Of a stretch of DNA of 64,000 nt, positions 1-64,000 are shown one piece after another. Every line of letters starts with the position of its first letter. Within the stretch, counting starts at the first letter, position 1. This DNA is from an uncultured virus (IMG/VR IMGVR_UViG_3300040751_001717) (taxonomy: Duplodnaviria > Heunggongvirae > Uroviricota > Caudoviricetes), in IMG/VR virus record IMGVR_UViG_3300040751_001717. One strand, written 5' to 3'. Below the pieces are notes generated by a model. It saw only the letters and a list, made by a program, of their open reading frames with translations, made no database searches and was not told the DNA's origin. The translations under genes were made by a program, and so were the position numbers.

Positions 1-29
1 TTATATGCTCTTAATTCTGCTATTTTCAT
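1..29 (-). CDS. 5' end of a hypothetical protein running off the left edge (MKIAELRAY...)
   Basis: ATG at 29 on the minus strand, open to base 1, preceded by an AACCAATC leader like the gene starting at 1121. Confidence 0.5.
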
Positions 30-69
30 ATTACTGTGGATTGGTTATTATACATGGTACTGCACTAAT

Positions 70-167
70 GCTGATTCTAGATCAGACATGAGCCCCACAT
101 GCTTGTCATGGATTCTCACCATAAAGTGGTCAGCTGCGAGCAGTCTAAAGTAATAATGCGCTGACCA
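70..167 (-). ncRNA. candidate structured RNA with a T-loop hairpin
   Basis: 8-bp stem TGGTCAGC/GCTGACCA (127-134/160-167); minus-strand ATGG-TGAGAAT-CCAT hairpin (108-122) resembling a tRNA T-arm; two further small hairpins; entirely intergenic. Confidence 0.4.
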
Positions 168-174
168 GACATTA

Positions 175-522
175 TTACTCAACAATGATAACTCCGTTTT
201 CTGTACGCATCTTTTCAAATGCAGTCTTAGTAAATCGGATTTCTTGGTTACCTACGAATACACTGTAGTATTCGACATGAGAGTATGATAAACCATTGAT
301 ACTCTTCTGTAAGCGAGCTGCTGTCTTGTCCATGTTAAATGAGCTGTTGACTGTACCCGTCTTCTTTCTGTTCACATAGTGAAGCAATTGACCTACGGTA
401 GATGGTTTAATGGAAGCGAGCTTTGAGATTCTCTTCAATGACCATCCTTCGACTTCGTGTAAGTATTGAACTAATTCATACTTAAATTTAAACTGTTTGT
501 CTTTGTAACTATACTTATGCAT
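175..522 (-). CDS. hypothetical protein with probable helix-turn-helix DNA-binding domain
   Basis: 115 aa; YLHEVEGWSLKRISKLASIKPSTVGQLL has the sigma-4/HTH-type pattern. Confidence 0.6.
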   Translation of the reverse strand: MHKYSYKDKQFKFKYELVQYLHEVEGWSLKRISKLASIKPSTVGQLLHYVNRKKTGTVNSSFNMDKTAARLQKSINGLSYSHVEYYSVFVGNQEIRFTKTAFEKMRTENGVIIVE

Positions 523-553
523 AACGATTGTTGTTTAATTACTAATGAGTAAA

Positions 554-667
554 TACTAATTACTTCCTGTCAAGCAGGTTTAGGGTGCGACCCTTGGTTT
601 CTAACCCCGTACTCTTGCAACGCGTTTACTGAGGTTCTTCTTTCTAACCCCACGGAAATAATTAGTA
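554..667 (-). ncRNA. candidate multi-stem structured RNA or cis-element in the leader of the HTH gene
   Basis: 14-bp closing stem (554-567/654-667) with one pair that is G-U only on the minus strand; encloses two GGGGTTAGAAA...AACCT arms. Confidence 0.5.
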
Positions 668-668
668 C

Positions 669-723
669 TAGTAACTACAGATTGTTCCAATAACGATCTC
701 TCTTGACCAGTTGGCAGTTACTA
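669..723 (-). ncRNA. candidate stem-loop element
   Basis: 10-bp closing stem (669-678/714-723), with a G-U pair only on the minus strand. Confidence 0.4.
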
Positions 724-729
724 TGTTTG

Positions 730-933
730 TTAATATGATTTGCGATCTAAATAGTACGCGTGAAGTATTGCTGCTACGATATGAGCAATAATAGCAAAGA
801 TCAGTCTTCCATCTAGTGACCAACTATAATAGTTGAATGGTGCAGTAAATGTAAGAGCGATAATGTAGAGTGACACGAAACTCATTAATACCATAATGAA
901 GTGACGCACAATAGCTTTTAATATACTCTCCAT
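730..933 (-). CDS. small membrane protein (2 predicted TM helices)
   Basis: 67 aa with two hydrophobic stretches; abuts the upstream ORF. Confidence 0.7.
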   Translation of the reverse strand: MESILKAIVRHFIMVLMSFVSLYIIALTFTAPFNYYSWSLDGRLIFAIIAHIVAAILHAYYLDRKSY

Positions 934-935
934 AA

Positions 936-1121
936 CTAGAACATTTGGATTCCGTTAACACTAATGAAGTTGTCTTTGATCAAAGTTCGGGTGCTATTCA
1001 CTTTGCGGTGAGAAGAACCTTTCATAAAGGTAAAAGACTCATTACCTACAGAGAGAGTAATAGATTTGTTAGAAGCAAGCTTACTATTAAGCTCATACTT
1101 CTTAATAAGATGATAATTCAT
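936..1121 (-). CDS. hypothetical protein
   Basis: 61 aa, co-oriented with neighbours, AACCAATC leader. Confidence 0.6.
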   Translation of the reverse strand: MNYHLIKKYELNSKLASNKSITLSVGNESFTFMKGSSHRKVNSTRTLIKDNFISVNGIQMF

Positions 1122-1482
1122 ACGATTGATTGGTTGTAGCTATATTAGTTAATACTATATAACTGGTTAAACAAGTGGTTGTTGAAATGTGAAGAAAAGT
1201 GGTGTTATGTGTGACACACTGAGAATCACACACATACACGTGCAAAAAAGACATCAATCATTCAGGTTTTAACGCATAACCTTATTCCCCTGTTACTTTG
1301 CTCACTAAACCAGTTCTTATTGTATGGTATCTGCTCTTGTTTTACAAGTGAGTTTATTACTGATGCGGATTAATAAAAAAACATATACAGTTCCTGGTAA
1401 CTTACAACGCCCGCCAGGTAGTTTATGCGTAAACTGTATATAGTAACTGTAGTAACTCCACTAATCTGTGAAGCTACTACAG

Positions 1483-1507
1483 GAAGAAAAAGCTCCTTAT
1501 AGGAGCT
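1483..1507 (-). terminator. intrinsic terminator overlapping the stop of ORF 1497-1790
   Basis: AGCTCCT-ATA-AGGAGCT followed by TTTTCTT on the minus strand. Confidence 0.6.
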
Positions 1508-1790
1508 CGTTACCAGTGCTACCGGTTCCGTGAACGAATAGGTGCTGAGCACCGTCTTCGTGAGTTACCATGCTAATGCGTACATCATCAGCAGTTGCAG
1601 TCTTTGCAATCTCCTTGATTGACTGGCTTAAAGGAATCCACACTGATTCATCACCTACGCTGAAGACAGCACCGATGTTTTCCACACCTTCTTTGTTAGT
1701 GTAAGGTTGTAGTTTGAAAGATTTGATTCCTCTCTCCTGTGCAAATGCACGTACACTCATTGTGTTTTCGAACTTGATAATTTTGTTCAT
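1497..1790 (-). CDS. hypothetical protein (possibly a small beta-rich/OB-like fold)
   Basis: 97 aa with globular-looking composition, A-rich leader and its own terminator. Confidence 0.8.
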   Translation of the reverse strand: MNKIIKFENTMSVRAFAQERGIKSFKLQPYTNKEGVENIGAVFSVGDESVWIPLSQSIKEIAKTATADDVRISMVTHEDGAQHLFVHGTGSTGNELL

Positions 1791-1824
1791 GATCTTTAAA
1801 AATTACGTTTTACATATATTACTA

Positions 1825-1917
1825 TGGGGTGCGTAGCGCCCAAGCTTAGGTGGGGGAGCTGTTGCTGGAGACCCCATCACATCACCACACATACAAGTGT
1901 ACCAGTACCGAAAAAAA
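1825..1917. promoter_or_regulatory. GC-rich intergenic element with a C(GTA)G triloop hairpin
   Basis: GGGTGC-GTA-GCGCCC at 1827-1841 plus G/C runs in an otherwise AT-rich sequence. Confidence 0.4.
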
Positions 1918-2103
1918 TTATTTGAACTTAGAAATTAATTGTTCCAGGTAGTAGAGAAAGTATTCTACTAGAATAATAACTAGTGCTACAGGCCAGAGTG
2001 CTGCATCCTTTATAGTTTTCTTTACTTCCCTATTAGGATAGTATCTACGTTCTAGGAGTATGAAGAGTCCCCCGACTATTATGTAGATACTTACCCAGAT
2101 CAT
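1918..2103 (-). CDS. small membrane protein
   Basis: 61 aa, two hydrophobic helices with a WP motif; start/stop overlap with the upstream gene. Confidence 0.75.
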   Translation of the reverse strand: MIWVSIYIIVGGLFILLERRYYPNREVKKTIKDAALWPVALVIILVEYFLYYLEQLISKFK

Positions 2104-2426
2104 TATTTTGTGTATCTAGCTAGTTGTTCAGATATCCGAACCTTTAGAACTATGTCGTCCACATGTTCGTAAGCTTCCTGCAGTAGATCTTTAATATCCT
2201 CTATACTCTTACGCTTAGAGTGCATACGGTTAGTAGTCTCTACTTGAAAGAGGTGGTATGCAATCTCATCTGTATTTTTCAGCTTTCTGTAGTACTTGTC
2301 TAACCTTGCGTCTAGTTTACGTTTACGTTCTAGGTTACTTACTGTAGGGATAGCTTTATGCAGCTCATCGATTCTTCCCTTTAGATACTGAATTTCTAGT
2401 AGCTTGTGAATTTCTTGTTCTGTCAT
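2103..2426 (-). CDS. hypothetical helical protein
   Basis: 107 aa, translationally coupled to both neighbours. Confidence 0.8.
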   Translation of the reverse strand: MTEQEIHKLLEIQYLKGRIDELHKAIPTVSNLERKRKLDARLDKYYRKLKNTDEIAYHLFQVETTNRMHSKRKSIEDIKDLLQEAYEHVDDIVLKVRISEQLARYTK

Positions 2427-2851
2427 AAGTATAGTTTTAAGCCAAGATAAGCATAATTAAGATTTGAGTTGATTTGTATTATAGACCCTGTTACCCCAAA
2501 ACCCCTGTAGAGATTTAAATCCACACCAAATCTACCTACACAAAGGGAGGGGGTATTGTTTATTCGGTAAAGAGGACCGGCGTATATTCTGAGGTAGTCC
2601 GTTATAGGATAGTTGTACTCAAGGAAAGTGTAAGCACTATTGTGGTGCCCCTTATCTACTAGTTGAGTTCCTATCATATAGTTTTTATATCCTACCTGTG
2701 CAATTACTGCTCCGGCATGAATGCAACGAGCATACCCCAAAGCATACACAATATCAGAGTCTAGAGTGTAAGAGGTAGGTTTGTGATAGGGAGAGCACTC
2801 CTGTCCTTGAACAGAGAACGAAAGAAGGAGTAGGAGTGCTAGTATTTTCAC
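2423..2851 (-). CDS. secreted, probable small outer-membrane beta-barrel protein
   Basis: signal peptide MKILALLLLLSFSVQG|Q, alternating beta-strand pattern, C-terminal YLGLKLYL. Confidence 0.6.
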   Translation of the reverse strand: MKILALLLLLSFSVQGQECSPYHKPTSYTLDSDIVYALGYARCIHAGAVIAQVGYKNYMIGTQLVDKGHHNSAYTFLEYNYPITDYLRIYAGPLYRINNTPSLCVGRFGVDLNLYRGFGVTGSIIQINSNLNYAYLGLKLYL

Positions 2852-3231
2852 TGATGTTGCTTTTTAACCTTTTCTGATATAGGAACAGGATCCCCATTTT
2901 CGTCTATCCTTACAAACTTGATGTTCGTGGAAAGAATTATGTTTTGACCACCAGAGTATACATTGTGTGCCCTAGCTTCTAGGTATAGAGTTATTGATGT
3001 ATTACCGACACTCACCACGTCACCATAGATCTTTATAAGCTGACCCTCCTTAGCAGCTCGTTTAAAGATACACTTATCTATCATTACAGTAACCATTCTA
3101 GGAGTATCACATAACTCCATAGCGTATCCTGCAGCGGCGGCATCTAACCAGGCCAGCAACTTACCTCCAAATAGGTTAGCATGGAATCCTAGATCAGACT
3201 TTTTAATTGGGTGAGTTGTAATCAGTTGCAT
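2848..3231 (-). CDS. acyl-CoA thioesterase, hotdog fold (YciA-like)
   Basis: DLGFHANLFGGKLLAWLDAAA, VTV, VGNTSI and FVRIDENGDPVPI motifs; start moved to the ATG at 3231 because the track extension runs through the divergent promoter region. Confidence 0.9.
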   Translation of the reverse strand: MQLITTHPIKKSDLGFHANLFGGKLLAWLDAAAAGYAMELCDTPRMVTVMIDKCIFKRAAKEGQLIKIYGDVVSVGNTSITLYLEARAHNVYSGGQNIILSTNIKFVRIDENGDPVPISEKVKKQHQ

Positions 3232-3257
3232 ATTCAAATATAATAATAAATTTGTAA

Positions 3258-3295
3258 TGTTTAAACTTTTTATGTATATTTGATTATAAACCAAC
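3258..3295 (+). promoter_or_regulatory. promoter of the rightward module; Bacteroidota-type -7 box
   Basis: GTATATTTG at 3274-3282 matches TAnnTTTG; GTTTAAAC palindrome just upstream; AAACCAAC leader at 3288-3295. Confidence 0.6.
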
Positions 3296-3305
3296 TTTAA
3301 ATATT

Positions 3306-3563
3306 ATGGCAAAAAAGCAAAACCCTGCTGTTGAGGAAGAAATGAATGAAAAGGATTTCGCTCAACAAAAACAAGAGCTCATTGAATTCTACAATGACGC
3401 CGTTCCACAATTAGAAGCACAATTGCAATATGAAGATCTTGCTGCCGATGTAGAAGAAGCTAGACTTCGTAGATTGATGGCACAGATGAGAATTGCACAG
3501 TTAATGGCACCACCTCAAGAAGAAGAAGGTGAACTAGCTCCAAGAACCTTAAAGAGAAAGTAG
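3306..3563 (+). CDS. conserved-looking coiled-coil hypothetical protein
   Basis: 85 aa, first gene after the divergent region. Confidence 0.85.
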   Translation: MAKKQNPAVEEEMNEKDFAQQKQELIEFYNDAVPQLEAQLQYEDLAADVEEARLRRLMAQMRIAQLMAPPQEEEGELAPRTLKRK

Positions 3564-3564
3564 T

Positions 3565-4482
3565 ATGATCTATAAAGAAGGACAACAAGGAGAGCAAATT
3601 CGCCAGATTCAACAAGCATTAGGTATTGATGCTGATGGGATCTTCGGTCCAGGTACTAAAAAAGCAGTTATTGCATTTCAGAAAGAAAACAATTTAGCTG
3701 CTGACGGTCTTGTAGGGGAAGAAACTATGAATGCACTAATGTCTGCTACCACAGATAATGGTGAATCAGTTCTAATAGAGCAGATTACACCTTATCGTAA
3801 GAAGACAAAGGTGGTAGATAATTCATTAAGGGTTACTGAATTCTTTTTAGAGCCTGATGAATATAAGCGCGGACCCATTAATGCAGAGTATATTTTCTTG
3901 CATCACACTGCAGGATGGCACAATCCATACAGTTGCATCAGTCAATGGGGTAGAGATAGCAGAGGGGCGGTAGCTACAGAGTTTGTTATGGGAGGTCAGT
4001 CTGTAAAAGACGGTAATTCCGAACATGATGGGGTAGTAGTTCAAGCTTTCCCAGAAGGAAACTGGGGATATCACTTAGGTAAGAACGGATCATCATACAT
4101 GCATAAGAACTCAATTGGTATCGAAGTGTGTAACTTTGGTTGGATCAAGGATGGTAAAACTTACGCAAATGTTGTAGCTGCTGATAATCAGATAGTTACG
4201 CTTGATCAGCCGTTTAGAGGTCATACAACATGGCATAGATACTCGGATGCACAAATTGAAAACTTGCGTTTATGGTTAATCTGGATTGGGAAAAGAAATA
4301 GAATTGATATTACCCAAGGTTTACCAGCTTTAGTTAAGCAGCACGGTGCAAAAGCATTTGAGTTTAATGAAGATGCTTACTATGGTAGAGTAAAAGGAGT
4401 TTGGACACACACCAATACTCGTAAGGATAAAGTAGATATGTTCCCACAACAAGAGTTGTTGGACATGTTAGAAAGCTTATAA
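3565..4482 (+). CDS. endolysin: peptidoglycan-binding domain plus N-acetylmuramoyl-L-alanine amidase (Amidase_2-like)
   Basis: N-terminal ADGIFGPGT/ADGLVGEET repeats; LHHTAG, SIGIEVCN and THTNTRKDKVD Zn-amidase motifs. Confidence 0.9.
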   Translation: MIYKEGQQGEQIRQIQQALGIDADGIFGPGTKKAVIAFQKENNLAADGLVGEETMNALMSATTDNGESVLIEQITPYRKKTKVVDNSLRVTEFFLEPDEYKRGPINAEYIFLHHTAGWHNPYSCISQWGRDSRGAVATEFVMGGQSVKDGNSEHDGVVVQAFPEGNWGYHLGKNGSSYMHKNSIGIEVCNFGWIKDGKTYANVVAADNQIVTLDQPFRGHTTWHRYSDAQIENLRLWLIWIGKRNRIDITQGLPALVKQHGAKAFEFNEDAYYGRVKGVWTHTNTRKDKVDMFPQQELLDMLESL

Positions 4483-4489
4483 ATAAATA

Positions 4490-4864
4490 ATGATGGCTCT
4501 AGTAAAACGAATCGAGAAGAAAGCAAGGTTGTCTAATGAAACTCTGATTAAATATCAGATTTTGACTTACTGCTTTTTGAATAATATTCAAGTAAGTGAG
4601 GCGGACTTAACCAGCCTTGCTCTTCTTGCTCGTACCGGTGAACCTGAGCTTACGGAGTTTTGTCTTACGGTCAGTGATCAGAACATCTTTAAAAGTCCGC
4701 AATCAGCAAGAAATGCTATTACTAAAGCGGAAAAGAAAAAGCTTGTAGTGAAAAACGGTAAGAATAAGAAAACAATAATGCTTAATCCTGAGATTGAAGT
4801 TTATTGTGATGGTACAATATTTTTAGAATATAAATTCCTAGGAGTTGAACCCAAAGAAAGCTAA
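4490..4864 (+). CDS. winged-helix-like DNA-binding protein
   Basis: 124 aa; SPQSARNAITKAEKKKLVVK...LNP pattern; position as in crAss-like late modules. Confidence 0.6.
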   Translation: MMALVKRIEKKARLSNETLIKYQILTYCFLNNIQVSEADLTSLALLARTGEPELTEFCLTVSDQNIFKSPQSARNAITKAEKKKLVVKNGKNKKTIMLNPEIEVYCDGTIFLEYKFLGVEPKES

Positions 4865-5231
4865 AGACTTTGTAAGCGATGTTGCAAATGAACTTAACCT
4901 TCAAGACGATCTTGTAAAAGAAGTTGTGTCCTTTTTTTGGGCAAAGGTTAGAAGTGGTTTAGGTGATTTAAAGCACCACACTATTACTGTTCCTAATTTA
5001 GGAACGTTTAAGGTAAGGCGTAATAAGATGAACGAAATGGTAAAAAAGAGTGAAGAGATTATGCAACACTCTGATCCTAAAGAGTTTAAACAATACGCCG
5101 CTTATACTCATGCCTCAGACAGATTGCAAAAGATTAAAAACCTTCAAGAAATGTTAGAGGAAGAGTACAGTAGAAAGATGGATATTAAAAACAATAGAAA
5201 TGAAAAGTCTACTGGAGATTTGGAAAAATAA
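4845..5231 (+). CDS. HU/IHF-like DNA-binding protein
   Basis: DFVSDVANELNL...VKEVVSFF...ITVPNLGTFKVR HU/IHF signature; TTG start. Confidence 0.8.
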   Translation: MNPKKAKDFVSDVANELNLQDDLVKEVVSFFWAKVRSGLGDLKHHTITVPNLGTFKVRRNKMNEMVKKSEEIMQHSDPKEFKQYAAYTHASDRLQKIKNLQEMLEEEYSRKMDIKNNRNEKSTGDLEK

Positions 5232-5508
5232 AGGACAGATACTAGAAGGTATTCTTAATTCTGTTTTTAAAAAAGAAGATGTAGAAGCTATAGCTGATTC
5301 GCGATTCGCGATTTGCAAATCATGCACAGACTTAGACACAGAAGGTAAAGACTGTTTAGCACCAGGCACTCAACCTTGCTGTTCTTTATGTGGTTGCAGT
5401 CTGGCATTTAAAACTAGATCTATGTCTTCCGAGTGTCCCGCAGGTAAGTGGAAAGCACTAATGAGCGAGCAGGAAGAAGATATGTTAAACGAAAAACTAG
5501 ATTTATAA
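5200..5508 (+). CDS. Cys-rich putative Zn-binding protein (DUF6171-like)
   Basis: RFAICKSC...CCSLCGCSLAFKTR...CPAGKW. Confidence 0.75.
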   Translation: MKSLLEIWKNKGQILEGILNSVFKKEDVEAIADSRFAICKSCTDLDTEGKDCLAPGTQPCCSLCGCSLAFKTRSMSSECPAGKWKALMSEQEEDMLNEKLDL

Positions 5509-6323
5509 TGTCAGTTGCATTTAAAGAAGAAGATCATAGTTACAGTAGTCTCGGAGAAGAAGCTGTAAACTGGACATCTGTAACTTCTTTCATAGGGAAG
5601 TTTAAGAAACCATTTAATGCTAATGAAATAGCCGGTAAGGTTATCAAAAGCAAAAGATCTAAATGGTATGGTATGACTAAGCAACAAGTACTAGATGCTT
5701 GGTCTAATGAAGGTAAACGTGCTGTAGATTTAGGAAATTGGTATCATAATCAAAGAGAAGCTGATATACTTTCTTTAGAAACATTCGGAAGGACGGGTAA
5801 AGAGTTGCCCGTCTTTTCACCAATTATTAGAGAAGACGGTGTAAAAATTGCACCAAATCAAAAGCTTACAGAGGGTATCTATCCTGAACACTTTGTGTAT
5901 CTAAAGTCCGCAGGTTTATGTGGACAGGCGGATCTTGTAGAAGTAGTAGATGGTACGATAAATATTGTAGACTACAAGACTAACAAAGAAATTAAAATGG
6001 AGTCCTACAAAAACTATGAGGGGATTTCAGAAAAGATGTTTGGTCCGCTATCTCACTTAGATGACTGTAACTATAGTCATTACAATATTCAGATGTCTAT
6101 ATACATGTACATCATGCTTAGACATAATCCTAAGCTTAAACCGGGTACACTGCAATTACAACACGTTAAGTTTGAACAAGTTGGTGAAGATGAGAATGGA
6201 TACCCGATTAATGCTTTTGTAAACGGAGAACCCGTTGTAGAAGATGTTATAGTCTATAATATGCCGTATCTTAAAGATGAGGTAGTTTCTCTAATTCATT
6301 ACATAAAAGATAACACACTATGA
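5508..6323 (+). CDS. PD-(D/E)XK exonuclease-family protein
   Basis: SVT, G..H, GQADL, IVDYKT and Y..Q.S.Y motifs; start set at the ATG overlapping the previous stop (TAATG). Confidence 0.85.
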   Translation: MSVAFKEEDHSYSSLGEEAVNWTSVTSFIGKFKKPFNANEIAGKVIKSKRSKWYGMTKQQVLDAWSNEGKRAVDLGNWYHNQREADILSLETFGRTGKELPVFSPIIREDGVKIAPNQKLTEGIYPEHFVYLKSAGLCGQADLVEVVDGTINIVDYKTNKEIKMESYKNYEGISEKMFGPLSHLDDCNYSHYNIQMSIYMYIMLRHNPKLKPGTLQLQHVKFEQVGEDENGYPINAFVNGEPVVEDVIVYNMPYLKDEVVSLIHYIKDNTL

Positions 6324-6571
6324 CACCAGTAACACTAAAGAAGATTTACTCATACGTTAAACAGGATAAAAACGATCCGACTATTGTAACGAATAAGTAT
6401 CATTATGTTGATTGCACTATTGACACAGCAAGTGTAGAATCTATTATTCAGTATATGGACCCTCAGACCGGAGCATTTGACTCAAACATTACAGAGCTGC
6501 ATATGAAGTCAGGTGAGATTATTTATGTTCAGGGTGGTTACACTACTGTTAAAAATATTATAACTGTATGA
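6320..6571 (+). CDS. hypothetical protein
   Basis: 83 aa, ATGA overlaps on both sides. Confidence 0.8.
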   Translation: MTPVTLKKIYSYVKQDKNDPTIVTNKYHYVDCTIDTASVESIIQYMDPQTGAFDSNITELHMKSGEIIYVQGGYTTVKNIITV

Positions 6572-7086
6572 TAATCAGACTCTTTGATGTTCAAAATGGA
6601 AAAATAATTCCATCAGAGCACTGCTACACAATAACTACACTTAATAAAATTATAGAAGAGTATCCGGAAGATCATCTTTCAATCTTTACGTATTTGTTCT
6701 ATATGACGTGTCCTAATCCAGATCTAAATCCTTTCTTTAATATTCCTGAGACGGAAAAAGAAACGATGATACTGGATGAAATAAACTGCGAGTTTTCTTT
6801 AGAAGATGACTTAGTTATAGCGGGATTAAACCTATGTAAGAAATTATATGAAACACCAACCTATCGAGCGTATAAAGGTATATCCAGTATGTTGGATAGA
6901 TTGGCAAAATACATGGAAACTACTCCTATTGAACACGGTAGAGATGGTAACATTAACTCTATTGTAAATGCTGCTGCTAAGTTTGAACAAATAAGAAGCT
7001 CATTTAAAGGTGCTTACAGTGATCTTGTTGATGAACAAAAGAGTTCAGTTAGAGGAGGTCAAGGATTAGCTTACGATCAAATGTAA
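6568..7086 (+). CDS. conserved protein upstream of TerL (possible terminase small subunit)
   Basis: 172 aa, coupled to TerL; ends VRGGQGLAYDQM; function inferred from position only. Confidence 0.6.
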   Translation: MIIRLFDVQNGKIIPSEHCYTITTLNKIIEEYPEDHLSIFTYLFYMTCPNPDLNPFFNIPETEKETMILDEINCEFSLEDDLVIAGLNLCKKLYETPTYRAYKGISSMLDRLAKYMETTPIEHGRDGNINSIVNAAAKFEQIRSSFKGAYSDLVDEQKSSVRGGQGLAYDQM

Positions 7087-9278
7087 TGGCAGAGCATAAG
7101 ATTCCTACATATAAAGACGGTGACTGGTCGTACACAGAATTTGAAACCAGAAAAGACCTAGTAGATTTTTTAACTAAAATCTTTATGGAGCCTGGTGTAT
7201 ATGATCTAGATGAAACTTCTTTGTTGTTTAATGAGCAAGCTAGGAATTTTGATAAAAATGGTTTTTACTGTGCTGCACCAATTCGTACTAAAGACTTTAT
7301 GACGTACTGGGAGTACGAAAAAGAAAAGTGCAGAAACGGTGTAATCTTTCACAGTAACAACAAGATCTTTTATTTAAGTAGAGATTATTACATGTGGTTA
7401 AACTTCTTGCCGATCTTTGATAAAGAAGAAAGGAAGTATGGTTTTGCTAAAGTTAGAGATGCTCAGTATCATATGGCGTTATATGAAACGCTTGCTGAAC
7501 TAAACTACAAGCATGTAGCAATCTTAAAGAAACGTCAGATAGCATCTTCTTATTTTCACATGGCAAAGGTTCTTAATCTTTTCTGGTTTGAAGAAGGTTC
7601 TATTGCTAAAATTGGTGCATCACTTAAAGACTACATAAATGATAAAGGATCTTGGAAATTTCTTGATGAATATCGGAACTTCCTTAACGAACACACTGCT
7701 TGGTACAGACCTTGTTCTCCTGATAAAGTACTTATTTGGGAACAAAAGATTGAAGTAAGATTAAACAATAGAAAAACTACTAGAGGTCTGAACTCTAAGA
7801 TACAAGGGATGTCTTTTGAAAAAGATGCTACTACTGGTGTAGGTGGTCCTTGTACTATATTTTTTCACGAGGAAGCAGGTATTGCTCCTAAGATGGATAA
7901 GACATACGAGTACATCAGACCTGCGATGTCTTCAGGTATGATGACTACTGGTGTATTTATAGCAGCAGGATCTGTTGGTGATCTTGATCAATGTGGTCCA
8001 CTTAAACAAATGATGCTTTATCCTGAGATTAATGACATCTATGAAGTAGAAACAAACTTATTAGATGCAGATGGTACCTGGGGTAAATCTGGTTTGTTTA
8101 TTCCTGAGCAGTGGAGTATGCCTCCTTTTATTGATGAATGGGGGAACTCTAAGGTTGAGGAAGCTCTTGAAGCTATTAAAGAAGAAAGACTAAAGTGGAA
8201 AAAAGATTTAAGTCCTGAACAGTATCAGCTTCGTATTTCTCAGAAGCCTACTAATATTGCTGAAGCATTTGCTTATAGAAAGGAATCTGTATTTCCTATT
8301 AATCTGGTAGCTGCTCAGGCAAAAAAGATTGAGGATAAAGAATACTATACAGAGTACATAGATCTTGAAAGAGATGAGACAGATACGGTAATTGCAAAAA
8401 GAAGTAATCGTATACCTATTTCAGAATTTCCTATTAGCAAGAAGACTGAAGATAAAGGAGGAGTGTTGTGTGTTTGGGAAAGACCGGTTCACAACAAACC
8501 AGAGTTTGGTTTATACTACGCATCTATTGACCCCGTATCAGAAGGTAAAACAACCACCTCAGACTCGCTCTGTAGCATTTTTGTATACAAGAACCCAGTG
8601 GAGGTTACCAGAGAGACAGAAAACGGCATAGAGAGCTTTATAGAAGGTGATAAGATTGTAGCAGCCTGGTGTGGTAGATATGACAATATTAAGACCACAC
8701 ATGAAATGCTGGAGAATATTATCGAATGGTATAATGCATGGACCCTTGTAGAAAATAACATTTCGCTTTTTATTCAATACATGATTTCTAAAAGAAAGCA
8801 ACGATTCCTGGTTCCTAAAAACCAGATCTTGTTTTTAAAAGATATAGGTAGTAACAAAAGTGTTTACCAAGAATACGGTTGGAAAAACACAGGAACCTTA
8901 TTTAAAAGTCACCTCATATCATATGCTATTGAATTCCTAAGAGAAGAAATAGATGTAGAAAATGAAGTAGATGGTACTGTAATTAAAGCGAAGTACGGAG
9001 TAGAAAGAATACCTGATCCGATGCTGCTTAAAGAGATGTTAGCATATCATCCGGGTGTAAACGTTGACCGTTTAGTTGCGTTTTCAGCTCTTGTAGCTTT
9101 TGCTAAAGTTCAACAATCTAATAGAGGTTATGCAAAAAGGCAAGAGAAGACCACTGAATCTTTGGAGAAATCAGATAATTTGTATAAATTAAAGATGAGC
9201 CCCTTTAGGCACATGGGAGGTAAAACTTCTCAGCTTTTAGGTGGTTCAAAGAAAAGCGCGTTTAAAAATCTGAAATGA
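7086..9278 (+). CDS. terL: terminase large subunit
   Basis: Walker A-like LKKRQIASS, Walker B FFHEEAG, nuclease motifs SIDPV, ENN and NVDRLVA. Confidence 0.93.
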   Translation: MAEHKIPTYKDGDWSYTEFETRKDLVDFLTKIFMEPGVYDLDETSLLFNEQARNFDKNGFYCAAPIRTKDFMTYWEYEKEKCRNGVIFHSNNKIFYLSRDYYMWLNFLPIFDKEERKYGFAKVRDAQYHMALYETLAELNYKHVAILKKRQIASSYFHMAKVLNLFWFEEGSIAKIGASLKDYINDKGSWKFLDEYRNFLNEHTAWYRPCSPDKVLIWEQKIEVRLNNRKTTRGLNSKIQGMSFEKDATTGVGGPCTIFFHEEAGIAPKMDKTYEYIRPAMSSGMMTTGVFIAAGSVGDLDQCGPLKQMMLYPEINDIYEVETNLLDADGTWGKSGLFIPEQWSMPPFIDEWGNSKVEEALEAIKEERLKWKKDLSPEQYQLRISQKPTNIAEAFAYRKESVFPINLVAAQAKKIEDKEYYTEYIDLERDETDTVIAKRSNRIPISEFPISKKTEDKGGVLCVWERPVHNKPEFGLYYASIDPVSEGKTTTSDSLCSIFVYKNPVEVTRETENGIESFIEGDKIVAAWCGRYDNIKTTHEMLENIIEWYNAWTLVENNISLFIQYMISKRKQRFLVPKNQILFLKDIGSNKSVYQEYGWKNTGTLFKSHLISYAIEFLREEIDVENEVDGTVIKAKYGVERIPDPMLLKEMLAYHPGVNVDRLVAFSALVAFAKVQQSNRGYAKRQEKTTESLEKSDNLYKLKMSPFRHMGGKTSQLLGGSKKSAFKNLK

Positions 9279-9391
9279 TGTTTGTGTATCAGAACAATAC
9301 TGGAGGTATTCAGGTATCCTATGATTACCTGGAAGCTGCGCCTGGAATAATTTTAGCATACTCTGGTATGTCAACTTCAATAAGCTATTGA
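9275..9391 (+). CDS. 38-aa small ORF between TerL and portal (not in the ORF track)
   Basis: ATGA overlap with the TerL stop; MMFVYQNNTGGIQVSYDYLEAAPGIILAYSGMSTSISY*; ends 1 nt before the portal ATG. Confidence 0.55.
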   Translation: MMFVYQNNTGGIQVSYDYLEAAPGIILAYSGMSTSISY

Positions 9392-9392
9392 T

Positions 9393-12140
9393 ATGCAGGT
9401 ATTTAATGCAATGCAACTAAAGAACGGTGCGAAAGCAGAGTTCAAAAAGATGGGTAACCTTACCCAACCTATACAGTTTTTACCTAAGAAAGATAAAGAC
9501 GAAGAGTGGGCAGCATGGAATATTGACTGGATTGAAACTCAAGGTTTGCGCCAGCTAAGAAGAAACTCTAGAAGACTTCTTAAAAACTATAAACTTGCAA
9601 AAGGTATTATCGATAAGACTGACTATATAGTCGAAGAAGATAATGAATACATGGATTTGGTAGACATCTTAACTCAAGAAGATGAATCCGCATTAGAGAT
9701 TAAATTCTACCCTATCATTCCTAACGTAATTAATGTACTAACTGCTGAATTTGCTAAGCGTTCTAATCGTGTACAGTTCAGAGCAGTAGATGATATATCA
9801 TATTTGGAAATGCTTGAGCAAAAAAGAGAGATGATCGAGAAGACACTCCTTGCTGAAGCAGAGATGAAAATGGCAAATAAACTTGCTAATCTTGGTATTG
9901 ATGTAGAAAGTGAAGAGTATCAGAACGCGCTTAATCCTGAAAATCTTAAAACTCTTCCTGAAATTGAGGACTTCTTCCGCAAAGACTACAGATCTCTCAT
10001 TGAAGAGTGGGCAATGCACCAGCTAAAAGTAGATGAGGAAAGATTTAAACTCCAAGAATTAGAAGAGAGAGCTTTCCGTGATATGCTTATTACAGATAGA
10101 GAGTTCTGGCATTTCCGTATGGGTGAAGATGATTATGAATTAGAATTGTGGAATCCTGTTCTAACTTTCTACCATAAGTCTCCCGATGTACGATACATTT
10201 CTGATAGCAATTATGTAGGTAAGTCAGATATGATGACAGTCGCTGATGTGATTGATAAGTTTGGTTATTTGATGACTGAAGAGCAATTACGTGAGCTAGA
10301 GTCTATTTACCCGATTAAGTCAGCTGCATACGCTATTGGTGGTCAACAAAATGATGGTAGTTACTATGATGCTACTCAGTCCCATAAATGGAATACTGAG
10401 ATGCCATCATTAGGGTACCGTCAATTTATGGCAACCAGAGATGCTAATAGTGGACATAACGGAGATGTAGTTAACTGGATTCTCGGAGAGTCTGAAGACT
10501 TATTTGAATTTGGTACTACAAACTTAATTAGAGTTACTACGGTATACTGGAAATCCCAGCGTAAAGTAGGACACCTCTACCGTGTTGATGAGAATGGAAA
10601 TGTTTACCAGGATATTGTTGATGAATCATACAAGGTGGTAGATAAACCATTGTACAACAATACTTTGATCAAACAAAAAACTAAAGAAACATTAGTATTC
10701 GGTGATCATATTGATTGGATCTGGATTAATGAAACTTGGGGTGGTATTAAAATCGGACCTAATTATCCTTCTCACTGGGGAATGCCTAGAGAAAAAGATA
10801 GCATGAGTCCGATGTACATTGGTATTAATGAAAACAAACCAGGTAGACTAAGATTCCAATTTAAAGGTGAAGACAGTCTTTATGGTTGTAAGTTACCGGT
10901 TGAAGGTTCTGTTTTCTCAGATAGAAATACTAGATCTACATCACTTGTAGATTTGATGAAGCCTTATCAGATTGGATACAACATTGTAAACAATCAGATT
11001 GCAGACATTCTTGTAGATGAATTAGGTACAATCATTCTCCTAGATCAAAACTCATTACCTCGTCACTCGCTAGGAGAAGACTGGGGTAAGAATAACTTAG
11101 CAAAAGCATATGTAGCAATGAAGAATTTCCAGATGTTACCTCTGGATACTTCTATTACTAACACTGAAAACGCTTTAAACTTCCAGCACTATCAGACACT
11201 TAATCTTGAACAAACAAATAGATTGATGTCTAGAACTCAGCTTGCAAACTACTTCAAGCAGCAAGCAATGGAAACCATTGGTATTACACCTCAGCGTTTA
11301 GGGGAAGCAGTTGAACAACCGACCGCTACAGGATTACGTATGGCTATCGCTAACTCTTATGCACAGACAGAACAATACTTTATTCAGCATTCAGATTACT
11401 TGATGCCGAGAGTACATAAGATGCGTACAGATATCGCACAATACTACCATAGCACAAATCCTTCTATTCGTCTTCAGTACATGACAACTGTTGATGAAAA
11501 GATTAACTTCCAAATGAACGGTACGGATTTGATGCTAAGAGATATAAATATTTTCTGTACAACTAAGACTAATCAAAGACAGATCTTAGAGCAGCTCAAA
11601 CAACTTGCAATGACTAACAATACTACAGGAGCATCTATTTATGATCTGGGTAATATTGTTAAGGCCGATAATATAGCAGAGGTTACCAACATTCTTAAGG
11701 ATGCTGAAGCTAAGCAAGAAGCATTTAAGCAGCAAGAAATGCAGCAAATGCAGCAGATGAAAGAGCAAGAGATTCAAGCTAAGCAGCAAGAAGCGCAGAT
11801 GAAGCTACAGTTCGAACAAGAAGAAAACGAAAAAGAACGTCAGAAAGACATTACAGTAGCAGAAATCAGAGCAGCTGGTTATGGATCTATGCAGGACATT
11901 AATCAGAATCAGCAGTCAGACTTCCAAGATTATATGGTAAAGCTTCGTCAGGAAGATAGAATCCAGGAACAACTCAACCTAAAAAAGGAGGACGCTATCA
12001 ATAAGCGAGCTATGACTAAGGAGCAAATGCAGATTGAAAGAGAAAAGCTAGCTACTCAAAGAGATGTTGCAAGTAAGAAGCTTGAAATTGCAAAAGAGAA
12101 CAAGAATAGATATGATAATCCACCTAAGAAAGATTCTTAA
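9393..12140 (+). CDS. portal protein
   Basis: 915 aa after TerL; FYPIIPNVINVL, SLVDLMKPYQ and GITPQRLG motifs; long Q/E-rich C-terminal coiled coil typical of podovirus portals. Confidence 0.9.
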   Translation: MQVFNAMQLKNGAKAEFKKMGNLTQPIQFLPKKDKDEEWAAWNIDWIETQGLRQLRRNSRRLLKNYKLAKGIIDKTDYIVEEDNEYMDLVDILTQEDESALEIKFYPIIPNVINVLTAEFAKRSNRVQFRAVDDISYLEMLEQKREMIEKTLLAEAEMKMANKLANLGIDVESEEYQNALNPENLKTLPEIEDFFRKDYRSLIEEWAMHQLKVDEERFKLQELEERAFRDMLITDREFWHFRMGEDDYELELWNPVLTFYHKSPDVRYISDSNYVGKSDMMTVADVIDKFGYLMTEEQLRELESIYPIKSAAYAIGGQQNDGSYYDATQSHKWNTEMPSLGYRQFMATRDANSGHNGDVVNWILGESEDLFEFGTTNLIRVTTVYWKSQRKVGHLYRVDENGNVYQDIVDESYKVVDKPLYNNTLIKQKTKETLVFGDHIDWIWINETWGGIKIGPNYPSHWGMPREKDSMSPMYIGINENKPGRLRFQFKGEDSLYGCKLPVEGSVFSDRNTRSTSLVDLMKPYQIGYNIVNNQIADILVDELGTIILLDQNSLPRHSLGEDWGKNNLAKAYVAMKNFQMLPLDTSITNTENALNFQHYQTLNLEQTNRLMSRTQLANYFKQQAMETIGITPQRLGEAVEQPTATGLRMAIANSYAQTEQYFIQHSDYLMPRVHKMRTDIAQYYHSTNPSIRLQYMTTVDEKINFQMNGTDLMLRDINIFCTTKTNQRQILEQLKQLAMTNNTTGASIYDLGNIVKADNIAEVTNILKDAEAKQEAFKQQEMQQMQQMKEQEIQAKQQEAQMKLQFEQEENEKERQKDITVAEIRAAGYGSMQDINQNQQSDFQDYMVKLRQEDRIQEQLNLKKEDAINKRAMTKEQMQIEREKLATQRDVASKKLEIAKENKNRYDNPPKKDS

Positions 12141-12208
12141 TTACAGAGAGGATTTTATTATAGCTATATACTCCTAAAAACTTTTTTAAAACTAACCAAA
12201 TAAACAAA

Positions 12209-12244
12209 TTTCTAAAGTTTATTTAGAAAAGCATTTGTATATTA
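12209..12244 (+). promoter_or_regulatory. late-promoter motif with an upstream inverted repeat
   Basis: TTTGTATATTA at 12234-12244; TTTCTAAA-N5-TTTAGAAA at 12209-12229. Confidence 0.55.
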
Positions 12245-12272
12245 TTAATGAGAAAGACATAAACCAACAGTT

Positions 12273-13508
12273 ATGAGCGAATTAAACCAACAAACAACAG
12301 TTAGTGAAGTAGAAGTTGATGATCTTGATGCCTTATTTGATGGGGCTCCTGGTGCAGACAGCGTTACTTTACCAACTGAAGAAACTAAAAAACCTAACGT
12401 TCTTTCAAATGCGGGCGCAGTAGATATGAGTTTCCTAGAAGGTGACTCGGAAGAAGCTGCTGAAGAAGAGACAGAAAACTCTACTGAAGATGTTGCTGAA
12501 ACTAAAGAAGATCCTAATGAGATTCTTGCAGAGTTAGATGCAACAGATGAAGAAGAGGTAGTTGAAAAGAAGAAAACGGGGAGAGCTAAAAAAGGTGATC
12601 CTATTAGCATTTTTAACAAGCTTTTTGAGGATGAAGTTATCATTCCTTTTGATGATGATAAAGGTCTTGAAGAGTACTCTGTAAATGACTGGAAAGAGCT
12701 AATTGAAGCTAACTACGCAGAACGCGAAAAAAAGCTTCAAGAAGAAGTACCACGTCAGTTCTTTGAAGCGCTTCCTGAAGAACTTCAGTATGCTGCTAAA
12801 TATGTGATGGACGGTGGTCAAGATCTTAAAGGTTTGTTCCGTGCATTGTCTTCTGTTGAAGAACAGAGACAACTGGATGTATCAAACGAAAATGATCAAG
12901 AAAGAATTGTACGTCAATATTTACAAGCTACAGGTTTTGGTAATGATGCAGAAATTGCAGATGAAATCGAAACATGGAAAGATCTAGGTAGACTTGAGCA
13001 ACAAGCTAAGAAGTGGAAACCTAAGTTGGATGCTATGCAAGAAGAAGTGATTGCACAGAGACTTGCAGAACAAGAACAAATGAAGGCACAACAAGAAAAA
13101 GCTTCTCAAGATTACATGGACAATGTATATACTGCACTGAAAGAAGGCGAGCTTAACGGTGTTAAGTTGGATAAAAAAACACAATCTGCTTTATACGCAG
13201 GTTTGGTTCAACCTAACTATAATTCAGTTCGTGGAGGACAAACTAATCTCCTCGGTCACCTTTTAGAAAAATATCAGTTTGTAGAACCTAACTACACTTT
13301 GATTTCTGAAGCGTTGTGGCTGCTATCTGATCCGGAAGGTTACCGCGGTAAGATTGCAGAGATTGGTAAAAAAGAAGCAGTTGAGAAAACAGTAAGACAG
13401 CTTAAGACAGAGCAGTCTAAACGTTTGAGCTCTACTGCTCCTGAAGAAAAGGAAACCAAAAAAGGAAGATCGATTCCTAGACAGAATAATATTTTTAAAA
13501 GATTTTAA
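12273..13508 (+). CDS. acidic scaffold-like head assembly protein
   Basis: 411 aa, very acidic N-terminus, coiled coils; lies between portal and MCP. Confidence 0.7.
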   Translation: MSELNQQTTVSEVEVDDLDALFDGAPGADSVTLPTEETKKPNVLSNAGAVDMSFLEGDSEEAAEEETENSTEDVAETKEDPNEILAELDATDEEEVVEKKKTGRAKKGDPISIFNKLFEDEVIIPFDDDKGLEEYSVNDWKELIEANYAEREKKLQEEVPRQFFEALPEELQYAAKYVMDGGQDLKGLFRALSSVEEQRQLDVSNENDQERIVRQYLQATGFGNDAEIADEIETWKDLGRLEQQAKKWKPKLDAMQEEVIAQRLAEQEQMKAQQEKASQDYMDNVYTALKEGELNGVKLDKKTQSALYAGLVQPNYNSVRGGQTNLLGHLLEKYQFVEPNYTLISEALWLLSDPEGYRGKIAEIGKKEAVEKTVRQLKTEQSKRLSSTAPEEKETKKGRSIPRQNNIFKRF

Positions 13509-13539
13509 CAACAACTATTAATTTTTAATCTCTAAAACA

Positions 13540-15153
13540 ATGGCAACACCTGTTTTAAACAATGGGATTTTCTTGAGAGACACTAGCTACAAAGCTAGCT
13601 CTCACGTTGATTCCTATCACCTAGCTAACATGCTTGGTGGAACAGAACCTACTGATATGGGTCCTGTTGATCTTTGGGCAATGGCTCAGAAAGTTGAAAT
13701 GCCACTATACCAGATGGCATCTTTTGGTGGTAAAAACACTATCAACGTTGATAACGCTCGTGGTGAGTACAAGTGGCAGGTTCCTGTAGCTCAGGATCTT
13801 CCTTACATCTTGGAATCACAAACTGGTTCTCTCGGTGCTGATGGCGTACCTTTCACCATTAAATTGAACAAGCGTTCTTTTGGTCACGGTGATATCATCA
13901 CTTATGACAAGTACAACGGTATGGAAATGTACATCACTTCTGATGACATTCTTCCTGTAACCGATGGTTTTGTTTACACTGTACAGTTGGTTAACAACGA
14001 CAACAGTGCTCCTATCGATGCTGACACTTACTTGAAGGCTGGTACTAAATTGTTCCGTAAAGGTTCTGCTCGTGGTGAATACGGTGAGCGTTTCTCTGAC
14101 ATCGGTGAATTCGGTACTGGATTCCGTGAGTTCTACAACTTCGTAGGTGGTGCTGAAGCTCACGTACACTACTCTGTTTCTTCTCGTGCAGACATGATGA
14201 TCAAAGGTGGTATGCGTGCAGATGGTACTGTACCTGTAACTGAGATCTGGAGAAACTTCGATCAGAACATGGATCCATCTATCACTAGCTTGGAAGACAT
14301 GGTATCTAGAATGGGTAAAGATGCTGTTAAGCGTGCATTCGATAACGGTACTCTTTCTCGTACTTTCTTGACATCTATGGAAGCTGCTCACTTGAGCAAA
14401 ATTGCTAGCGATATCGAAACTTACTTGATGTGGGGACAAGGTGGTCGCGTTAAGCAAGACGGACCAGATGATGTACGTCTATCTGTAGGTTTGTGGAAGC
14501 AATTGGATAACTCATTCAAGCGCATCTACAACAAGTCTGGTTTCTCTCTAGACATGTTCAAAGCAGAATTGTACAACTTCTACCAAGGTCGTGTAGAGTT
14601 ACAAGGACCAGATCCAAATCGTCAGATTATCGTTCAAACTGGTTTGGGTGGTATGAAGATGGTGAACGAAGCTATCAAAGCTGAAGCTAACGCATCAGGT
14701 TTGTTGGTTCGCGCTACTGATATTGGTGCAGTTTCAGGTACTAACATGGACTTGAACTTTGGTTTCGCTTACACTTCTTACGTTATTCCATTCTTGGCAA
14801 ACGTTAAGTTCGTGTTGAACCCTGCATTTGATAACTTGCACACTAACGATATTGAGAACCCTCTTATCGATGGTCACCCATTGAGCTCTTACAGCTTTGT
14901 AGTATTTGATGTTACTGAAAACGGTAACGACAACATCTACTTGTTGAAGTTGAACTGGGATAACCAATTGAAGTGGTTCTACCAAAATGGTACTATGGAT
15001 TACATGGGACGTACTCAAGGATTCCAGTCTTCTGGAAACTTTAATGGTTACCGTGTATTCATGTCTCAAACGATGCCAGCTATCTGGGTTAAAGACGCTA
15101 CTAAAGTGTTGAAGATCGTAATGAGAAACCCAATCACTGGTGGATCATTCTAA
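13540..15153 (+). CDS. major capsid protein
   Basis: 537 aa; position after portal and scaffold; strong highly-expressed codon bias (TTC, AAC, ATC, CGT, GGT); GLWKQL motif; followed by a terminator. Confidence 0.9.
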   Translation: MATPVLNNGIFLRDTSYKASSHVDSYHLANMLGGTEPTDMGPVDLWAMAQKVEMPLYQMASFGGKNTINVDNARGEYKWQVPVAQDLPYILESQTGSLGADGVPFTIKLNKRSFGHGDIITYDKYNGMEMYITSDDILPVTDGFVYTVQLVNNDNSAPIDADTYLKAGTKLFRKGSARGEYGERFSDIGEFGTGFREFYNFVGGAEAHVHYSVSSRADMMIKGGMRADGTVPVTEIWRNFDQNMDPSITSLEDMVSRMGKDAVKRAFDNGTLSRTFLTSMEAAHLSKIASDIETYLMWGQGGRVKQDGPDDVRLSVGLWKQLDNSFKRIYNKSGFSLDMFKAELYNFYQGRVELQGPDPNRQIIVQTGLGGMKMVNEAIKAEANASGLLVRATDIGAVSGTNMDLNFGFAYTSYVIPFLANVKFVLNPAFDNLHTNDIENPLIDGHPLSSYSFVVFDVTENGNDNIYLLKLNWDNQLKWFYQNGTMDYMGRTQGFQSSGNFNGYRVFMSQTMPAIWVKDATKVLKIVMRNPITGGSF

Positions 15154-15165
15154 TACATGAAGTAG

Positions 15166-15195
15166 ATCGGGGGGAGTAAAATCCCTCCGATTTTT
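15166..15195 (+). terminator. intrinsic terminator after MCP
   Basis: ATCGGGGGGA-GTAAAA-TCCCTCCGAT followed by TTTT. Confidence 0.8.
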
Positions 15196-15201
15196 ACTTC
15201 C

Positions 15202-15264
15202 AGCTGTTACACGCCTGTGCTGAAAGACCGTATGCTTTTGGTAGAGCTGGCAACTCTGACAGCT
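15202..15264 (+). ncRNA. candidate structured RNA element after the MCP terminator
   Basis: closing stem AGCTGTT/GACAGCT; internal AGAG-CTGGCAA-CTCT hairpin. Confidence 0.35.
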
Positions 15265-15299
15265 ACTAAGTTTACCATAACTTAAATTAAACCAACATT

Positions 15300-16310
15300 A
15301 TGACAACAATTATTGAAAAGTATCAAGCAAACAAGAAAAAGCAGATTGCTATTCGACCTATGTTCAACCCAGGAAGAGACAATATGGGTCTAGAAAAATA
15401 TAATCTGACCTTGTTTGATAATGTTTATCATGAAGAGCAACTAGCTTGTCTAGAGGCTAATGGTGTTAAACGTTATGTAACTGGACTTAATGAATTTGCA
15501 CCAGAGATTAAGCTTCTACCTCCTTCTGAGAGAGATGCAAAATCTAAGCAAATCAGAGAGCTCGTATCTGAGCTTGAAAAAGAATTAGCAGCTAATATTG
15601 TAAACCCAGATGATGCAGAGTTTTGGAATAAGATTAAACTTCTTCGTCCGGATAATGATGAGTTTTGGGGTAGAATCAGTCTTCGCTGCGGTAATGAACC
15701 AGTTTATCTAGATCCTGCTAAAGATCCTTATGATCTTATTAAGCTTTGTGCAATTGAAGCAGGTGGTTTTTCAATGGTTGGTAAAAGCTTAGAAGCTGCA
15801 AGCAAAATGGCTAAAGCACCTAAGTTTTATTTAGACAAAGTAGAAACTACGGTTTCACATAGAACTGAAATTACCAAGCTTCGTAATAAAGCTCTATCGG
15901 AGCTTCAAAAACTTTACGATAAGAATGCTAATAAGTTATTCTTGATTGCTAAGGTAATCGATGTAGATAGTGTTCAGTATACCAAGAGTACACCTAATGA
16001 CGTACTATATGAAAATATGGATGCGTTTATTAATGGTTTATCTGTAGAAAAAGATAAAAAGAAAACAGCACAGCAGTTCCTTTCAGTTGTAGATGAGGAT
16101 ATGGAAACATTGAAACTACGTGCAATTGTGAAGGATTCAGCTAGATATAAGGTTATTACTAATAAATCAGATGGTATGATTTACCATACCTTCAGTGGTG
16201 CACAAATGGGACGCACACCTAGTGATGTTATCGAGTTCCTAAAAAATCCACTAAACGAAGAAATTCTGATGCAGGTAATGACCGATGTAGAAAGTTATTG
16301 GAACAACTAA
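15300..16310 (+). CDS. conserved crAss-like head-module protein
   Basis: 336 aa directly after MCP; YVTGL and FLKNPLN motifs. Confidence 0.7.
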   Translation: MTTIIEKYQANKKKQIAIRPMFNPGRDNMGLEKYNLTLFDNVYHEEQLACLEANGVKRYVTGLNEFAPEIKLLPPSERDAKSKQIRELVSELEKELAANIVNPDDAEFWNKIKLLRPDNDEFWGRISLRCGNEPVYLDPAKDPYDLIKLCAIEAGGFSMVGKSLEAASKMAKAPKFYLDKVETTVSHRTEITKLRNKALSELQKLYDKNANKLFLIAKVIDVDSVQYTKSTPNDVLYENMDAFINGLSVEKDKKKTAQQFLSVVDEDMETLKLRAIVKDSARYKVITNKSDGMIYHTFSGAQMGRTPSDVIEFLKNPLNEEILMQVMTDVESYWNN

Positions 16311-16321
16311 ACAACTATAAA

Positions 16322-16483
16322 ATGGCTAATAAAGATATTCAGGATTTTGAACTAGAAAAAGAAGATGACTTTCAGGATATGATGGAAAGTGATTTTGCTG
16401 ATTGGGTTAGTGAGCTAGAAGAAGCTGAGCAACCTAAAGCTTGTAGTATTGATGACCCCGAATGTGAAGCCTGTGGTTCTTAA
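16322..16483 (+). CDS. 53-aa acidic mini-protein with an RNR-alpha-like C-terminal Cys tail
   Basis: start set at the ATG at 16322; ends QPKACSIDDPECEACGS. Confidence 0.8.
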   Translation: MANKDIQDFELEKEDDFQDMMESDFADWVSELEEAEQPKACSIDDPECEACGS

Positions 16484-16493
16484 CTAATACATC

Positions 16494-17195
16494 ATGAACA
16501 ACGCAACTCTACAACTCAAAATTAAACAAAGGCTGAATAAGCTTGCTAGCAACGATTATGATAATATCGAGTGCTGGCAAATTGTTGAAGCTTTTAATAA
16601 AGCGCAGCTAGAATGGGTGCGTAGACAGTTGCATGCTAGTAACATCTTCAAAGAAGGTGACGAGCAATCAAAGAGAAGAATAGACGACCTGCAAATTTTA
16701 ATGCAACAAACCAACTTAAATGTGCAGGACCGTGTTTTATTTTATGAGTCAAGCGAGCTACCCTCAGATTACCTAGAGTATAAGAGGGTAGCTACACTTG
16801 CAAAAGACGAGTGTTGTCCTCCTAGAGGCATGACAGTTTACTTAGCAGAAGAAGCTAATGTAGATCAATTACTTAGAGACGTAAACAAAAAACCTAGTTG
16901 GGAGTGGGGAGAAATGTTTGCTACCCTTATTGGTAACCGAGTACGTCTATATACAAATGATGAGTTTGATTTAGTAAGACCGTCTTTGTATTACTATAGA
17001 AAACCAATCAACATTCAAATCGCAGGATGTAAAGATCCCTATACACAAGCTTTATCAGCTGCAGATGTAGAATGCGAATTTAAAGATGATATTGTTGAAT
17101 TGTTGATTGATGAAACAGTAAGTATTCTAGCTGGTGATATTGAGTCTATTATTCAGTATCAGCGCGGTTCTCAATCTGCAGAAAAGAATAACTAA
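16494..17195 (+). CDS. head-tail connector / ring protein
   Basis: 233 aa; FNKAQ, LPSDYL and YYRKP motifs; helical termini as in adaptor ring proteins. Confidence 0.7.
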   Translation: MNNATLQLKIKQRLNKLASNDYDNIECWQIVEAFNKAQLEWVRRQLHASNIFKEGDEQSKRRIDDLQILMQQTNLNVQDRVLFYESSELPSDYLEYKRVATLAKDECCPPRGMTVYLAEEANVDQLLRDVNKKPSWEWGEMFATLIGNRVRLYTNDEFDLVRPSLYYYRKPINIQIAGCKDPYTQALSAADVECEFKDDIVELLIDETVSILAGDIESIIQYQRGSQSAEKNN

Positions 17196-17620
17196 TGGCA
17201 CTACAAAGATTATCTAGACCAAAGGGTGGTGAAAAAGCAGATGAACTAGTTGGAATTCTAGTAGCAGAGCTTTTAAATGCTTCTGTTTTAACGCACAAAT
17301 TGCACCTAAAAGTTTCAGGTACAGGTTCTTATGCTCAGCATATTGCGCTAAACGAGTTTTATGATGCAATTAAAGATGGAGCAGACTCACTTGCTGAACA
17401 ATATCAAGGACACAAAATGATAATTCTAGATACAGACAAAGCACTTATGGACAGTTATATTTTAACATCCGTAGATGATTGTTTGGATTATTTAGAAAAA
17501 TTGTATAATTTAATTAGTGAGGTACAGTCGATGATGACGTGTTCGTCTATTATAAACGAAATGGATACACTGAAGTCAACGATTAATACCGCTAAGTATA
17601 AGTTGAACTTTTTGAACTAA
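17195..17620 (+). CDS. Dps/ferritin-like protein
   Basis: HKLHLKVSG...HIALNEFYD...DSLAEQYQG ferroxidase-type motif. Confidence 0.85.
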   Translation: MALQRLSRPKGGEKADELVGILVAELLNASVLTHKLHLKVSGTGSYAQHIALNEFYDAIKDGADSLAEQYQGHKMIILDTDKALMDSYILTSVDDCLDYLEKLYNLISEVQSMMTCSSIINEMDTLKSTINTAKYKLNFLN

Positions 17621-17648
17621 TTTTTTTTAACCTTAATTTTTTTTAATC

Positions 17649-18797
17649 ATGGCTTACTTTCCACATGCCTATCAAAAACTCCTAGTAGCTAAGGCTCTTG
17701 CAGGTGCAGGAAAAGCTTCTAGCTCTCTAGGAATCGGTGAAGTAGCTCTTTTGAATGCAAAAGACTACATCTCTCTTGCTGCTCCTGCAGCAGGTATCAA
17801 TCAATACATTCTTGCTCAAGGTAGCTTGCATGATGTTGATAAACTTGGACCATTTCACGGTGGTTACAAAGAATCTGTAAAATCTAAAGGAATCAATCCT
17901 CGTTATGTTTCTGACATCTGGGTTTCTCGTGCTTCTGATGAAGTAACTTCTCAGTTAACTGTAGAAGCAGAAGGTGATTGTTTTGCTTGTGGTGTAGAGC
18001 GCTACTTGCGTTTGGACGTTAAAGGTTCTCCTGCTCTTCGTTTCTTAGGTCGTAACGCTTACTTTGTAGCTGATTGGACTGAGAAGTGTTGTGTAGGCGA
18101 TCAAACTTCTGTTGATCCTTTCGTTGTTCTTTCTGCTTGGGCTGATCAAGTTAATGGTGATCCTTTGGTTTCTCCATTTGTTACAGCAGATGTAGAGATG
18201 TGGGATGCTGAAGCTAACGAAGGAGCTGGTGCTTGGGTATCTGCTGTTGGGCACACTGCAACTACTTCTGGTCACGGTAAATTCCGTATCGTTATTAATG
18301 CTAAACCTACTTCAGCCGTATCTACTCACTTCGGTGATGCAGGATTCCGTCCTACTGATCACTATGAGTTGGAGCCTTCTCAGTTGTATGCTTCTGAAGT
18401 TGATGAAACTGGTGACGCTTGTAGCGTAATTTGTACTAGTATTGCACGTACTGTTGGTGTTCAATCTCGTGGTTCTGGTGAATCTGTTATTCGTCAGTTG
18501 ATTTTAAGTAACCGTTACGCTCAAGATCCTTTCCAACAAGATAGCAGAATGCGTGAAATTTTGGATGAAACTGCATTCAAAGTAGATCGTACTGCTAAAT
18601 ACGATATGTTCTATCTACTTCACAGTGTTCCTCGTAAGAGCAACCCTAGTGGTACTATGGATAACGATCAATACTTGATCTCTATCGCTGTTGATGTTGC
18701 TCACGGTTGGACTAACCAACTAGAAGCAATGCTTCTTGAACTAGGTAAACTAGCTGAAATTTATGACGCTGGTGCAGCTGCATTGAAAGAACTCTAA
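17649..18797 (+). CDS. abundant virion protein (auxiliary capsid protein-like)
   Basis: 382 aa with MCP-like codon bias, followed by a strong terminator. Confidence 0.65.
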   Translation: MAYFPHAYQKLLVAKALAGAGKASSSLGIGEVALLNAKDYISLAAPAAGINQYILAQGSLHDVDKLGPFHGGYKESVKSKGINPRYVSDIWVSRASDEVTSQLTVEAEGDCFACGVERYLRLDVKGSPALRFLGRNAYFVADWTEKCCVGDQTSVDPFVVLSAWADQVNGDPLVSPFVTADVEMWDAEANEGAGAWVSAVGHTATTSGHGKFRIVINAKPTSAVSTHFGDAGFRPTDHYELEPSQLYASEVDETGDACSVICTSIARTVGVQSRGSGESVIRQLILSNRYAQDPFQQDSRMREILDETAFKVDRTAKYDMFYLLHSVPRKSNPSGTMDNDQYLISIAVDVAHGWTNQLEAMLLELGKLAEIYDAGAAALKEL

Positions 18798-18819
18798 GAG
18801 TACTTTAAATACAATAACG

Positions 18820-18851
18820 AAAGGGGGTGATTTTCTTCACCCCCTTTTTTT
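18820..18851 (+). terminator. intrinsic terminator
   Basis: AAAGGGGGTGA-TTTTCT-TCACCCCCTTT followed by TTTT. Confidence 0.85.
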
Positions 18852-18867
18852 GTTATGCTGCCTAATA

Positions 18868-18879
18868 TTTCGTAAATTA
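18868..18879 (+). promoter_or_regulatory. late-promoter motif
   Basis: TTTCGTAAATTA directly after a terminator; identical to 46871-46882. Confidence 0.55.
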
Positions 18880-18923
18880 TGTATGAATAGTGGGTGAACT
18901 ATACCTTGTTATCTAATATAATC

Positions 18924-19472
18924 ATGGCATCAAAACATATCTTAACGTTAGAGGTTCCTGAGACTGCAAATGACAGGCTTCTTAGAGTAGTTGATACAAG
19001 CAGCTACCTGAGCAATTTACCTGTTGAGTGCGGTACTCTACAAATTACCTCTCCGGGGTTTAATGCTCCCAGAAACATTGAAGCTATTCCTGGCTTTAAT
19101 TTAGTTCTAAATGCATGTACATTAGGCATCCAAGTTACAGGGTGTGATAGTGATAATGAACCATTACCTGATGGTGTATACGTAATCAGGTACAGTGTTT
19201 CCCCTAATGACAAGGTATGGGTGGAATACAATCATTTAAGAACTACACAGACTCTAAACGCCTACTACAAAAAATTGTGTGAGATTGATGTCGCTGCATG
19301 TGAACCTTCGGCAGAAGTAAAGCAAGCTATGTATGAAATGAAATACATTAGAACGTTGATCGATGCAGCTAAAGCAAAAGTTGAATATTGTGGTAATCCT
19401 AGTGAAGGATTAGAACTTCTTCAATATGCAATTAAGAGACTTAAGAATCTTGATTGTAATAGTCTTTGTTAA
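18924..19472 (+). CDS. virion structural protein (tail hub/ring-like)
   Basis: 182 aa from the ATG at 18924; LPDGVYVIRYSVSP motif; Cys-rich. Confidence 0.7.
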   Translation: MASKHILTLEVPETANDRLLRVVDTSSYLSNLPVECGTLQITSPGFNAPRNIEAIPGFNLVLNACTLGIQVTGCDSDNEPLPDGVYVIRYSVSPNDKVWVEYNHLRTTQTLNAYYKKLCEIDVAACEPSAEVKQAMYEMKYIRTLIDAAKAKVEYCGNPSEGLELLQYAIKRLKNLDCNSLC

Positions 19473-19490
19473 ACACTTAAAACCAACATT

Positions 19491-19631
19491 ATGAATTGTC
19501 CAAATTGTAAATCGAAACTTACCTGCGGATGTCAGAAGCGAATTGCCAGTGATGGTAAACAAGTTTGTAGTAGTTGTATTAATAACTATGAAACTAATCT
19601 GAAAGCGGTAACAGTCACAATTAAGAAATGA
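19491..19631 (+). CDS. 46-aa Cys-rich microprotein (not in the ORF track)
   Basis: MNCPNCKSKLTCGCQKRIASDGKQVCSSCINNYETNLKAVTVTIKK*; AAAACCAACA leader; ATGA overlap with the next gene. Confidence 0.8.
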   Translation: MNCPNCKSKLTCGCQKRIASDGKQVCSSCINNYETNLKAVTVTIKK

Positions 19632-20212
19632 GTTACTTAGATCGTCAAATATCAATCTTTAAAAACTTTGCTGACGCTGTTTACAAGCGTTTCAGACAAG
19701 ATCGCTTTGGTATTACAATAAAGTTCACAAAAGACTATGAGAAGCTTGCAAATAAGCTTGATATATGTAATTGGGAAAAGCTTGCAAAAGAGAATGATAT
19801 TGATGATGCAACAGTAAGAACTATTTCTAATACTGCCATTTACTATAATCCTTTAGTAAGAACCGGTAGCAGAACCACAGCACCTAAAATTAACGCACCC
19901 ATTGACACCAATGTTACATATAACTATGGTAGTGATGGTCAGCAAAACATTATTGAAATTAACGCTGGTGGTGCTATTACTAGAATTAACGTTAACCCGC
20001 TAATTAATATTAATAGAAACAATGAATACACTCATGAGCAGCTTACTCCTGCTACTGAATGGTTGGTTGTACACAACTTTGGATTTATTCCAAACGTATA
20101 TACTACTGATCTTCAAGGAAACGAGTTTGAGGGTATTGTGGTTCCTGTTGATGATAGCACTATTAAAATTGTATTTACAGAACCTGTTAGTGGTTATGCA
20201 TACCTAAGCTAA
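19628..20212 (+). CDS. virion structural protein with a C-terminal small beta-domain
   Basis: C-terminal W.V.HN.G..P.V...F..P.SG.AYL fibre-associated domain. Confidence 0.75.
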   Translation: MSYLDRQISIFKNFADAVYKRFRQDRFGITIKFTKDYEKLANKLDICNWEKLAKENDIDDATVRTISNTAIYYNPLVRTGSRTTAPKINAPIDTNVTYNYGSDGQQNIIEINAGGAITRINVNPLININRNNEYTHEQLTPATEWLVVHNFGFIPNVYTTDLQGNEFEGIVVPVDDSTIKIVFTEPVSGYAYLS

Positions 20213-20213
20213 A

Positions 20214-20735
20214 ATGGCAAATACGAAAACGTTTTACAGCAATATAAGTCTAGCTAAAAATGAACTGCTAGATGCCCGCATAGAAAATAAATCTACTGAG
20301 GATAGACAAGCTATGTCTTTAGGTATGCCTCATATAGGTCTTGCAGTATGGGATACGGACTTAAACAGTTTGTTTATTTGGGGAGGTCAGACCTGGGATA
20401 GATCAGGTGCTAGCTATGACGAAATAAACGCATGGAATACAGCATACGATGACTCTGTAGTTGATTTCATCATTAATCAAGGTGAGGATACTACTTTCAC
20501 CATTCAGCGTAGGAATAGTGCTTCTATTACTAAAACATACAAAAGCAGTCACACTCATAATCAGAACACACCTTCTGATACTTGGGTTATTACACATTCA
20601 TTAAATAAAAATCCTTCAATAACTGTTGTTGATTCTGCCGGAAATATGGTAGAAGGAGCAGTTACAATTAACTCTTTAAATCAAGTAACAATAACGTTTT
20701 GTGGTGCGTTTTCCGGAAAGGCGCATCTCAATTAA
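20214..20735 (+). CDS. virion structural protein, partial paralog of the previous gene
   Basis: same C-terminal domain (WVITHSLNKNPSITVVD...FSGKAHL). Confidence 0.75.
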   Translation: MANTKTFYSNISLAKNELLDARIENKSTEDRQAMSLGMPHIGLAVWDTDLNSLFIWGGQTWDRSGASYDEINAWNTAYDDSVVDFIINQGEDTTFTIQRRNSASITKTYKSSHTHNQNTPSDTWVITHSLNKNPSITVVDSAGNMVEGAVTINSLNQVTITFCGAFSGKAHLN

Positions 20736-20752
20736 ATTTAACTAATTAAGTC

Positions 20753-22903
20753 ATGGCTAAAAAGTTTTTAACCTCTATTGACCTCAGCAAATGTGAATTG
20801 CAGAATGCGTCAATACACAATCTGGCAGCAGCTCCCAGTTCACCTGGAAGTGGTCAGATTTACTTTAACACGGCAGATGGACAAATGTACTTCTACAATG
20901 GTACAGATTGGGCATCTATGTCAGGAGACATTACCAGCGTAGAAATTGTAGCTGCTGGTGGTCTTACTGGAGATTCTTCTACTACTAATGGTGCATTTAG
21001 CGCTACACTTGCTGTAGGTGCTGGTACCGGTATTACTGTAAATGCAGATGATGTTGCAATTACAGGTGCAGATAATTTAACTACTAACGTTCTATCTAAG
21101 TGGGATGGTAGTATGTTTATTGACTCTAGCATTAGTGATGATGGTTCAGCTATTACTGCTGAGGTTACTCTTAACCTTGCTTCAGTAGTAAACGAAGACG
21201 AGGTAACTAGTAAGATCCTTACTTTAGATTCTTCTGGTAATGTTGATTACAGAACACCAGCAGAAATTTTGAGTGATATTGGTGGTGCTGCGGGTACTGT
21301 AGATCTACAAGCGGTTACTGACAATGGGTCTACTACTACAAATGGCATTGAAGTAGCATCTCTTATATCAAATGGTCAAATTGATACAGCCGGTCTTTAT
21401 ACTACCGGCCCTGTAACTATTGCAGAAACGTATTTTATTCAAACAGGTGCTGATCAGTTTAATCAGATTGAAGGTAACTTGAATCTCTTCGGAGGTTTAA
21501 GAATGGGGGATGTTAATAATCCTACAAATAGCATTATTAGAGCTCAAGCGGGAATGCTGCTTATTAGTTCAGCTGTCGCTAGAGTATTTATTTCTTCTGA
21601 TGAAAGTGATGTACAAGTTGAGAATACAATTTTTGATGGTGATGATGTAACCATTATTGGTGACGTTACAGCAGGAGGTACTCTTAATATTGCTAACGCT
21701 GTAAATGAAGATGCTGCAGCAAGTAAGATTCTTACTCTTGACAGTTCAGGTAACGTAGACTTTAGAACTCCTGCTCAGATTCTTTCTGATATCGGTGGTG
21801 CTGGTGAAGGATTTACTTTGCAAGACGTAACTGATAATGGTAATATTACTACTCAGGGTATTACCGTAAGCAGTCTTACAACAAGTACAGACGTATCTAT
21901 CGGTACTTCTCTTGATGTAGGTTCAACCGCAACCTTTGGTAGCGATGTAACTATTAATGGTAATCTTAGTGTTGTTGGTACAGCTACTAACGTGACCTTT
22001 GAGTCTACTACAGTACAGCTTGGTGATGCTTATCTTACTCTTAACCAAGGACACGATAGAGGGCTTCCTGCAGCAACCGATGCTGGTTGGGTAGTTGTAC
22101 GTTCTGAAGAAGAAGGTAACATTTCTGTATTGTGGTCTGAAGAAAACGATAAGTTTGTATTTGCTAATGTTGGTGCTGAAGATGGTACTATTGCTCCTGC
22201 TAATGTTGCTTGGACAAGCACCGTAGATCTTCTTGCTAGAGATATTGAGGCTGAAGGCACTCTTACAGCAAATATTGGTGACATCACTACAACATTAGAT
22301 GTAGGTACGACTCTTTCTGTTTCAGGTGCCTCAACATTATCAGGTGAAGTAACCCTTGGTAGTGTAACAGGAGATGATACTGCAACAATTATTGGTATTG
22401 ATTCTAACGGTGTAGTTAAGAGTGTTAGTACTTCTGCTATCGTTTCTTCAGGTATCACCTTTAAGTATTCTGATGACGGTGGTACAGCAACTTCATTGGG
22501 TGCTACGTCAGAGCTTACTATTAATTCTGGAGAAGGTCTTACAGCAACCGGTTCAGGTTCAGTTATTACAATTGCAGCTGAAGATGCTACATATACTAAT
22601 AAAGGTATTGTAGAATTAGCTACAGGTAGTGAGACTAATGTAATGACAGATACTGCTCGTGCGGTAACTCCAGCAGGTCTTTCTAGACTACGTTTTACAG
22701 CTCCAGTACCAGGTGGTGAAACTACTATTGCTATAGAACATTTATTAGAATCTCAGTTCTGTATTGTACAAGTAATGGAACTATCAACAGGTGCTACAGT
22801 TGAATGTGATGTACGTAGAGTAGATCCTAACAATGTAGAGCTTGATTTCTGCGTTGCTCCTGAAGAAGGTGCATTGCAAGTAATGATTATGAAGGTAGGC
22901 TAA
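20753..22903 (+). CDS. fibre protein
   Basis: 716 aa, G/S/T-rich, internal ~55-aa duplication, KGIVELAT...AVTP fibre motif. Confidence 0.8.
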   Translation: MAKKFLTSIDLSKCELQNASIHNLAAAPSSPGSGQIYFNTADGQMYFYNGTDWASMSGDITSVEIVAAGGLTGDSSTTNGAFSATLAVGAGTGITVNADDVAITGADNLTTNVLSKWDGSMFIDSSISDDGSAITAEVTLNLASVVNEDEVTSKILTLDSSGNVDYRTPAEILSDIGGAAGTVDLQAVTDNGSTTTNGIEVASLISNGQIDTAGLYTTGPVTIAETYFIQTGADQFNQIEGNLNLFGGLRMGDVNNPTNSIIRAQAGMLLISSAVARVFISSDESDVQVENTIFDGDDVTIIGDVTAGGTLNIANAVNEDAAASKILTLDSSGNVDFRTPAQILSDIGGAGEGFTLQDVTDNGNITTQGITVSSLTTSTDVSIGTSLDVGSTATFGSDVTINGNLSVVGTATNVTFESTTVQLGDAYLTLNQGHDRGLPAATDAGWVVVRSEEEGNISVLWSEENDKFVFANVGAEDGTIAPANVAWTSTVDLLARDIEAEGTLTANIGDITTTLDVGTTLSVSGASTLSGEVTLGSVTGDDTATIIGIDSNGVVKSVSTSAIVSSGITFKYSDDGGTATSLGATSELTINSGEGLTATGSGSVITIAAEDATYTNKGIVELATGSETNVMTDTARAVTPAGLSRLRFTAPVPGGETTIAIEHLLESQFCIVQVMELSTGATVECDVRRVDPNNVELDFCVAPEEGALQVMIMKVG

Positions 22904-22942
22904 TAAAAAATTTAAATTAGTCTATAATATAAAGTTGTTGCA

Positions 22943-25900
22943 ATGAGTAAGAAGTTTTTAAGTGATGTTTTAATAGAATGCGGTTTGCAAGTAAGCGGTA
23001 CCACTACATTAGGTACTGCTACTGCAAGCACCGTTGCTACGTCTGATAATTCAACGAATATTGCAACAACTGCCTGGGTAAAGTCTTTAGGGTATAGTAC
23101 CACTGATAGTTTCATTTCTGATGTAACCTTCAATGGTACTTCCCTTAGCTTTACAGGTATTAATAGTGCGTTTACAGGATCTTTAGATTTATCCGCACTA
23201 CAAACACGGCTTACGGATATTGAAACAGTATATGCTACCGTAAGAAACGTAAGCGGAGCACCGATACTAAAAGGTACACCTCTTGCTGTTGTTATTGGAC
23301 AAACATCAGGTAATCTTTCTGATGTTATTCCTGCTGATGCTTCTGATCCTGCTCTTATGCCTGCTTTATTTGTTGCAGATGAAGATATAGCAGAAGAAGC
23401 AGAAGGTCGTGCTGTAGCATATGGTGAAATAACGGGAATAGATACATCTTTATATCCTTCAGGAACTACAGTATATGTAGCACCTGGCGGTGGTTGGACT
23501 GATACTAAACCCACCGGAACAGACTTAATCCAAAACTTAGGTGTCATTACTAAACAGCATGACAGTAATGGAGGAGGTATTGTAACAGGTGTAGGTAGAT
23601 CTAATGATGTTCCTAATATTCCTACAGGATATGCTTGGGTGGGTAACGCTAATGGAGTTGCTACTCCTACATTACTCGGATCACTAGCATTTAGCTCTGC
23701 AACTTATGACAACTATGTTTCTTGGAACCTAAAAACTAATAATGTTCAAAGAACTACTGTAGCTTCAGGAGGTACACTTGATATTGTTGCAGGTTCTAAT
23801 GTATCTGTAGCTTACAGTGCAGGAGGTGTCGTAACTATTTCATCTTCCGAATCTGATACTCTTGATACTGTTACAAGCAGAGATGGAGTAACAACAAACA
23901 CGATTGGTGTAGGTACAATTAATGTAATTGGTACTACAGCTGGTCAAGAACTTTTAACGGTAGACGGTACTAATGGTAGACTATTTACTGTAACAGATGA
24001 TCTCTCAGACTCTTTATTTAGTGTAAACACTATTGCTGGTTTACCTGTCATTGAAGTCTTTGCAGATAATACCATTAAGTTAGGGAACTTTGCTAATCCT
24101 GTAGAGATTGATAGTTCTGCTAATATTGTTATTCCCGGTACTATTACAGCCAGTGGATATAATGATAGTAATTGGAATACTGCTTATAATGATAGAATTA
24201 CATCTGCAGCGGTATCGGGTACAACTACAAAAACACTAACACTTACGCAAGGAGATGGTGGTACTGTTACTACTTCTTGGACAGATCTAGATAGAGATGA
24301 AACACTAACAGAACTTTCTGTTGGAGGTAACATCCTTTCATATCGTGATGAAAACGGTGAAGTAACTGAAATTGATTTATCACTATATATAGATGATACT
24401 AATCTTGCAAGACTTATAAGCGGATCATTAGATGCTGAAACGGGTATTGCAACTTTTACCAGAGATGACTCTACCACATTTACAGTTGATTTTAGTTCAC
24501 TTAGTGGTACGTCTACAGATACTTTAGCAGACGTAACTGCTCGTGGAGCTACAACATCTACTTTAACAACATTCTCAGGTAATGTTAATTTAGAAAAGTC
24601 TTCAGGGAATAATATACTACATATAACAAGTGCTGCTGGCGGTACTCCTGTTTTGTATATGACTGGTCCGTCTCGCGGATGGGGTCAGTTTGTAAACGGA
24701 ACAGATCTTTGGTTTAAAGATGAGACTGGTAATGTTGTTACCATGGTGCTTGAGGCAGGAGGAAATGTTGGTATAGGCACTACTGCTCCCACTTCTAAAC
24801 TTGATGTTAACGGAGTTATAAAGTATGGGAACAATGGAGCTTCAGTAGGTGCATTAAGTTATGACACAAGTGGTCTTGTAACGCTTGAAGCAAGCAGTGC
24901 AAATACAAGTATTGCAATTATGCCATCAGGAACTGGCAGCGTAGGAATTGGCACTTTGAGTCCTAGCACTAAGTTATATGTAGACGGAGGAGAGTCAACA
25001 TTCAACAGAGGTAACTCTGACGGTGCTATTGCTAGGTTTAGAGGTAAGAACAATGAAAAAGCTGTAATAGGTACTCTTGATTCTTGGTTTAGTAGTAATG
25101 TTGGTATTGGGACTACTAGTCCTGAAGCTAAGTTAGATGTTGTAGGGAATACAAGGCTTGGAAGTGGTACTATGCACGTATCTACAGACCAAACATTTGG
25201 AACGTCTTTTACGTATTCATTTAGAGATGCTGTAGGTATTCTTAATCCAAATGGAAGTTCAGCAGCAGCAGCCACTAGCGTTATGTCTATTGGTGCGATG
25301 AGTAATAGTACATCGTTAATTACTACGGGAATTGTTGGTATAGGAACTGACAGTCCAGATAGAGGTCTTACCATATCAGGAAGTAATGGATATGCTGCTC
25401 TTAATATTTACAAGGCTAATACAACAAATCAAATTGTTTTTTTAGGTACTGGCTCTGGTGGACCAGATGATGATGCTATCCTGCAATTATTTGACGAAGA
25501 AACAGAAAAGGTAAGAGTATTTAGCGCAGGAAATTCTTGGTTCAATGGCGGCAACATAGGTATTGGGAATGCTAGTCCTAATGCTAAACTTGATATTATT
25601 TCAACAGCATCTGGAAGTGAAGGACTTAGAGTAGATGGTGAATCGGGGGGATTTGCTTTTGTAGTTAAAGCAGGTAGCGATTACACTTCCCACATAAGAG
25701 CAGGTGCTACTATAGGTGCTAATTACTTTATAGCACCTCCGTCAAATGGATTAATAGTTGAAGGCAACGTAGGTATTGGTACCACTGCTCCTGGTGCTAA
25801 GTTAGATGTCCAAGGTAATGGTAGATTCTACTCTGCAATTGGTGCTAATGACGATGTAAGAACAGGTATTGCTCATTACGATACAACAGCTCAAGCTGCT

Positions 25901-27031
25901 AACGTAGGGGGTCAATTAGTATTGGGGTACATTTACCACGACAACGGATCAGAGACAGAAGGTGCAATTATCAAGATGTACAAGTTAAACAGTACATCAG
26001 GTGATTACAGCTCAGGACTTAAATTCCAAGTAAGAGAATCAGGTGTAGCTCTGAGTACTAAGATGACTCTAAACCCATCTGGTAATTTAGGTATTGGGAC
26101 AACTAGTCCTAATTCTAAGCTACATGTATCTAATGGATTTATTAGAGTTGATGCTTCAGCTAATGCTCAAGGTGTTGAAATTTACGGACGTTCTTCTGAT
26201 AATATTGGTGAGTTAAACTTTAGAACTAACTCTGGAGTATTCTTAGGTAGAGTAGACGGGCGCAATGATGGATTAGGAGTATGGTCTTCATCAGGATTAC
26301 CAATCAACTTTAAACCTGGTAATACAGGAACTAAAGTTACTTTTCAAAATAATGGTAATGTCGGTATTGGCACTACCAGTCCTTCTACCAAATTACATGT
26401 ATTTGGAAATGATGCTAATCTCAGATTAACTGAAAGCGATTGGAAAAATGGTTCTGGTCAACAAGGAGGACCTTATTTAGAATTTGCATTAGGTGGTAAT
26501 ACCAGTGAACAATCATTTGTACATGCAAGAATTAGATCAATAGATAGGTACACTGCTGGAGGTGCATTTCATGGTGCATTATCTTTTTTGACATCAAGTG
26601 CGGGATCGTTAGGTGAGCGAATGCGCATTGAATATAACGGTAATATTGGGGTAGGTACTACTACTCCTTCAGCTAAGCTTGATGTAGTAGGTGACGTAAA
26701 AATTACAGGATCACATACTGTAACAACTACTGCAAATTCATTTGCCGGAGATCCTACAGGAGTGCGAATAGAAGTAATAAATGTTGAAGATAATTTTGGC
26801 GCCTTCTTAGATTATGTAATTCATGATGGAGGAAGAGATAGTCAAAGAGCTGGAACATTAACAGTTACTTGGAATTTAGCAGAGATAAGATTTAACGAAA
26901 CTGCAACGATGGATATTGGTGATACTAGTGGTGCAACATTAACGGCTGTTCATACAGGCGCTAATGCTGAAATTTATTTTGCATCACCAGATCCAACATG
27001 GGAAATTAAATATACACTGAGAAAACTATAA
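22943..27031 (+). CDS. long tail fibre protein with GNVGIGTTxP repeats
   Basis: 1362 aa; nine G[NSI][VIL]G[IV]G[TN]xxP-type repeats. Confidence 0.85.
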   Translation: MSKKFLSDVLIECGLQVSGTTTLGTATASTVATSDNSTNIATTAWVKSLGYSTTDSFISDVTFNGTSLSFTGINSAFTGSLDLSALQTRLTDIETVYATVRNVSGAPILKGTPLAVVIGQTSGNLSDVIPADASDPALMPALFVADEDIAEEAEGRAVAYGEITGIDTSLYPSGTTVYVAPGGGWTDTKPTGTDLIQNLGVITKQHDSNGGGIVTGVGRSNDVPNIPTGYAWVGNANGVATPTLLGSLAFSSATYDNYVSWNLKTNNVQRTTVASGGTLDIVAGSNVSVAYSAGGVVTISSSESDTLDTVTSRDGVTTNTIGVGTINVIGTTAGQELLTVDGTNGRLFTVTDDLSDSLFSVNTIAGLPVIEVFADNTIKLGNFANPVEIDSSANIVIPGTITASGYNDSNWNTAYNDRITSAAVSGTTTKTLTLTQGDGGTVTTSWTDLDRDETLTELSVGGNILSYRDENGEVTEIDLSLYIDDTNLARLISGSLDAETGIATFTRDDSTTFTVDFSSLSGTSTDTLADVTARGATTSTLTTFSGNVNLEKSSGNNILHITSAAGGTPVLYMTGPSRGWGQFVNGTDLWFKDETGNVVTMVLEAGGNVGIGTTAPTSKLDVNGVIKYGNNGASVGALSYDTSGLVTLEASSANTSIAIMPSGTGSVGIGTLSPSTKLYVDGGESTFNRGNSDGAIARFRGKNNEKAVIGTLDSWFSSNVGIGTTSPEAKLDVVGNTRLGSGTMHVSTDQTFGTSFTYSFRDAVGILNPNGSSAAAATSVMSIGAMSNSTSLITTGIVGIGTDSPDRGLTISGSNGYAALNIYKANTTNQIVFLGTGSGGPDDDAILQLFDEETEKVRVFSAGNSWFNGGNIGIGNASPNAKLDIISTASGSEGLRVDGESGGFAFVVKAGSDYTSHIRAGATIGANYFIAPPSNGLIVEGNVGIGTTAPGAKLDVQGNGRFYSAIGANDDVRTGIAHYDTTAQAANVGGQLVLGYIYHDNGSETEGAIIKMYKLNSTSGDYSSGLKFQVRESGVALSTKMTLNPSGNLGIGTTSPNSKLHVSNGFIRVDASANAQGVEIYGRSSDNIGELNFRTNSGVFLGRVDGRNDGLGVWSSSGLPINFKPGNTGTKVTFQNNGNVGIGTTSPSTKLHVFGNDANLRLTESDWKNGSGQQGGPYLEFALGGNTSEQSFVHARIRSIDRYTAGGAFHGALSFLTSSAGSLGERMRIEYNGNIGVGTTTPSAKLDVVGDVKITGSHTVTTTANSFAGDPTGVRIEVINVEDNFGAFLDYVIHDGGRDSQRAGTLTVTWNLAEIRFNETATMDIGDTSGATLTAVHTGANAEIYFASPDPTWEIKYTLRKL

Positions 27032-27047
27032 CATAAATGCTAACCAT

Positions 27048-27069
27048 CTCTTTGGATAGGGAAAAAGAG
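27048..27069 (+). promoter_or_regulatory. leader hairpin 6 nt upstream of the fibre gene start
   Basis: CTCTTT-GGATAGGGAA-AAAGAG. Confidence 0.4.
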
Positions 27070-27075
27070 TAAACA

Positions 27076-30000
27076 ATGGCAAACGAATTTAAAATAAAAC
27101 ATGGGTTTATATCTGGAGGTAACGCGGATATACAAGGTGATGTATCAATTTCTGGATCAGCAACTGCTGATAATGGTCAGCGAATTGCTACAAGAGACTG
27201 GTCAGTACAGTACCTAACAGATAATAATTACGCAACAACAGCAGATATTAGTTCTGCTATTAGCGATTTAACAGATAGCGCCCCTGCTTTATTAAATACT
27301 CTTAATGAGTTAGCAGCTGCATTAGGTGACGATCCTAATTTTGCTACTACTGTAACAAATAGTATTGCTACAAAACTTCCTTTAGCTGGAGGTGTACTAA
27401 GCGGTGCAATAAATGTATTATATACCGATAGTCCAACAGGTGCAGGATGGGATAAAAACTTATTTATTGGAACTTCAGATGATTTAGGTCTTGCAGGAGC
27501 ATTTCCAACTTATGTTCCTTCTGGTTCTTTAGGATTTTTTAGCCACGCAAATAGTGATGGCGTGTTTATTGGCTCTGTTCCAACTGCTGCCGGAAGCAGT
27601 AACTACTATGCAACAATCGCTTGGGGTGATGATGCAACAGAATACTTTCAATTTTTATACAAAGGAACTCAAGTAGCGAGAATTGACACTGTAGGAAGGG
27701 TTTACGCATATCAAGGAAATTCAGATAATTGGAACACAGCCTATGGTTGGGGTGACCACGCAGGTCTTTACGATACTGTTGGTAGTGCTGCATCTGAAGC
27801 TGGAGCAGTACAAGACAACTTAGACAGTCTTGCTGGCTCTTTAGGAACCCTTGCGTACTCAAGTGCAACGATACCTACAAATAACAATCAGCTAACTAAC
27901 GGAGCTGGATATATTACAGGTGTAAACTGGACAGACGTAGGAGCAGGAACAAGAACTAACTACGACTTAAAGTTCAAACCTGCTACAACAGGTGGGTACG
28001 CAGGGTTTGAGTTTACAAAGTATGATGGAAACTACGCTGGTTATCTACTTGTAAAAGGAACAACCGATAACGATGTATATACAGCAAATGGTATCACTCT
28101 TGTTGCTGACGGTGGATGGTTGACACTTGCACAAAGAACAAGTTCAGCAGGTGTTCGTATAATGACAGGCACTACATCTAAAGAAAGACTTCTTGTAAAG
28201 AATGATGGTAAGGTAGCTATAAACCCTACAGATTCTGGAGGTTTTGATGCTGTTTTAACTGTAGGTAGCGGTGGTGATGGACGCATACAAACAAGGCATA
28301 TCTGGGGTAAAAGCTCTCAAAACGACAGCGCAGACAACCTTTACGTAAACTATCAAAATACAGGAAAGCACGTTCAGATAGGTGATGTCAACGGAGGAAA
28401 CAACCTATATGTATCTGGAAGTATTTATGCAAATGGTTTCTTAACAGGAAACAAAGTAGCGACAGAGTCTTATGCAGATGGTGCTGCCGCAGTAGTAAAC
28501 ACTCGTATTGAAGAAGAAGTTTTACCTTCTATTGATGCTAAGCTTGATAAGAGTGGAGGAGTTCTTAGCGGTGGATTAACTCTTTCTGCAACTGCACCTC
28601 TTTTAGACTTTGTAGATACAAACAGTTTTTCAGATGTAAATGATAGATTTAGAGTAAGAGCTGGTGGTAATGAAGGTTTGATTCAGTGGTATGATAATTC
28701 ATCAAGTAGTTTATTAAGTATAATGACATTCCAACCAAACGGGAATGTTATAGTACCTAATGGTAATCTAGGTATTGGAACTACTAGTCCAGGATATAAG
28801 TTGGAGGTAAATAGCGGTGGTACAGGTGCTGCAGCAAGATTTACCGGCACTGCAAACTTTAGTGAAATTTACTTAGGAAGTGACGGAGTACAGTCTCAGT
28901 ACACTAATATAGTATGGTATACAAATAATGGTAATGCTCAGATCTGGAAAGCAGGTACAGGATATACAGCAGCAGGCGGAGCTGGAGCTTTAAACATATA
29001 CAACAGCAATGGTGATATATCATTTCACCCTGCTGGGCAGTTTAATGCTATGACCATTGATAGTAATACAAACGTAGGTATTGGTACTGCTAGTCCAGGA
29101 TATAAACTATCTGTTAATGGTGATATACATATACCCCAAAATGAATACATCTACTTTGATAATACAGCTCACTACATTAGAAGAGGCGCAAGTAGTGTAG
29201 AGCTTCAAGGCTATAATGGCTTAGATTTAAGGACAGCAGGTAGCAGCAGAGTTTTTATTAACCAAGCAGGCAACGTAGGTATTGGTACTACTAGTCCAAA
29301 TGCTAAATTACACATACAAGATAGTGTAGCGGGCTCTGAAGTATTTGCAGTAGATGGTACAAACGGTAGATTATTTACAGTTACAGACTCTTTAGATGAT
29401 AGTCTATTTTCTGTAAATACTATTGCGGGACTTCCAGTAATAGAAGCGTTTGCTGATAACACGGTTAAGCTAGGACCGTTTACTAATCCTGTTATTATTG
29501 ATTCAAGTGGATCACTAAGCATTGGTGGTGCAACTGCAGCTACACAATCTTATGTAGATACATCTATTAGTAATCTTATTGGTGGTGCTCCAGGTGCACT
29601 AAACACTCTAAATGAATTAGCTGCAGCACTTGGAGATGATTCAAGTTTTGCAACTACTATAACGAACACCATTTCTACTAAGTTAACAATTGGTCAATTA
29701 GTTCCATCTCAATCAGTTTGGTCAAGTGCTACAAGATTTACATCTGAAGGAGATATCGGGTTCAGTGGAGCAGGTAATCATTCTTTGCAAGTTTTTTCTG
29801 AGAACGGAAATGATGCATTTATGGCGTTCCACATTAGTAGTGATCACGCTGTTTACTTTGGTTTAGAAAATGGAACTAACAGATTATATACAGGAGGTTG
29901 GTCATTAGGATCCGCTAAACATCAAATATGGGATACAAGAGACTTTACATCAACTAATGTAAGCAATTGGAATACCGCATACGGTTGGGGCAATCACGCA

Positions 30001-31947
30001 GGTTTATATCTTGGAGCTACCGCAAAAGCAGCAGATTCTAATCTACTTGATGGAATAAACAGCACTCAGTTTGTAAGAAGTGACCAAAACGCTGTTACAA
30101 TAGGTAGACACTTAGACGCTAATACTACTTGGACTAATTCAGCATTAACATTGTTCTTGGGTTGGTACGGAGGTAAAGTAGTTATAGGAAACGACAACGA
30201 TGGGGGACACGATTATGGGTCTGCTCTTGGAGGTAATACTATTCCTATTCTTAACAAATCTTACTTCTTTAAGACGGCTAAGTTTGAAGAAGATATTCAA
30301 ATAGATGGCAATGTTAACTTCTTAGCAGGGGTAGGTACTTGGATTGCCTCTGATGCAATGACGGATTCAATAGGTTGGAACGGTAATCACGGAGTTTATA
30401 TAGGGAGTACAGCAAGAGGAAGCAGTTCATATGTTTATGGTGACGGTACTTACTACATAAATGGAAACAACTACGATTTATGGCACGAGGGTAACTTTGA
30501 TCCTGCGACAAAAGAAGCAGCAGGTGCAGCAGCAGCTGTAAACGAAAGAATTGATACAGAAGTATTACCTGCAATTGACACTAAGCTTGACAAGAGTGGT
30601 GGTCAAGTTACCGGTACATTATCTGCAGGTGGTTCTGCCGCATACGACTCTACAAACCTTGCATTAGATGTGCAAGGCAACATAGGTATATGGAACGACA
30701 GTAAGCTATACTTTAAAATAACAGGAGATAATTTCAATACTTGGAGTACATCTCAATATGCAGCTGGTTCAACTCATAAGTTCAATGCTCAAGCATTTAG
30801 CTTTACAAATGAAGGCTACTCCGCTTTAGTATTTATGAACATCAACTCTTCTGGAGTTGCTATGTCAAGAAACTTAGTTTTAGGAAACGAGGTTTATGGC
30901 AATTCTACAGCATACGGAAACTGGGGAGCAAGACTGATGTTTAATGGCTCAAATTCAGATGCTCAAGGCAATTACTACATAGGTACTAACGGAGAAGATT
31001 ACGGAGGTAATTACTCAAAATTAGACCTTAGATGGCACACAGGTATCCGTATGGGCGCACAGGCCGGTTATGGAGGTATTAGATTTTTTGATAACGAGGA
31101 TTTAAACACTCGTATTATGTCAATTGGTGAAAGTGATTCTAACATCCGTATTGACAACAACCTTTGGATTGGAGGAGCAGGAGGTTGGATTACTGATTTG
31201 CTTAACGCAAAGCTTGGTGCAACTGCTAAAGCAGCAGACTCCAACTTACTTGATGGTATTGATAGCGGCTCGTTTATGAGAACAAGTGCTGTTACACACT
31301 TGGCCATGAATAACTATAACATCAGTGGAGTTAATCACATTACGATTAACGACTCTGGTTATGGCGAAGGTATTCAGTGGTCAAACTGGATAATATATGA
31401 TTCACCAGACAACCTTACCAACGCTTCTGGAAATCTACAATTTTCAAACGCGGCAGACAGCTCTATTAGAGTTACTGTAGATACTAATGGTAACCTGTAT
31501 CCATCAAGAGACAGATCACATTTACTTGGTCTTGAAAGCAATCGTTGGCAAATCGTATACTGTGAGATTCTTGATTCAGCAGGTCAGCACGAGAAGAACC
31601 TACAAAACCCAGAAGGCGAGAAGTCTATTGGTGAGTACGAAACAGGAACAGTCTTAGTATGGAAGGGCGGTAAGAACCTGCCTTGTACTGAATATGCAGA
31701 TCACATGAGAATGGGTATTGCAGTTAAAGGTTTTGACTCCCCACTTGTACAAGGTGCAGAACCGGTACTAGTTACTGGATCAGTAAATGAAGGTGACTAC
31801 TTAATTACTTCACGCAAGGAAGGACACGCTGAAGCTATTTCACCAGAGCTTATGCGTCAACAAGGATTATATGATTGTGTTCTAGGTAAAGCTTTAGAAA
31901 ACGGTCAGGGTGAATCACATTTAGTAAAAACTTGGATAAACATATAA
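27076..31947 (+). CDS. long mosaic tail fibre protein with a probable C-terminal intramolecular chaperone domain
   Basis: 1623 aa; LNTLNELAAALGDD x2, GNVGIGT-type x3, KAADSNLLDG x2; C-terminal GTVLV...V.EGDYLITS..GHA pattern. Confidence 0.85.
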   Translation: MANEFKIKHGFISGGNADIQGDVSISGSATADNGQRIATRDWSVQYLTDNNYATTADISSAISDLTDSAPALLNTLNELAAALGDDPNFATTVTNSIATKLPLAGGVLSGAINVLYTDSPTGAGWDKNLFIGTSDDLGLAGAFPTYVPSGSLGFFSHANSDGVFIGSVPTAAGSSNYYATIAWGDDATEYFQFLYKGTQVARIDTVGRVYAYQGNSDNWNTAYGWGDHAGLYDTVGSAASEAGAVQDNLDSLAGSLGTLAYSSATIPTNNNQLTNGAGYITGVNWTDVGAGTRTNYDLKFKPATTGGYAGFEFTKYDGNYAGYLLVKGTTDNDVYTANGITLVADGGWLTLAQRTSSAGVRIMTGTTSKERLLVKNDGKVAINPTDSGGFDAVLTVGSGGDGRIQTRHIWGKSSQNDSADNLYVNYQNTGKHVQIGDVNGGNNLYVSGSIYANGFLTGNKVATESYADGAAAVVNTRIEEEVLPSIDAKLDKSGGVLSGGLTLSATAPLLDFVDTNSFSDVNDRFRVRAGGNEGLIQWYDNSSSSLLSIMTFQPNGNVIVPNGNLGIGTTSPGYKLEVNSGGTGAAARFTGTANFSEIYLGSDGVQSQYTNIVWYTNNGNAQIWKAGTGYTAAGGAGALNIYNSNGDISFHPAGQFNAMTIDSNTNVGIGTASPGYKLSVNGDIHIPQNEYIYFDNTAHYIRRGASSVELQGYNGLDLRTAGSSRVFINQAGNVGIGTTSPNAKLHIQDSVAGSEVFAVDGTNGRLFTVTDSLDDSLFSVNTIAGLPVIEAFADNTVKLGPFTNPVIIDSSGSLSIGGATAATQSYVDTSISNLIGGAPGALNTLNELAAALGDDSSFATTITNTISTKLTIGQLVPSQSVWSSATRFTSEGDIGFSGAGNHSLQVFSENGNDAFMAFHISSDHAVYFGLENGTNRLYTGGWSLGSAKHQIWDTRDFTSTNVSNWNTAYGWGNHAGLYLGATAKAADSNLLDGINSTQFVRSDQNAVTIGRHLDANTTWTNSALTLFLGWYGGKVVIGNDNDGGHDYGSALGGNTIPILNKSYFFKTAKFEEDIQIDGNVNFLAGVGTWIASDAMTDSIGWNGNHGVYIGSTARGSSSYVYGDGTYYINGNNYDLWHEGNFDPATKEAAGAAAAVNERIDTEVLPAIDTKLDKSGGQVTGTLSAGGSAAYDSTNLALDVQGNIGIWNDSKLYFKITGDNFNTWSTSQYAAGSTHKFNAQAFSFTNEGYSALVFMNINSSGVAMSRNLVLGNEVYGNSTAYGNWGARLMFNGSNSDAQGNYYIGTNGEDYGGNYSKLDLRWHTGIRMGAQAGYGGIRFFDNEDLNTRIMSIGESDSNIRIDNNLWIGGAGGWITDLLNAKLGATAKAADSNLLDGIDSGSFMRTSAVTHLAMNNYNISGVNHITINDSGYGEGIQWSNWIIYDSPDNLTNASGNLQFSNAADSSIRVTVDTNGNLYPSRDRSHLLGLESNRWQIVYCEILDSAGQHEKNLQNPEGEKSIGEYETGTVLVWKGGKNLPCTEYADHMRMGIAVKGFDSPLVQGAEPVLVTGSVNEGDYLITSRKEGHAEAISPELMRQQGLYDCVLGKALENGQGESHLVKTWINI

Positions 31948-31948
31948 C

Positions 31949-34900
31949 ATGGGATTTCGTATTAACAGAGGGGTTTTTCAATTTAAAGATGGCGAAACAT
32001 TTCGCAATAAATTTAAAATTGATACTGATGGTCAAATGGTTGAGGTCGATGGAGATGGCAACGCTGTAGCTCCTTATATGCGTTTTGGTGACAAAGCACA
32101 TGATGCAGACTTTCTTGATGGTATAGATAGTTCTAATTTTATAAGAACTACAAATAATTCTACTCTTAATTCAGATACAAGAAATACAAGAGGTGTTACA
32201 AGACTATACAGAAATGATAGTGATTCAAATTATAATGTTCAGACTTATTGGACAGGAGCTCACTGGTTTCTAAGAGGATATAGTGGAGACACTTTTCATG
32301 CTGAGGTTCGTGTAGGTAAAGCAGACTCTGCTGATAATGCAACAAACGCAAGTTATTTAACAGGTGGGGATACTTCATTCCGTGGATTGCTTTATCATAG
32401 TTTAAATGGAGATTTAAATCAGTACAACGTAGCAGGATTGTATAGTGCTGAATATGTTGGAGGCACTAATATACCTTTAGACCAAAGAGGTCACTTTATT
32501 CAGATATCTGATGCAGGTGGAACAGATGTAAAAACTCAATGGTACTACCAATCAAATGGCGAGAAGATTCATATGCGCCTTATGTGGGGCGCTCAGAATT
32601 GGTTTGAATGGAGAGAGTTAATTACTGACTCTAACATCGGAAGCCAGTCAGTAAACTATGCTGCTTCAGCAGGAAATGCTGATACTGTTGACGGATACCA
32701 CGCAACAAATGCGGCAGGAGGATTAGCGGTTATTAATGCTAACGGTTATTGGTATCCACCATCTTGGATAAATGTAGGTAATACTGGTATATATTCTGGC
32801 ACAAATGGCGCTCACTTTCTTCCAAATAATACAAGCCCACACGGTGCTTGGGAAATGATTGGAAGTAAAGGTGGTTGGTCTGGTATTTATTTTAGAGACA
32901 GCGGTAACACATTAATGGCTAATTCTAACGATAGTGGTTTTTATAATAAAAACGCTGGGTGGCAAATGGAATGGCATAATGGTCGTCTTTTAGTCTCAAA
33001 ACAAGCAAATGGTGGTGGAACTCTTGCAGAGGTAATTGATTCAACTACAATTGGTTCTCAGTCAGTATCAGACTCTGACAAACTTGATGGTTCACACAAA
33101 CACGAAGTAGGTAACAGGGATTACACAAGAACAGGTTTTTTTGTTGATGGGGATGAAAATACTTATTATCCTGTATTAATTACACCAAGAGGTGGATACG
33201 CTTTTAATAGATGGTCTATATCAAGAAGGTATAGTTGGACAGCACCTTGGGATCCAATTGGAACAGGAAGTCATAAGGGTGGTCTAACATTTGACTTCTA
33301 CTGGTCAGGAGATACTGCTTGGGGTGGTAACGATAAAGCAGTCCGAATTCATCAGTTCTCTGAGCAATACACTACAATGCTTGGTGGTATTAGACTTGCA
33401 AGAACAGGTGGTATGATTGTATGGCTTCGTGGAGGTCACGCATACTACGAGCTACAGGTTGATACAGCACCGACTACAGTTGACGTAAAACTTGAAGCGT
33501 GGACTGATGGTAGCGGACAAGTATTTGAACCAACAGAGGATGTAAACGAACATAGAGATACTATTTGGAATAACTATCCTGTAAGACACGGTGATGAGCT
33601 TTACATAAACAACAGAGCTGTAGCTACTGAACAATGGACTGATGACACATTTCTAAGAACTACAGAAAAAGCAGCAGACTCTGAACTATTGGACGGTGTA
33701 AACTCTACATCGTTCCTTCGCTCTGATACTAACGATACAATGAGCGGTAATCTGACATTGAAATATTCTACTGCTGATTCAGATGATTATAACGCTCTTA
33801 TTCTTGCAGCAGGAAGTAACGATTACATTATCAAGGCTTCTACCTCAAGAGGTGTTTTTGGAAGAAAGTCTTTTGGATGGCACGTTGATACCAGCTCTGC
33901 CTTTGGAGTTTACTCTAACGGATGGACTAAACTGTTTGGTGTTGAAGGAGGTACAGGTAACGCCTTTGCAACAGGTACTTTTACTGCTAACAATATTTCT
34001 ACCAATCAAGTCTTTATGCAATCTATCACAAGTGATGGTACTATCGCTAACGATAAAGGTTCTTACTTGCACTTAGGTGGATGGGCTGTGGGTAGAACAC
34101 ATGCATCAGCTGTACTTGTAAATACTGCCTACAGAGCGGATTATGCTGAGAGTTTATTTGATATGAATATATCTCGTTTTACCAATAACTCTGGATATAT
34201 TACTCAAGATTCTGTAGACGCTTTAGCAGAGGAATTAAGACCTCAAATAGAAACAGCGCAATCTACCGCTGATGGTAAGTTAGGAGCTACCGCTAAGGCT
34301 GCGGATTCTAATCTGTTGGATGGATACGACCACACAGCATTTTGGAAGGATAACGAAGACCGTAGAGCAAGCGTGATTAGATTCACTGGCGAAGGAGGTG
34401 ATTCTGGTAATGGCAGTATTAATTACGGTATATATCAAGAAGGAGGAGCTTGGTCACATCCATATCCAGACCTTATTATCGCTTATCACACAGGTATTAA
34501 AATAGGTGGATATAAAAATTACGGTGGAGTAAAAATATACAATGACGCTCCAGAAAGAAGTGGCGCAGCTCAAGTAGCTTCGTTTGGAGATGGAGATGCA
34601 AATGTTCGTGTAGCAAATAACTTGCATATAGGAAGTGCAGGTGGGTGGATTACAGACTTGCTTAACGCTAAGGCTACTACAGGAGATGTTGCAGGGGTTG
34701 ATGCTCGTATCAATGATGAGGTATTACCACAGATTACAACTAATGCTGAGAATATAGCAAGAAACGCTACAGATATTGCTACTAAACTTGGCACAACAGG
34801 TAAGGCTGCTGATGCAGACAAACTTGATGGATACGATTGGATGCAGTCTGGTAAGAGTGTCCGTGCTAACGAATTCTACGCAGACAACTGGTTTAGAAGC

Positions 34901-35620
34901 TACAACTCTGGTGAAGGTATCTATAATGAAGCAACAGGACAACACTGGTATTCTGATTCGTCTTCACGCTGGAGAATGAGGTCTGGAAATGGTTCTGAAG
35001 CGTGGATGATGTTGTGTACATCGGACAATACTACAAGAGGCTCTTTCTATGCTAATAATTCTAATGAAGTAGGTATTCTTGACCAAGGAAATGCTTGGGC
35101 TATAAAACACGTTAATGATAGCGGTACTTACTTCTATACAGATAATACTACAGAAGAGTTCAAAGTAGGTCGTGATGTTGTAAGTGGTAGTTACGGAACA
35201 GTACAGACAAGCACTACTCGTAGTGGTTGGGGAGGTTACTCTATCAATGGTGCGTATGTGTTCATGTCTGACCATAGTTCAACTTGTGGTATTTTCAACG
35301 ACATAGACAACGAGTGGATGGCAATCTTCAGAAGAAACGCTGAGGTTGAGCTTATGTACAACGGTGCTATGAAGCTTGAAACTACAAGTACAGGTGTATC
35401 TGTTTCTGGAAATGTTAATGCATCTGCATTTATTGGTAGCCTTGATTGGTCTAATGTAACAAACAAACCTGTTATACCTGCGGCAACAGAACCAGTACAG
35501 GCTACTGTAGAAGGTGGACAAGATTCAACACTTTCAAGTATATCTTTTAGCCCAGGGGAAGGTGTTGCTACATTCACACTTGCTGACGGACAAACCTTTA
35601 GACTCGCCTTCGCAAGATAA
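31949..35620 (+). CDS. long mosaic tail fibre protein
   Basis: 1223 aa; repeated A.D[SA]..LDG motifs separating W/Y/G-rich domains. Confidence 0.85.
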   Translation: MGFRINRGVFQFKDGETFRNKFKIDTDGQMVEVDGDGNAVAPYMRFGDKAHDADFLDGIDSSNFIRTTNNSTLNSDTRNTRGVTRLYRNDSDSNYNVQTYWTGAHWFLRGYSGDTFHAEVRVGKADSADNATNASYLTGGDTSFRGLLYHSLNGDLNQYNVAGLYSAEYVGGTNIPLDQRGHFIQISDAGGTDVKTQWYYQSNGEKIHMRLMWGAQNWFEWRELITDSNIGSQSVNYAASAGNADTVDGYHATNAAGGLAVINANGYWYPPSWINVGNTGIYSGTNGAHFLPNNTSPHGAWEMIGSKGGWSGIYFRDSGNTLMANSNDSGFYNKNAGWQMEWHNGRLLVSKQANGGGTLAEVIDSTTIGSQSVSDSDKLDGSHKHEVGNRDYTRTGFFVDGDENTYYPVLITPRGGYAFNRWSISRRYSWTAPWDPIGTGSHKGGLTFDFYWSGDTAWGGNDKAVRIHQFSEQYTTMLGGIRLARTGGMIVWLRGGHAYYELQVDTAPTTVDVKLEAWTDGSGQVFEPTEDVNEHRDTIWNNYPVRHGDELYINNRAVATEQWTDDTFLRTTEKAADSELLDGVNSTSFLRSDTNDTMSGNLTLKYSTADSDDYNALILAAGSNDYIIKASTSRGVFGRKSFGWHVDTSSAFGVYSNGWTKLFGVEGGTGNAFATGTFTANNISTNQVFMQSITSDGTIANDKGSYLHLGGWAVGRTHASAVLVNTAYRADYAESLFDMNISRFTNNSGYITQDSVDALAEELRPQIETAQSTADGKLGATAKAADSNLLDGYDHTAFWKDNEDRRASVIRFTGEGGDSGNGSINYGIYQEGGAWSHPYPDLIIAYHTGIKIGGYKNYGGVKIYNDAPERSGAAQVASFGDGDANVRVANNLHIGSAGGWITDLLNAKATTGDVAGVDARINDEVLPQITTNAENIARNATDIATKLGTTGKAADADKLDGYDWMQSGKSVRANEFYADNWFRSYNSGEGIYNEATGQHWYSDSSSRWRMRSGNGSEAWMMLCTSDNTTRGSFYANNSNEVGILDQGNAWAIKHVNDSGTYFYTDNTTEEFKVGRDVVSGSYGTVQTSTTRSGWGGYSINGAYVFMSDHSSTCGIFNDIDNEWMAIFRRNAEVELMYNGAMKLETTSTGVSVSGNVNASAFIGSLDWSNVTNKPVIPAATEPVQATVEGGQDSTLSSISFSPGEGVATFTLADGQTFRLAFAR

Positions 35621-35667
35621 TTTTTATTAAATTTATATATACACTTAATTTTTAAACAAAAACAAAA

Positions 35668-36027
35668 ATGGCTTTAACTAAAACAGTTTCTAAGTACGGA
35701 GTAGAATTCGCTTCTGCTTATCACAGAATCACAAATCTTGACTACTATGTAAACGAGTACGCAATGACTCAGTTTGTAGAGCAAGAACCAGACGCTGACG
35801 GCAACCCAGTTGCTCCAGTAGAGGAAGAAGTAGTAACAATAACTAAGCAGGCTAACCTAACGGTACGCACTTACGCTGACGCTGCTGCTCGTACAGAACG
35901 TGCAGAGCCTATTGCAAGCAAAGTGTTTAGCTTTACTCCAGATTGGGAGTCTACTGATAATGTACTTGCACAAGGTTATGCTTACCTAAAAACTCTTGAG
36001 GAGTTTGACGGTGCAGCAGATGCCTAA
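35668..36027 (+). CDS. fibre-associated protein / assembly chaperone
   Basis: 119 aa directly after the fibres; AYHRI...QGYAYLKTLEEFDGA motif. Confidence 0.7.
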   Translation: MALTKTVSKYGVEFASAYHRITNLDYYVNEYAMTQFVEQEPDADGNPVAPVEEEVVTITKQANLTVRTYADAAARTERAEPIASKVFSFTPDWESTDNVLAQGYAYLKTLEEFDGAADA

Positions 36028-36036
36028 CATAATATT

Positions 36037-36079
36037 ACGGGTTAGCTTGTTGAAGTAATTTGATGAGCTAACCTGTTTT
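36037..36079 (+). terminator. long GNRA-capped hairpin / terminator
   Basis: 18-bp stem with several G-U pairs valid only on the + strand, GTAA loop, T-run. Confidence 0.7.
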
Positions 36080-36115
36080 ATATGTTTTTTAAATTTTAAT
36101 ATTGAAAGTAATATA

Positions 36116-37525
36116 ATGGCACTCCATCATAATCCTAGAATAGTTACAGACGGACTTGTAATATTATACGATCCAGCAGATCCAAACTCATATCCCGGAT
36201 CTGGTAATGTGTTGTATAATCTTACAGGTAATTCAACTTATCCATATGTTTCTATTTCCGGAGAAACTAATTACGGAAGTATTAGTGGTGGTGTAGTTAA
36301 TATGAACGGAGAGTCTGGTAGCACTCAGAATGGTGCATTCTTAAATGGACCGGGTAACTTAGGCATAACTGTCAACAGTAACTTTACCTCAATGGGGTGG
36401 ATGCTAAGAACAGGAGTAGAATCAGCAGAAATATTTGACTACAGAGGAACCGGTCAGAGAGTGAGCTTTCAGATTACTAATAATGCACTGTACTTTATTC
36501 AAAGAGAAAACTTTGATGGTAACACGATACTAAGTACAGGAGTATCAGTAACTAATACACTTGATGAGTGGAATCATTACGCATTAGTACATGTTGGTAA
36601 TAAATGGGAGTTTTATAAAGATGGTGAATTAGTTGGAACAACTACATTTGATTTGACCCATACAATTACGGGAGGAGATTATTCTATAGGAATCTCTTGG
36701 TCTGATGATGATTATCCATCAAATACGATGGATGGTTCTATGAGTCACATGATGCATTATACAAGAGCTTTATCAGCAGAAGAAGTAAAGCAAAACTACA
36801 ATGCAACCAAAGGTAGAGTAAATAGGTTAGGAGGGATTAATAACCCAGCTACTTCAGCCAGACAAATTTTAGAAGAATTTCCAGATTCCTCAAACGGATT
36901 GTATTGGATTAAATCAGATTCAGCACCCCCACAACAAGTTTATTGTGATATGGATAATGGTGGGTGGATGTTAGTAGCATCTAATGATGCTAGAGATGCT
37001 TTGATTCCTGGAGGAACTGGGAGAAATACACAAGAATACTTTTTGAATAGACCGGAATCTTTAGGTGTTCCTAGTCCGAATAAGGATTATATAATAGGAA
37101 GTTTAATTGAAGCTTTAGAATTTACACAAGTAAGAATCTTTGGTTGGGGATATGGTTTTACAAATAACAGTTTTTCTTGGCCTAGTAATTTAGGAGATTA
37201 TATAATCGCAGAATGGTCTCTAACTACAGACGGACCTGAAAGACTTACAGAAATTGTACCACGAGCAAATGTAACCCTATCGGGTAATAGTACAATATCA
37301 CCAAACGCAAATTACTTTATACTAGATGCTGTACAAAATGATATAGATTTTAATGCAAACAGAGATCAATCAACATTAGGTGGAGCAGGTGTTCAAAGTG
37401 CAACTGGTGACCCTTCTCAAGGGTGTTACTTGGGACACGGTTTAGTAGAAGGTTCATTTGAAGGGTGGTATGATGGAAGCAATGTTAGACGTGATTCTCA
37501 AGGATATACAACATGGGTAAAATAA
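36116..37525 (+). CDS. LamG/concanavalin-A-like lectin fused to a fibrinogen/intelectin-like domain
   Basis: WNHYALV...FYKDG...YTRALSAEEV LamG motifs; NGLYWI...VYCDMDNGGWMLV fibrinogen-domain motif. Confidence 0.8.
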   Translation: MALHHNPRIVTDGLVILYDPADPNSYPGSGNVLYNLTGNSTYPYVSISGETNYGSISGGVVNMNGESGSTQNGAFLNGPGNLGITVNSNFTSMGWMLRTGVESAEIFDYRGTGQRVSFQITNNALYFIQRENFDGNTILSTGVSVTNTLDEWNHYALVHVGNKWEFYKDGELVGTTTFDLTHTITGGDYSIGISWSDDDYPSNTMDGSMSHMMHYTRALSAEEVKQNYNATKGRVNRLGGINNPATSARQILEEFPDSSNGLYWIKSDSAPPQQVYCDMDNGGWMLVASNDARDALIPGGTGRNTQEYFLNRPESLGVPSPNKDYIIGSLIEALEFTQVRIFGWGYGFTNNSFSWPSNLGDYIIAEWSLTTDGPERLTEIVPRANVTLSGNSTISPNANYFILDAVQNDIDFNANRDQSTLGGAGVQSATGDPSQGCYLGHGLVEGSFEGWYDGSNVRRDSQGYTTWVK

Positions 37526-37532
37526 CAATATT

Positions 37533-38756
37533 ATGCCAACATCAGTAGGACCGAAGATATACGGTAAAGAGAATTTAGTTTTTGGTTATGATTTAGGAGA
37601 TACAGATAATTCTTTTAAAGGAAAGCCAGCTACTAATCATTTGACAAGGATCACTCAGCAGTATAGTGATTATGATGAAACATATTTTAAGATAACTAAT
37701 GGTAGTCACGTAGTAGATGTACCTCAATTAGGAAGACGCACTGTAAAGTATGTAGATGTTTGGAATGATTACAATAGCGGATCAGGACAGTGTTGCTTAA
37801 GCTTATTTACTTTTGGAACAGGCATAACTAGTGTTTCAGGAAACACAACTTACACATATCAAATTATATACAAAACGGATACAGGGTATAGTAATACTAA
37901 CTACATGTACAGATATGAATATGGAGCTGCAGGGTATATAAGAGAAGGTGGTCTTCATAGTACAGGTAGAAGAACACATCTAGGTGATGGTTGGTATCAT
38001 GCCTGGGGTACTGTAACCTTACATCCAGACACAACATATATAAATACATACCTATTTCATTATGAGTATGCAACTCAGAATAGAGTGCAGGTTGCTGCTG
38101 TAATGTTTACAGAAGGGACAGAGATAATTCCACCAAGTCAGTTTTTAGAAGTTGAAGAAACAAGATCAAATGTACAGGGTCTATTAGATATTACAGGTAA
38201 TTCAACACTTGATATATCAAACGTATCATTTGATAGTAATGCACAAATGGAATTTGATGGTACAGATGATAGAATAAGCATTCCAGCAGGAGCAATTCCT
38301 ACTATAGGTACTTCTGATTTTACCATGGAGTTTGTATGTAAAAACACAAAAACTAGTAGCTATAATCACTTCTTTTCAGTTAAAGATCAATATCACTTTT
38401 CTTTTAAGGCATCAAATAGCTCTGGTATATTATATGCATATAGGACTAGTGAGCTATCTACAACAAATACTATTGAAGCTTATATTCCATCTAGGACCAG
38501 TTACTATCATATCGTGTTAAAACGCAGTGGTGATAGTCTTGAAATCTTTATAAATGGAGTTAGTCAAGGCACTAAATCAGGATGGGATAATGCAGCTATT
38601 GAAAATAATTTGTATACATCCTACATTGGATGGGGAAATGCTAGTGAGTATACTGGGGGAGAAATCCCAATTGCAAAAATTTATAATAGGGCTTTATTAG
38701 CTTCAGAGGTTCAATCAAACTTTAATGCTATCAAAGGCAGATTTAATATTCAGTAA
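37533..38756 (+). CDS. LamG-domain protein with an inserted CBM-like domain
   Basis: FDGTDD, YYHIVL, IFING and IYNRAL motifs; LGDGWYHAW CBM-like segment. Confidence 0.8.
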   Translation: MPTSVGPKIYGKENLVFGYDLGDTDNSFKGKPATNHLTRITQQYSDYDETYFKITNGSHVVDVPQLGRRTVKYVDVWNDYNSGSGQCCLSLFTFGTGITSVSGNTTYTYQIIYKTDTGYSNTNYMYRYEYGAAGYIREGGLHSTGRRTHLGDGWYHAWGTVTLHPDTTYINTYLFHYEYATQNRVQVAAVMFTEGTEIIPPSQFLEVEETRSNVQGLLDITGNSTLDISNVSFDSNAQMEFDGTDDRISIPAGAIPTIGTSDFTMEFVCKNTKTSSYNHFFSVKDQYHFSFKASNSSGILYAYRTSELSTTNTIEAYIPSRTSYYHIVLKRSGDSLEIFINGVSQGTKSGWDNAAIENNLYTSYIGWGNASEYTGGEIPIAKIYNRALLASEVQSNFNAIKGRFNIQ

Positions 38757-38759
38757 GTT

Positions 38760-39878
38760 ATGGCAGTACAACACGGATACGGAAAAATAGCAGGAGCAGA
38801 TGCATTAGTATTTGCTTATGATGCTGGAGATACGGTAAACAGTTACAAAGGAGAACCTACAACTAATCTTGCTACTTTAGATTTAAATAATACATCAGTA
38901 TGGTATAATGAAGATCCAGCTACAACTACTAGGGAACTTCAACCAGAAACATTATTTGGGTATCCTGTGTATAAGATTGCTTCAAGACCAGGAAGTATTT
39001 GGATTACTCCTGTTGCGTTTAACGGGTATAATAAAGCAAATGGTCCTATAACAGCATCTGTCTATATACGTAATTTGGGAGCTCCTGCTACAGTTTCTAC
39101 CTATCTTTCAGGAGATTACAGTACAGACTCTTTAGGAAACTCAAATTACAAGACAATTCCTACAGATGGGGTATGGAGAAGGTATAGCTGGACAAGAACA
39201 GCAGATGATATGAATACGGCAAATCAGCTAGAGTTCAGAACTTCAGGAAATAATATACAGATATCTTGTCCTCAAGTAGAATACAAGTTACACCCAACAC
39301 CGATCGTTGAAGGAACGAGAGAAATTGAAGAAGGACTAAAAGATTTGACAGGAAATACTTCTGTAGATTTAACAAATGTATCATTTGATTCAAACGCTCA
39401 AGTAGTTTTTGACGGAACAGACGATTATATCAATACTGATTATTCTCAAGGGAATATTACAAATCCTACAATAGAAGCAGTAGTTTACAGAAGTACAGAT
39501 CCCGGTAGATATGAAGCAATTGTTCAAAACAATACAGCAAGTGATGATGCTTTATATGTATATCCTAATCAACTTTTGGGTTTCTGGCCTTGTGTTCAAT
39601 CAAATTTATTAGTGCCTGCTGGTCAGTGGTCGCATGTTGCAGTTTCTTATGATGGTACTAATTTAACTTATATTGTTAATGGAGTAACACAAGTTATTAC
39701 TACTACTTGTTCTCATATACAAGACTGGGATTTTTTAAGGATAGGTGCTTATAGTACTGGAGATGGTGAAAGATGGATAGGTGAAATACCTGTTGTAAAA
39801 GTTTATAATCGTGCACTATCAATTGAAGAATTAAAACAAAACTTTAATCATTACAAGACAAGATTTAATATATTATAA
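38760..39878 (+). CDS. LamG-domain protein with an inserted CBM-like domain
   Basis: FDGTDD, WSHVAVSYDG and VYNRALS motifs; paralog of the previous gene. Confidence 0.8.
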   Translation: MAVQHGYGKIAGADALVFAYDAGDTVNSYKGEPTTNLATLDLNNTSVWYNEDPATTTRELQPETLFGYPVYKIASRPGSIWITPVAFNGYNKANGPITASVYIRNLGAPATVSTYLSGDYSTDSLGNSNYKTIPTDGVWRRYSWTRTADDMNTANQLEFRTSGNNIQISCPQVEYKLHPTPIVEGTREIEEGLKDLTGNTSVDLTNVSFDSNAQVVFDGTDDYINTDYSQGNITNPTIEAVVYRSTDPGRYEAIVQNNTASDDALYVYPNQLLGFWPCVQSNLLVPAGQWSHVAVSYDGTNLTYIVNGVTQVITTTCSHIQDWDFLRIGAYSTGDGERWIGEIPVVKVYNRALSIEELKQNFNHYKTRFNIL

Positions 39879-39880
39879 TC

Positions 39881-40216
39881 ATGACAGCATTTCCAAACAG
39901 ACGTTGGTTAGTAATACCAGTAACAGAAGTAGAAAACATAGATTTTAACGAGGTACTAGAAACCAGTGCTGATAGCTTGCGTTACTCCGTAGACGGTACT
40001 AAGACTTTTGTTAAGTATGAAATTCGTGTAGTAGAAGAAGATATTACAGAAACTTTTACAAAAGCAGAAACCGGTGAGGAAGTAACGTACACAACATACG
40101 CGGGCACATATGGTAGACCAAGTCTTTACCAAGAAGGTATGACAGAATACAATCATTCTGAAATTTTAGCATTACTAGCTACAGAGGAGTGGACTACGTC
40201 TGTTGATGGTAAATAA
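39881..40216 (+). CDS. hypothetical protein associated with the LamG genes
   Basis: 111 aa; ETSADSLRYSVDGTKTFVKY and YNHSEILALL motifs. Confidence 0.8.
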   Translation: MTAFPNRRWLVIPVTEVENIDFNEVLETSADSLRYSVDGTKTFVKYEIRVVEEDITETFTKAETGEEVTYTTYAGTYGRPSLYQEGMTEYNHSEILALLATEEWTTSVDGK

Positions 40217-40223
40217 AATATTT

Positions 40224-40234
40224 TTTGTATATTA
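40224..40234 (+). promoter_or_regulatory. late-promoter motif
   Basis: TTTGTATATTA, 26 nt before the ATG. Confidence 0.55.
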
Positions 40235-40259
40235 GTACTATAAATCAATGTATTAACAT

Positions 40260-40565
40260 ATGTTAAGTAAAGTATTTGGATATATTAAATCCGCATGGAA
40301 CTGGCTACTAAGCAAAACTACTATAGATGAAAAAGTTATTGAAGTAGCTGAAGATGTAAAAGAAACAGTTCAAGAAACTGTTCAAGAAACTAGAAGACGT
40401 ACCAAACGTGTTAAAGAAGAAGCAGCAGATGTAGTAGCTGCAGTTAAAGAGGTTGGCAGACAAGCTAAAGATGTAGCGGATGCAGCTAAGGGTAATAAGC
40501 GTAAGGGACGTAAACCCGCTCCTAAAAAACGTACACCTCGTAAGAGCAATGATAGCTCAAAATAA
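40260..40565 (+). CDS. small protein with amphipathic N-terminus and very basic C-terminus
   Basis: 101 aa; MLSKVFGYIKSAWNWLL...KRKGRKPAPKKRTPRK. Confidence 0.8.
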   Translation: MLSKVFGYIKSAWNWLLSKTTIDEKVIEVAEDVKETVQETVQETRRRTKRVKEEAADVVAAVKEVGRQAKDVADAAKGNKRKGRKPAPKKRTPRKSNDSSK

Positions 40566-40603
40566 TTATATTTGTTTTAGTTACGTAATCAATCATTTTT
40601 AAA

Positions 40604-40882
40604 ATGGCAGACAAAATCAAAACTGAAGAACTTGAAAAAGTTCAAGGCGTTGTTAAAGAACTACGCGAAGCAGAAGGAAACTTCTACAAACTCTCATTGC
40701 AACTTGAAGAAATGAAGCAAGCTCGCGCTCAGGTCTTCACAATGATTCAGAAAGGCAACCAAGAGTTGCAATCTGAAATGAACTCGCTAAAAGAGACTTA
40801 TGGGGATATCGTCATTAATCTCGAAACTGGCGAATATGAAGAGGCTCCTGTTGAGGAAGCTACTGAAGTAACCGAAGCTTAA
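40604..40882 (+). CDS. coiled-coil protein, chaperone-like
   Basis: 92 aa, heptad pattern, LKETYGDIVINLETGEY. Confidence 0.8.
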   Translation: MADKIKTEELEKVQGVVKELREAEGNFYKLSLQLEEMKQARAQVFTMIQKGNQELQSEMNSLKETYGDIVINLETGEYEEAPVEEATEVTEA

Positions 40883-40903
40883 AAAATTCATCCTGTTTTT
40901 TTC

Positions 40904-40935
40904 AGACCACTCTTTGTAAAGGGTGGTCTTTTTTT
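40904..40935 (+). terminator. intrinsic terminator
   Basis: AGACCACTCTT...AAGGGTGGTCT followed by a T-run. Confidence 0.85.
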
Positions 40936-40949
40936 GTATATTATAGTGT
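40933..40949 (+). promoter_or_regulatory. late-promoter motif overlapping the terminator T-tract
   Basis: TTTGTATATTATAGTGT, identical to 42742-42758. Confidence 0.6.
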
Positions 40950-40980
40950 ATACAGTACATTCAAATAACTATAATATATT

Positions 40981-41541
40981 ATGGCAACAATTAATCTTTC
41001 GTGGACTCCAGATAATGGACCCACGTCCGTATCTCAGACCGTTCAGAGAAAGCTTGCAAGCTCCTCTACCTGGGTAGATCTAGCAACAGGGTTAGCTACT
41101 ACGGCTAATAGCTACTCTGATAATACAGCGGTAGAAAACAGTTTGTATGATTACCGCGTTCTTAATGTGTGTTCTGCAGGTGGTCCTACTGCAAGTGGAA
41201 CAGTTCAGGCAGATAAGCTTGTTTGTCCTGCTATTACTACTTCTATTACTTCAGGTGAAGAAGATGTAATTAGCTGGTCAGTAGCGGCAACTACCAATGA
41301 TGCAACTATTGCTACAATTCTTATTATTGATGGCGGTGGCACTACAGTAGAAACAAATACAGTTAATGCAGCAACTGCTCAGTCAGGAACATACGATACT
41401 GGTCAAGACTATGGTGCGACTTATACCGTTAGAGTAAATATTACTGATGGTGTTTTCACAAAAGTTTGTGATCAAACAGTAACTATCGGAACAGCTCCTG
41501 AGTGTGGTGCTCCAACAGGATTGAGTGCAACACCTCAATAA
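40981..41541 (+). CDS. fibronectin type III-like virion protein
   Basis: INLSWTP...YSDNT...YDYRV FN3 pattern, two domains. Confidence 0.8.
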   Translation: MATINLSWTPDNGPTSVSQTVQRKLASSSTWVDLATGLATTANSYSDNTAVENSLYDYRVLNVCSAGGPTASGTVQADKLVCPAITTSITSGEEDVISWSVAATTNDATIATILIIDGGGTTVETNTVNAATAQSGTYDTGQDYGATYTVRVNITDGVFTKVCDQTVTIGTAPECGAPTGLSATPQ

Positions 41542-41555
41542 TAAATAAATAACCT

Positions 41556-42710
41556 ATGGCATCAGTAGTTCTAAACTGGACTCCTGCCGGCGGATTAGTA
41601 ACATCGCAAAAAGTGTATAGAGGTCCCGATCCGGGGTCTCTATCACTTATTGCAACTCTATCTGCTAGCGCTAATTCATATACAGATACGGGTCTTACTG
41701 GAGACGCTGAGTATTTTTATATGGTGCAGTCCATCTGTTCTGTTGGTGGACCAGAGGATAGTACTGTTGTTAGTGTTACAACTCAACAAGCAGTTGCTGT
41801 TAATCTACTTGTAATTCCTAACGCTCCTCCTCAAGCTAATAGTGATAATATTCTACAGTCTCAAGGAACTGTTGATTCTATTATACAAGGAGGTATTAAT
41901 CCTATCTCTAGTTCTTGGAGTGTGATGGGGTGGTTTAGGATGGATCACAAGGTTACAGAGTTGCAACAAACTAATACTGAAGATATTGCTGATACAGTTC
42001 TTTTTGCAATAGAAGAAGATTATGACAGTATTGCACAAAATCCAGGTAATTATGATGTTGGTCATTTAGTAATATATAGAGAGGCGAGCAGCTCTGGTGA
42101 TTATCTTACTGTAGAGTTACAAGACAATAATGCTAATAAAATTAGATATCAGTATTTATTATCTAGCGGCTCTAATAACAATATTACTGGTATAACTGGA
42201 CCTTTCCCAAATGTTTATTGGGATGATACTGTAACCGGTAATAATGGTCTAATCCATATCGCGGTTACATATAACCCCTCAGCATCTCTGGTGAATAGAG
42301 TTACAGTATATTGGAACTCACAAGCACTGACCATATCTTCCGTACCTTATAACTCACCACCTTCAGATTCAGGTTGGAGTTCTAATAGTAAAAGAATAAC
42401 ATTAGGTTGGGCAGCTGAAGTAAGCATTGGTTATTCAGGACACAGCTTAAAAACATCTGTTGATGAATTAGGATTCTATAATAGCGTTCTTAATTCAACT
42501 TCTGTATTTACCGGTTATAATAATAATACTATAGAAATACAGTCTAACCTTCCTAGTTTAGCTCCGACACTAGAGTGGAGTTTTGAACAAGACGGGGCTG
42601 AAAATAGTGGTAAGAGTGCAGCAGACATTCTTTTTAACAATCCTCCAGGAGTACAACCTTATGGGGAGGGACCTTATGTCTTCCCAGCTAACCAGCCTAT
42701 ACCTCAGTAA
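41556..42710 (+). CDS. FN3 plus LamG-like domain protein
   Basis: N-terminal FN3 paralogous to the previous gene; WSVMGWF, HIAVTY and DELGFY LamG motifs. Confidence 0.8.
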   Translation: MASVVLNWTPAGGLVTSQKVYRGPDPGSLSLIATLSASANSYTDTGLTGDAEYFYMVQSICSVGGPEDSTVVSVTTQQAVAVNLLVIPNAPPQANSDNILQSQGTVDSIIQGGINPISSSWSVMGWFRMDHKVTELQQTNTEDIADTVLFAIEEDYDSIAQNPGNYDVGHLVIYREASSSGDYLTVELQDNNANKIRYQYLLSSGSNNNITGITGPFPNVYWDDTVTGNNGLIHIAVTYNPSASLVNRVTVYWNSQALTISSVPYNSPPSDSGWSSNSKRITLGWAAEVSIGYSGHSLKTSVDELGFYNSVLNSTSVFTGYNNNTIEIQSNLPSLAPTLEWSFEQDGAENSGKSAADILFNNPPGVQPYGEGPYVFPANQPIPQ

Positions 42711-42741
42711 AACATTATTTTTTATGTTTTTCTAGGTATAA

Positions 42742-42758
42742 TTTGTATATTATAGTGT
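42742..42758 (+). promoter_or_regulatory. late-promoter motif
   Basis: TTTGTATATTATAGTGT. Confidence 0.6.
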
Positions 42759-42805
42759 GGGTGTTCTGCTCCCAGCAGATATTCTTATAAAAAATTATAA
42801 TTAGG

Positions 42806-44302
42806 ATGATTCCAGTAGCAACAAGCAATGATAATAACGGATGTGTACCAACATCTTCGAATTGCATTATCTGGCAAGGACCGGACATCCCTTGCATTAA
42901 TATCTGTCATGGAGATAATGTATCTGAGGTAGTCTATAAACTTGCAACAGAACTATGTGATGTTCTCGACAAAACTAATCTACAAACTTTAGATCTAAGC
43001 TGTTTACAGCTTGCACCAGATGACACACCTACAAACTTGTCTGAATTTAATCAGATGATTGTAGATCAGCTTTGTTCACTTGGTGGTCGCTGTGATGCGT
43101 TAGAAGGCGGATCAGGCGGTGGAGGAACAACTGAGGATACTATTATTCAATTTGCTTCTTGTTTTTCTCCAGCAACTGAAGGTACTGTAGAAGAGTATGC
43201 AGTATTAATTGGTACAAAAGTTTGTGACCTTGTTTCAGAAATTCTCACAATTAACTCAACTCTTGTACAACATAATACAAGAATTACTGCGTTAGAAAAC
43301 GCAGATAACAGTTTTACACTACCTCAAGTAACTCCTACCTGTGTTCTTACACCTACACCTCAAGACATGGATGTAGTGTTAGAAGCATTGGAAGAGGAGT
43401 TTTGTGAATTAAAAGAAGCTACTGGTACTGCTTCTCAGCTTATTGCAGCTACAGGAGATCAATGTCCTAATTTAAGTGCAGCTGATAGACTATCAGGATC
43501 AGGTACAATGGCAAGTATTCCCGGTTGGAATACTCAGGTGGTTAACCTTTCTCATTCAATTTCTAACCTTTGGTTAGTTATTTGTGATATGAGAACTGCT
43601 CTAGAAAACGTGATGGACTGTTGCGCTACAGATTGTACAGATATCATTCTTGTTATGTCATCTAGTTTGAATCCAGATGGTACAACACTTACAATTGATT
43701 TTACAGGAAGCGTTATTCCTTCAGACTTTATTTCATGTAATCCTTTAGGATCCCTAATTACGGTTACCGATTCTTCAGGAAATACATACACAGAAAGAGC
43801 CGTTATATCAAATCTTGTAGATTTTAATACAGCTCTTACAGTTAATCTAAACACGACTTCTCTTACACCTGGAAGCAATTTAACTATTGCACTAGATCAT
43901 TGTGTAGGTAATGGTCAGATTACATGTGAAAAACGCATTACAGATACTGTTATTAACGGTACAAGCTGTCCTTCATTAGAGAATACAATAGGTATTACTA
44001 ATATTGACTACGCATTCTTACACACTCAAGGATCTGGTGTAAGCTACATCATTGATCTTCTTGACATGAATGATAATGTGATTGCAACTAAAACACATAA
44101 TAACCAACCTAACGGAACATTAAGTGGTTCATTCACAAGCTTAACTTCTGCCACGAACTATAAACTTAGAGCATCTGTAGTAGTGAGCGGACAAGCAAAT
44201 ACGGTTTGTCCTGCTATGCAGGTAACTACACTGAGTGATGGTAATGGAGATTCTTGTGCACTACCAACTGATGTTACTGTTACAATTGATCCAGGAACGT
44301 AA
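42806..44302 (+). CDS. Cys-rich virion fibre-like protein with C-terminal FN3
   Basis: 498 aa, 23 Cys by my count; coiled-coil segment HNTRITALEN; FTSLTSATNYKLR FN3 strand. Confidence 0.75.
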   Translation: MIPVATSNDNNGCVPTSSNCIIWQGPDIPCINICHGDNVSEVVYKLATELCDVLDKTNLQTLDLSCLQLAPDDTPTNLSEFNQMIVDQLCSLGGRCDALEGGSGGGGTTEDTIIQFASCFSPATEGTVEEYAVLIGTKVCDLVSEILTINSTLVQHNTRITALENADNSFTLPQVTPTCVLTPTPQDMDVVLEALEEEFCELKEATGTASQLIAATGDQCPNLSAADRLSGSGTMASIPGWNTQVVNLSHSISNLWLVICDMRTALENVMDCCATDCTDIILVMSSSLNPDGTTLTIDFTGSVIPSDFISCNPLGSLITVTDSSGNTYTERAVISNLVDFNTALTVNLNTTSLTPGSNLTIALDHCVGNGQITCEKRITDTVINGTSCPSLENTIGITNIDYAFLHTQGSGVSYIIDLLDMNDNVIATKTHNNQPNGTLSGSFTSLTSATNYKLRASVVVSGQANTVCPAMQVTTLSDGNGDSCALPTDVTVTIDPGT

Positions 44303-44952
44303 TGGCAAATTTAGTTTTAACATTTACAACTAGCGGGGCAAGTAGCTATAAGATAACCTATCAAAAGGATGGTGGTACTACCTATACGGAGTATACCTCA
44401 ACATCCCCATGGACTCTTAATAATATTACTTGTGGTACTTACAGTGGTACTATAACTGCTATTTGTGATGAGGGCGAGAATTGTACTGAATATGCTATTA
44501 ACAATCCAAGTATGGATAGTGATGGTGATGTAGAGTACACTGATTGCGCAACAGGAAACCTTACAACTCAGGCAGTTACATACGGTGCAAATTTTATAGT
44601 TTGCTCTAGGACAGTACCTCAAATATTTAATGGAGCTAGTGCAGCTACTGTAAGTGTACGAGGTAATTGTGGTGATCCCTATGATGTGGAGCAAAGCACT
44701 AGTATTGCTTGGACTCAAGATTACACAGATTGTTACTACTACTTTAAAGTTACACCTTGTGTAGCTGAAGCACCTGTACCTATTAATAACGATGTATACA
44801 CTACAGACTCTACGTTGCAAATAGGTGACGTTGTAACTCTTACAGGATCTGCTTATGCTGGATACTGCTATACACTTAGTGATCTTAGTTCTGCTACATC
44901 GGGTGTAGTCATAGCAATGCAACAAACAGATTGTAATTCCTGTCTAACTTAA
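44302..44952 (+). CDS. Cys-rich beta-domain virion protein
   Basis: 216 aa, 11 Cys; coupled to the previous gene. Confidence 0.75.
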   Translation: MANLVLTFTTSGASSYKITYQKDGGTTYTEYTSTSPWTLNNITCGTYSGTITAICDEGENCTEYAINNPSMDSDGDVEYTDCATGNLTTQAVTYGANFIVCSRTVPQIFNGASAATVSVRGNCGDPYDVEQSTSIAWTQDYTDCYYYFKVTPCVAEAPVPINNDVYTTDSTLQIGDVVTLTGSAYAGYCYTLSDLSSATSGVVIAMQQTDCNSCLT

Positions 44953-44967
44953 TAAATAATATATAAC

Positions 44968-45483
44968 ATGGCTTGTGCAAATTGTGGATGTAACGATCAT
45001 GCTCTAACAACTGGAGTAACTTATCAGCTAGGAACAGATGCTTGCCCTGCGGGAGAAGCTTGTGATCAGATTCTTGCTTCAGAGTGTGTGGTTTACTCTG
45101 GAGACAAGCTAGTAGACTTTCCTCTAGAAGATGGGGAGAGAGTCGAAATTACTCTTAAAAAACTTATTATGTACCACTTAGATTCTGCAGCATTGTTTGG
45201 ATCTAATGGTATTCATGCACCTTATAATGTAGAATCTTTTAAGATTACAGATACCACTATTGATATTGAGTGGGATGCTGTAGCTAACGTAAGTGATTAT
45301 ACAGTTTCTATTGCTCCTGCAACAACAGGAGTTTATGTAGATGAAACTGTTGCTAACAACGTGACTAAGCATTCATTTATCAACTTAGCTCCTGAAACAG
45401 CTTACTACATTAAAGTAATAGCTAACGGTATTGGTGTTAATTACAGCTCACTTGTAATTAGCGTTACCACAGCTAAATCATAA
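44968..45483 (+). CDS. Cys-rich protein with C-terminal FN3
   Basis: MACANCGC N-terminus; IDIEWD...NLAPETAYYIKV FN3. Confidence 0.8.
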   Translation: MACANCGCNDHALTTGVTYQLGTDACPAGEACDQILASECVVYSGDKLVDFPLEDGERVEITLKKLIMYHLDSAALFGSNGIHAPYNVESFKITDTTIDIEWDAVANVSDYTVSIAPATTGVYVDETVANNVTKHSFINLAPETAYYIKVIANGIGVNYSSLVISVTTAKS

Positions 45484-45484
45484 A

Positions 45485-45547
45485 AGTCACGGTTTGTTGG
45501 TTTTACGTGACTAACAAGGAGAACCCTCACTTCGGTGGGGGTTTTCT
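45485..45547 (+). ncRNA. candidate 3'-UTR small RNA: seed hairpin plus terminator
   Basis: perfect 7-bp stem AGTCACG/CGTGACT with loop GTTTGTTGGTTTTA complementary to start-codon-proximal AAACCAAC(A) sites. Confidence 0.55.
45519..45547 (+). terminator. intrinsic terminator with C(UUCG)G tetraloop
   Basis: GAGAACCCTCAC-TTCG-GTGGGGGTTTTC. Confidence 0.8.
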
Positions 45548-45593
45548 GCTTTAAAAAAATTACTATATTAGAAGAACTAAAATATAACCGCGT

Positions 45594-46847
45594 ATGTCTC
45601 AAAAGGTTAGAGAAGTATTAAGATTACTTTCTCAAAAAAAATCAAATACACTACTTGCTGAAAAAGCAGGTTTGAATCTAGATGAATTCTTAGATATTAA
45701 AAATCAGGTTTTAGTTTTAAGAAGATTGTTTGGTGACGATGACGAAATGATTGTGAGTGCTTACCATAATCTTTCTAAGCTTGAAGATACAGATAATAGC
45801 GCTTTAGAATCAAGTATAGATATAGAAAAAGGAACAGCTACTTTTAAAGCTACGGTAAGTGAAGAACCTAAATCACCTGAAGATATTATTCGACTTCTTA
45901 ATATTGATACAGATGAGTGGAAATTATCTCAATATTGGAATAAACAGCGATCGGATGGTTGGTTTATTTCAGCACTAGTTAGTAAAAAGAAACATGAAGA
46001 ATCAGACTACCTGGAGCACCTTATTAAAAATTGGTCTCCAAAACCCACAAGGATTACTCAGCTTGCTTCCGCTTTTGATGAGACTTTGGAAAATACAGCT
46101 GCGGTTATATCTCTTCAAGATATACATTTTGGTAAAGAAGGGAACCACTCTATAGCGGATGATTTCATTTCAACAGTAGTAGACCTTGTCTCAAGAGCTA
46201 AACGAATAGCTAACTTAGATAAGGTCTTTTACGTTGTAGGAGGTGACCTGCTCAATATGGACACCTTTGCAGGAACTACTACAAGCGGTACTCCTGTAAG
46301 TAATTCGCAATCTGCTATGGATACCTATGTGGAAGCATTTGACGCGTTACACTGGTCTATAGGGTACATTAAATCGCACTGCAGACATTTAGATGTGGTG
46401 TACATTCCGGGTAATCATGATAGGTTGTCATCATTTCATCTAGCACATGCTCTATCTAAGTCTTATGAAGACATGAACATTACTTGGCACGTAGACTATA
46501 CTGAAAGAAGAGTACTTAAATATGGGGATAACTTCTTTGCATTTGAGCATGGAGATACGAATACTAAAAACTCTCTTCTTATTTATGCTACTGAGAATCC
46601 TTCTGAGTGGGGATCAACTAAGTACAGAACTCTATATACTGGGCACCTCCACACAAAAAAGAAGATAGAGTATATTACAGAAGATGAGAAGACAGGTTTC
46701 TCTATTAAAATCCTTCCATCTTTATCTAGATCTGACTACTGGCACTATCACAATAAGTTTACTGGAAACAAGCGAGCAGGCGTTTTAGATTTGCACCATC
46801 CGGAAAAAGGATTACTTTGTGAGCTTATATCCGTATTAGATAAGTAA
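45594..46847 (+). CDS. calcineurin-like metallophosphoesterase
   Basis: all five motifs present: DIH, GDL, GNHD, HGD, GHLH. Confidence 0.9.
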   Translation: MSQKVREVLRLLSQKKSNTLLAEKAGLNLDEFLDIKNQVLVLRRLFGDDDEMIVSAYHNLSKLEDTDNSALESSIDIEKGTATFKATVSEEPKSPEDIIRLLNIDTDEWKLSQYWNKQRSDGWFISALVSKKKHEESDYLEHLIKNWSPKPTRITQLASAFDETLENTAAVISLQDIHFGKEGNHSIADDFISTVVDLVSRAKRIANLDKVFYVVGGDLLNMDTFAGTTTSGTPVSNSQSAMDTYVEAFDALHWSIGYIKSHCRHLDVVYIPGNHDRLSSFHLAHALSKSYEDMNITWHVDYTERRVLKYGDNFFAFEHGDTNTKNSLLIYATENPSEWGSTKYRTLYTGHLHTKKKIEYITEDEKTGFSIKILPSLSRSDYWHYHNKFTGNKRAGVLDLHHPEKGLLCELISVLDK

Positions 46848-46870
46848 TTCTCTTTCATACCTAGTCGTTT

Positions 46871-46882
46871 TTTCGTAAATTA
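46871..46882 (+). promoter_or_regulatory. late-promoter motif
   Basis: TTTCGTAAATTA, 19 nt before the ATG. Confidence 0.55.
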
Positions 46883-46900
46883 TAATGTACTCCAGTATAA

Positions 46901-47485
46901 ATGAAGCAATTTAGAGCACCGAACTTAAATGCACCTAGATTTAGAACTAAAAGATTAAACTTTTTAAACAGTTCATTACTAGAAGAATTTAAAGTAAAGT
47001 ACCCGTATCATTCAGACTTGGAGCTGCAAACGTTCTCAGACATAATTAAATTGTTTAACGGAATGATCTGGCAAACAGTAATTGACTACAGAGATGGAGT
47101 TGAGTTACCAGAAAGTTTAGGTCACCTGTTTATAGGAACCTGCCCCACTTCTAAAAAAGTGAATGTAGATTTTAAAAAAAGTAAAGAGTACGGTAAAGTA
47201 ATTCAGAACAAGAATTGGGATACCGATAACAAACTGGCTAAAATATTCTACACTAACTACTATCAGAAGTATAGATTCGCGAATCGTGAGCTTTGGGGAT
47301 TTGAACCTGTACGGCAATTTAAGAGAACAGTAGCTTCAGTCTATCCTGATAATTATCAGAGATACGTTATAATGAAACCTGGTGTTAGGATTTCTACATT
47401 ATATAAGAAGGCGATGGACGTTCATCAAAAAAAAGAACGTGATCAAATTCGACTGGAAGAGTACGATGAGTTTAAATTAGATTAA
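46901..47485 (+). CDS. divergent HU/IHF-like protein of the tail module
   Basis: GVELPESLGHLFI and F.P.R.FKR motifs; crAss-like position before the tail ring genes. Confidence 0.65.
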   Translation: MKQFRAPNLNAPRFRTKRLNFLNSSLLEEFKVKYPYHSDLELQTFSDIIKLFNGMIWQTVIDYRDGVELPESLGHLFIGTCPTSKKVNVDFKKSKEYGKVIQNKNWDTDNKLAKIFYTNYYQKYRFANRELWGFEPVRQFKRTVASVYPDNYQRYVIMKPGVRISTLYKKAMDVHQKKERDQIRLEEYDEFKLD

Positions 47486-47486
47486 G

Positions 47487-48158
47487 ATGACCACAATAGG
47501 AGAAGTAGTATCTAGAGTCCGCAATCAGATTAAGTCTGTAAAGCAGGACCCGTTCATTACGGACAGATACTTATACAGCATCATACTTAAGTACACTGCA
47601 TTATACATGAGAAGACAAGATTCTCAGAATAAGTTAATGCGTTTCAATAGTGTATTTCAAACACTACCTTATGTAGAGCTAATTGATATAGATACAATTG
47701 AAGCACAGTGCTCTGGTATTTCTTCTGGTTGTACAATTAAAAGAACAAAACATAAACTCCCCAACTTTATGCAAGGTTACTGGGGACCTATTATTAGAAC
47801 GGTTAGCTCTATTGATAAATCTATTGAGCTACAACCTACACATCCTGGTTTGTATACTTCTATGACTAAGACGACTTCGTTTAAGTATAATACTACGAAG
47901 TACTTTTGGTTTTTAAATGGTTACCTCTATATGCCTAACATCGAATGGGATGCTATTCTTATTGAGGGTGTATTTGAAGAAGACATTACCAAGTGGAACT
48001 GTGACCCTGAAGATGATTGTGATCCTCGTCAGGTTCAACCGTTTAATGTGCCCGACTTCTTGTTTGCAGAGATTGAGCAAAACGTACTTAAAGATATTAT
48101 GAGTACTGCAGCAATTCCTTCAGACGATTTCCATGATAATCAGAATATTGCAAGGTAA
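47487..48158 (+). CDS. tail ring / adaptor protein
   Basis: 223 aa; YFWFLNGYLY motif; position before the tail tubular and muzzle genes. Confidence 0.65.
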   Translation: MTTIGEVVSRVRNQIKSVKQDPFITDRYLYSIILKYTALYMRRQDSQNKLMRFNSVFQTLPYVELIDIDTIEAQCSGISSGCTIKRTKHKLPNFMQGYWGPIIRTVSSIDKSIELQPTHPGLYTSMTKTTSFKYNTTKYFWFLNGYLYMPNIEWDAILIEGVFEEDITKWNCDPEDDCDPRQVQPFNVPDFLFAEIEQNVLKDIMSTAAIPSDDFHDNQNIAR

Positions 48159-50314
48159 TGTACACGGTAAAGTATAGAACATTCGACCAACTCCTTGAAG
48201 ACGTAAGCATTGATTTCGGTGCTTATAGTCTAGAGGGCATGATTGAACCACAACAGTTAATCAAAGTTGCTCTTAGGGTGAACTATGATTTAGGTTTAAG
48301 AATTCATCAGCAAAAAGAGATATTGCTTGATATTGAAAAAGGAAAAGCAAAGCTGCCTTCCGATTTCTATGTTCTAAACTTTGCTTACCAGTGTGGCAGT
48401 TATGAAGTTAAAGAGTGGGTTCCTAGCGGTACTCACATTGAGGAGAAAATTATTGCTCCCGCTGCAGACTGTGTAACTACGCCACCTGTGACAACTACAG
48501 AGACTGTTAGTACAACTACAGAAACTACAAGTGAAGGTACACCTGAAGTTACTCAAACTATTGAACACCCTGCGGTAACAGAAACTATTGAACATCCTGA
48601 AGTTCCTGGAGGATTTAATTCCTATAGTTCAGATTATACAAGTAATGCGCTAGGTTCTCAAGTTGTTTACAACTCAGGAAGAGATGAGTTTCTTTTGGTT
48701 CAAGCTTACAGTAATCCTACTGTTGCTTGGCCTGTTTCTGCAACTGATGGAACTGAAGGTAATAGTATTACTTATTCAAAAGAATGGAGAAATTTTACAC
48801 ATATTCCAGAGCTTGGTGTTTTCGTAGCAGGTACTCCCGGTGTTGTTAATTTTATGGGATTGTTTAGGGATACAGATTACTCTCTTATCACTGAAATTAC
48901 AATGGTGGATGCCAACGGTAGTGGTGCTTGGTACTTTAGTTACGATGCGGATAATGGTTGTGTTTGGGCAATGCAGCAATATAGTACTGCAAGACACATT
49001 AGAGTCAACATTACACCTACTAGCTTAACTGCTCATTCATATACAGATGTTCCTAGTTTAGGTTCTCACACTAACAATAGCGCATTAATCTATAAAAATG
49101 GAAAGCTTTATAGATTTTCATATGCAAGTGGTGGTAGTACTTCTCAAGGATTTAATACGGATGTTACTGTTTCACCAGTACCAAATGGGTTTCCTGATGG
49201 AGCAAATATAGAACGATACACTAACGGAAACGGTATTTGGTATGCTGCTGGTTACATATATAAACCACAACCCCTTGGTGAAAGACCTGTAGCTTATGAT
49301 CCTGAAAGTGGATTATTCTGGATAAGATTTGATGCTGCTTCTGCAGGATCATACATATTTACATGGGATCCTACTGATGGTTCTTGGGATCACATTAAAA
49401 ACATCGGGTTTAATAATTATACAGATGGATCCATTATATATGATTCTTACGGAAAGAATATTATATACAGTGACACTACTACAACTGAAGTAATTGATCC
49501 TGCAGATGGGAGTTCAGTTGCTACATTAAATTTCCTTAGTGCGGATATTGCAGCTTCAAGCTCAAATGGTAATCTACTTCTTGCTAGAAACAATTCGGAT
49601 ACTGGTGTTTTGGCATCTGCTAGCTACACAGAAGGTACCCCTGCGTACACAGAAACTGTTGTAATTACTCCAGCTTACACAGAGACCGTAGTGGTTAGTC
49701 CTGCAGTTCCTGGTGAGACTACTTCTGAAACTGTTACTACAACAACCACCACTACAAGTGGAGTTGATGAATTGTATCAGTGTCAACCTGAAGGAACCTG
49801 TCTTACTCAATGTGGTGAGTATTACCAACTAATTCATAAAGACAAGTATGAAACTAAAATCTATAAGACCTTTGGGTCTCTCCCCATTAAAGCTAGCAGC
49901 AGTCTTGATCGCGCTTGTCCTAATACCTGTAATAGCAGCACCCCTAACGCTGCGGAAATCGTGGGAGGTTTTCTTAAAACTCCTTTCAAAACTGGGCAAG
50001 TATATCTTAACTATCAAGGAGCGCTGGAAGACGAAAATGGTCAACTTATGGTACTGGATCACCCGATGATCAACGAGTACTATGAATATGCAATCAAACA
50101 ACGTATCCTTGAAAGCATGTATTTTGCTGGAGAAGATGTTGTTCAGAAAATGAACTTAGTCGAGCAACGTTTACGCGCTGCTAGAAATAATGCTCTTTCT
50201 ATTGTTAATACTCCAAATTTTGCAGAGCTCAAAAAGATTTGGGAAGTAAATAGAAAAGCGCAGTATCACAAATATGTGAACATGTTTAAGAGCTACCCTG
50301 TAATTCAACGATAA
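48158..50314 (+). CDS. tail tubular/ring protein with a large inserted beta-propeller-like domain
   Basis: ring-like N-terminus (GKAKLPSDF) and C-terminus (GQVYLNY...YYEYAIK) split by a ~430-aa insert flanked by Thr/Pro-rich linkers. Confidence 0.7.
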   Translation: MYTVKYRTFDQLLEDVSIDFGAYSLEGMIEPQQLIKVALRVNYDLGLRIHQQKEILLDIEKGKAKLPSDFYVLNFAYQCGSYEVKEWVPSGTHIEEKIIAPAADCVTTPPVTTTETVSTTTETTSEGTPEVTQTIEHPAVTETIEHPEVPGGFNSYSSDYTSNALGSQVVYNSGRDEFLLVQAYSNPTVAWPVSATDGTEGNSITYSKEWRNFTHIPELGVFVAGTPGVVNFMGLFRDTDYSLITEITMVDANGSGAWYFSYDADNGCVWAMQQYSTARHIRVNITPTSLTAHSYTDVPSLGSHTNNSALIYKNGKLYRFSYASGGSTSQGFNTDVTVSPVPNGFPDGANIERYTNGNGIWYAAGYIYKPQPLGERPVAYDPESGLFWIRFDAASAGSYIFTWDPTDGSWDHIKNIGFNNYTDGSIIYDSYGKNIIYSDTTTTEVIDPADGSSVATLNFLSADIAASSSNGNLLLARNNSDTGVLASASYTEGTPAYTETVVITPAYTETVVVSPAVPGETTSETVTTTTTTTSGVDELYQCQPEGTCLTQCGEYYQLIHKDKYETKIYKTFGSLPIKASSSLDRACPNTCNSSTPNAAEIVGGFLKTPFKTGQVYLNYQGALEDENGQLMVLDHPMINEYYEYAIKQRILESMYFAGEDVVQKMNLVEQRLRAARNNALSIVNTPNFAELKKIWEVNRKAQYHKYVNMFKSYPVIQR

Positions 50315-50326
50315 GAACATTGCGAT

Positions 50327-53300
50327 ATGGCTAAGCAATCTGGTAACCTACCACAAACGTCCAGTATTAAAACTAATACTGTAAATAAGGGTATGATGAA
50401 AGACCCTAACCCTGGGTTTATTCCGGAGGGTTCATGGTCTCATGCTAGAAATGCTACACATAACCACGAAGATGGTGATCTTGGTGTGCTGTCTAATGAG
50501 CAATCAAATTTCTTTTGTACAGCAGCTCCCTACACAATTATAGGTGTAATTCATTTATATGAAGATGTTTGGGCGGTGTTTTCTACAGACAACACTAATT
50601 CTGAGATAGGTACATTTAAAGAGTCTTCTTGTCAGTATACTAAAGTAGTTAATGCGTCTTGTTTGAATTTCAAGACTACTAATCTCATTAAAGGAGCATC
50701 TAAAGAAAATGCTGACTGTACCTGGCAAGTGTACTGGGATGACGGGCTAAATCCGTCTAGAACTTTAAACCTTGATGAAGTACCTTGGAAAAAGATTGCA
50801 ACCACAGTTAATGATTGTACTACCTATGTAGATACAGAAGAACTTGATTGTGATCAAATTCGTATTGCGAGATTAGTTGATCCCCCTTGTATAGAATTAA
50901 ATGCTGCATTAGACGGGGGTCAGCTTGTTAATGGTACGTATCAGGTATTTGCAGCATATACTGTAGATCAACAAAGAGTTACCGATTATGTCGGATACTC
51001 TAATACACAGTCTCTTTACACTCATGATAATGTAGAAAGCTCATTAATAGTAGACATCAAAGAGATGGATACTCGTTTTGATGAGTTTGTATTAGTGGTA
51101 GTAAAGTTTGCAAATGGTCAGACAATTGCAAGACAGTTTGGTTATTATAGTACTAGAAGTAGTAGAATTACAATTGACTACTTAGATGAGAGCTTAGTCG
51201 TTGTTCCTCTTTCTGAACTTGTAATTAGCAATCCCGCTTTTGAGAAATCAGAAGCAATGTTTGCAGCAAACGGCTATCTTTTTAGGAATGCACCATCAAT
51301 GCGATTTGATTTCAACTATCAACCGATAGCGAATCAGATAAAAGCAAAATGGGTTTCTACAGAGTTTTCTACAGAATATTATAGAAACGCTGGTAACGTT
51401 GTAGGGTATCTTAGAGACGAGCAGTATAGCTTTTTTATTAGATGGATTTACAATACAGGAGATAAGTCAGCATCTTATCACATTCCTGGTAGAGCTCCTT
51501 CTACTAGTGATTTACAATTAGTTTCAGGTGAAGATGCGCTCCCTGTTTCTTCAGGAACACCGAGAAGGTGGCAGACTTATAACACAGCAACACTTACTCC
51601 TACAACACAAGGTATTTTACCTAATGGTGGTTATGTAATTCAAGAGGGTAATATGGGTTACTGGGAATCTACAGAAAGATATCCAGATAATCGTCCAGAT
51701 ATTTGGGGAGATCTTTGCGGTAAGCCTATTAGACATCATAAGTTTCCTGAAGAGTGTTTACACCAATCACTAAAACTTGTAAATGACGATGCTAGTAAAA
51801 TCAGAGTACTTGGTGTTAGATTTGAAAACATTAAACCACCTGTAGATAATGATGGTAATTTAATACAGGGCGTTGTAGGATATGAAATTTTAAGAGGCTC
51901 TAGAGAGGGTAATAAATCTATTGTTGCAAAAGGCATACTCAATAATATGGGTGAGTATACAATACCAGGAAGCGATAATAAAAAAGCGTTATATCCTAAC
52001 TACCCTTATAACGATTTAAGAATTGATCCGTTCCTTTCAGCTGAAGAAACTAAAGGGGCATGTAGGCTATCTAAGCAAGGTTACAAAGAGCTAGGTACAT
52101 TTAAGAGGGATCATCTTACTTTCCATTCTCCAGATACTTCATTTAAGCACCCGTTCCTTTCACCAACAGAGTTAAAGGTATATGCTGAATATCGAGGTAC
52201 CACTACTGGTAGATTTAAACCTGTAGATAAACATCCTGAGCATAAGTTATTGAGAGACACTGCGTTTGCAGCATCATTGCTGCTAGGTATTGGTTATGCA
52301 ATGACTCAAATGTATGGTTGTACTACTACTAAGGTTACAGATAACTCAATGAGGAATGAAGGTTCGGAAAGTCCACTTGGTGTTGGTACTAAAGGTGTTA
52401 CAGCACTTATAAGAAGTGGTTTAATTGCTGGAGGTAAAGCAATATTGAATGCCGCTTTAAATAATATAGTTGCCGGGTTAAAGGCAGGAGATATGTTTAT
52501 TTCTGGTGGTAGCCTTTCTGGTGGTTTAGAAAGAGGTGCTAGAGCAGTGTTTAATACTGTAGCTGATGTAGTACCTATGACTAACGGTAGTACTACAGAA
52601 AGAGAATATGGCTGTACAGATACACTGCAGATTCCTGGAGTTGTTAGAGCAATTAATGCTACAGCACTTGCAGTTTATCATACAGCAAATGGGGCTAATA
52701 GAATCATGGAGTCCATTAAAAATATACTGCCCTACAGACAATATGGGTACCAGTATGTTTCTCACGGTTACTATAACACATCAGTTTGTGCACCTTTAGG
52801 ATCTAAGAGAAAACTAATTGATGACTCGGTTTACTTGAGCTCACATATACAAGAGTTTTCGCTTACAAGAGTAAACAATCTATTTAGAGGGTCTACGGTT
52901 GCTCTCAAACTTGACAGTGATCTGGGAGTACCTAGTCTTAATGACACAAGTAGATATACTATTGGTGATCGAAACGCTTGGAAAGATCCTACAAAAGAAT
53001 TTGTAGGTAATACAATCTCTTCTTTATATGCCGGTCTTAAGTTTAATTTTGAGAATCAGTATGGTCAGCTTGATAATATTATGCAGATTCCTATTAGTAC
53101 TTGTTACCAGGAATCAGAGATTGTAGATGCTAACCAGAAATTTAAGAGTGCCGTACTTTTTAATGGAGACACTTATGTAGGTAGATACACTGAAAAAAAT
53201 ACTTTCTTTTATTTCTACGACTGGTTGCATACACAACCTAATGGTGCAGAAAGAGATTATAGAAAATACTATAATGTAGGGTACCCTAGATTTTGGGCGA

Positions 53301-55102
53301 ACACTGTACCGTATGACTTTAGTGAGTTTTTTAGTGGTATTGTTAAATTTGATTTTAGCGATGCTTTTCCAAGTGACGATCATGCTTTAGATGGTAATCC
53401 ACAAAGGTGTGGTATTAGAGGTTTGTCATTTATGGCTAAAGACAAATACTTCTACCTATTTAATTCAGGAGTTAAAGATTTCTGGGTAGAGTCTGAAATA
53501 AATCTAGCATATCGTGATCATGATGATACAATAGCAAGTAGACACTATGACTATGAAAAGTATACAGATCTAGATTCTCTATTCCATTCTGACATCATTA
53601 AGTCGGTGAATCATTATAAGTATGATTACTCTTTAAGCAATACAAAATACTTCGGTAATTTAATTAGCTGGGGTTTCCTACAGACTAGAGACTATGATCC
53701 TACTGTAGCAGAAGAGTGTTACACTAAATACCCAACTAAGCTTCTTTATAGTTTGCCAGCTACAATGACAACTAAAGATGCTTGGAGAATGTTCCTTCCT
53801 TTGAATCATTATGATTTTGAGGATGAGATTGTTTCATTAAAAGAAATTAATCAAACGGGATCTTTGATATTATTCAAAGCTTCCTCACCCATGCAGTTCA
53901 GAGGCTTAGATACTCTTCAAACTGATATGGGAACTAAAATCACTATTGGTGATGGTGGGTTATTTGCTAACCCTCCTCAGAGACTGCTCAACTCTGATAA
54001 ATCATTTGAGTATGGTAGCTGTCAAAACCGTCTCTCTGTAGTATCTACTCCTGGTGGTGTATTCTGGGCTTCTCAGAATCAAGGTAAAATATTTAACCTA
54101 GGATCCGGTGTTGTAGATATTACTAGAGCGGGGATGAAATGGTGGTTTGCTAAGTATATGCCTTATCAGATCACTACACAATATCCTGATTACGAGGTAC
54201 TTGACAACCCTGTAGATGGTGTAGGTATTCAAACCATTTATGATAATACAGATGAGGTTGTCTACTTTACTAAGAAAGACTTTGTTGTTAAACCGGAGTT
54301 TGTAGAAAGAATAACTTACTTATCAGGTAATAAGTTCTTAGTTAATGGGGTTCTTACAGTTAGTGGTGGAGATTCGCAGTTCTTTGATAGCGCAAGTTGG
54401 ACAGTTAGTTATGATCTTAAAACTAAAGAGTTCGTTTCATTTCATGACTGGCATCCTGATCTAACCATTCCTGGTAAGAATCATTTCCTTTCTACTAAGG
54501 GTTCTGATATCTACAAGCATAATGACACGTGTACTAGTTACTGTAATTTCTATGGTGTAGATTATCCATTTGAAATTGAGTTTATTTCATCGACTGGTCA
54601 GATGGTGAACACAGTTCGTAGTTTCCAATACTCTATTGAGGCACATAACTATACAAACGACTGTAGAGACTCACACCACGTATTAGATGAAAACTTTGAT
54701 GAAGCTATAGTATATAACTCGGAGCAGGTATCTGGTTTGTTAAAACTAAACCTAACTCCTAAAAATGATGCACCGGCTATTATTACATATCCTAAAGTGA
54801 ACACTAACTCTATCGACATTCTTTACTCTAAAGAAGAACAGATGTATAGATTTAATCAGTTCTACGATATTACTGATGATAGAGGTGAGTTTACAAATGT
54901 TCGTAGATCAATTTGGAATACTGCACCAAACGGATATATTAGTACGTTGAACCCGGCTAACTTAAACTATGCTAAAGATGCTCACGAGCATAAGAAGTTT
55001 AGACATTATGTAAACAGGGTGCTTTTAAGAAAAACTGTTTCTGGAAACAACAAGTACACTGTACGTCTAAACAACACAAAACTTAATCTATCATTACGAT
55101 GA
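50327..55102 (+). CDS. tail muzzle/nozzle (stabilisation) protein
   Basis: 1591 aa, beta-rich; KGMMKD...ARNA start, RDEQYSF, GDTYVGRY and SFHDW motifs; position after the ring genes. Confidence 0.8.
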   Translation: MAKQSGNLPQTSSIKTNTVNKGMMKDPNPGFIPEGSWSHARNATHNHEDGDLGVLSNEQSNFFCTAAPYTIIGVIHLYEDVWAVFSTDNTNSEIGTFKESSCQYTKVVNASCLNFKTTNLIKGASKENADCTWQVYWDDGLNPSRTLNLDEVPWKKIATTVNDCTTYVDTEELDCDQIRIARLVDPPCIELNAALDGGQLVNGTYQVFAAYTVDQQRVTDYVGYSNTQSLYTHDNVESSLIVDIKEMDTRFDEFVLVVVKFANGQTIARQFGYYSTRSSRITIDYLDESLVVVPLSELVISNPAFEKSEAMFAANGYLFRNAPSMRFDFNYQPIANQIKAKWVSTEFSTEYYRNAGNVVGYLRDEQYSFFIRWIYNTGDKSASYHIPGRAPSTSDLQLVSGEDALPVSSGTPRRWQTYNTATLTPTTQGILPNGGYVIQEGNMGYWESTERYPDNRPDIWGDLCGKPIRHHKFPEECLHQSLKLVNDDASKIRVLGVRFENIKPPVDNDGNLIQGVVGYEILRGSREGNKSIVAKGILNNMGEYTIPGSDNKKALYPNYPYNDLRIDPFLSAEETKGACRLSKQGYKELGTFKRDHLTFHSPDTSFKHPFLSPTELKVYAEYRGTTTGRFKPVDKHPEHKLLRDTAFAASLLLGIGYAMTQMYGCTTTKVTDNSMRNEGSESPLGVGTKGVTALIRSGLIAGGKAILNAALNNIVAGLKAGDMFISGGSLSGGLERGARAVFNTVADVVPMTNGSTTEREYGCTDTLQIPGVVRAINATALAVYHTANGANRIMESIKNILPYRQYGYQYVSHGYYNTSVCAPLGSKRKLIDDSVYLSSHIQEFSLTRVNNLFRGSTVALKLDSDLGVPSLNDTSRYTIGDRNAWKDPTKEFVGNTISSLYAGLKFNFENQYGQLDNIMQIPISTCYQESEIVDANQKFKSAVLFNGDTYVGRYTEKNTFFYFYDWLHTQPNGAERDYRKYYNVGYPRFWANTVPYDFSEFFSGIVKFDFSDAFPSDDHALDGNPQRCGIRGLSFMAKDKYFYLFNSGVKDFWVESEINLAYRDHDDTIASRHYDYEKYTDLDSLFHSDIIKSVNHYKYDYSLSNTKYFGNLISWGFLQTRDYDPTVAEECYTKYPTKLLYSLPATMTTKDAWRMFLPLNHYDFEDEIVSLKEINQTGSLILFKASSPMQFRGLDTLQTDMGTKITIGDGGLFANPPQRLLNSDKSFEYGSCQNRLSVVSTPGGVFWASQNQGKIFNLGSGVVDITRAGMKWWFAKYMPYQITTQYPDYEVLDNPVDGVGIQTIYDNTDEVVYFTKKDFVVKPEFVERITYLSGNKFLVNGVLTVSGGDSQFFDSASWTVSYDLKTKEFVSFHDWHPDLTIPGKNHFLSTKGSDIYKHNDTCTSYCNFYGVDYPFEIEFISSTGQMVNTVRSFQYSIEAHNYTNDCRDSHHVLDENFDEAIVYNSEQVSGLLKLNLTPKNDAPAIITYPKVNTNSIDILYSKEEQMYRFNQFYDITDDRGEFTNVRRSIWNTAPNGYISTLNPANLNYAKDAHEHKKFRHYVNRVLLRKTVSGNNKYTVRLNNTKLNLSLR

Positions 55103-58100
55103 AAAGATCTAGACTAGGGTACAAAAGGTATTCACCGGATGTAAATAATCCGTACAACATTATACCTTCTAATAGAATTACAATGCAAGATGTAGATTTT
55201 CCTGTATTAGGAATAGATGATTTTGGTAATTCTCAAATGATGTATCCTGGTGGCGAATATCAATTTCCTGGTAATGAGGTGCTTGAGCTACCACAGTTTG
55301 GTAAAGGTGGTTTAAAGCAATGGTTTGATGAGAAGTGGGTTGATGTAAAAACAGGTAAAGACTGCGGAAGATCCGGTAAAGACAAAAAGGGTAGACCTTA
55401 TCCTGCATGTAGACCAAGTAGAAGAGTAAATGAAACTACTCCTAAGACTACTAGTGAGATGTCTGCTAAAGAGAAAGCTAAGTTTAAGAAGAAGAAAACA
55501 TCAGGCAAGCGTATTGATTATAATCATAAGAGAATGTTTGGTGGATCATTACCCAGTTATCAGGATAATGGTCAGGTGGAACTTGTAGAACCAGGAACAC
55601 GAGACTATAGTACTGCTAAGTATAGTGGTAATTTAGTACATGTCGATCCTATTAGCGGGAACCCTTGGATTACTCTTCCTGAAGTTGAAATTGACGGCAG
55701 AGTTGATTATGATAAATATCCTTACTACAACGATTTAACTGAAAAAGAAAAAGAGTGGTTTAATAAAACTGGGGCGAATTACGGTGAGTTTTTTAGCAAA
55801 GACAGCTGGACTGCACCTATTATGACTAGAGCTGCTCGAAGAAAAGCAAGAATCGGTAAGGATAAAGTTACAATGGCCGATGAGGTTCATGCTGTAGTTG
55901 ATCCTGTTTTAGCTACTGTTATGACTATACCAACAGGAGCAGTTGCCGGAAATGTAGGTAGAGGACTTCTTAGTGGTTATCGTGCAGCTACACCAACCGT
56001 TCTAAACGCAGGAAATACTGTAGGTAATTTTATGAATGCCCCGCTTACTGTAGGGTCAACAACACTACCGGGAGTAACTGCAAATAACCTATTAGGTGCA
56101 TATGGTGCTACAGATTTTGCATTGAACCGTGCTCCTGCAATACCAGGTCAGGTTCAAAGAGGAGAGTATGGAGACGCAGCATTTAATGTAGGTATGGGTG
56201 CACTAGATCTTATGGGTCTTAAATATACCGGTGCTGCTAATCAATTTCTTGATACAGATTTTGCTAGAGGGGTGAGCGATTTAACTAAATATAAAACGCT
56301 TTCTAATGAAAGAACTAATGCTCAAACATTAATTAACGACTCATATAGGGATATATCAAAAGCAGACGGAGCGATAGCTGATCTAAATACCGAGCTATAC
56401 AAATTAACGATACCAACTACACGATCACTTAGAAAACAAAAATTATTTACTAATCAGTCTTGGGGAGAGGATTCTTACGTAGGTCGAAGATTGCAAGCTT
56501 TAGGATATTCAGGTAATACCATCTGGGATCCTAATAGTACGGGATCTCGAATGGTTCCATTTCAGAATGGTCAGATTGTTCCAGGAAATAAAAAAGGATT
56601 TGAGCTTGTAACTACTGGTTCAAATGGACTTAATACAAGTGTAACTAATCAAGGTTCCATTATTGATTTTAACACAGGACGTACACTAAAATACAATTTT
56701 AATTTTCCAGGTGGTGCTCGTACTGCTATTAGACTTACTCCTGACGGTAATGCGCGGATGAGCGAGATTCCTAGTGTAAGTAAGTTTACTCCACCTGAAG
56801 GTCTTAGCTCTACTGTCTCTGGAAACATAAACCTGATAGAAAATCAAATACCTGGATTTAAAGTATTTGGTAGTTCTAGAGGTGTAGCAGATGCGGGTTT
56901 ACCTCACGTTCCTGGTGATTATGATGGTATTATTACGAAAGCAAATTATGATAAAATGGTTGCTGAGGGTAAATATCCTCTTACAGACGGTTCAGGATTT
57001 GCTAAAGTACATGAGGTTGATATAAACGGAAATCTAGAAAAAATAGATTTTAATGTAATTGAAGAAACTGCAGACGGTAAACCCACAGGAAAACTTGCAG
57101 AACAACTCTATAGAAATTTAGATCCCCAAGGATACTATGAACAAGCAGCACGTGTTACAGCAGGTGAACAGAAAGTAGTAGATATACCCTATACGGCAGA
57201 TGAATTAATTGAAAAGACAAATTGGTCAGGAAGAACAATTGCAGATGCTTTTGAAACACCGTCAGCAGGGGCAAAAGCAAAACACATTAATAGACCAGAT
57301 GTTTATATAGCATATGGTGATCCAGCTAAACTTCAAGAAGGTTTTGAAACATACGCTAAAAGTTTTTTAGGTGAAAATGCAAACCTTGGACCTAAGTTTT
57401 CTGCTGAACAACTTTCCAATGTAGAGGAAAATTTAGAGCTACTCAAATCTATGCAGTATCCCGGTGACATAAATGCTATTGCAAGTTCTCCGGAAAGAAT
57501 GCAAGTAGCTCTTCAGGATTACTATATTAATAAAACTACTTTAAGTAGAGGAATTGATCGAAACCGTTTAATCGGTGGGACTGATAGACAGAATATAGAG
57601 GATGCTCTTACAGAATGGAATGTAGACGCAGGGGGTGGTAATGCAAATGGAATGGGTTTAAATAATGTTCAGTTAGGTGATAGCGGATGGGGTGATATAT
57701 ATAGTCATAAACAGTTTTCTATACCTACAAATAATAATTCACCAAAAGAATTTGTAGAGAGCATTGTAAACTACACTGATGGTACAGCTCCGCTTTCTAC
57801 TGGAGAAGTTAAAATTATAAGGGATATTCTTGATAAGCATGGTATTCCGAGAAGAGATCAAACTGATCTTACAGAACTTACAATGAAAAATCTGCTGACT
57901 AGTTTACCTCAAAATAAAGCAACTGAGTCCGTACTTAATGATATTGCAGAAAGAACTGGACGTAGGTATTCTATTTATAATGAGTTTGGTGATTCTCAAT
58001 ATGCAGGTAGTTTTGGATCATTTAATAATGACGGTGATATTTTAGTATACGGTAATCGATATGGTGACACAGGTTTAGTACCTACAGGTAAGGGTTTACA

Positions 58101-60417
58101 AACAAGACTTGATAACTACAATGTAAACTCAACCTCAAATGTTAATTTCAACCCGTACGTATATAATCCTAATTTAATAAAAGCAGATTGGTATAGAGCT
58201 AGTTCACCAGGAGCTTTTGATAAAATTACAAAGCGGGCTGAGTTAACTGGTATAAACGACCAACTTACCAGTGCTAATCTAGGGCCTTCACCATTTAAAG
58301 TACAAAGAATAAAAGGCTACATTTCGGAACGAGAAGCAATGAGAGATGCTTTAGTACAACGAGCTATAGACGCAAATAGTGATATATATAACATAACTAG
58401 GAGGCTTCAGAATGCTGAGAAGCAAGGAACTAATCTAGGTATAGGTGCTGGTGTCACAGGTGCAGGATATTTTACTTACAGGGGATTGAAAGATGGAACA
58501 TCAGATAATAAAAAATACGGAGGAAAACTAATACCTAGATATAGTGAGTTACCTAAAGCACAAGATGGTAAATACTTACCACCTGCTGTAAGAGATATGT
58601 ATCCTAAAGAGGATCCTATATACTATGATGGTATGCTAGCTGAAACTACAGTTACTGCTCCTAAATATGACGGTCCTCAAATACGCAGAGCTTTTCCTGG
58701 TGAAACAGATCCTGTAAATACAAACTTTGAATTTGCAGGCGTGGATAGAACAAGTGGTCTTAGTGCGTTAAGAGGTTTAGCTAAAGGAGTTAAAAAGATA
58801 GTAGGGCTTAAAGAACCTGCTAAAACCGTAATACAACCTTACAGTAGAAAATTAGATCAAACTTTGTATGCACCTCAAAAAGTTTATGGTAGAGGTATGC
58901 CTAATACGGATGCTGAAATGAACTTACGCGGACAATTGGTAGAACAATATAATGCTAGAAACAACGCATATCACACGGTTAATATAACAGATGACATTAG
59001 AAATAGTGAGTATTTACGTGAGCGTGCAAAAGTTTATGGTTATAATCCAGACAGTGATAGAGATCTTGCATTGTTCTTAGGTACTTCTCCAGGAGGTGGC
59101 GGAAGAAGAACGGGGTATGAAAACTTATTACCTGAAGGATATGATATTTTATATTCAGGTAATAACCCAATTCAAACGTATAGTAGATATGGAGATTTTA
59201 CAAATAATGCTACTCCATATACAACTAAGTTTAAGTTATTTAATGACAATACTTCAATGCTTTCAGATAGACAGTTATTTGAAAGAATTCAAGCTTTAGA
59301 TGGAGTTAATACATACCGACCAGATCTTAGAATAAAAACATTTAATCAAGGAGATAATATTAATGATTTAGTTCAAGGACAGATTATTAACACTAATACA
59401 GTACATGTACCTGGATTAAATCAGACTAACATGATGGTAGGTAGAACTAATGTTCCTGTAAGAGAACCTATAGATATTAGATCTGGTAGAGAGATGAATG
59501 GTTGGCCTAATGCTTTTCAATTAGGTCAAGGAGCTAACTTTAGTAATCCTTCAGATTATGACTTCTACTTTAAACAAAAAGGAGGATCGCTCCCCTCTTA
59601 TCAAGATAAGGGACAAGTAACTCAAACGCGTAGTGAAAAGGTAGGAAGAAACGAAATACCTGAGAATAAAGATTTATTTAGCAAGCATGTAATGTATCCT
59701 GCTTTATTAGAAGGTGCTGCATTTATGGATTGGTACGGACCTAAATTAAATGAAGCCGCAGGGGATATGACACGTTATGCAAAAGAGTATTTGTATTCAA
59801 ATCCAAGTACAGCTGTACCAACAGCAATTGCTCACAGTAAAGCTAATGACTGGTTATTTGAAAATGTAAGACCAGTTGCTTATCCCACTCTTCTTACAGG
59901 TGCTCTTACAGTTGCTTCAGGAATGATGGGTAATAATGCACCACCTGCTTTAGACGCTGATGGTAATTATACAGTAGATGAAGAAGCTTGGAGAAGAGCT
60001 TTAGGTCTAAAAACTGAACCTAAATATATTTTAGAGTCTCAATATAAACCAAGTACGGCAGAAGATCCGAATGCTAAGTATTATACGATTAGTCCTTCTG
60101 TATTAGACAGACAGAAACTTGTTCAGGAAGCTCAGGCTAGAAACATGCAAGTTGGAGATAAAGCTTATATGGAATCTTTAGCACCATACATTGTAGATGG
60201 GTTCATGTCTCAAAATGAGTTCAGCGAAATCGATCCTTTACAACGATTTAAAATGAGCGTTGGTGAAGACGATAAGGGAAGGTATTTATCTATCTATGAT
60301 AAGTATGATTTCAGCGGACCAGCAAATGAGTTTATCATGCCTTATGAGTTCTATGATAGAGTATACTATAAACGAGGAGGTAAGATCCCTCGCTATACTG
60401 GAAACCTTTACCGCTAA
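55099..60417 (+). CDS. large modular protein, putative virion cargo/ejection protein
   Basis: 1772 aa after the muzzle gene; modules separated by xxxGG / LPxxQD motifs. Confidence 0.75.
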   Translation: MKRSRLGYKRYSPDVNNPYNIIPSNRITMQDVDFPVLGIDDFGNSQMMYPGGEYQFPGNEVLELPQFGKGGLKQWFDEKWVDVKTGKDCGRSGKDKKGRPYPACRPSRRVNETTPKTTSEMSAKEKAKFKKKKTSGKRIDYNHKRMFGGSLPSYQDNGQVELVEPGTRDYSTAKYSGNLVHVDPISGNPWITLPEVEIDGRVDYDKYPYYNDLTEKEKEWFNKTGANYGEFFSKDSWTAPIMTRAARRKARIGKDKVTMADEVHAVVDPVLATVMTIPTGAVAGNVGRGLLSGYRAATPTVLNAGNTVGNFMNAPLTVGSTTLPGVTANNLLGAYGATDFALNRAPAIPGQVQRGEYGDAAFNVGMGALDLMGLKYTGAANQFLDTDFARGVSDLTKYKTLSNERTNAQTLINDSYRDISKADGAIADLNTELYKLTIPTTRSLRKQKLFTNQSWGEDSYVGRRLQALGYSGNTIWDPNSTGSRMVPFQNGQIVPGNKKGFELVTTGSNGLNTSVTNQGSIIDFNTGRTLKYNFNFPGGARTAIRLTPDGNARMSEIPSVSKFTPPEGLSSTVSGNINLIENQIPGFKVFGSSRGVADAGLPHVPGDYDGIITKANYDKMVAEGKYPLTDGSGFAKVHEVDINGNLEKIDFNVIEETADGKPTGKLAEQLYRNLDPQGYYEQAARVTAGEQKVVDIPYTADELIEKTNWSGRTIADAFETPSAGAKAKHINRPDVYIAYGDPAKLQEGFETYAKSFLGENANLGPKFSAEQLSNVEENLELLKSMQYPGDINAIASSPERMQVALQDYYINKTTLSRGIDRNRLIGGTDRQNIEDALTEWNVDAGGGNANGMGLNNVQLGDSGWGDIYSHKQFSIPTNNNSPKEFVESIVNYTDGTAPLSTGEVKIIRDILDKHGIPRRDQTDLTELTMKNLLTSLPQNKATESVLNDIAERTGRRYSIYNEFGDSQYAGSFGSFNNDGDILVYGNRYGDTGLVPTGKGLQTRLDNYNVNSTSNVNFNPYVYNPNLIKADWYRASSPGAFDKITKRAELTGINDQLTSANLGPSPFKVQRIKGYISEREAMRDALVQRAIDANSDIYNITRRLQNAEKQGTNLGIGAGVTGAGYFTYRGLKDGTSDNKKYGGKLIPRYSELPKAQDGKYLPPAVRDMYPKEDPIYYDGMLAETTVTAPKYDGPQIRRAFPGETDPVNTNFEFAGVDRTSGLSALRGLAKGVKKIVGLKEPAKTVIQPYSRKLDQTLYAPQKVYGRGMPNTDAEMNLRGQLVEQYNARNNAYHTVNITDDIRNSEYLRERAKVYGYNPDSDRDLALFLGTSPGGGGRRTGYENLLPEGYDILYSGNNPIQTYSRYGDFTNNATPYTTKFKLFNDNTSMLSDRQLFERIQALDGVNTYRPDLRIKTFNQGDNINDLVQGQIINTNTVHVPGLNQTNMMVGRTNVPVREPIDIRSGREMNGWPNAFQLGQGANFSNPSDYDFYFKQKGGSLPSYQDKGQVTQTRSEKVGRNEIPENKDLFSKHVMYPALLEGAAFMDWYGPKLNEAAGDMTRYAKEYLYSNPSTAVPTAIAHSKANDWLFENVRPVAYPTLLTGALTVASGMMGNNAPPALDADGNYTVDEEAWRRALGLKTEPKYILESQYKPSTAEDPNAKYYTISPSVLDRQKLVQEAQARNMQVGDKAYMESLAPYIVDGFMSQNEFSEIDPLQRFKMSVGEDDKGRYLSIYDKYDFSGPANEFIMPYEFYDRVYYKRGGKIPRYTGNLYR

Positions 60418-60440
60418 AAATGGGTATTCTACAGGATTTA

Positions 60441-60450
60441 TTGTATATTA
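60441..60450 (+). promoter_or_regulatory. late-promoter motif
   Basis: TTGTATATTA in the short intergenic gap. Confidence 0.5.
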
Positions 60451-60487
60451 ATATGTAGAGTGTATACTCAGATAATACTACCACCGA

Positions 60488-62074
60488 ATGTCTAAAAACA
60501 TACCTACAAACAAGAAACTTTATGCTCGTGTAAAAGCAGAAGCTAAACGGAAGTTCGATAGATGGCCTTCTGCTTATGGTTCTGCATGGTTAGTTAAAGA
60601 GTATAAAAAGAGAGGTGGAGGTTATCGTAAAGCTGAACAGGGTATGGAAGTACCTGATTACACAATTCCTTATATGGCAGCAGGTGGTAAAATGCCGCAG
60701 TGGTTAGCAGACGCAAGATTTGAAGCTGCAGGCAATGAAGACAAGAAACAAGAATATGGTTATCACTTTGGTGGTATCGTAACTCCAGCAGAACAAATGC
60801 AGATGCTATCTGAAGAACAAGCATTTGTTAATCCGTTTACAGAATCTATGATGTACGGCGGAGAAGAGTACATGTATGGAGGAGAAGAAGAATATAAAAA
60901 AGGTGGTGGTATACCTCAACGCTATAAAAATAAAGGCTTCACTAAAGTTGGTGCTAAGAAAAAGTCTACACGTCCTGGTAAAAAATGGATGGTGCTTGCT
61001 AAGAAAGGTGACAAGTATAAAATTGTACACGGTGGTGATAGCAACATGAAAGACTTTAAGCAACACGGTTCAGCAAAAAGAAAGAAAAGATTCTGGGATC
61101 GAATGGGTGGAAGAGATTCTGCTAAAGCTAAAGATCCGTTCAGTCCGTTATACTGGCACAAGAGATTTGGTACCTGGGCTGAAGGTGGTGAAACGTTTAA
61201 TGAAGATTCACAAGACTTCTATAGATCTGGTGGAGAAAACTGGATTAAAGAAGCTACTGATAGAATGGAAGCGAAGGGTACAGTAGGTGCTTTCACAAAA
61301 CAAGCAAAGCGTGCTGGTTATGATTCTGTTCAAGCTTTTGCAAATAAAGTATTAAACAATGAGGATGACTTTACTAAGACAACGGTTAAGCGTGCTCAGT
61401 TTGCTAAAAACATGAAGGATATTGCAACTGCAAAGTTTGGAATGCAACTACCTAAGTTTCAAGGATTTGATATGTCTCAGGTACCCACTACTTCAGGTAT
61501 GGGTTCTGTGTACATGCAAGATCAAGCTCTTGAAGCTGAGCTAAGTCAGTATGCACCTCCAGCTCCATTATCGATGATCAATCTACCTTCAAAGGGTATA
61601 GGTAATGTTTTTACCCCAGAATCGCCTCAGTTAATTCCTACAGAAACATTAATTGCAAAACAGCAAGCGCAATATGCAAATGCTGAAGAAGCAGCAGAAG
61701 AAACTCCGCAATCTACAGCAATGATAAACTGGGTCAACATTGCAGGTAATGCTGCACTAGGCGCATTGGGTGGTATCGGTAGAGGAATGGAAGCTCGTAG
61801 AAGACAGGATGAAATTGCAGGAATGACTTCTGCAGATAATGTGTTTGCTATGAACCCTCAAGGTTTACCAGGAGACAGAGGTGATTATGATGTTAACACC
61901 GGTTTCTTCCGTCCTGATGAAATGGGATTCAAAAATGATGCACGATACTGGAACCCTTATGTTACTCAAGCTAGTACCTTTAGAGCTAAAGAAGGTGGTC
62001 AGATGGGTATGGTAGATGAACAATTATTACAAGAACTTATTGCAGCTGGCGCTGATATTGAAATCTTAGACTAA
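60488..62074 (+). CDS. modular basic protein, putative virion cargo
   Basis: 528 aa; short Lys/Arg-rich domains separated by xxxGG motifs; Gly/Ala hydrophobic helix near the C-terminus. Confidence 0.75.
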   Translation: MSKNIPTNKKLYARVKAEAKRKFDRWPSAYGSAWLVKEYKKRGGGYRKAEQGMEVPDYTIPYMAAGGKMPQWLADARFEAAGNEDKKQEYGYHFGGIVTPAEQMQMLSEEQAFVNPFTESMMYGGEEYMYGGEEEYKKGGGIPQRYKNKGFTKVGAKKKSTRPGKKWMVLAKKGDKYKIVHGGDSNMKDFKQHGSAKRKKRFWDRMGGRDSAKAKDPFSPLYWHKRFGTWAEGGETFNEDSQDFYRSGGENWIKEATDRMEAKGTVGAFTKQAKRAGYDSVQAFANKVLNNEDDFTKTTVKRAQFAKNMKDIATAKFGMQLPKFQGFDMSQVPTTSGMGSVYMQDQALEAELSQYAPPAPLSMINLPSKGIGNVFTPESPQLIPTETLIAKQQAQYANAEEAAEETPQSTAMINWVNIAGNAALGALGGIGRGMEARRRQDEIAGMTSADNVFAMNPQGLPGDRGDYDVNTGFFRPDEMGFKNDARYWNPYVTQASTFRAKEGGQMGMVDEQLLQELIAAGADIEILD

Positions 62075-64000
62075 TGAAAAAAGTTAAAATCAATAAGCTA
62101 CCTAAAGGTTATCATAGAATGCCTGACGGTACTATTATGAGAGATTCCGATCACAAGAAGTATGGTGGGAATACTCTATCACAAGGTAGTGGTCCTTTTA
62201 ATCTAGAAGCAGAAGGAGGAGAAACTATTGTTACTGATAAAACAGGTAATGGTATACCTGAACTTTATAAAATTGTTGGTCCGAGACACAGTCAGGGTGG
62301 AGTTAAAATGAATGAGAGCGCCGGCTCATTTATTTATTCTGATACACCTAAGATGAAATTAGGTAAAGAGTTAAATAAGTTCTTTGGTAAGTCTGATAAG
62401 AAAGCTTATACTCCTGCTGAGTTGTCTAAGCAATACCTAGATATGAATGAAGACAAGCTAACTCTAATGGACGAGAATGCAGATAGATATGCATTAGCTT
62501 CAGCTGAGATGAACTTGTTTAATAAAACATATAAGCTTGGTGGTCTTGCAATGGCGCAAGAAGCTAAGAAGAATTTTGAAGACGGTATTCCGCAGATTGC
62601 AAATCTTTACGCATCTATGAATGGTATACCTACTGGAGATTCTACAATGCCTGCGGGTATGCAAACTGCAAAGTATGGTAAACAAGTAGGTTATCCTAAG
62701 TACCAAGATAATGGTCAGGTTCAAGCTGATACAACAGGTTTAAGTGCTTTTTTAGAGCAAGCAAATGCAGTTAATGATACTATACAAATACCCCAAGTTG
62801 ATGTTACAGCTATGGACTGGAGCAGGCAACCAAAGGTGGGGGATAGATATTACGTTAATTCAGAGCCTGTAAGTATAAGTAAAATTAAACCAGATCGTTG
62901 GTATGATTATATATCTCCAAACTGGCTGTCAGATCCGGGCGGTATATACTTTAATGACGAAAGCGGAACTGAGTTTTATCTTCCTGTTGATGAGTTTAAT
63001 AGTGTAAAACAAGGAAAACCTCAAGAAAAATACGGCAGAGATGATGATTCAGACTGGAGAGCTTTTGCAGGTTTTAAAGGTCAACAAGATCCTTATACAA
63101 AATATATATTTTCTAGAAGTAGTACGGATGCTGAAGGCAACCGCTACCTTCCAGAATACGAAATTGGAGATACCGGTATTAAACAAGGAACTATCGTTGA
63201 AGGACCGGATGGTAAATTTATGGTACAAGATCCTTTTGCTATGCCGAAGGAAGCATTCTATATGCCTAATTGGTTAACTGAAGCCGTAACTCTTGGTTCA
63301 TATTCTCCTAAAGCTAGCGGATATAAAATTGATCCAGAAACCGGAGAGCAATCAGACGAAATGATAGCACTAGACATAGATAAGATGGCTAGGTTATATA
63401 AGCAGGGTTTGATGAGTATTGATGATAAGCTAATGGGTACGTTAACAGAAGAGCAGCAAGAAGAGCTCACTCAAGCTATTAACGAGCAATCTGGTAGCGA
63501 ACAATCTGCTATTGGTAATGCTACCGGAAGTAACAGGTACGGAGGTCCTGTAAAAAAACAAGGCGGTGGTCAACTAACATTAGAAGAAGCAAAAAATCAA
63601 GGGACACTTGTTAAAGAGGAAAATGGTTTTGCTGCTTATAATGTATCAGGTAAAGTATACGTTTATAAGGATGGTGTTTTAGTTTCTGTTGATGGGCAAA
63701 CTATTTCTCAAAATGTTGCTACAACTCCTCCACCGGCTAATAATACTCCACCAACACCACCAGCTAATAACACTGCACCAAGTGCACCCAGCACACCGTC
63801 TACACCTTCCGGAGGTTCTGGAAGCTCTAGTGGTTCTATGAACAACAGTGCAGTTGATGAGGATTTAGATGCTCAATTGAGAGCTGCCGGTGTTATTATT
63901 AATGACGTAGGTATTGGTGAAACAAGATATGATGATGTTCAGCGATCTCAAGGTCAAGGTAGATATGGAGATGCTAGTAAAAATGAAGGTGGGTTCCAAC
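62074..64000 (+). CDS. 5' part of a large putative cargo/ejection protein (>640 aa, runs off the window; not in the ORF track)
   Basis: ATG overlaps the previous stop (TAATG); MKKVKINKLPKGYHRMPDG...NLEAEGGE...GPRHSQGGV...FIYSD; no in-frame stop seen before 64000. Confidence 0.85.
   Translation, partial: MKKVKINKLPKGYHRMPDGTIMRDSDHKKYGGNTLSQGSGPFNLEAEGGETIVTDKTGNGIPELYKIVGPRHSQGGVKMNESAGSFIYSDTPKMKLGKELNKFFGKSDKKAYTPAELSKQYLDMNEDKLTLMDENADRYALASAEMNLFNKTYKLGGLAMAQEAKKNFEDGIPQIANLYASMNGIPTGDSTMPAGMQTAKYGKQVGYPKYQDNGQVQADTTGLSAFLEQANAVNDTIQIPQVDVTAMDWSRQPKVGDRYYVNSEPVSISKIKPDRWYDYISPNWLSDPGGIYFNDESGTEFYLPVDEFNSVKQGKPQEKYGRDDDSDWRAFAGFKGQQDPYTKYIFSRSSTDAEGNRYLPEYEIGDTGIKQGTIVEGPDGKFMVQDPFAMPKEAFYMPNWLTEAVTLGSYSPKASGYKIDPETGEQSDEMIALDIDKMARLYKQGLMSIDDKLMGTLTEEQQEELTQAINEQSGSEQSAIGNATGSNRYGGPVKKQGGGQLTLEEAKNQGTLVKEENGFAAYNVSGKVYVYKDGVLVSVDGQTISQNVATTPPPANNTPPTPPANNTAPSAPSTPSTPSGGSGSSSGSMNNSAVDEDLDAQLRAAGVIINDVGIGETRYDDVQRSQGQGRYGDASKNEGGFQ

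Follow-up and report, generated by a model that had tools for sequence, protein, structure and literature searches.

Results

A small acidic gene lies within a crAss-like head operon

The stretch of DNA analyzed in this study (the window) makes up the opening 64 kb of a viral record that is 75.7 kb long and estimated to be 63% complete. Its genes include a crAss-type major capsid protein gene (13540..15153, + strand; PF23898, E=5e-28), which is followed by a 336-aa gene with no assigned function (15300..16310, +), a 233-aa virion structural protein gene (16494..17195, +; phrog_29507) that served as our synteny anchor, and a Dps/ferritin-like gene (17195..17620, +; phrog_858, PF19174), which is given as context only. 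The 183-nt gap between the 336-aa and 233-aa genes is occupied by a 53-aa mini-gene (16322..16483, +), located 11 nt past the stop of the former and 10 nt before the latter. The terminase, portal, and capsid genes all share the strand of the mini-gene, and the order of the terminase, portal, and PF23898 capsid genes is the same as in the Crassvirales, even though the capsid protein is just 24-28% identical to those of deposited phages. The capsid gene thus puts the mini-gene in a crAss-like head operon. A crAss-like gene set points to a Bacteroidota host, and from this gene set together with the A-rich leaders we infer that the host of this phage belongs to the Bacteroidota. Also present in the region are a terminator-like hairpin at 15169-15187 (+), which sits between the capsid and 336-aa genes and hence upstream of the unit containing the mini-gene, and a 46-aa Cys-rich ORF in the structural operon (19491-19631, +), which has two CxxC and one CxC, is zinc-ribbon-like, and is conserved in many relatives.

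The mini-gene frame begins with ATG and ends with TAA, and its 53-aa product, which terminates in ACSIDDPECEACGS, contains 19 Asp/Glu residues versus 3 Lys/Arg, with cysteines at positions 41, 48, and 51. The ORF is real, and the first-pass annotation of a 53-aa, very acidic ORF among head genes was accurate. Its acidic N-terminal region leads into a conserved helix, the core of which (F25-x2-W28-V29-x2-L32; 16394..16417, +) is particular to the mini-proteins and is a predicted docking element, followed by a copy of the three-cysteine C-terminus of Bacteroidota class Ia NrdA (C41-x6-C48-x2-C51-G-S-stop; 16442..16483, +). An alternative TTG start at 16298 would yield a 61-aa product overlapping the upstream gene, but 53 aa is the better start because the relatives P0040, P0048, and P0092 start at the ATG position. 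Metatranscriptomes (4 runs, contigs only, with small word shares) contained one 151-base contig from a relative, at a depth of 2 and spanning 16257-16403, which is no evidence of the level of mini-gene expression. A scan for sigma-70 promoters gave matches at chance level (11 vs. 8.7) with a consensus that is ill-suited to this host group.

Solely via the 233-aa neighbor gene, 80 syntenic loci were chosen, these being the ones kept out of 596 relatives. The same peptide was present in the same slot in 12 of the 80, one of which is identical to the window, and since these loci were anchored by the neighbor gene, the mini-gene is more than a chance occurrence. The slot lacks the mini-gene in the remaining 68, which makes it unlikely that the gene serves head assembly in general. 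A link between the mini-gene and the Dps/ferritin-like gene was likewise considered and rejected, as the latter occurs in 6/12 loci with the mini-gene versus 36/68 without it. In many relatives, the slot is instead filled by ~3-12 small, very Lys-rich ORFs spanning up to 3.5 kb, which bear repeated MKKGG-like motifs (e.g. L031, L032, L036, L053, L095, L096, L102, and L104) and possibly encode DNA-condensing head cargo. The mini-gene and one Lys-rich ORF are found together in the slot of L028-L030.

The mini-proteins form a large family ending in three invariant cysteines

A protein search with the single sequence found solely itself, and an alignment was needed to reveal the family. Similarly, Pfam and PHROGs returned weak, unrelated matches for the mini-protein alone, the ESM Atlas yielded nothing but unnamed clusters (best 0.91), and no convincing stand-alone mini-gene was detected among 50,697 deposited phage records by tblastn with three members. 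A peptide search, on the other hand, identified 24 viral loci, of which one is identical to the window. The other loci contain short ORFs (32-54 aa, one of them clipped by a contig end) whose surrounding genes are unrelated. A 14-sequence profile then matched at least 744 clusters among 1425 candidates of 17-95 aa, with the three-Cys motif ending 119 of the best 120 matches; family members are mostly 32-60 aa, and the clusters are labeled just "hypothetical protein". Among 1.84 billion representatives of any length, 141 matches of 26-205 aa were found, 135 of which have the three-Cys motif at or within four residues of the C-terminal end, while 9 of the 141 resemble NrdA fragments. The final residues are Cys-Ser-Gly rather than Cys-Gly-Ser in 9 of the 135, an order that is presumably also that of yeast Rnr1.

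Two overlapping DNA patterns each matched about 300 IMG/VR stretches. A set of 240 viral matches to two DNA patterns comprised 214 short stand-alone ORFs, 11 long ribonucleotide reductase (RNR) alpha frames, and 15 that run off the end of their locus. All three cysteines are invariant in 101 aligned members, so the conservation of a terminal CxxCGS, on which the first-pass annotation had staked its reading, was upheld. In a comparison of 231 distinct DNA copies, synonymous sites of the tail codons were free to vary, with both Ser codon families and all three stop codons in use, which argues that selection acts on the protein. Further Cys clusters (five or more Cys) in Cys-rich N-terminal segments are present in 11 of 297 distinct mini-proteins. 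There is also a second subfamily, in which the same tail is attached to a different head with an LTGDMF-like segment (L016-L021:2899-3063, L192:1399-1551, P0183, P0195, and P0206), and a third with the same tail on yet another head (e.g. L285 and L349). The tail thus seems to be attached to several different helices.

The tail corresponds to the C-terminus of Bacteroidota class Ia NrdA

The sole PDB match of the single sequence was the tail of Pseudomonas aeruginosa NrdA (5IM3 residues 942-962; E=0.72), the sole NCBIfam match was to the final part of NF005544, an NrdA model (E=0.003), and the profile also matched residues 874-886 of yeast Rnr1 (PDB 1ZYZ). These scores are weak alone, and the strong evidence, at the level of sequence, comes from the NrdA tails of the hosts. 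When GTDB was searched with a C-x7-C pattern including the stop, 58/58 loci were NrdA C-termini, nearly all of them titled Bacteroidota, and one of the proteins was confirmed to contain an ATP cone together with PF00317 and PF02867. Because these NrdA tails had been picked by motif, we also ran a motif-free comparison in hhalign, for which 9 mini-proteins were collected via the neighbor gene alone and 14 host NrdA tails via PF02867 alone. The two sets aligned over 29 columns with a probability of 97.6 and E=3.4e-12. Both Cys spacings, x6 and x7, are found in the mini-proteins as well as in NrdA, and C48/C51 are the counterparts of the NrdA redox pair. From its sequence, we can conclude that the mini-protein carries, detached from the enzyme, the C-terminus of Bacteroidota class Ia NrdA. 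The initial proposal of a free-standing class Ia RNR alpha C-terminus was therefore borne out, but the nearest tail is that of Bacteroidota NrdA and not the human one.

A conserved helix precedes the tail at a fixed distance

The segment upstream of the tail has a feature that NrdA tails lack. The motif [FL]-x2-[FW]-[VLI]-x2-[LM] occurs in 264/297 distinct mini-proteins versus 0/116 NrdA tails, figures to be read with the understanding that the motif was defined after the alignment was viewed and that the 297 members are related to each other. In all 264 mini-proteins having the motif, it is separated from the first Cys by 7-10 residues. AlphaFold predicted one helix at residues 3-34 followed by a low-confidence coil tail, with pLDDT values of 80-93 for the block covering residues 11-40, such that the modeled protein is simply a single helix plus a coil with three cysteines. 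Head profiles of the mini-proteins and the NrdA tails did not align. Foldseek found 0 matches to this helix-plus-coil model in the PDB, which says little, and the amphipathicity of residues 21-33 was not clearly above that of shuffled sequences (6% reach it).

We also noted a loose F-x-hydrophobic-x-x-x-F stretch, similar to the C-terminus of NrdB, in 98/297 mini-proteins, whereas the strict motif is present in 2/297. This motif was chosen after the data were viewed and is internal in the mini-proteins rather than C-terminal. The pre-helix segment aligned to NrdB C-termini with a profile probability of 3%, a value reached by 1/60 shuffles. Beta-tail mimicry is thus no more than a hint. Separately, the NrdB C-termini of the bacterial genomes G007, G002, G001, and G005 (L678, L679, L682, and L683) are atypical and resemble the pre-helix segment of the mini-protein; this clade consists of Flavobacteriales that keep a chromosomal mini-gene near nrdA. 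Other carriers (G003, G010, and G013) have the usual NrdB ends.

Some Bacteroidota keep chromosomal copies in addition to an intact nrdA

The C-x6-C pattern returned 58 loci from GTDB containing 59 matches, which were divided among 8 NrdA ends, 40 helix-type mini-proteins, and 11 of a related type. The 40 helix-type copies are chromosomal and nearly all from marine Flavobacteriales, and the 11 related-type copies are from Cyclobacteriaceae-like genomes. Among the 15 helix-type neighborhoods viewed, one was phage-like and 14 were flanked by what, judging from their sequences, are housekeeping genes. None of 200 genomes drawn across the phylum has the mini-gene, and 9 short frames were found in 121 genomes of the order. 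Within the family of G001, 8/81 genomes carry it, and in 6 of these it lies about 9 kb from the nrdA end, which is probably one inherited arrangement. Since the mini-gene is widespread in phages and patchy in hosts, phage-mediated movement is suggested; the sequence is too short for a tree.

The three-Cys NrdA tail is present in the same bacterial groups that carry the mini-gene. NrdA was found in 18/18 host genomes tested, 16 with an intact three-Cys tail and 2 broken by frameshifts, and a CxxC end was seen in each of the 14 eukaryote-like NrdA sampled from the order, 8 having the three-Cys form. On these numbers, a tail-less host NrdA was rejected as the partner of the mini-protein. In the host G005, the mini-protein has the x6 spacing versus x7 in its own NrdA.

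It should be noted that five marine Cyclobacteriaceae-type genomes contain the 3' end of a related mini-gene repeated 3 to 11 times (G014:C4:58-13221, G015:C3:3840-68545, and also G016, G458, and G459), whereas a control pattern gave 0. Most of the copies share one orientation and cluster in mosaic islands along with further decayed repeats, and many are startless. The arrangement resembles the outcome of repeated insertion or of cassette accretion.

Near-complete carrier phages show no RNR genes of their own

The 75.7-kb record of this phage (63% complete) contains no RNR barrel. PF02867 and PF00268 were found in 0/15 carrier phages that are at least 90% complete, and G019, the sole complete crAss-like carrier examined, had no RNR alpha, beta, or thioredoxin match, with the qualification that PF02867 detects monomeric class II enzymes weakly (E 3e-4 to 4e-7), such that they could be missed in carriers. 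Because near-complete carriers have no RNR, they would depend upon the host enzyme. These absences also argue against the mini-protein being one half of a split phage RNR, as alpha and beta are both missing from the 15 carriers and G019, although one of the searches behind this rejection had no positive control. The first-pass suggestion that the peptide completes a tail-less phage RNR can likewise be set aside, as near-complete carriers lack alpha and beta and the sampled host NrdA are tailed. Neither the conserved helix nor the chromosomal copies had been noted in that annotation. A phage thioredoxin as the partner was rejected as well: PF00085 was found in 0/5 records, and the thioredoxin-like neighbor described below is Cys-less.

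The absence of RNR is not special to carriers of the mini-gene. Among 11 near-complete crAss-like relatives without the mini-gene, 6 have an RNR and 5 do not, and the small near-complete relatives without it also lack RNR in 4/4 cases. The small-relative controls remove most of the signal from any argument that takes mutual exclusion of the mini-gene and a phage RNR as proof. The RNRs of the relatives are of two kinds, with G033, G038, and G039 encoding a class I alpha of ~545 aa downstream of a beta gene and G034, G035, and G037 encoding a ~620-aa enzyme resembling monomeric class II; the other five near-complete ones have no RNR. There are also large viral records that encode a full eukaryote-like NrdA with the same tail (L495-L499, from G076-G080), which are estimated to be 16-73% complete at 50-261 kb.

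Neither NrdA nor NrdB was found within 1.5 kb of the mini-gene in any of the 214 stand-alone viral loci, 134 of which are at least 2 kb. The commonest neighbors are holin and endolysin genes, one or the other of which is present in 84/214 loci. In 7/214, a neighbor is a Cys-less protein of the thioredoxin fold with a hydrophobic N-terminus (e.g. L260:548-868 and L005:2553-2873). Given the holin/endolysin neighbors elsewhere and the head genes here, the mini-gene is likely a late gene.

Discussion

Putative function of the mini-protein

We consider the chances roughly even that the mini-protein is an extra, loose redox tail that acts in trans upon the host NrdA to sustain the dNTP supply. In the natural enzyme, thioredoxin or glutaredoxin passes electrons to the alpha-tail cysteines, and these in turn reduce the active site of the other R1 chain, which thioredoxin itself cannot reach; the activity of mouse RNR rose up to 3-fold when a second route of reduction was added, and a phosphine reductant works solely via the tail cysteines (PMC4078304). 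By analogy, host thioredoxin or glutaredoxin would reduce the tail of the mini-protein, the reduced tail would hand electrons to the oxidized active site of the host NrdA, and the acidic helix would dock on NrdA, replacing the covalent tether. The dNTP supply would thereby be kept up for phages without a reductase of their own. The fixed distance of 7-10 residues between the helix and the first Cys would suit a docking arm, and strongly transcribed late operons could supply the high concentration that an untethered tail needs. A helper also fits better than an inhibitor because bacteria keep chromosomal copies and neither cysteine of the redox pair varies. The scheme presumes that the gene is expressed, that thioredoxin reduces its product, that the helix docks in place of the tether, and that the effect is stimulatory. 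Since the host NrdA dimer already has two tails, a spare one may be superfluous, and the main point against an extra tail is the late placement of the gene, next to neither RNR nor replication genes, which is awkward for a replication helper. More tentatively, and with doubt outweighing confidence, it may be that RNR-less aquatic phages of Bacteroidota control the host NrdA through a minimal device of two parts, a docking helix and a detached tail that speeds re-reduction, and that marine Flavobacteriales have adopted this device.

Many of the same observations could also describe a decoy, in which the peptide fills the entrance of the NrdA active site or the beta-tail cleft, or ties up thioredoxin, and so damps the host RNR late in infection in a Sml1-like manner, or else tunes RNR in the bacteria that keep the gene. 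The identity of the tail with that of NrdA serves this explanation just as well, its late and lysis gene context suits it, and there is precedent both for a small acidic RNR inhibitor, Sml1 (PMC6382339), and for inhibition of RNR by beta C-terminal heptapeptides (PMC3483043). We nonetheless regard it as unlikely: carriers without RNR depend upon host dNTPs, bacterial hosts keep the gene, both redox cysteines are invariant here, although one would presumably have been lost from a trap, and the likeness to NrdB seen in 98/297 mini-proteins is weak by the strict motif (2/297) and by profile (3%), being moreover internal and chosen post hoc. A rather improbable proposal is that the NrdA tail was co-opted and now works independently of RNR, as a thioredoxin-recyclable thiol buffer or a binder of Zn, Cu, or Fe suited to sunlit, oxidizing waters. 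Three invariant cysteines among many acidic residues would serve this purpose, the first of them lies outside the redox pair and its invariance fits metal binding too, 11/297 mini-proteins have additional Cys-rich N-terminal segments, the phage genes show no linkage to RNR, and a Dps/ferritin-like gene lies 0.7 kb downstream in the window. Such a function, however, needs neither a residue-by-residue NrdA pattern nor Gly-Ser before the stop nor a fixed helix spacing, and the ferritin-like gene does not co-occur with the mini-gene (6/12 vs. 36/68). No metal-binding family in Pfam, PHROGs, or NCBIfam matched the mini-protein, and its three Cys and lack of His differ from the many clustered Cys/His of metallothionein-like proteins.

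Location alone might suggest a late virion or lysis protein, such as head cargo, a redox switch acting on lysis proteins, or an acidic protein that pairs with basic DNA-binding peptides. The mini-gene is tightly packed in the head operon, the slot holds arrays of small Lys-rich ORFs in relatives, and elsewhere its commonest neighbors are holin and endolysins. This is improbable in our estimation, in that 68/80 syntenic relatives do without the mini-gene in the slot, it occurs in phages of unrelated types with differing gene surroundings, and chromosomal copies sit among housekeeping genes in 14/15 neighborhoods viewed; packaging would also be compatible with the delivery of an RNR helper. Finally, the mini-gene could be a remnant without function, or a duplicate of the nrdA 3' end created at an integration site, in favor of which are the decayed 3'-end copies of a related gene in the five Cyclobacteriaceae-type genomes, at 3 to 11 per genome and many without a start. 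For the helix-bearing family, this explanation is already contradicted by conservation of the protein despite free synonymous change, by its own start and a helix absent from nrdA, and by at least 744 clusters and intact syntenic copies, and we give it hardly any credence.

What is new here is a distinct Bacteroidota family, composed of a helix plus three cysteines, whose hosts keep intact NrdA tails. Besides the crAss-like phage studied here, its carriers include numerous other phages from aquatic habitats as well as some Flavobacteriales of marine origin. If the mini-protein does act as an extra tail, it would represent a new auxiliary metabolic strategy, in which a 100-base gene boosts the host enzyme versus a 3.5-kb enzyme being carried, and it would add to phage biology a class of auxiliary genes that is too short for most annotation, yet common in aquatic phages. 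Within the class I RNR cycle, the half that is hardest to see is the re-reduction carried out by the flexible alpha tail, and the dynamics of this tail have been named an open question (PMC11903788). As an extra tail, the mini-protein would be a natural soluble probe for the unseen step in which the tail enters the active site of class Ia RNR. A free tail with a built-in helix makes the tether requirement directly testable, and the mini-protein is a ready reagent for trapping complexes of the tail with NrdA and with thioredoxin. If it is inhibitory, it would offer a naturally occurring peptide that inhibits an RNR of the eukaryote-like type.

Comparison with known systems

The mini-protein shares its C-x6/7-C-x2-C-G-S end residue by residue with NrdAe (the eukaryote-like class Ia enzyme of Bacteroidota), P. 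aeruginosa NrdA, and yeast Rnr1. The natural NrdA tail is described as flexible (PMC9531940), and the mini-protein likewise has its CxxC pair (C48/C51, invariant and included in the profile match) in a predicted coil. Unlike NrdA, it has no ATP cone, no tether, and no ten-stranded catalytic barrel (PF02867), there being no Pfam RNR domain in its 53 aa, and it has a gene of its own and an extra N-terminal helix. The literature searched, largely open-access main texts, described no free class Ia tail peptide, and the RNR-wide surveys consulted mention covalent tails and NrdJb only (PMC9531940, PMC9669993). NrdJb belongs to the split class II enzyme of Pseudomonas aeruginosa, in which a separately encoded C-terminal part provides the catalytic chain with thiol-disulfide exchange (PMC4520616). 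A split RNR of this kind (NrdJa/NrdJb) has an alpha partner without tail cysteines in the same genome, as a rule next to the reducing part, and none was found for the mini-gene: RNR alpha is missing from the 15 near-complete carriers and G019, host NrdA are tailed, and NrdA or NrdB is nearby in 0/214 loci. Sml1 and R2 C-terminal peptides are likewise small and acidic, and they bind the large subunit of RNR, the R2 heptapeptide through a segment with a terminal Phe; the sources consulted (PMC6382339, PMC3483043) mention no redox tail in either, and the resemblance of the mini-protein to NrdB is weak. Another parallel is offered by GrcA/YfiD and T4 Y06I, the spare parts of pyruvate formate-lyase, which are small autonomous C-terminal copies existing beside the full enzyme in bacteria and a phage, and GrcA demonstrates that such a copy can be of use to an enzyme already equipped with this piece (PMC12338860). 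Bacteria with the mini-gene have the same arrangement, a stand-alone C-terminal copy beside an intact enzyme gene. GrcA differs in its glycyl-radical chemistry and in the enzyme it serves, and the mini-protein has no glycyl-radical family match and is thus not a GrcA member. The mini-protein therefore falls outside of NrdA, the split RNRs, and GrcA, but most plausibly it works like them.

Follow-up and report, generated by a model that had tools for sequence, protein, structure and literature searches.

Does a short hairpin behind the last tail-fibre gene of an uncultured phage address the starts of other genes of the same phage? crAss-like phages rank among the most abundant phages known; their hosts mostly lack Shine-Dalgarno pairing, and how messages are selected for translation is an open question. 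To our knowledge, almost nothing has been described about the post-transcriptional control of gene expression in these phages. The hairpin lies in a 64,000-nt stretch of IMG/VR virus record IMGVR_UViG_3300040751_001717 (hereafter the window, meaning the whole stretch analysed). An earlier note, made from the letters of this DNA, had described the hairpin as a candidate phage small RNA (sRNA) whose loop is antisense to the start-codon regions of several phage genes. The analysis reported here confirms the observation and, by comparison with relatives, partly supports the sRNA interpretation.

The genes of the window are those of the structural half of an uncultured crAss-like phage. PHROGs recognise the terminase, portal and major head protein genes, long tail-fibre genes and very large virion proteins in the window. 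Among cultured phages, the portal protein is nearest to that of Leptolyngbya phage Lbo-JY46 (33% identity), and it is 23-28% identical to the portal proteins of crAss-like phages of Bacteroides, Flavobacterium and Cellulophaga. A Shine-Dalgarno sequence was found at 0 of the 53 gene starts listed in the window, and several genes in the window and its relatives are preceded by TAnnTTTG-type boxes, a consensus that presumably points to a Bacteroidota host. Together, the missing Shine-Dalgarno sequences and the TAnnTTTG-type boxes fit a host among the Bacteroidota, which probably has neither Hfq nor Shine-Dalgarno pairing. Because blastn against cultured phages gave no match to the window DNA, relatives were reached through proteins. 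Genome-wide counts were made on the window plus three complete relatives.

The element follows directly on the last gene of the tail-fibre block, an FN3-type gene of 171 aa (44968..45483, plus strand; from the open reading frame list, with a weak PHROG match to a tail protein). The stop codon of this gene is the TAA at 45481-45483, and the hairpin begins 1 nt later. This hairpin, P1 (45485..45512, plus strand), has a perfect 7-bp stem, AGTCACG (45485-45491) with CGTGACT (45506-45512), which presents a 14-nt loop at 45492-45505, GTTTGTTGGTTTTA in DNA and GUUUGUUGGUUUUA in RNA, with the invariant core UUGGUUU. A 5-nt linker (45513..45517, plus strand), longer and carrying GUUG in most relatives, leads to a second hairpin with a 13-bp stem and a UUCG loop (45518-45547), followed by the U-rich tail UUUUCUGCUUU. 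It is this second hairpin only that has the make-up of an intrinsic (Rho-independent) terminator (45518..45552 with its tail, plus strand), as seen in the fold and in the terminator that also stands 3' of the hairpin in relatives. All of the coordinates that the earlier note had assigned to the stem, loop and terminator behind the last FN3 gene proved exact. The 85-nt stretch as a whole folds with a minimum free energy of -29.8 kcal/mol (z = -5.1), a stability reached by none of 200 shuffles. Its conserved right-hand neighbour is an exonuclease-like gene of 417 aa (45594..46847, plus strand; PHROG 704, DNA repair exonuclease, E = 3.5e-43).

P1 is also the sole match in the window to R1, a covariance model made from the alignment of relatives described below (44.8 bits, E = 2e-8). 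In a search of the whole window against Rfam 15, no family reached its gathering threshold, which agrees with the earlier note, where no described family had been recognised. The best sub-threshold scores within 45380-45640 (22 bits against 114, and 21 bits against 35) reflect the hairpin-plus-terminator layout only. A place in the 3' untranslated region and use of the mRNA's own intrinsic terminator, as found here, are features of 3'UTR-borne base-pairing sRNAs, a class defined by function.

Contigs from RNA libraries also touch the locus. The data are Logan contigs of four salt-marsh metatranscriptome runs, of low depth and with possible DNA carry-over; the four runs contain 5-6% of the sampled words of 41000-50000, and run contigs of depth 2-6 cover parts of 41000-44400. 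The hairpin is covered in one of the four runs, by two contigs over 45289-45518 at depth 3-5, which end at 45511 and 45518, and none extends into the 1.9 kb of 45519-47442. Contigs of such low depth show neither transcription nor RNA ends nor RNA levels. One of the hairpin contigs comes from a variant strain and carries an extra T in the loop.

The downstream exonuclease-like protein served as the anchor for relatives, and the best 80 of 226 IMG/VR stretches were kept. In 78 of these best 80 loci, the exonuclease-like gene is closely preceded by a hairpin that has this loop and is itself followed by a terminator; 75 were found by script and three by eye (L001, L002 and L080), and the remaining two (L031 and L043) have almost no upstream DNA. 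The order of stop codon, hairpin and terminator is the same in relatives, where the homologous C-terminus of the FN3-type gene again precedes the hairpin. The loop core, GTTGGTTT, is almost invariant, though the exonuclease-like protein is only 47-60% identical in the best 80 of the 226 loci. The stems, by comparison, vary freely, with AGTCACG/CGTGACT, GTGGTGG/CTACTAC, GTGATGG/CTATCAC, GTAGAG/CTCTGC, TCAGG/CCTGA, ACTGG/CCAGT and AGAGGG/CCCTCT among their forms.

This variation preserves pairing. In an alignment of 50 distinct sequences, two-sided changes occur at 8 of 8 stem pairs (49 cells), and the covariation score of 0.452 (0.253 in shuffles) is reached by none of 500 shuffles; sliding the partner by 1-3 columns as a control brings the score to 0.21 or below. 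RNAalifold, run on 22 diverse full-length sequences, recovers the stem independently, and all 22 share the loop letters TTT and GTTGGTTTT. G.U pairs are frequent in the stems and would be A.C mismatches on the other strand; they fit plus-strand RNA only. The earlier note had asked for an invariant loop on a covarying stem in related phages, and with a near-invariant loop and every stem pair covarying this expectation is borne out; such a loop also agrees with the conserved, exposed seed expected of a 3'UTR-borne sRNA. Most relatives have in addition an outer helix, P0, in which CAAC 5' of the hairpin pairs with GUUG 3' of it (4 pairs, 81% of cells paired, two-sided changes at 4 of 4 pairs). 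P0 is weak in the window itself.

Each genome among the window and the three complete relatives has exactly one strong match to R1. The model is too strict, having missed the short-stem forms of four genomes (G007, G008, G014 and G015) that were then found by eye; a missing R1 match is therefore not a missing element. An IMG/VR scan for the 14-mer GGTTTGTTGGTTTT returned at least 118 stretches, with 12 true hairpins by the model among the 80 loci listed, and such a scan was rejected as a census of the element.

What the loop might address can be read from its complement. Matches to it lie at 19478, 15289, 12261, 12284 and 3288, exactly where the earlier note had placed them, and all of them are on the plus strand. 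The scaffold-like gene (411 aa), which lies between the portal and capsid genes, has the box AAACCAAC at 12261..12268 (a 9-nt match, AAACCAACA, at 12261-12269), 4 nt before its ATG at 12273, with a box-loop duplex of -11.2 kcal/mol. A second copy, the 12-nt loop complement AAACCAACAAAC at 12284..12295, falls in codons 4-8 of the same gene, so that ATG 12273 stands between the two boxes; an in-frame copy resembling the second one is found in several relatives too. The 336-aa gene that comes next after the capsid gene is preceded by AAACCAAC at 15289..15296 (9-nt match AAACCAACA, 15289-15297), 3 nt before ATG 15300 (-11.1 kcal/mol). A small CxxC (zinc-ribbon-like) open reading frame starts at ATG 19491, 2 nt beyond the box TAAAACCAACA at 19478..19488, which gives the strongest duplex (-12.7 kcal/mol). 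This box sits in an 18-nt gap 3' of the preceding stop codon, which is a translation-level position. Finally, AAACCAAC at 3288..3295 lies 10 nt before ATG 3306, the start of an 85-aa gene that is the first of the plus-strand block, and 5 nt after a TATATTTG box; its duplex with the loop is -9.6 kcal/mol. On the minus strand, the weaker AACCAAT sites that the earlier note had listed, at 1135-1129 before ATG 1121 and at 46-40 before ATG 29, are present as described and do not, as far as seen, mark conserved targets.

How much of this exceeds chance depends on where one looks. The window has 8 copies of the box AAACCAAC where 2.5 would be expected, a count reached in 1 of 100 shuffles, and four of the six copies on the plus strand have an ATG 3-10 nt downstream. 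When up to 3 mismatches are allowed, the complete 14-mer shows no enrichment in the window (16 against 11.8; 13 of 100 shuffles reach 16), and the antisense copy in the loop, taken alone, is within chance expectation for the window. Inside the window alone, only the core exceeds chance, and the case is moderate. The four tagged starts take ranks 1-4 of 53 in loop duplex energy, where the median is -5.7 kcal/mol; with shuffled loops of the same composition, at least three starts at -10.5 kcal/mol or better are obtained in 36 of 300 cases (window alone). U/G-rich loops pair easily with A-rich leaders. Because the significance of the duplex energies in the window alone is weak, the case rests on conservation, and it is by virtue of conservation in relatives that we judge the loop-box match to be more than chance.

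The relatives reveal a short word common to these boxes. We counted hexamers in the 35 nt upstream of 372 called genes in four genomes, the window and the three complete relatives. After generic A/T-only words, the top hexamer is AACCAA, seen 32 times against about 4.7-5.5 expected, so that the enrichment at start codons proposed as a check in the earlier note does occur. Of all 15 words made up of four A and two C, AACCAA has the highest enrichment (5.8-fold; unrelated arrangements, 0.7-2.5-fold), and its reverse complement TTGGTT is depleted before starts, with 1 seen against 5.5 expected. On one point the earlier note needs correction: the conserved tag is AACCAA, and AAACCAAC is this phage's version only.

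The tag is also gene-specific. In the head-module loci of 31 genomes, we counted AACCAA up to 40 nt before the ATG; 30 genomes entered the count, c131 being left out as it has no capsid-sized open reading frame, and its 338-aa orthologue carries the tag. At the 336-aa gene after the capsid gene the tag is present in 29 of 30 genomes, and the sole miss (G022) is a mis-picked open reading frame whose true orthologue is tagged. The scaffold-like gene before the capsid gene has it in 19 of 25 genomes and the small CxxC open reading frame in 15 of 21, as against 1 of 30 for the capsid gene itself and 3 of 152 for all other starts. Tandem tags are frequent in relatives. Conserved complementary sites at target starts, as expected of a 3'UTR-borne sRNA, are therefore found in three orthologue sets, compared with 3 of 152 elsewhere. 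The targets proposed in the earlier note are accordingly corrected to a small, gene-specific candidate set made up of the two capsid-flanking genes and the small CxxC gene.

We also considered the tag as part of a promoter. TAnnTTTG followed within 14 nt by AACCAA is found only 1-4 times per genome, against 0.3-1.4 expected, and this was rejected as a general explanation. Because the link to promoter-like boxes is weak, the tag is assigned to the translation-start region and not to the promoter.

Whether loop and tag belong together is the central point. Both cores are invariant, and UUGGUUU in the loop is exactly complementary to AAACCAA in the tag. That two independent conserved motifs should be complementary over 6-7 nt by chance is unlikely, at about 0.002-0.01, a figure that allows for loop offsets and base composition and is a rough estimate rather than a computed test. 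In most of 19 genomes examined, the loop forms its best duplexes with the three orthologues named above (-8 to -13.7 kcal/mol; background, -3 to -7 kcal/mol). There is also an association in the letter next to the core. Where G precedes UUGGUU in the loop, C follows the tag in 23 of 59 boxes, and where A, C or U stands there it does so in 1 of 34 (Fisher p = 5.7e-5, with kinship ignored). Loops with A before UUGGUU go with tags followed by T (13) or A (12) and never C, and the C-variant loop (G017) has no G after its tags. This association is suggestive; it comes mostly from one clade of five genomes and may reflect a shared A+T drift. The duplex shared by all is only 7-8 bp long, with two G-C pairs.

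Two cultured phages were compared as well. Cellulophaga phage phi14:2 has no hairpin in the matching gap, and AACCAA at its starts is at the level expected (1 against 1.39). In Leptolyngbya phage Lbo-JY46, the syntenic gap keeps TTTGTTGGTTG and the terminator, with a stem of six A.U pairs that is missing from the minimum-energy fold; no other cultured phage was found to have the loop motif. Over the 172 called starts of Lbo-JY46, AACCAA shows no enrichment (5 seen, 3.0 expected), and the genes flanking its capsid gene have AAACAA-type boxes, which match only 5-7 nt in the 5' half of the loop. Since Lbo-JY46 keeps the loop motif without enrichment of the tag, the loop motif is older or more widespread than the tag.

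With moderate confidence, we interpret the element as a 3'UTR-borne base-pairing RNA whose G/U-rich loop would pair with the C/A boxes and regulate translation, probably negatively. The late tail-fibre/FN3 message would bear this structured RNA in its 3' untranslated end, and the loop would serve as a seed that pairs with the AACCAA tag 0-25 nt before a few fixed starts, namely those of the scaffold-like gene, the 336-aa gene and the small CxxC gene and, in this phage, also that of the 85-aa gene at 3306. The acting form may be the mRNA's own 3' end or a fragment trimmed from the mRNA. The pairing would take place in trans, because no message in this phage has both tag and hairpin. None of the genes between 40260 and 44968, the last operon ahead of the hairpin, carries a tag, and cis pairing within one message, in the manner of icaR, was rejected for this phage. 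As there is no Shine-Dalgarno sequence, the ribosome probably needs an open A/C-rich leader; if the leader must stay open, a duplex at -3 to -20 would most likely block initiation. We envision that head-accessory proteins would in this way be turned down once tail-fibre messages accumulate. Repression seems to us the likelier direction of the effect, ahead of activation.

The main rival, which we regard as possible though doubtful, keeps the hairpin and the tag and gives up the pairing between them. At the 3' end of the late message, the hairpin would act as a signal for protein binding or processing, AACCAA would be a separate translational enhancer or a site for a protein, and loop and tag would be complementary by accident; in its variants, the hairpin could be the operator of a phage RNA-binding protein, could control read-through of the adjacent terminator into the exonuclease/virion-protein block in the manner of nut/boxB, or could be a stability element. 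Hairpins recognised by proteins do classically combine an invariant loop with a covarying stem, and the element is always found beside a terminator and one and the same downstream gene. In Lbo-JY46 the loop motif persists though the tag is not enriched there, and the shuffled-loop control in the window is weak. Against this, two conserved motifs would have to be exact complements over 6-7 nt by accident, which by the estimate above is improbable; no alternative fold competing with the terminator was seen, and no candidate binding protein was identified. Pairing with the 3' end of ribosomal RNA and a likeness to a tRNA D-loop were entertained too, but nothing emerged in favour of either. The hairpin has also been weighed as a plain tandem terminator or stabilising hairpin whose sequence has no specific role, and its place at an operon end beside a terminator would suit that well. 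However, a loop of 9-12 nt has stayed unchanged while the stem and both flanking genes diverged to ~50% identity, and because the loop is invariant this reading is effectively refuted. A very unlikely alternative moves the motif to the level of DNA, with AACCAA/TTGGTT as a double-stranded site for a phage or host protein, bound in either orientation, and the hairpin copy as one more site. Loop and tags are, at the DNA level, the same motif in opposite orientations, and some boxes lie just downstream of promoter-like TAnnTTTG boxes, a possible place for an operator. Such a site does not explain why the stem covaries and has G.U pairs compatible with only one strand, and the tags at starts are all in the sense orientation, with TTGGTT depleted there; moreover, the TAnnTTTG link amounts to the few cases per genome given above, and one tag lies inside the 18-nt intergenic gap.

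Two further readings accept the pairing and differ from ours in what it does. The RNA could activate its targets, by shielding their 5' ends from nucleases or by recruiting the ribosome or a factor, which we consider unlikely. The targets are abundant virion-assembly genes, for which a late boost would be expected; several boxes lie near predicted 5' ends, just 3' of TAnnTTTG boxes, and the boxes are in tandem in many relatives. Yet, at 0-25 nt upstream of the ATG, the boxes fall within the footprint that a ribosome usually covers, where a duplex with a base-pairing sRNA normally inhibits initiation, and a cursory look at the leaders revealed no inhibitory structure that pairing could open. 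It is also conceivable, at a quite low probability, that the hairpin RNA is a phage-made adaptor for translation initiation in a host that works without Shine-Dalgarno pairing, whose loop, as an anti-tag, would deliver ribosomes to AACCAA leaders or exclude them from these, either by itself or through a bound factor. If true, this would constitute a private, RNA-programmed channel that chooses which late messages are translated, and, in a bacterial virus, a counterpart to the 3'-to-5' RNA pairing over long distances that is seen in some plant RNA viruses.

We return to the base-pairing RNA, with repression as the probable outcome, as the reading that we favour. No description of this hairpin or tag was found in the literature searched, and passages of a preprint on phi14:2 that treat host-polymerase middle and late promoters do not mention such an element (10.1101/2020.03.07.982082). 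If the pairing holds, the element would be the first RNA regulator of virion-gene translation in crAss-like phages within the literature searched, and a new RNA family. A family-wide hairpin and a gene-specific tag would provide a concrete, mutable pair of short sequences for message selection without Shine-Dalgarno pairing.

Among known systems, the element is a member of neither the CpxQ-type RNAs, GcvB nor c4, and it shares features with each. The hairpin of the lambda boxB/nut sites is likewise small, with a sequence-specific loop on a variable stem ahead of a terminator; in boxB, the N protein binds a GNRA-like loop of 5 nt, and boxB is not known to have complementary tags at gene starts. 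For the present element, neither a partner resembling boxA nor a protein resembling N was identified, and only the position before a terminator fits boxB/nut. The c4 antisense RNA of phages P1 and P7 is cut from or carried on an operon transcript, and its loops pair with boxes that overlap ribosome-binding sites and block translation. Here too a phage RNA would be part of an operon transcript, with an exposed loop and short boxes at phage gene starts. In contrast, c4 belongs to an immunity/antirepressor operon of a temperate phage and has its target on the same transcript, whereas the boxes described here lie at distant virion genes of a lytic-type crAss-like genome.

CpxQ, SroC, DapZ and MicL are bacterial base-pairing small RNAs that are borne on or derived from 3' untranslated regions. 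Like these, the element lies in the 3'UTR after a stop codon, shares the terminator of the mRNA and has a short, exposed and conserved seed with sites at the translation starts of several genes. It differs in being phage-encoded, in that its putative targets are the phage's own virion-assembly genes, and in carrying the seed in a large hairpin loop; it has no sequence relation to them, and its host probably lacks Hfq and Shine-Dalgarno pairing. The enterobacterial GcvB RNA has a G/U-rich seed, R1 (not to be confused with our covariance model), that pairs with translational enhancers rich in C and A. This host sRNA is free-standing and depends on Hfq, and its seed is linear, whereas the element described here is a hairpin loop in a phage 3'UTR with three to four candidate targets, and the two are not homologous. 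The likeness lies in a G/U-rich single-stranded seed and C/A-rich boxes at the ribosome-binding regions of several mRNAs, and by the logic of GcvB the AACCAA tag could be both an enhancer of translation and the handle by which it is repressed.

In most relatives (loci L007-L079 of related IMG/VR stretches), the conserved hairpin (window 45485-45512, plus strand) is enclosed by a 4-bp outer helix, formed by CAAC pairing with GUUG (columns 4-7 and 43-46 of the hairpin alignment A2), which accounts for the conservation of both hairpin flanks. Across the relatives in this alignment, the outer helix shows changes on both of its sides. A contig from X3, one of the salt-marsh metatranscriptome runs, carries an additional T in the hairpin loop (window 45500), and window positions 45363-45483 are replaced in the same contig by 122 different letters; a variant strain is therefore present in a salt-marsh sample. 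This strain differs at the end of the upstream gene and has the same hairpin.

The sole cultured carrier of the loop motif that we found is the cyanophage Leptolyngbya phage Lbo-JY46 (PP438436.1), where TTTGTTGGTTG and a strong terminator lie at about 2056-2120 of locus L330, in an unannotated gap upstream of an exonuclease-like gene. We looked for enrichment of AACCAA, the leader tag complementary to the core of the hairpin loop, at the gene starts of this phage and found none.

In some relatives (loci L002, L005, L017 and L038, and genome G004), AACCAA follows a TAnnTTTG-type box in the leader of the exonuclease-like gene, which is the gene directly downstream of the hairpin; the leader of the window's own exonuclease-like gene (45594-46847, plus strand) is without the tag. 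In the genome of one relative, G002, GAAAACCAACAAA is located 19 nt upstream of the ATG of a giant 4887-aa ORF (83915), which may represent an additional, lineage-specific loop target. In the window's capsid-gene leader, the place of AACCAA before the ATG at 13540 is occupied by the box AACAACAAC (13507-13515), resembled by the AACAACAA-type boxes in the capsid-gene leaders of many relatives. The complementarity of these capsid-leader boxes to the hairpin loop extends over 6 nt only (CAACAA), in the 5′ half of the loop.

A terminator downstream of the capsid gene (15169-15187) and a strong two-way terminator downstream of the gene ending at 18797 (18819-18848) split the head module into several transcription units. 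Beyond the hairpin, two very large ORFs of 1591 aa (50327-55102) and 1772 aa (55099-60417) match PHROG "virion structural protein" families, and they occupy what we take to be the position of the virion RNA polymerase block in crAss-like phages.
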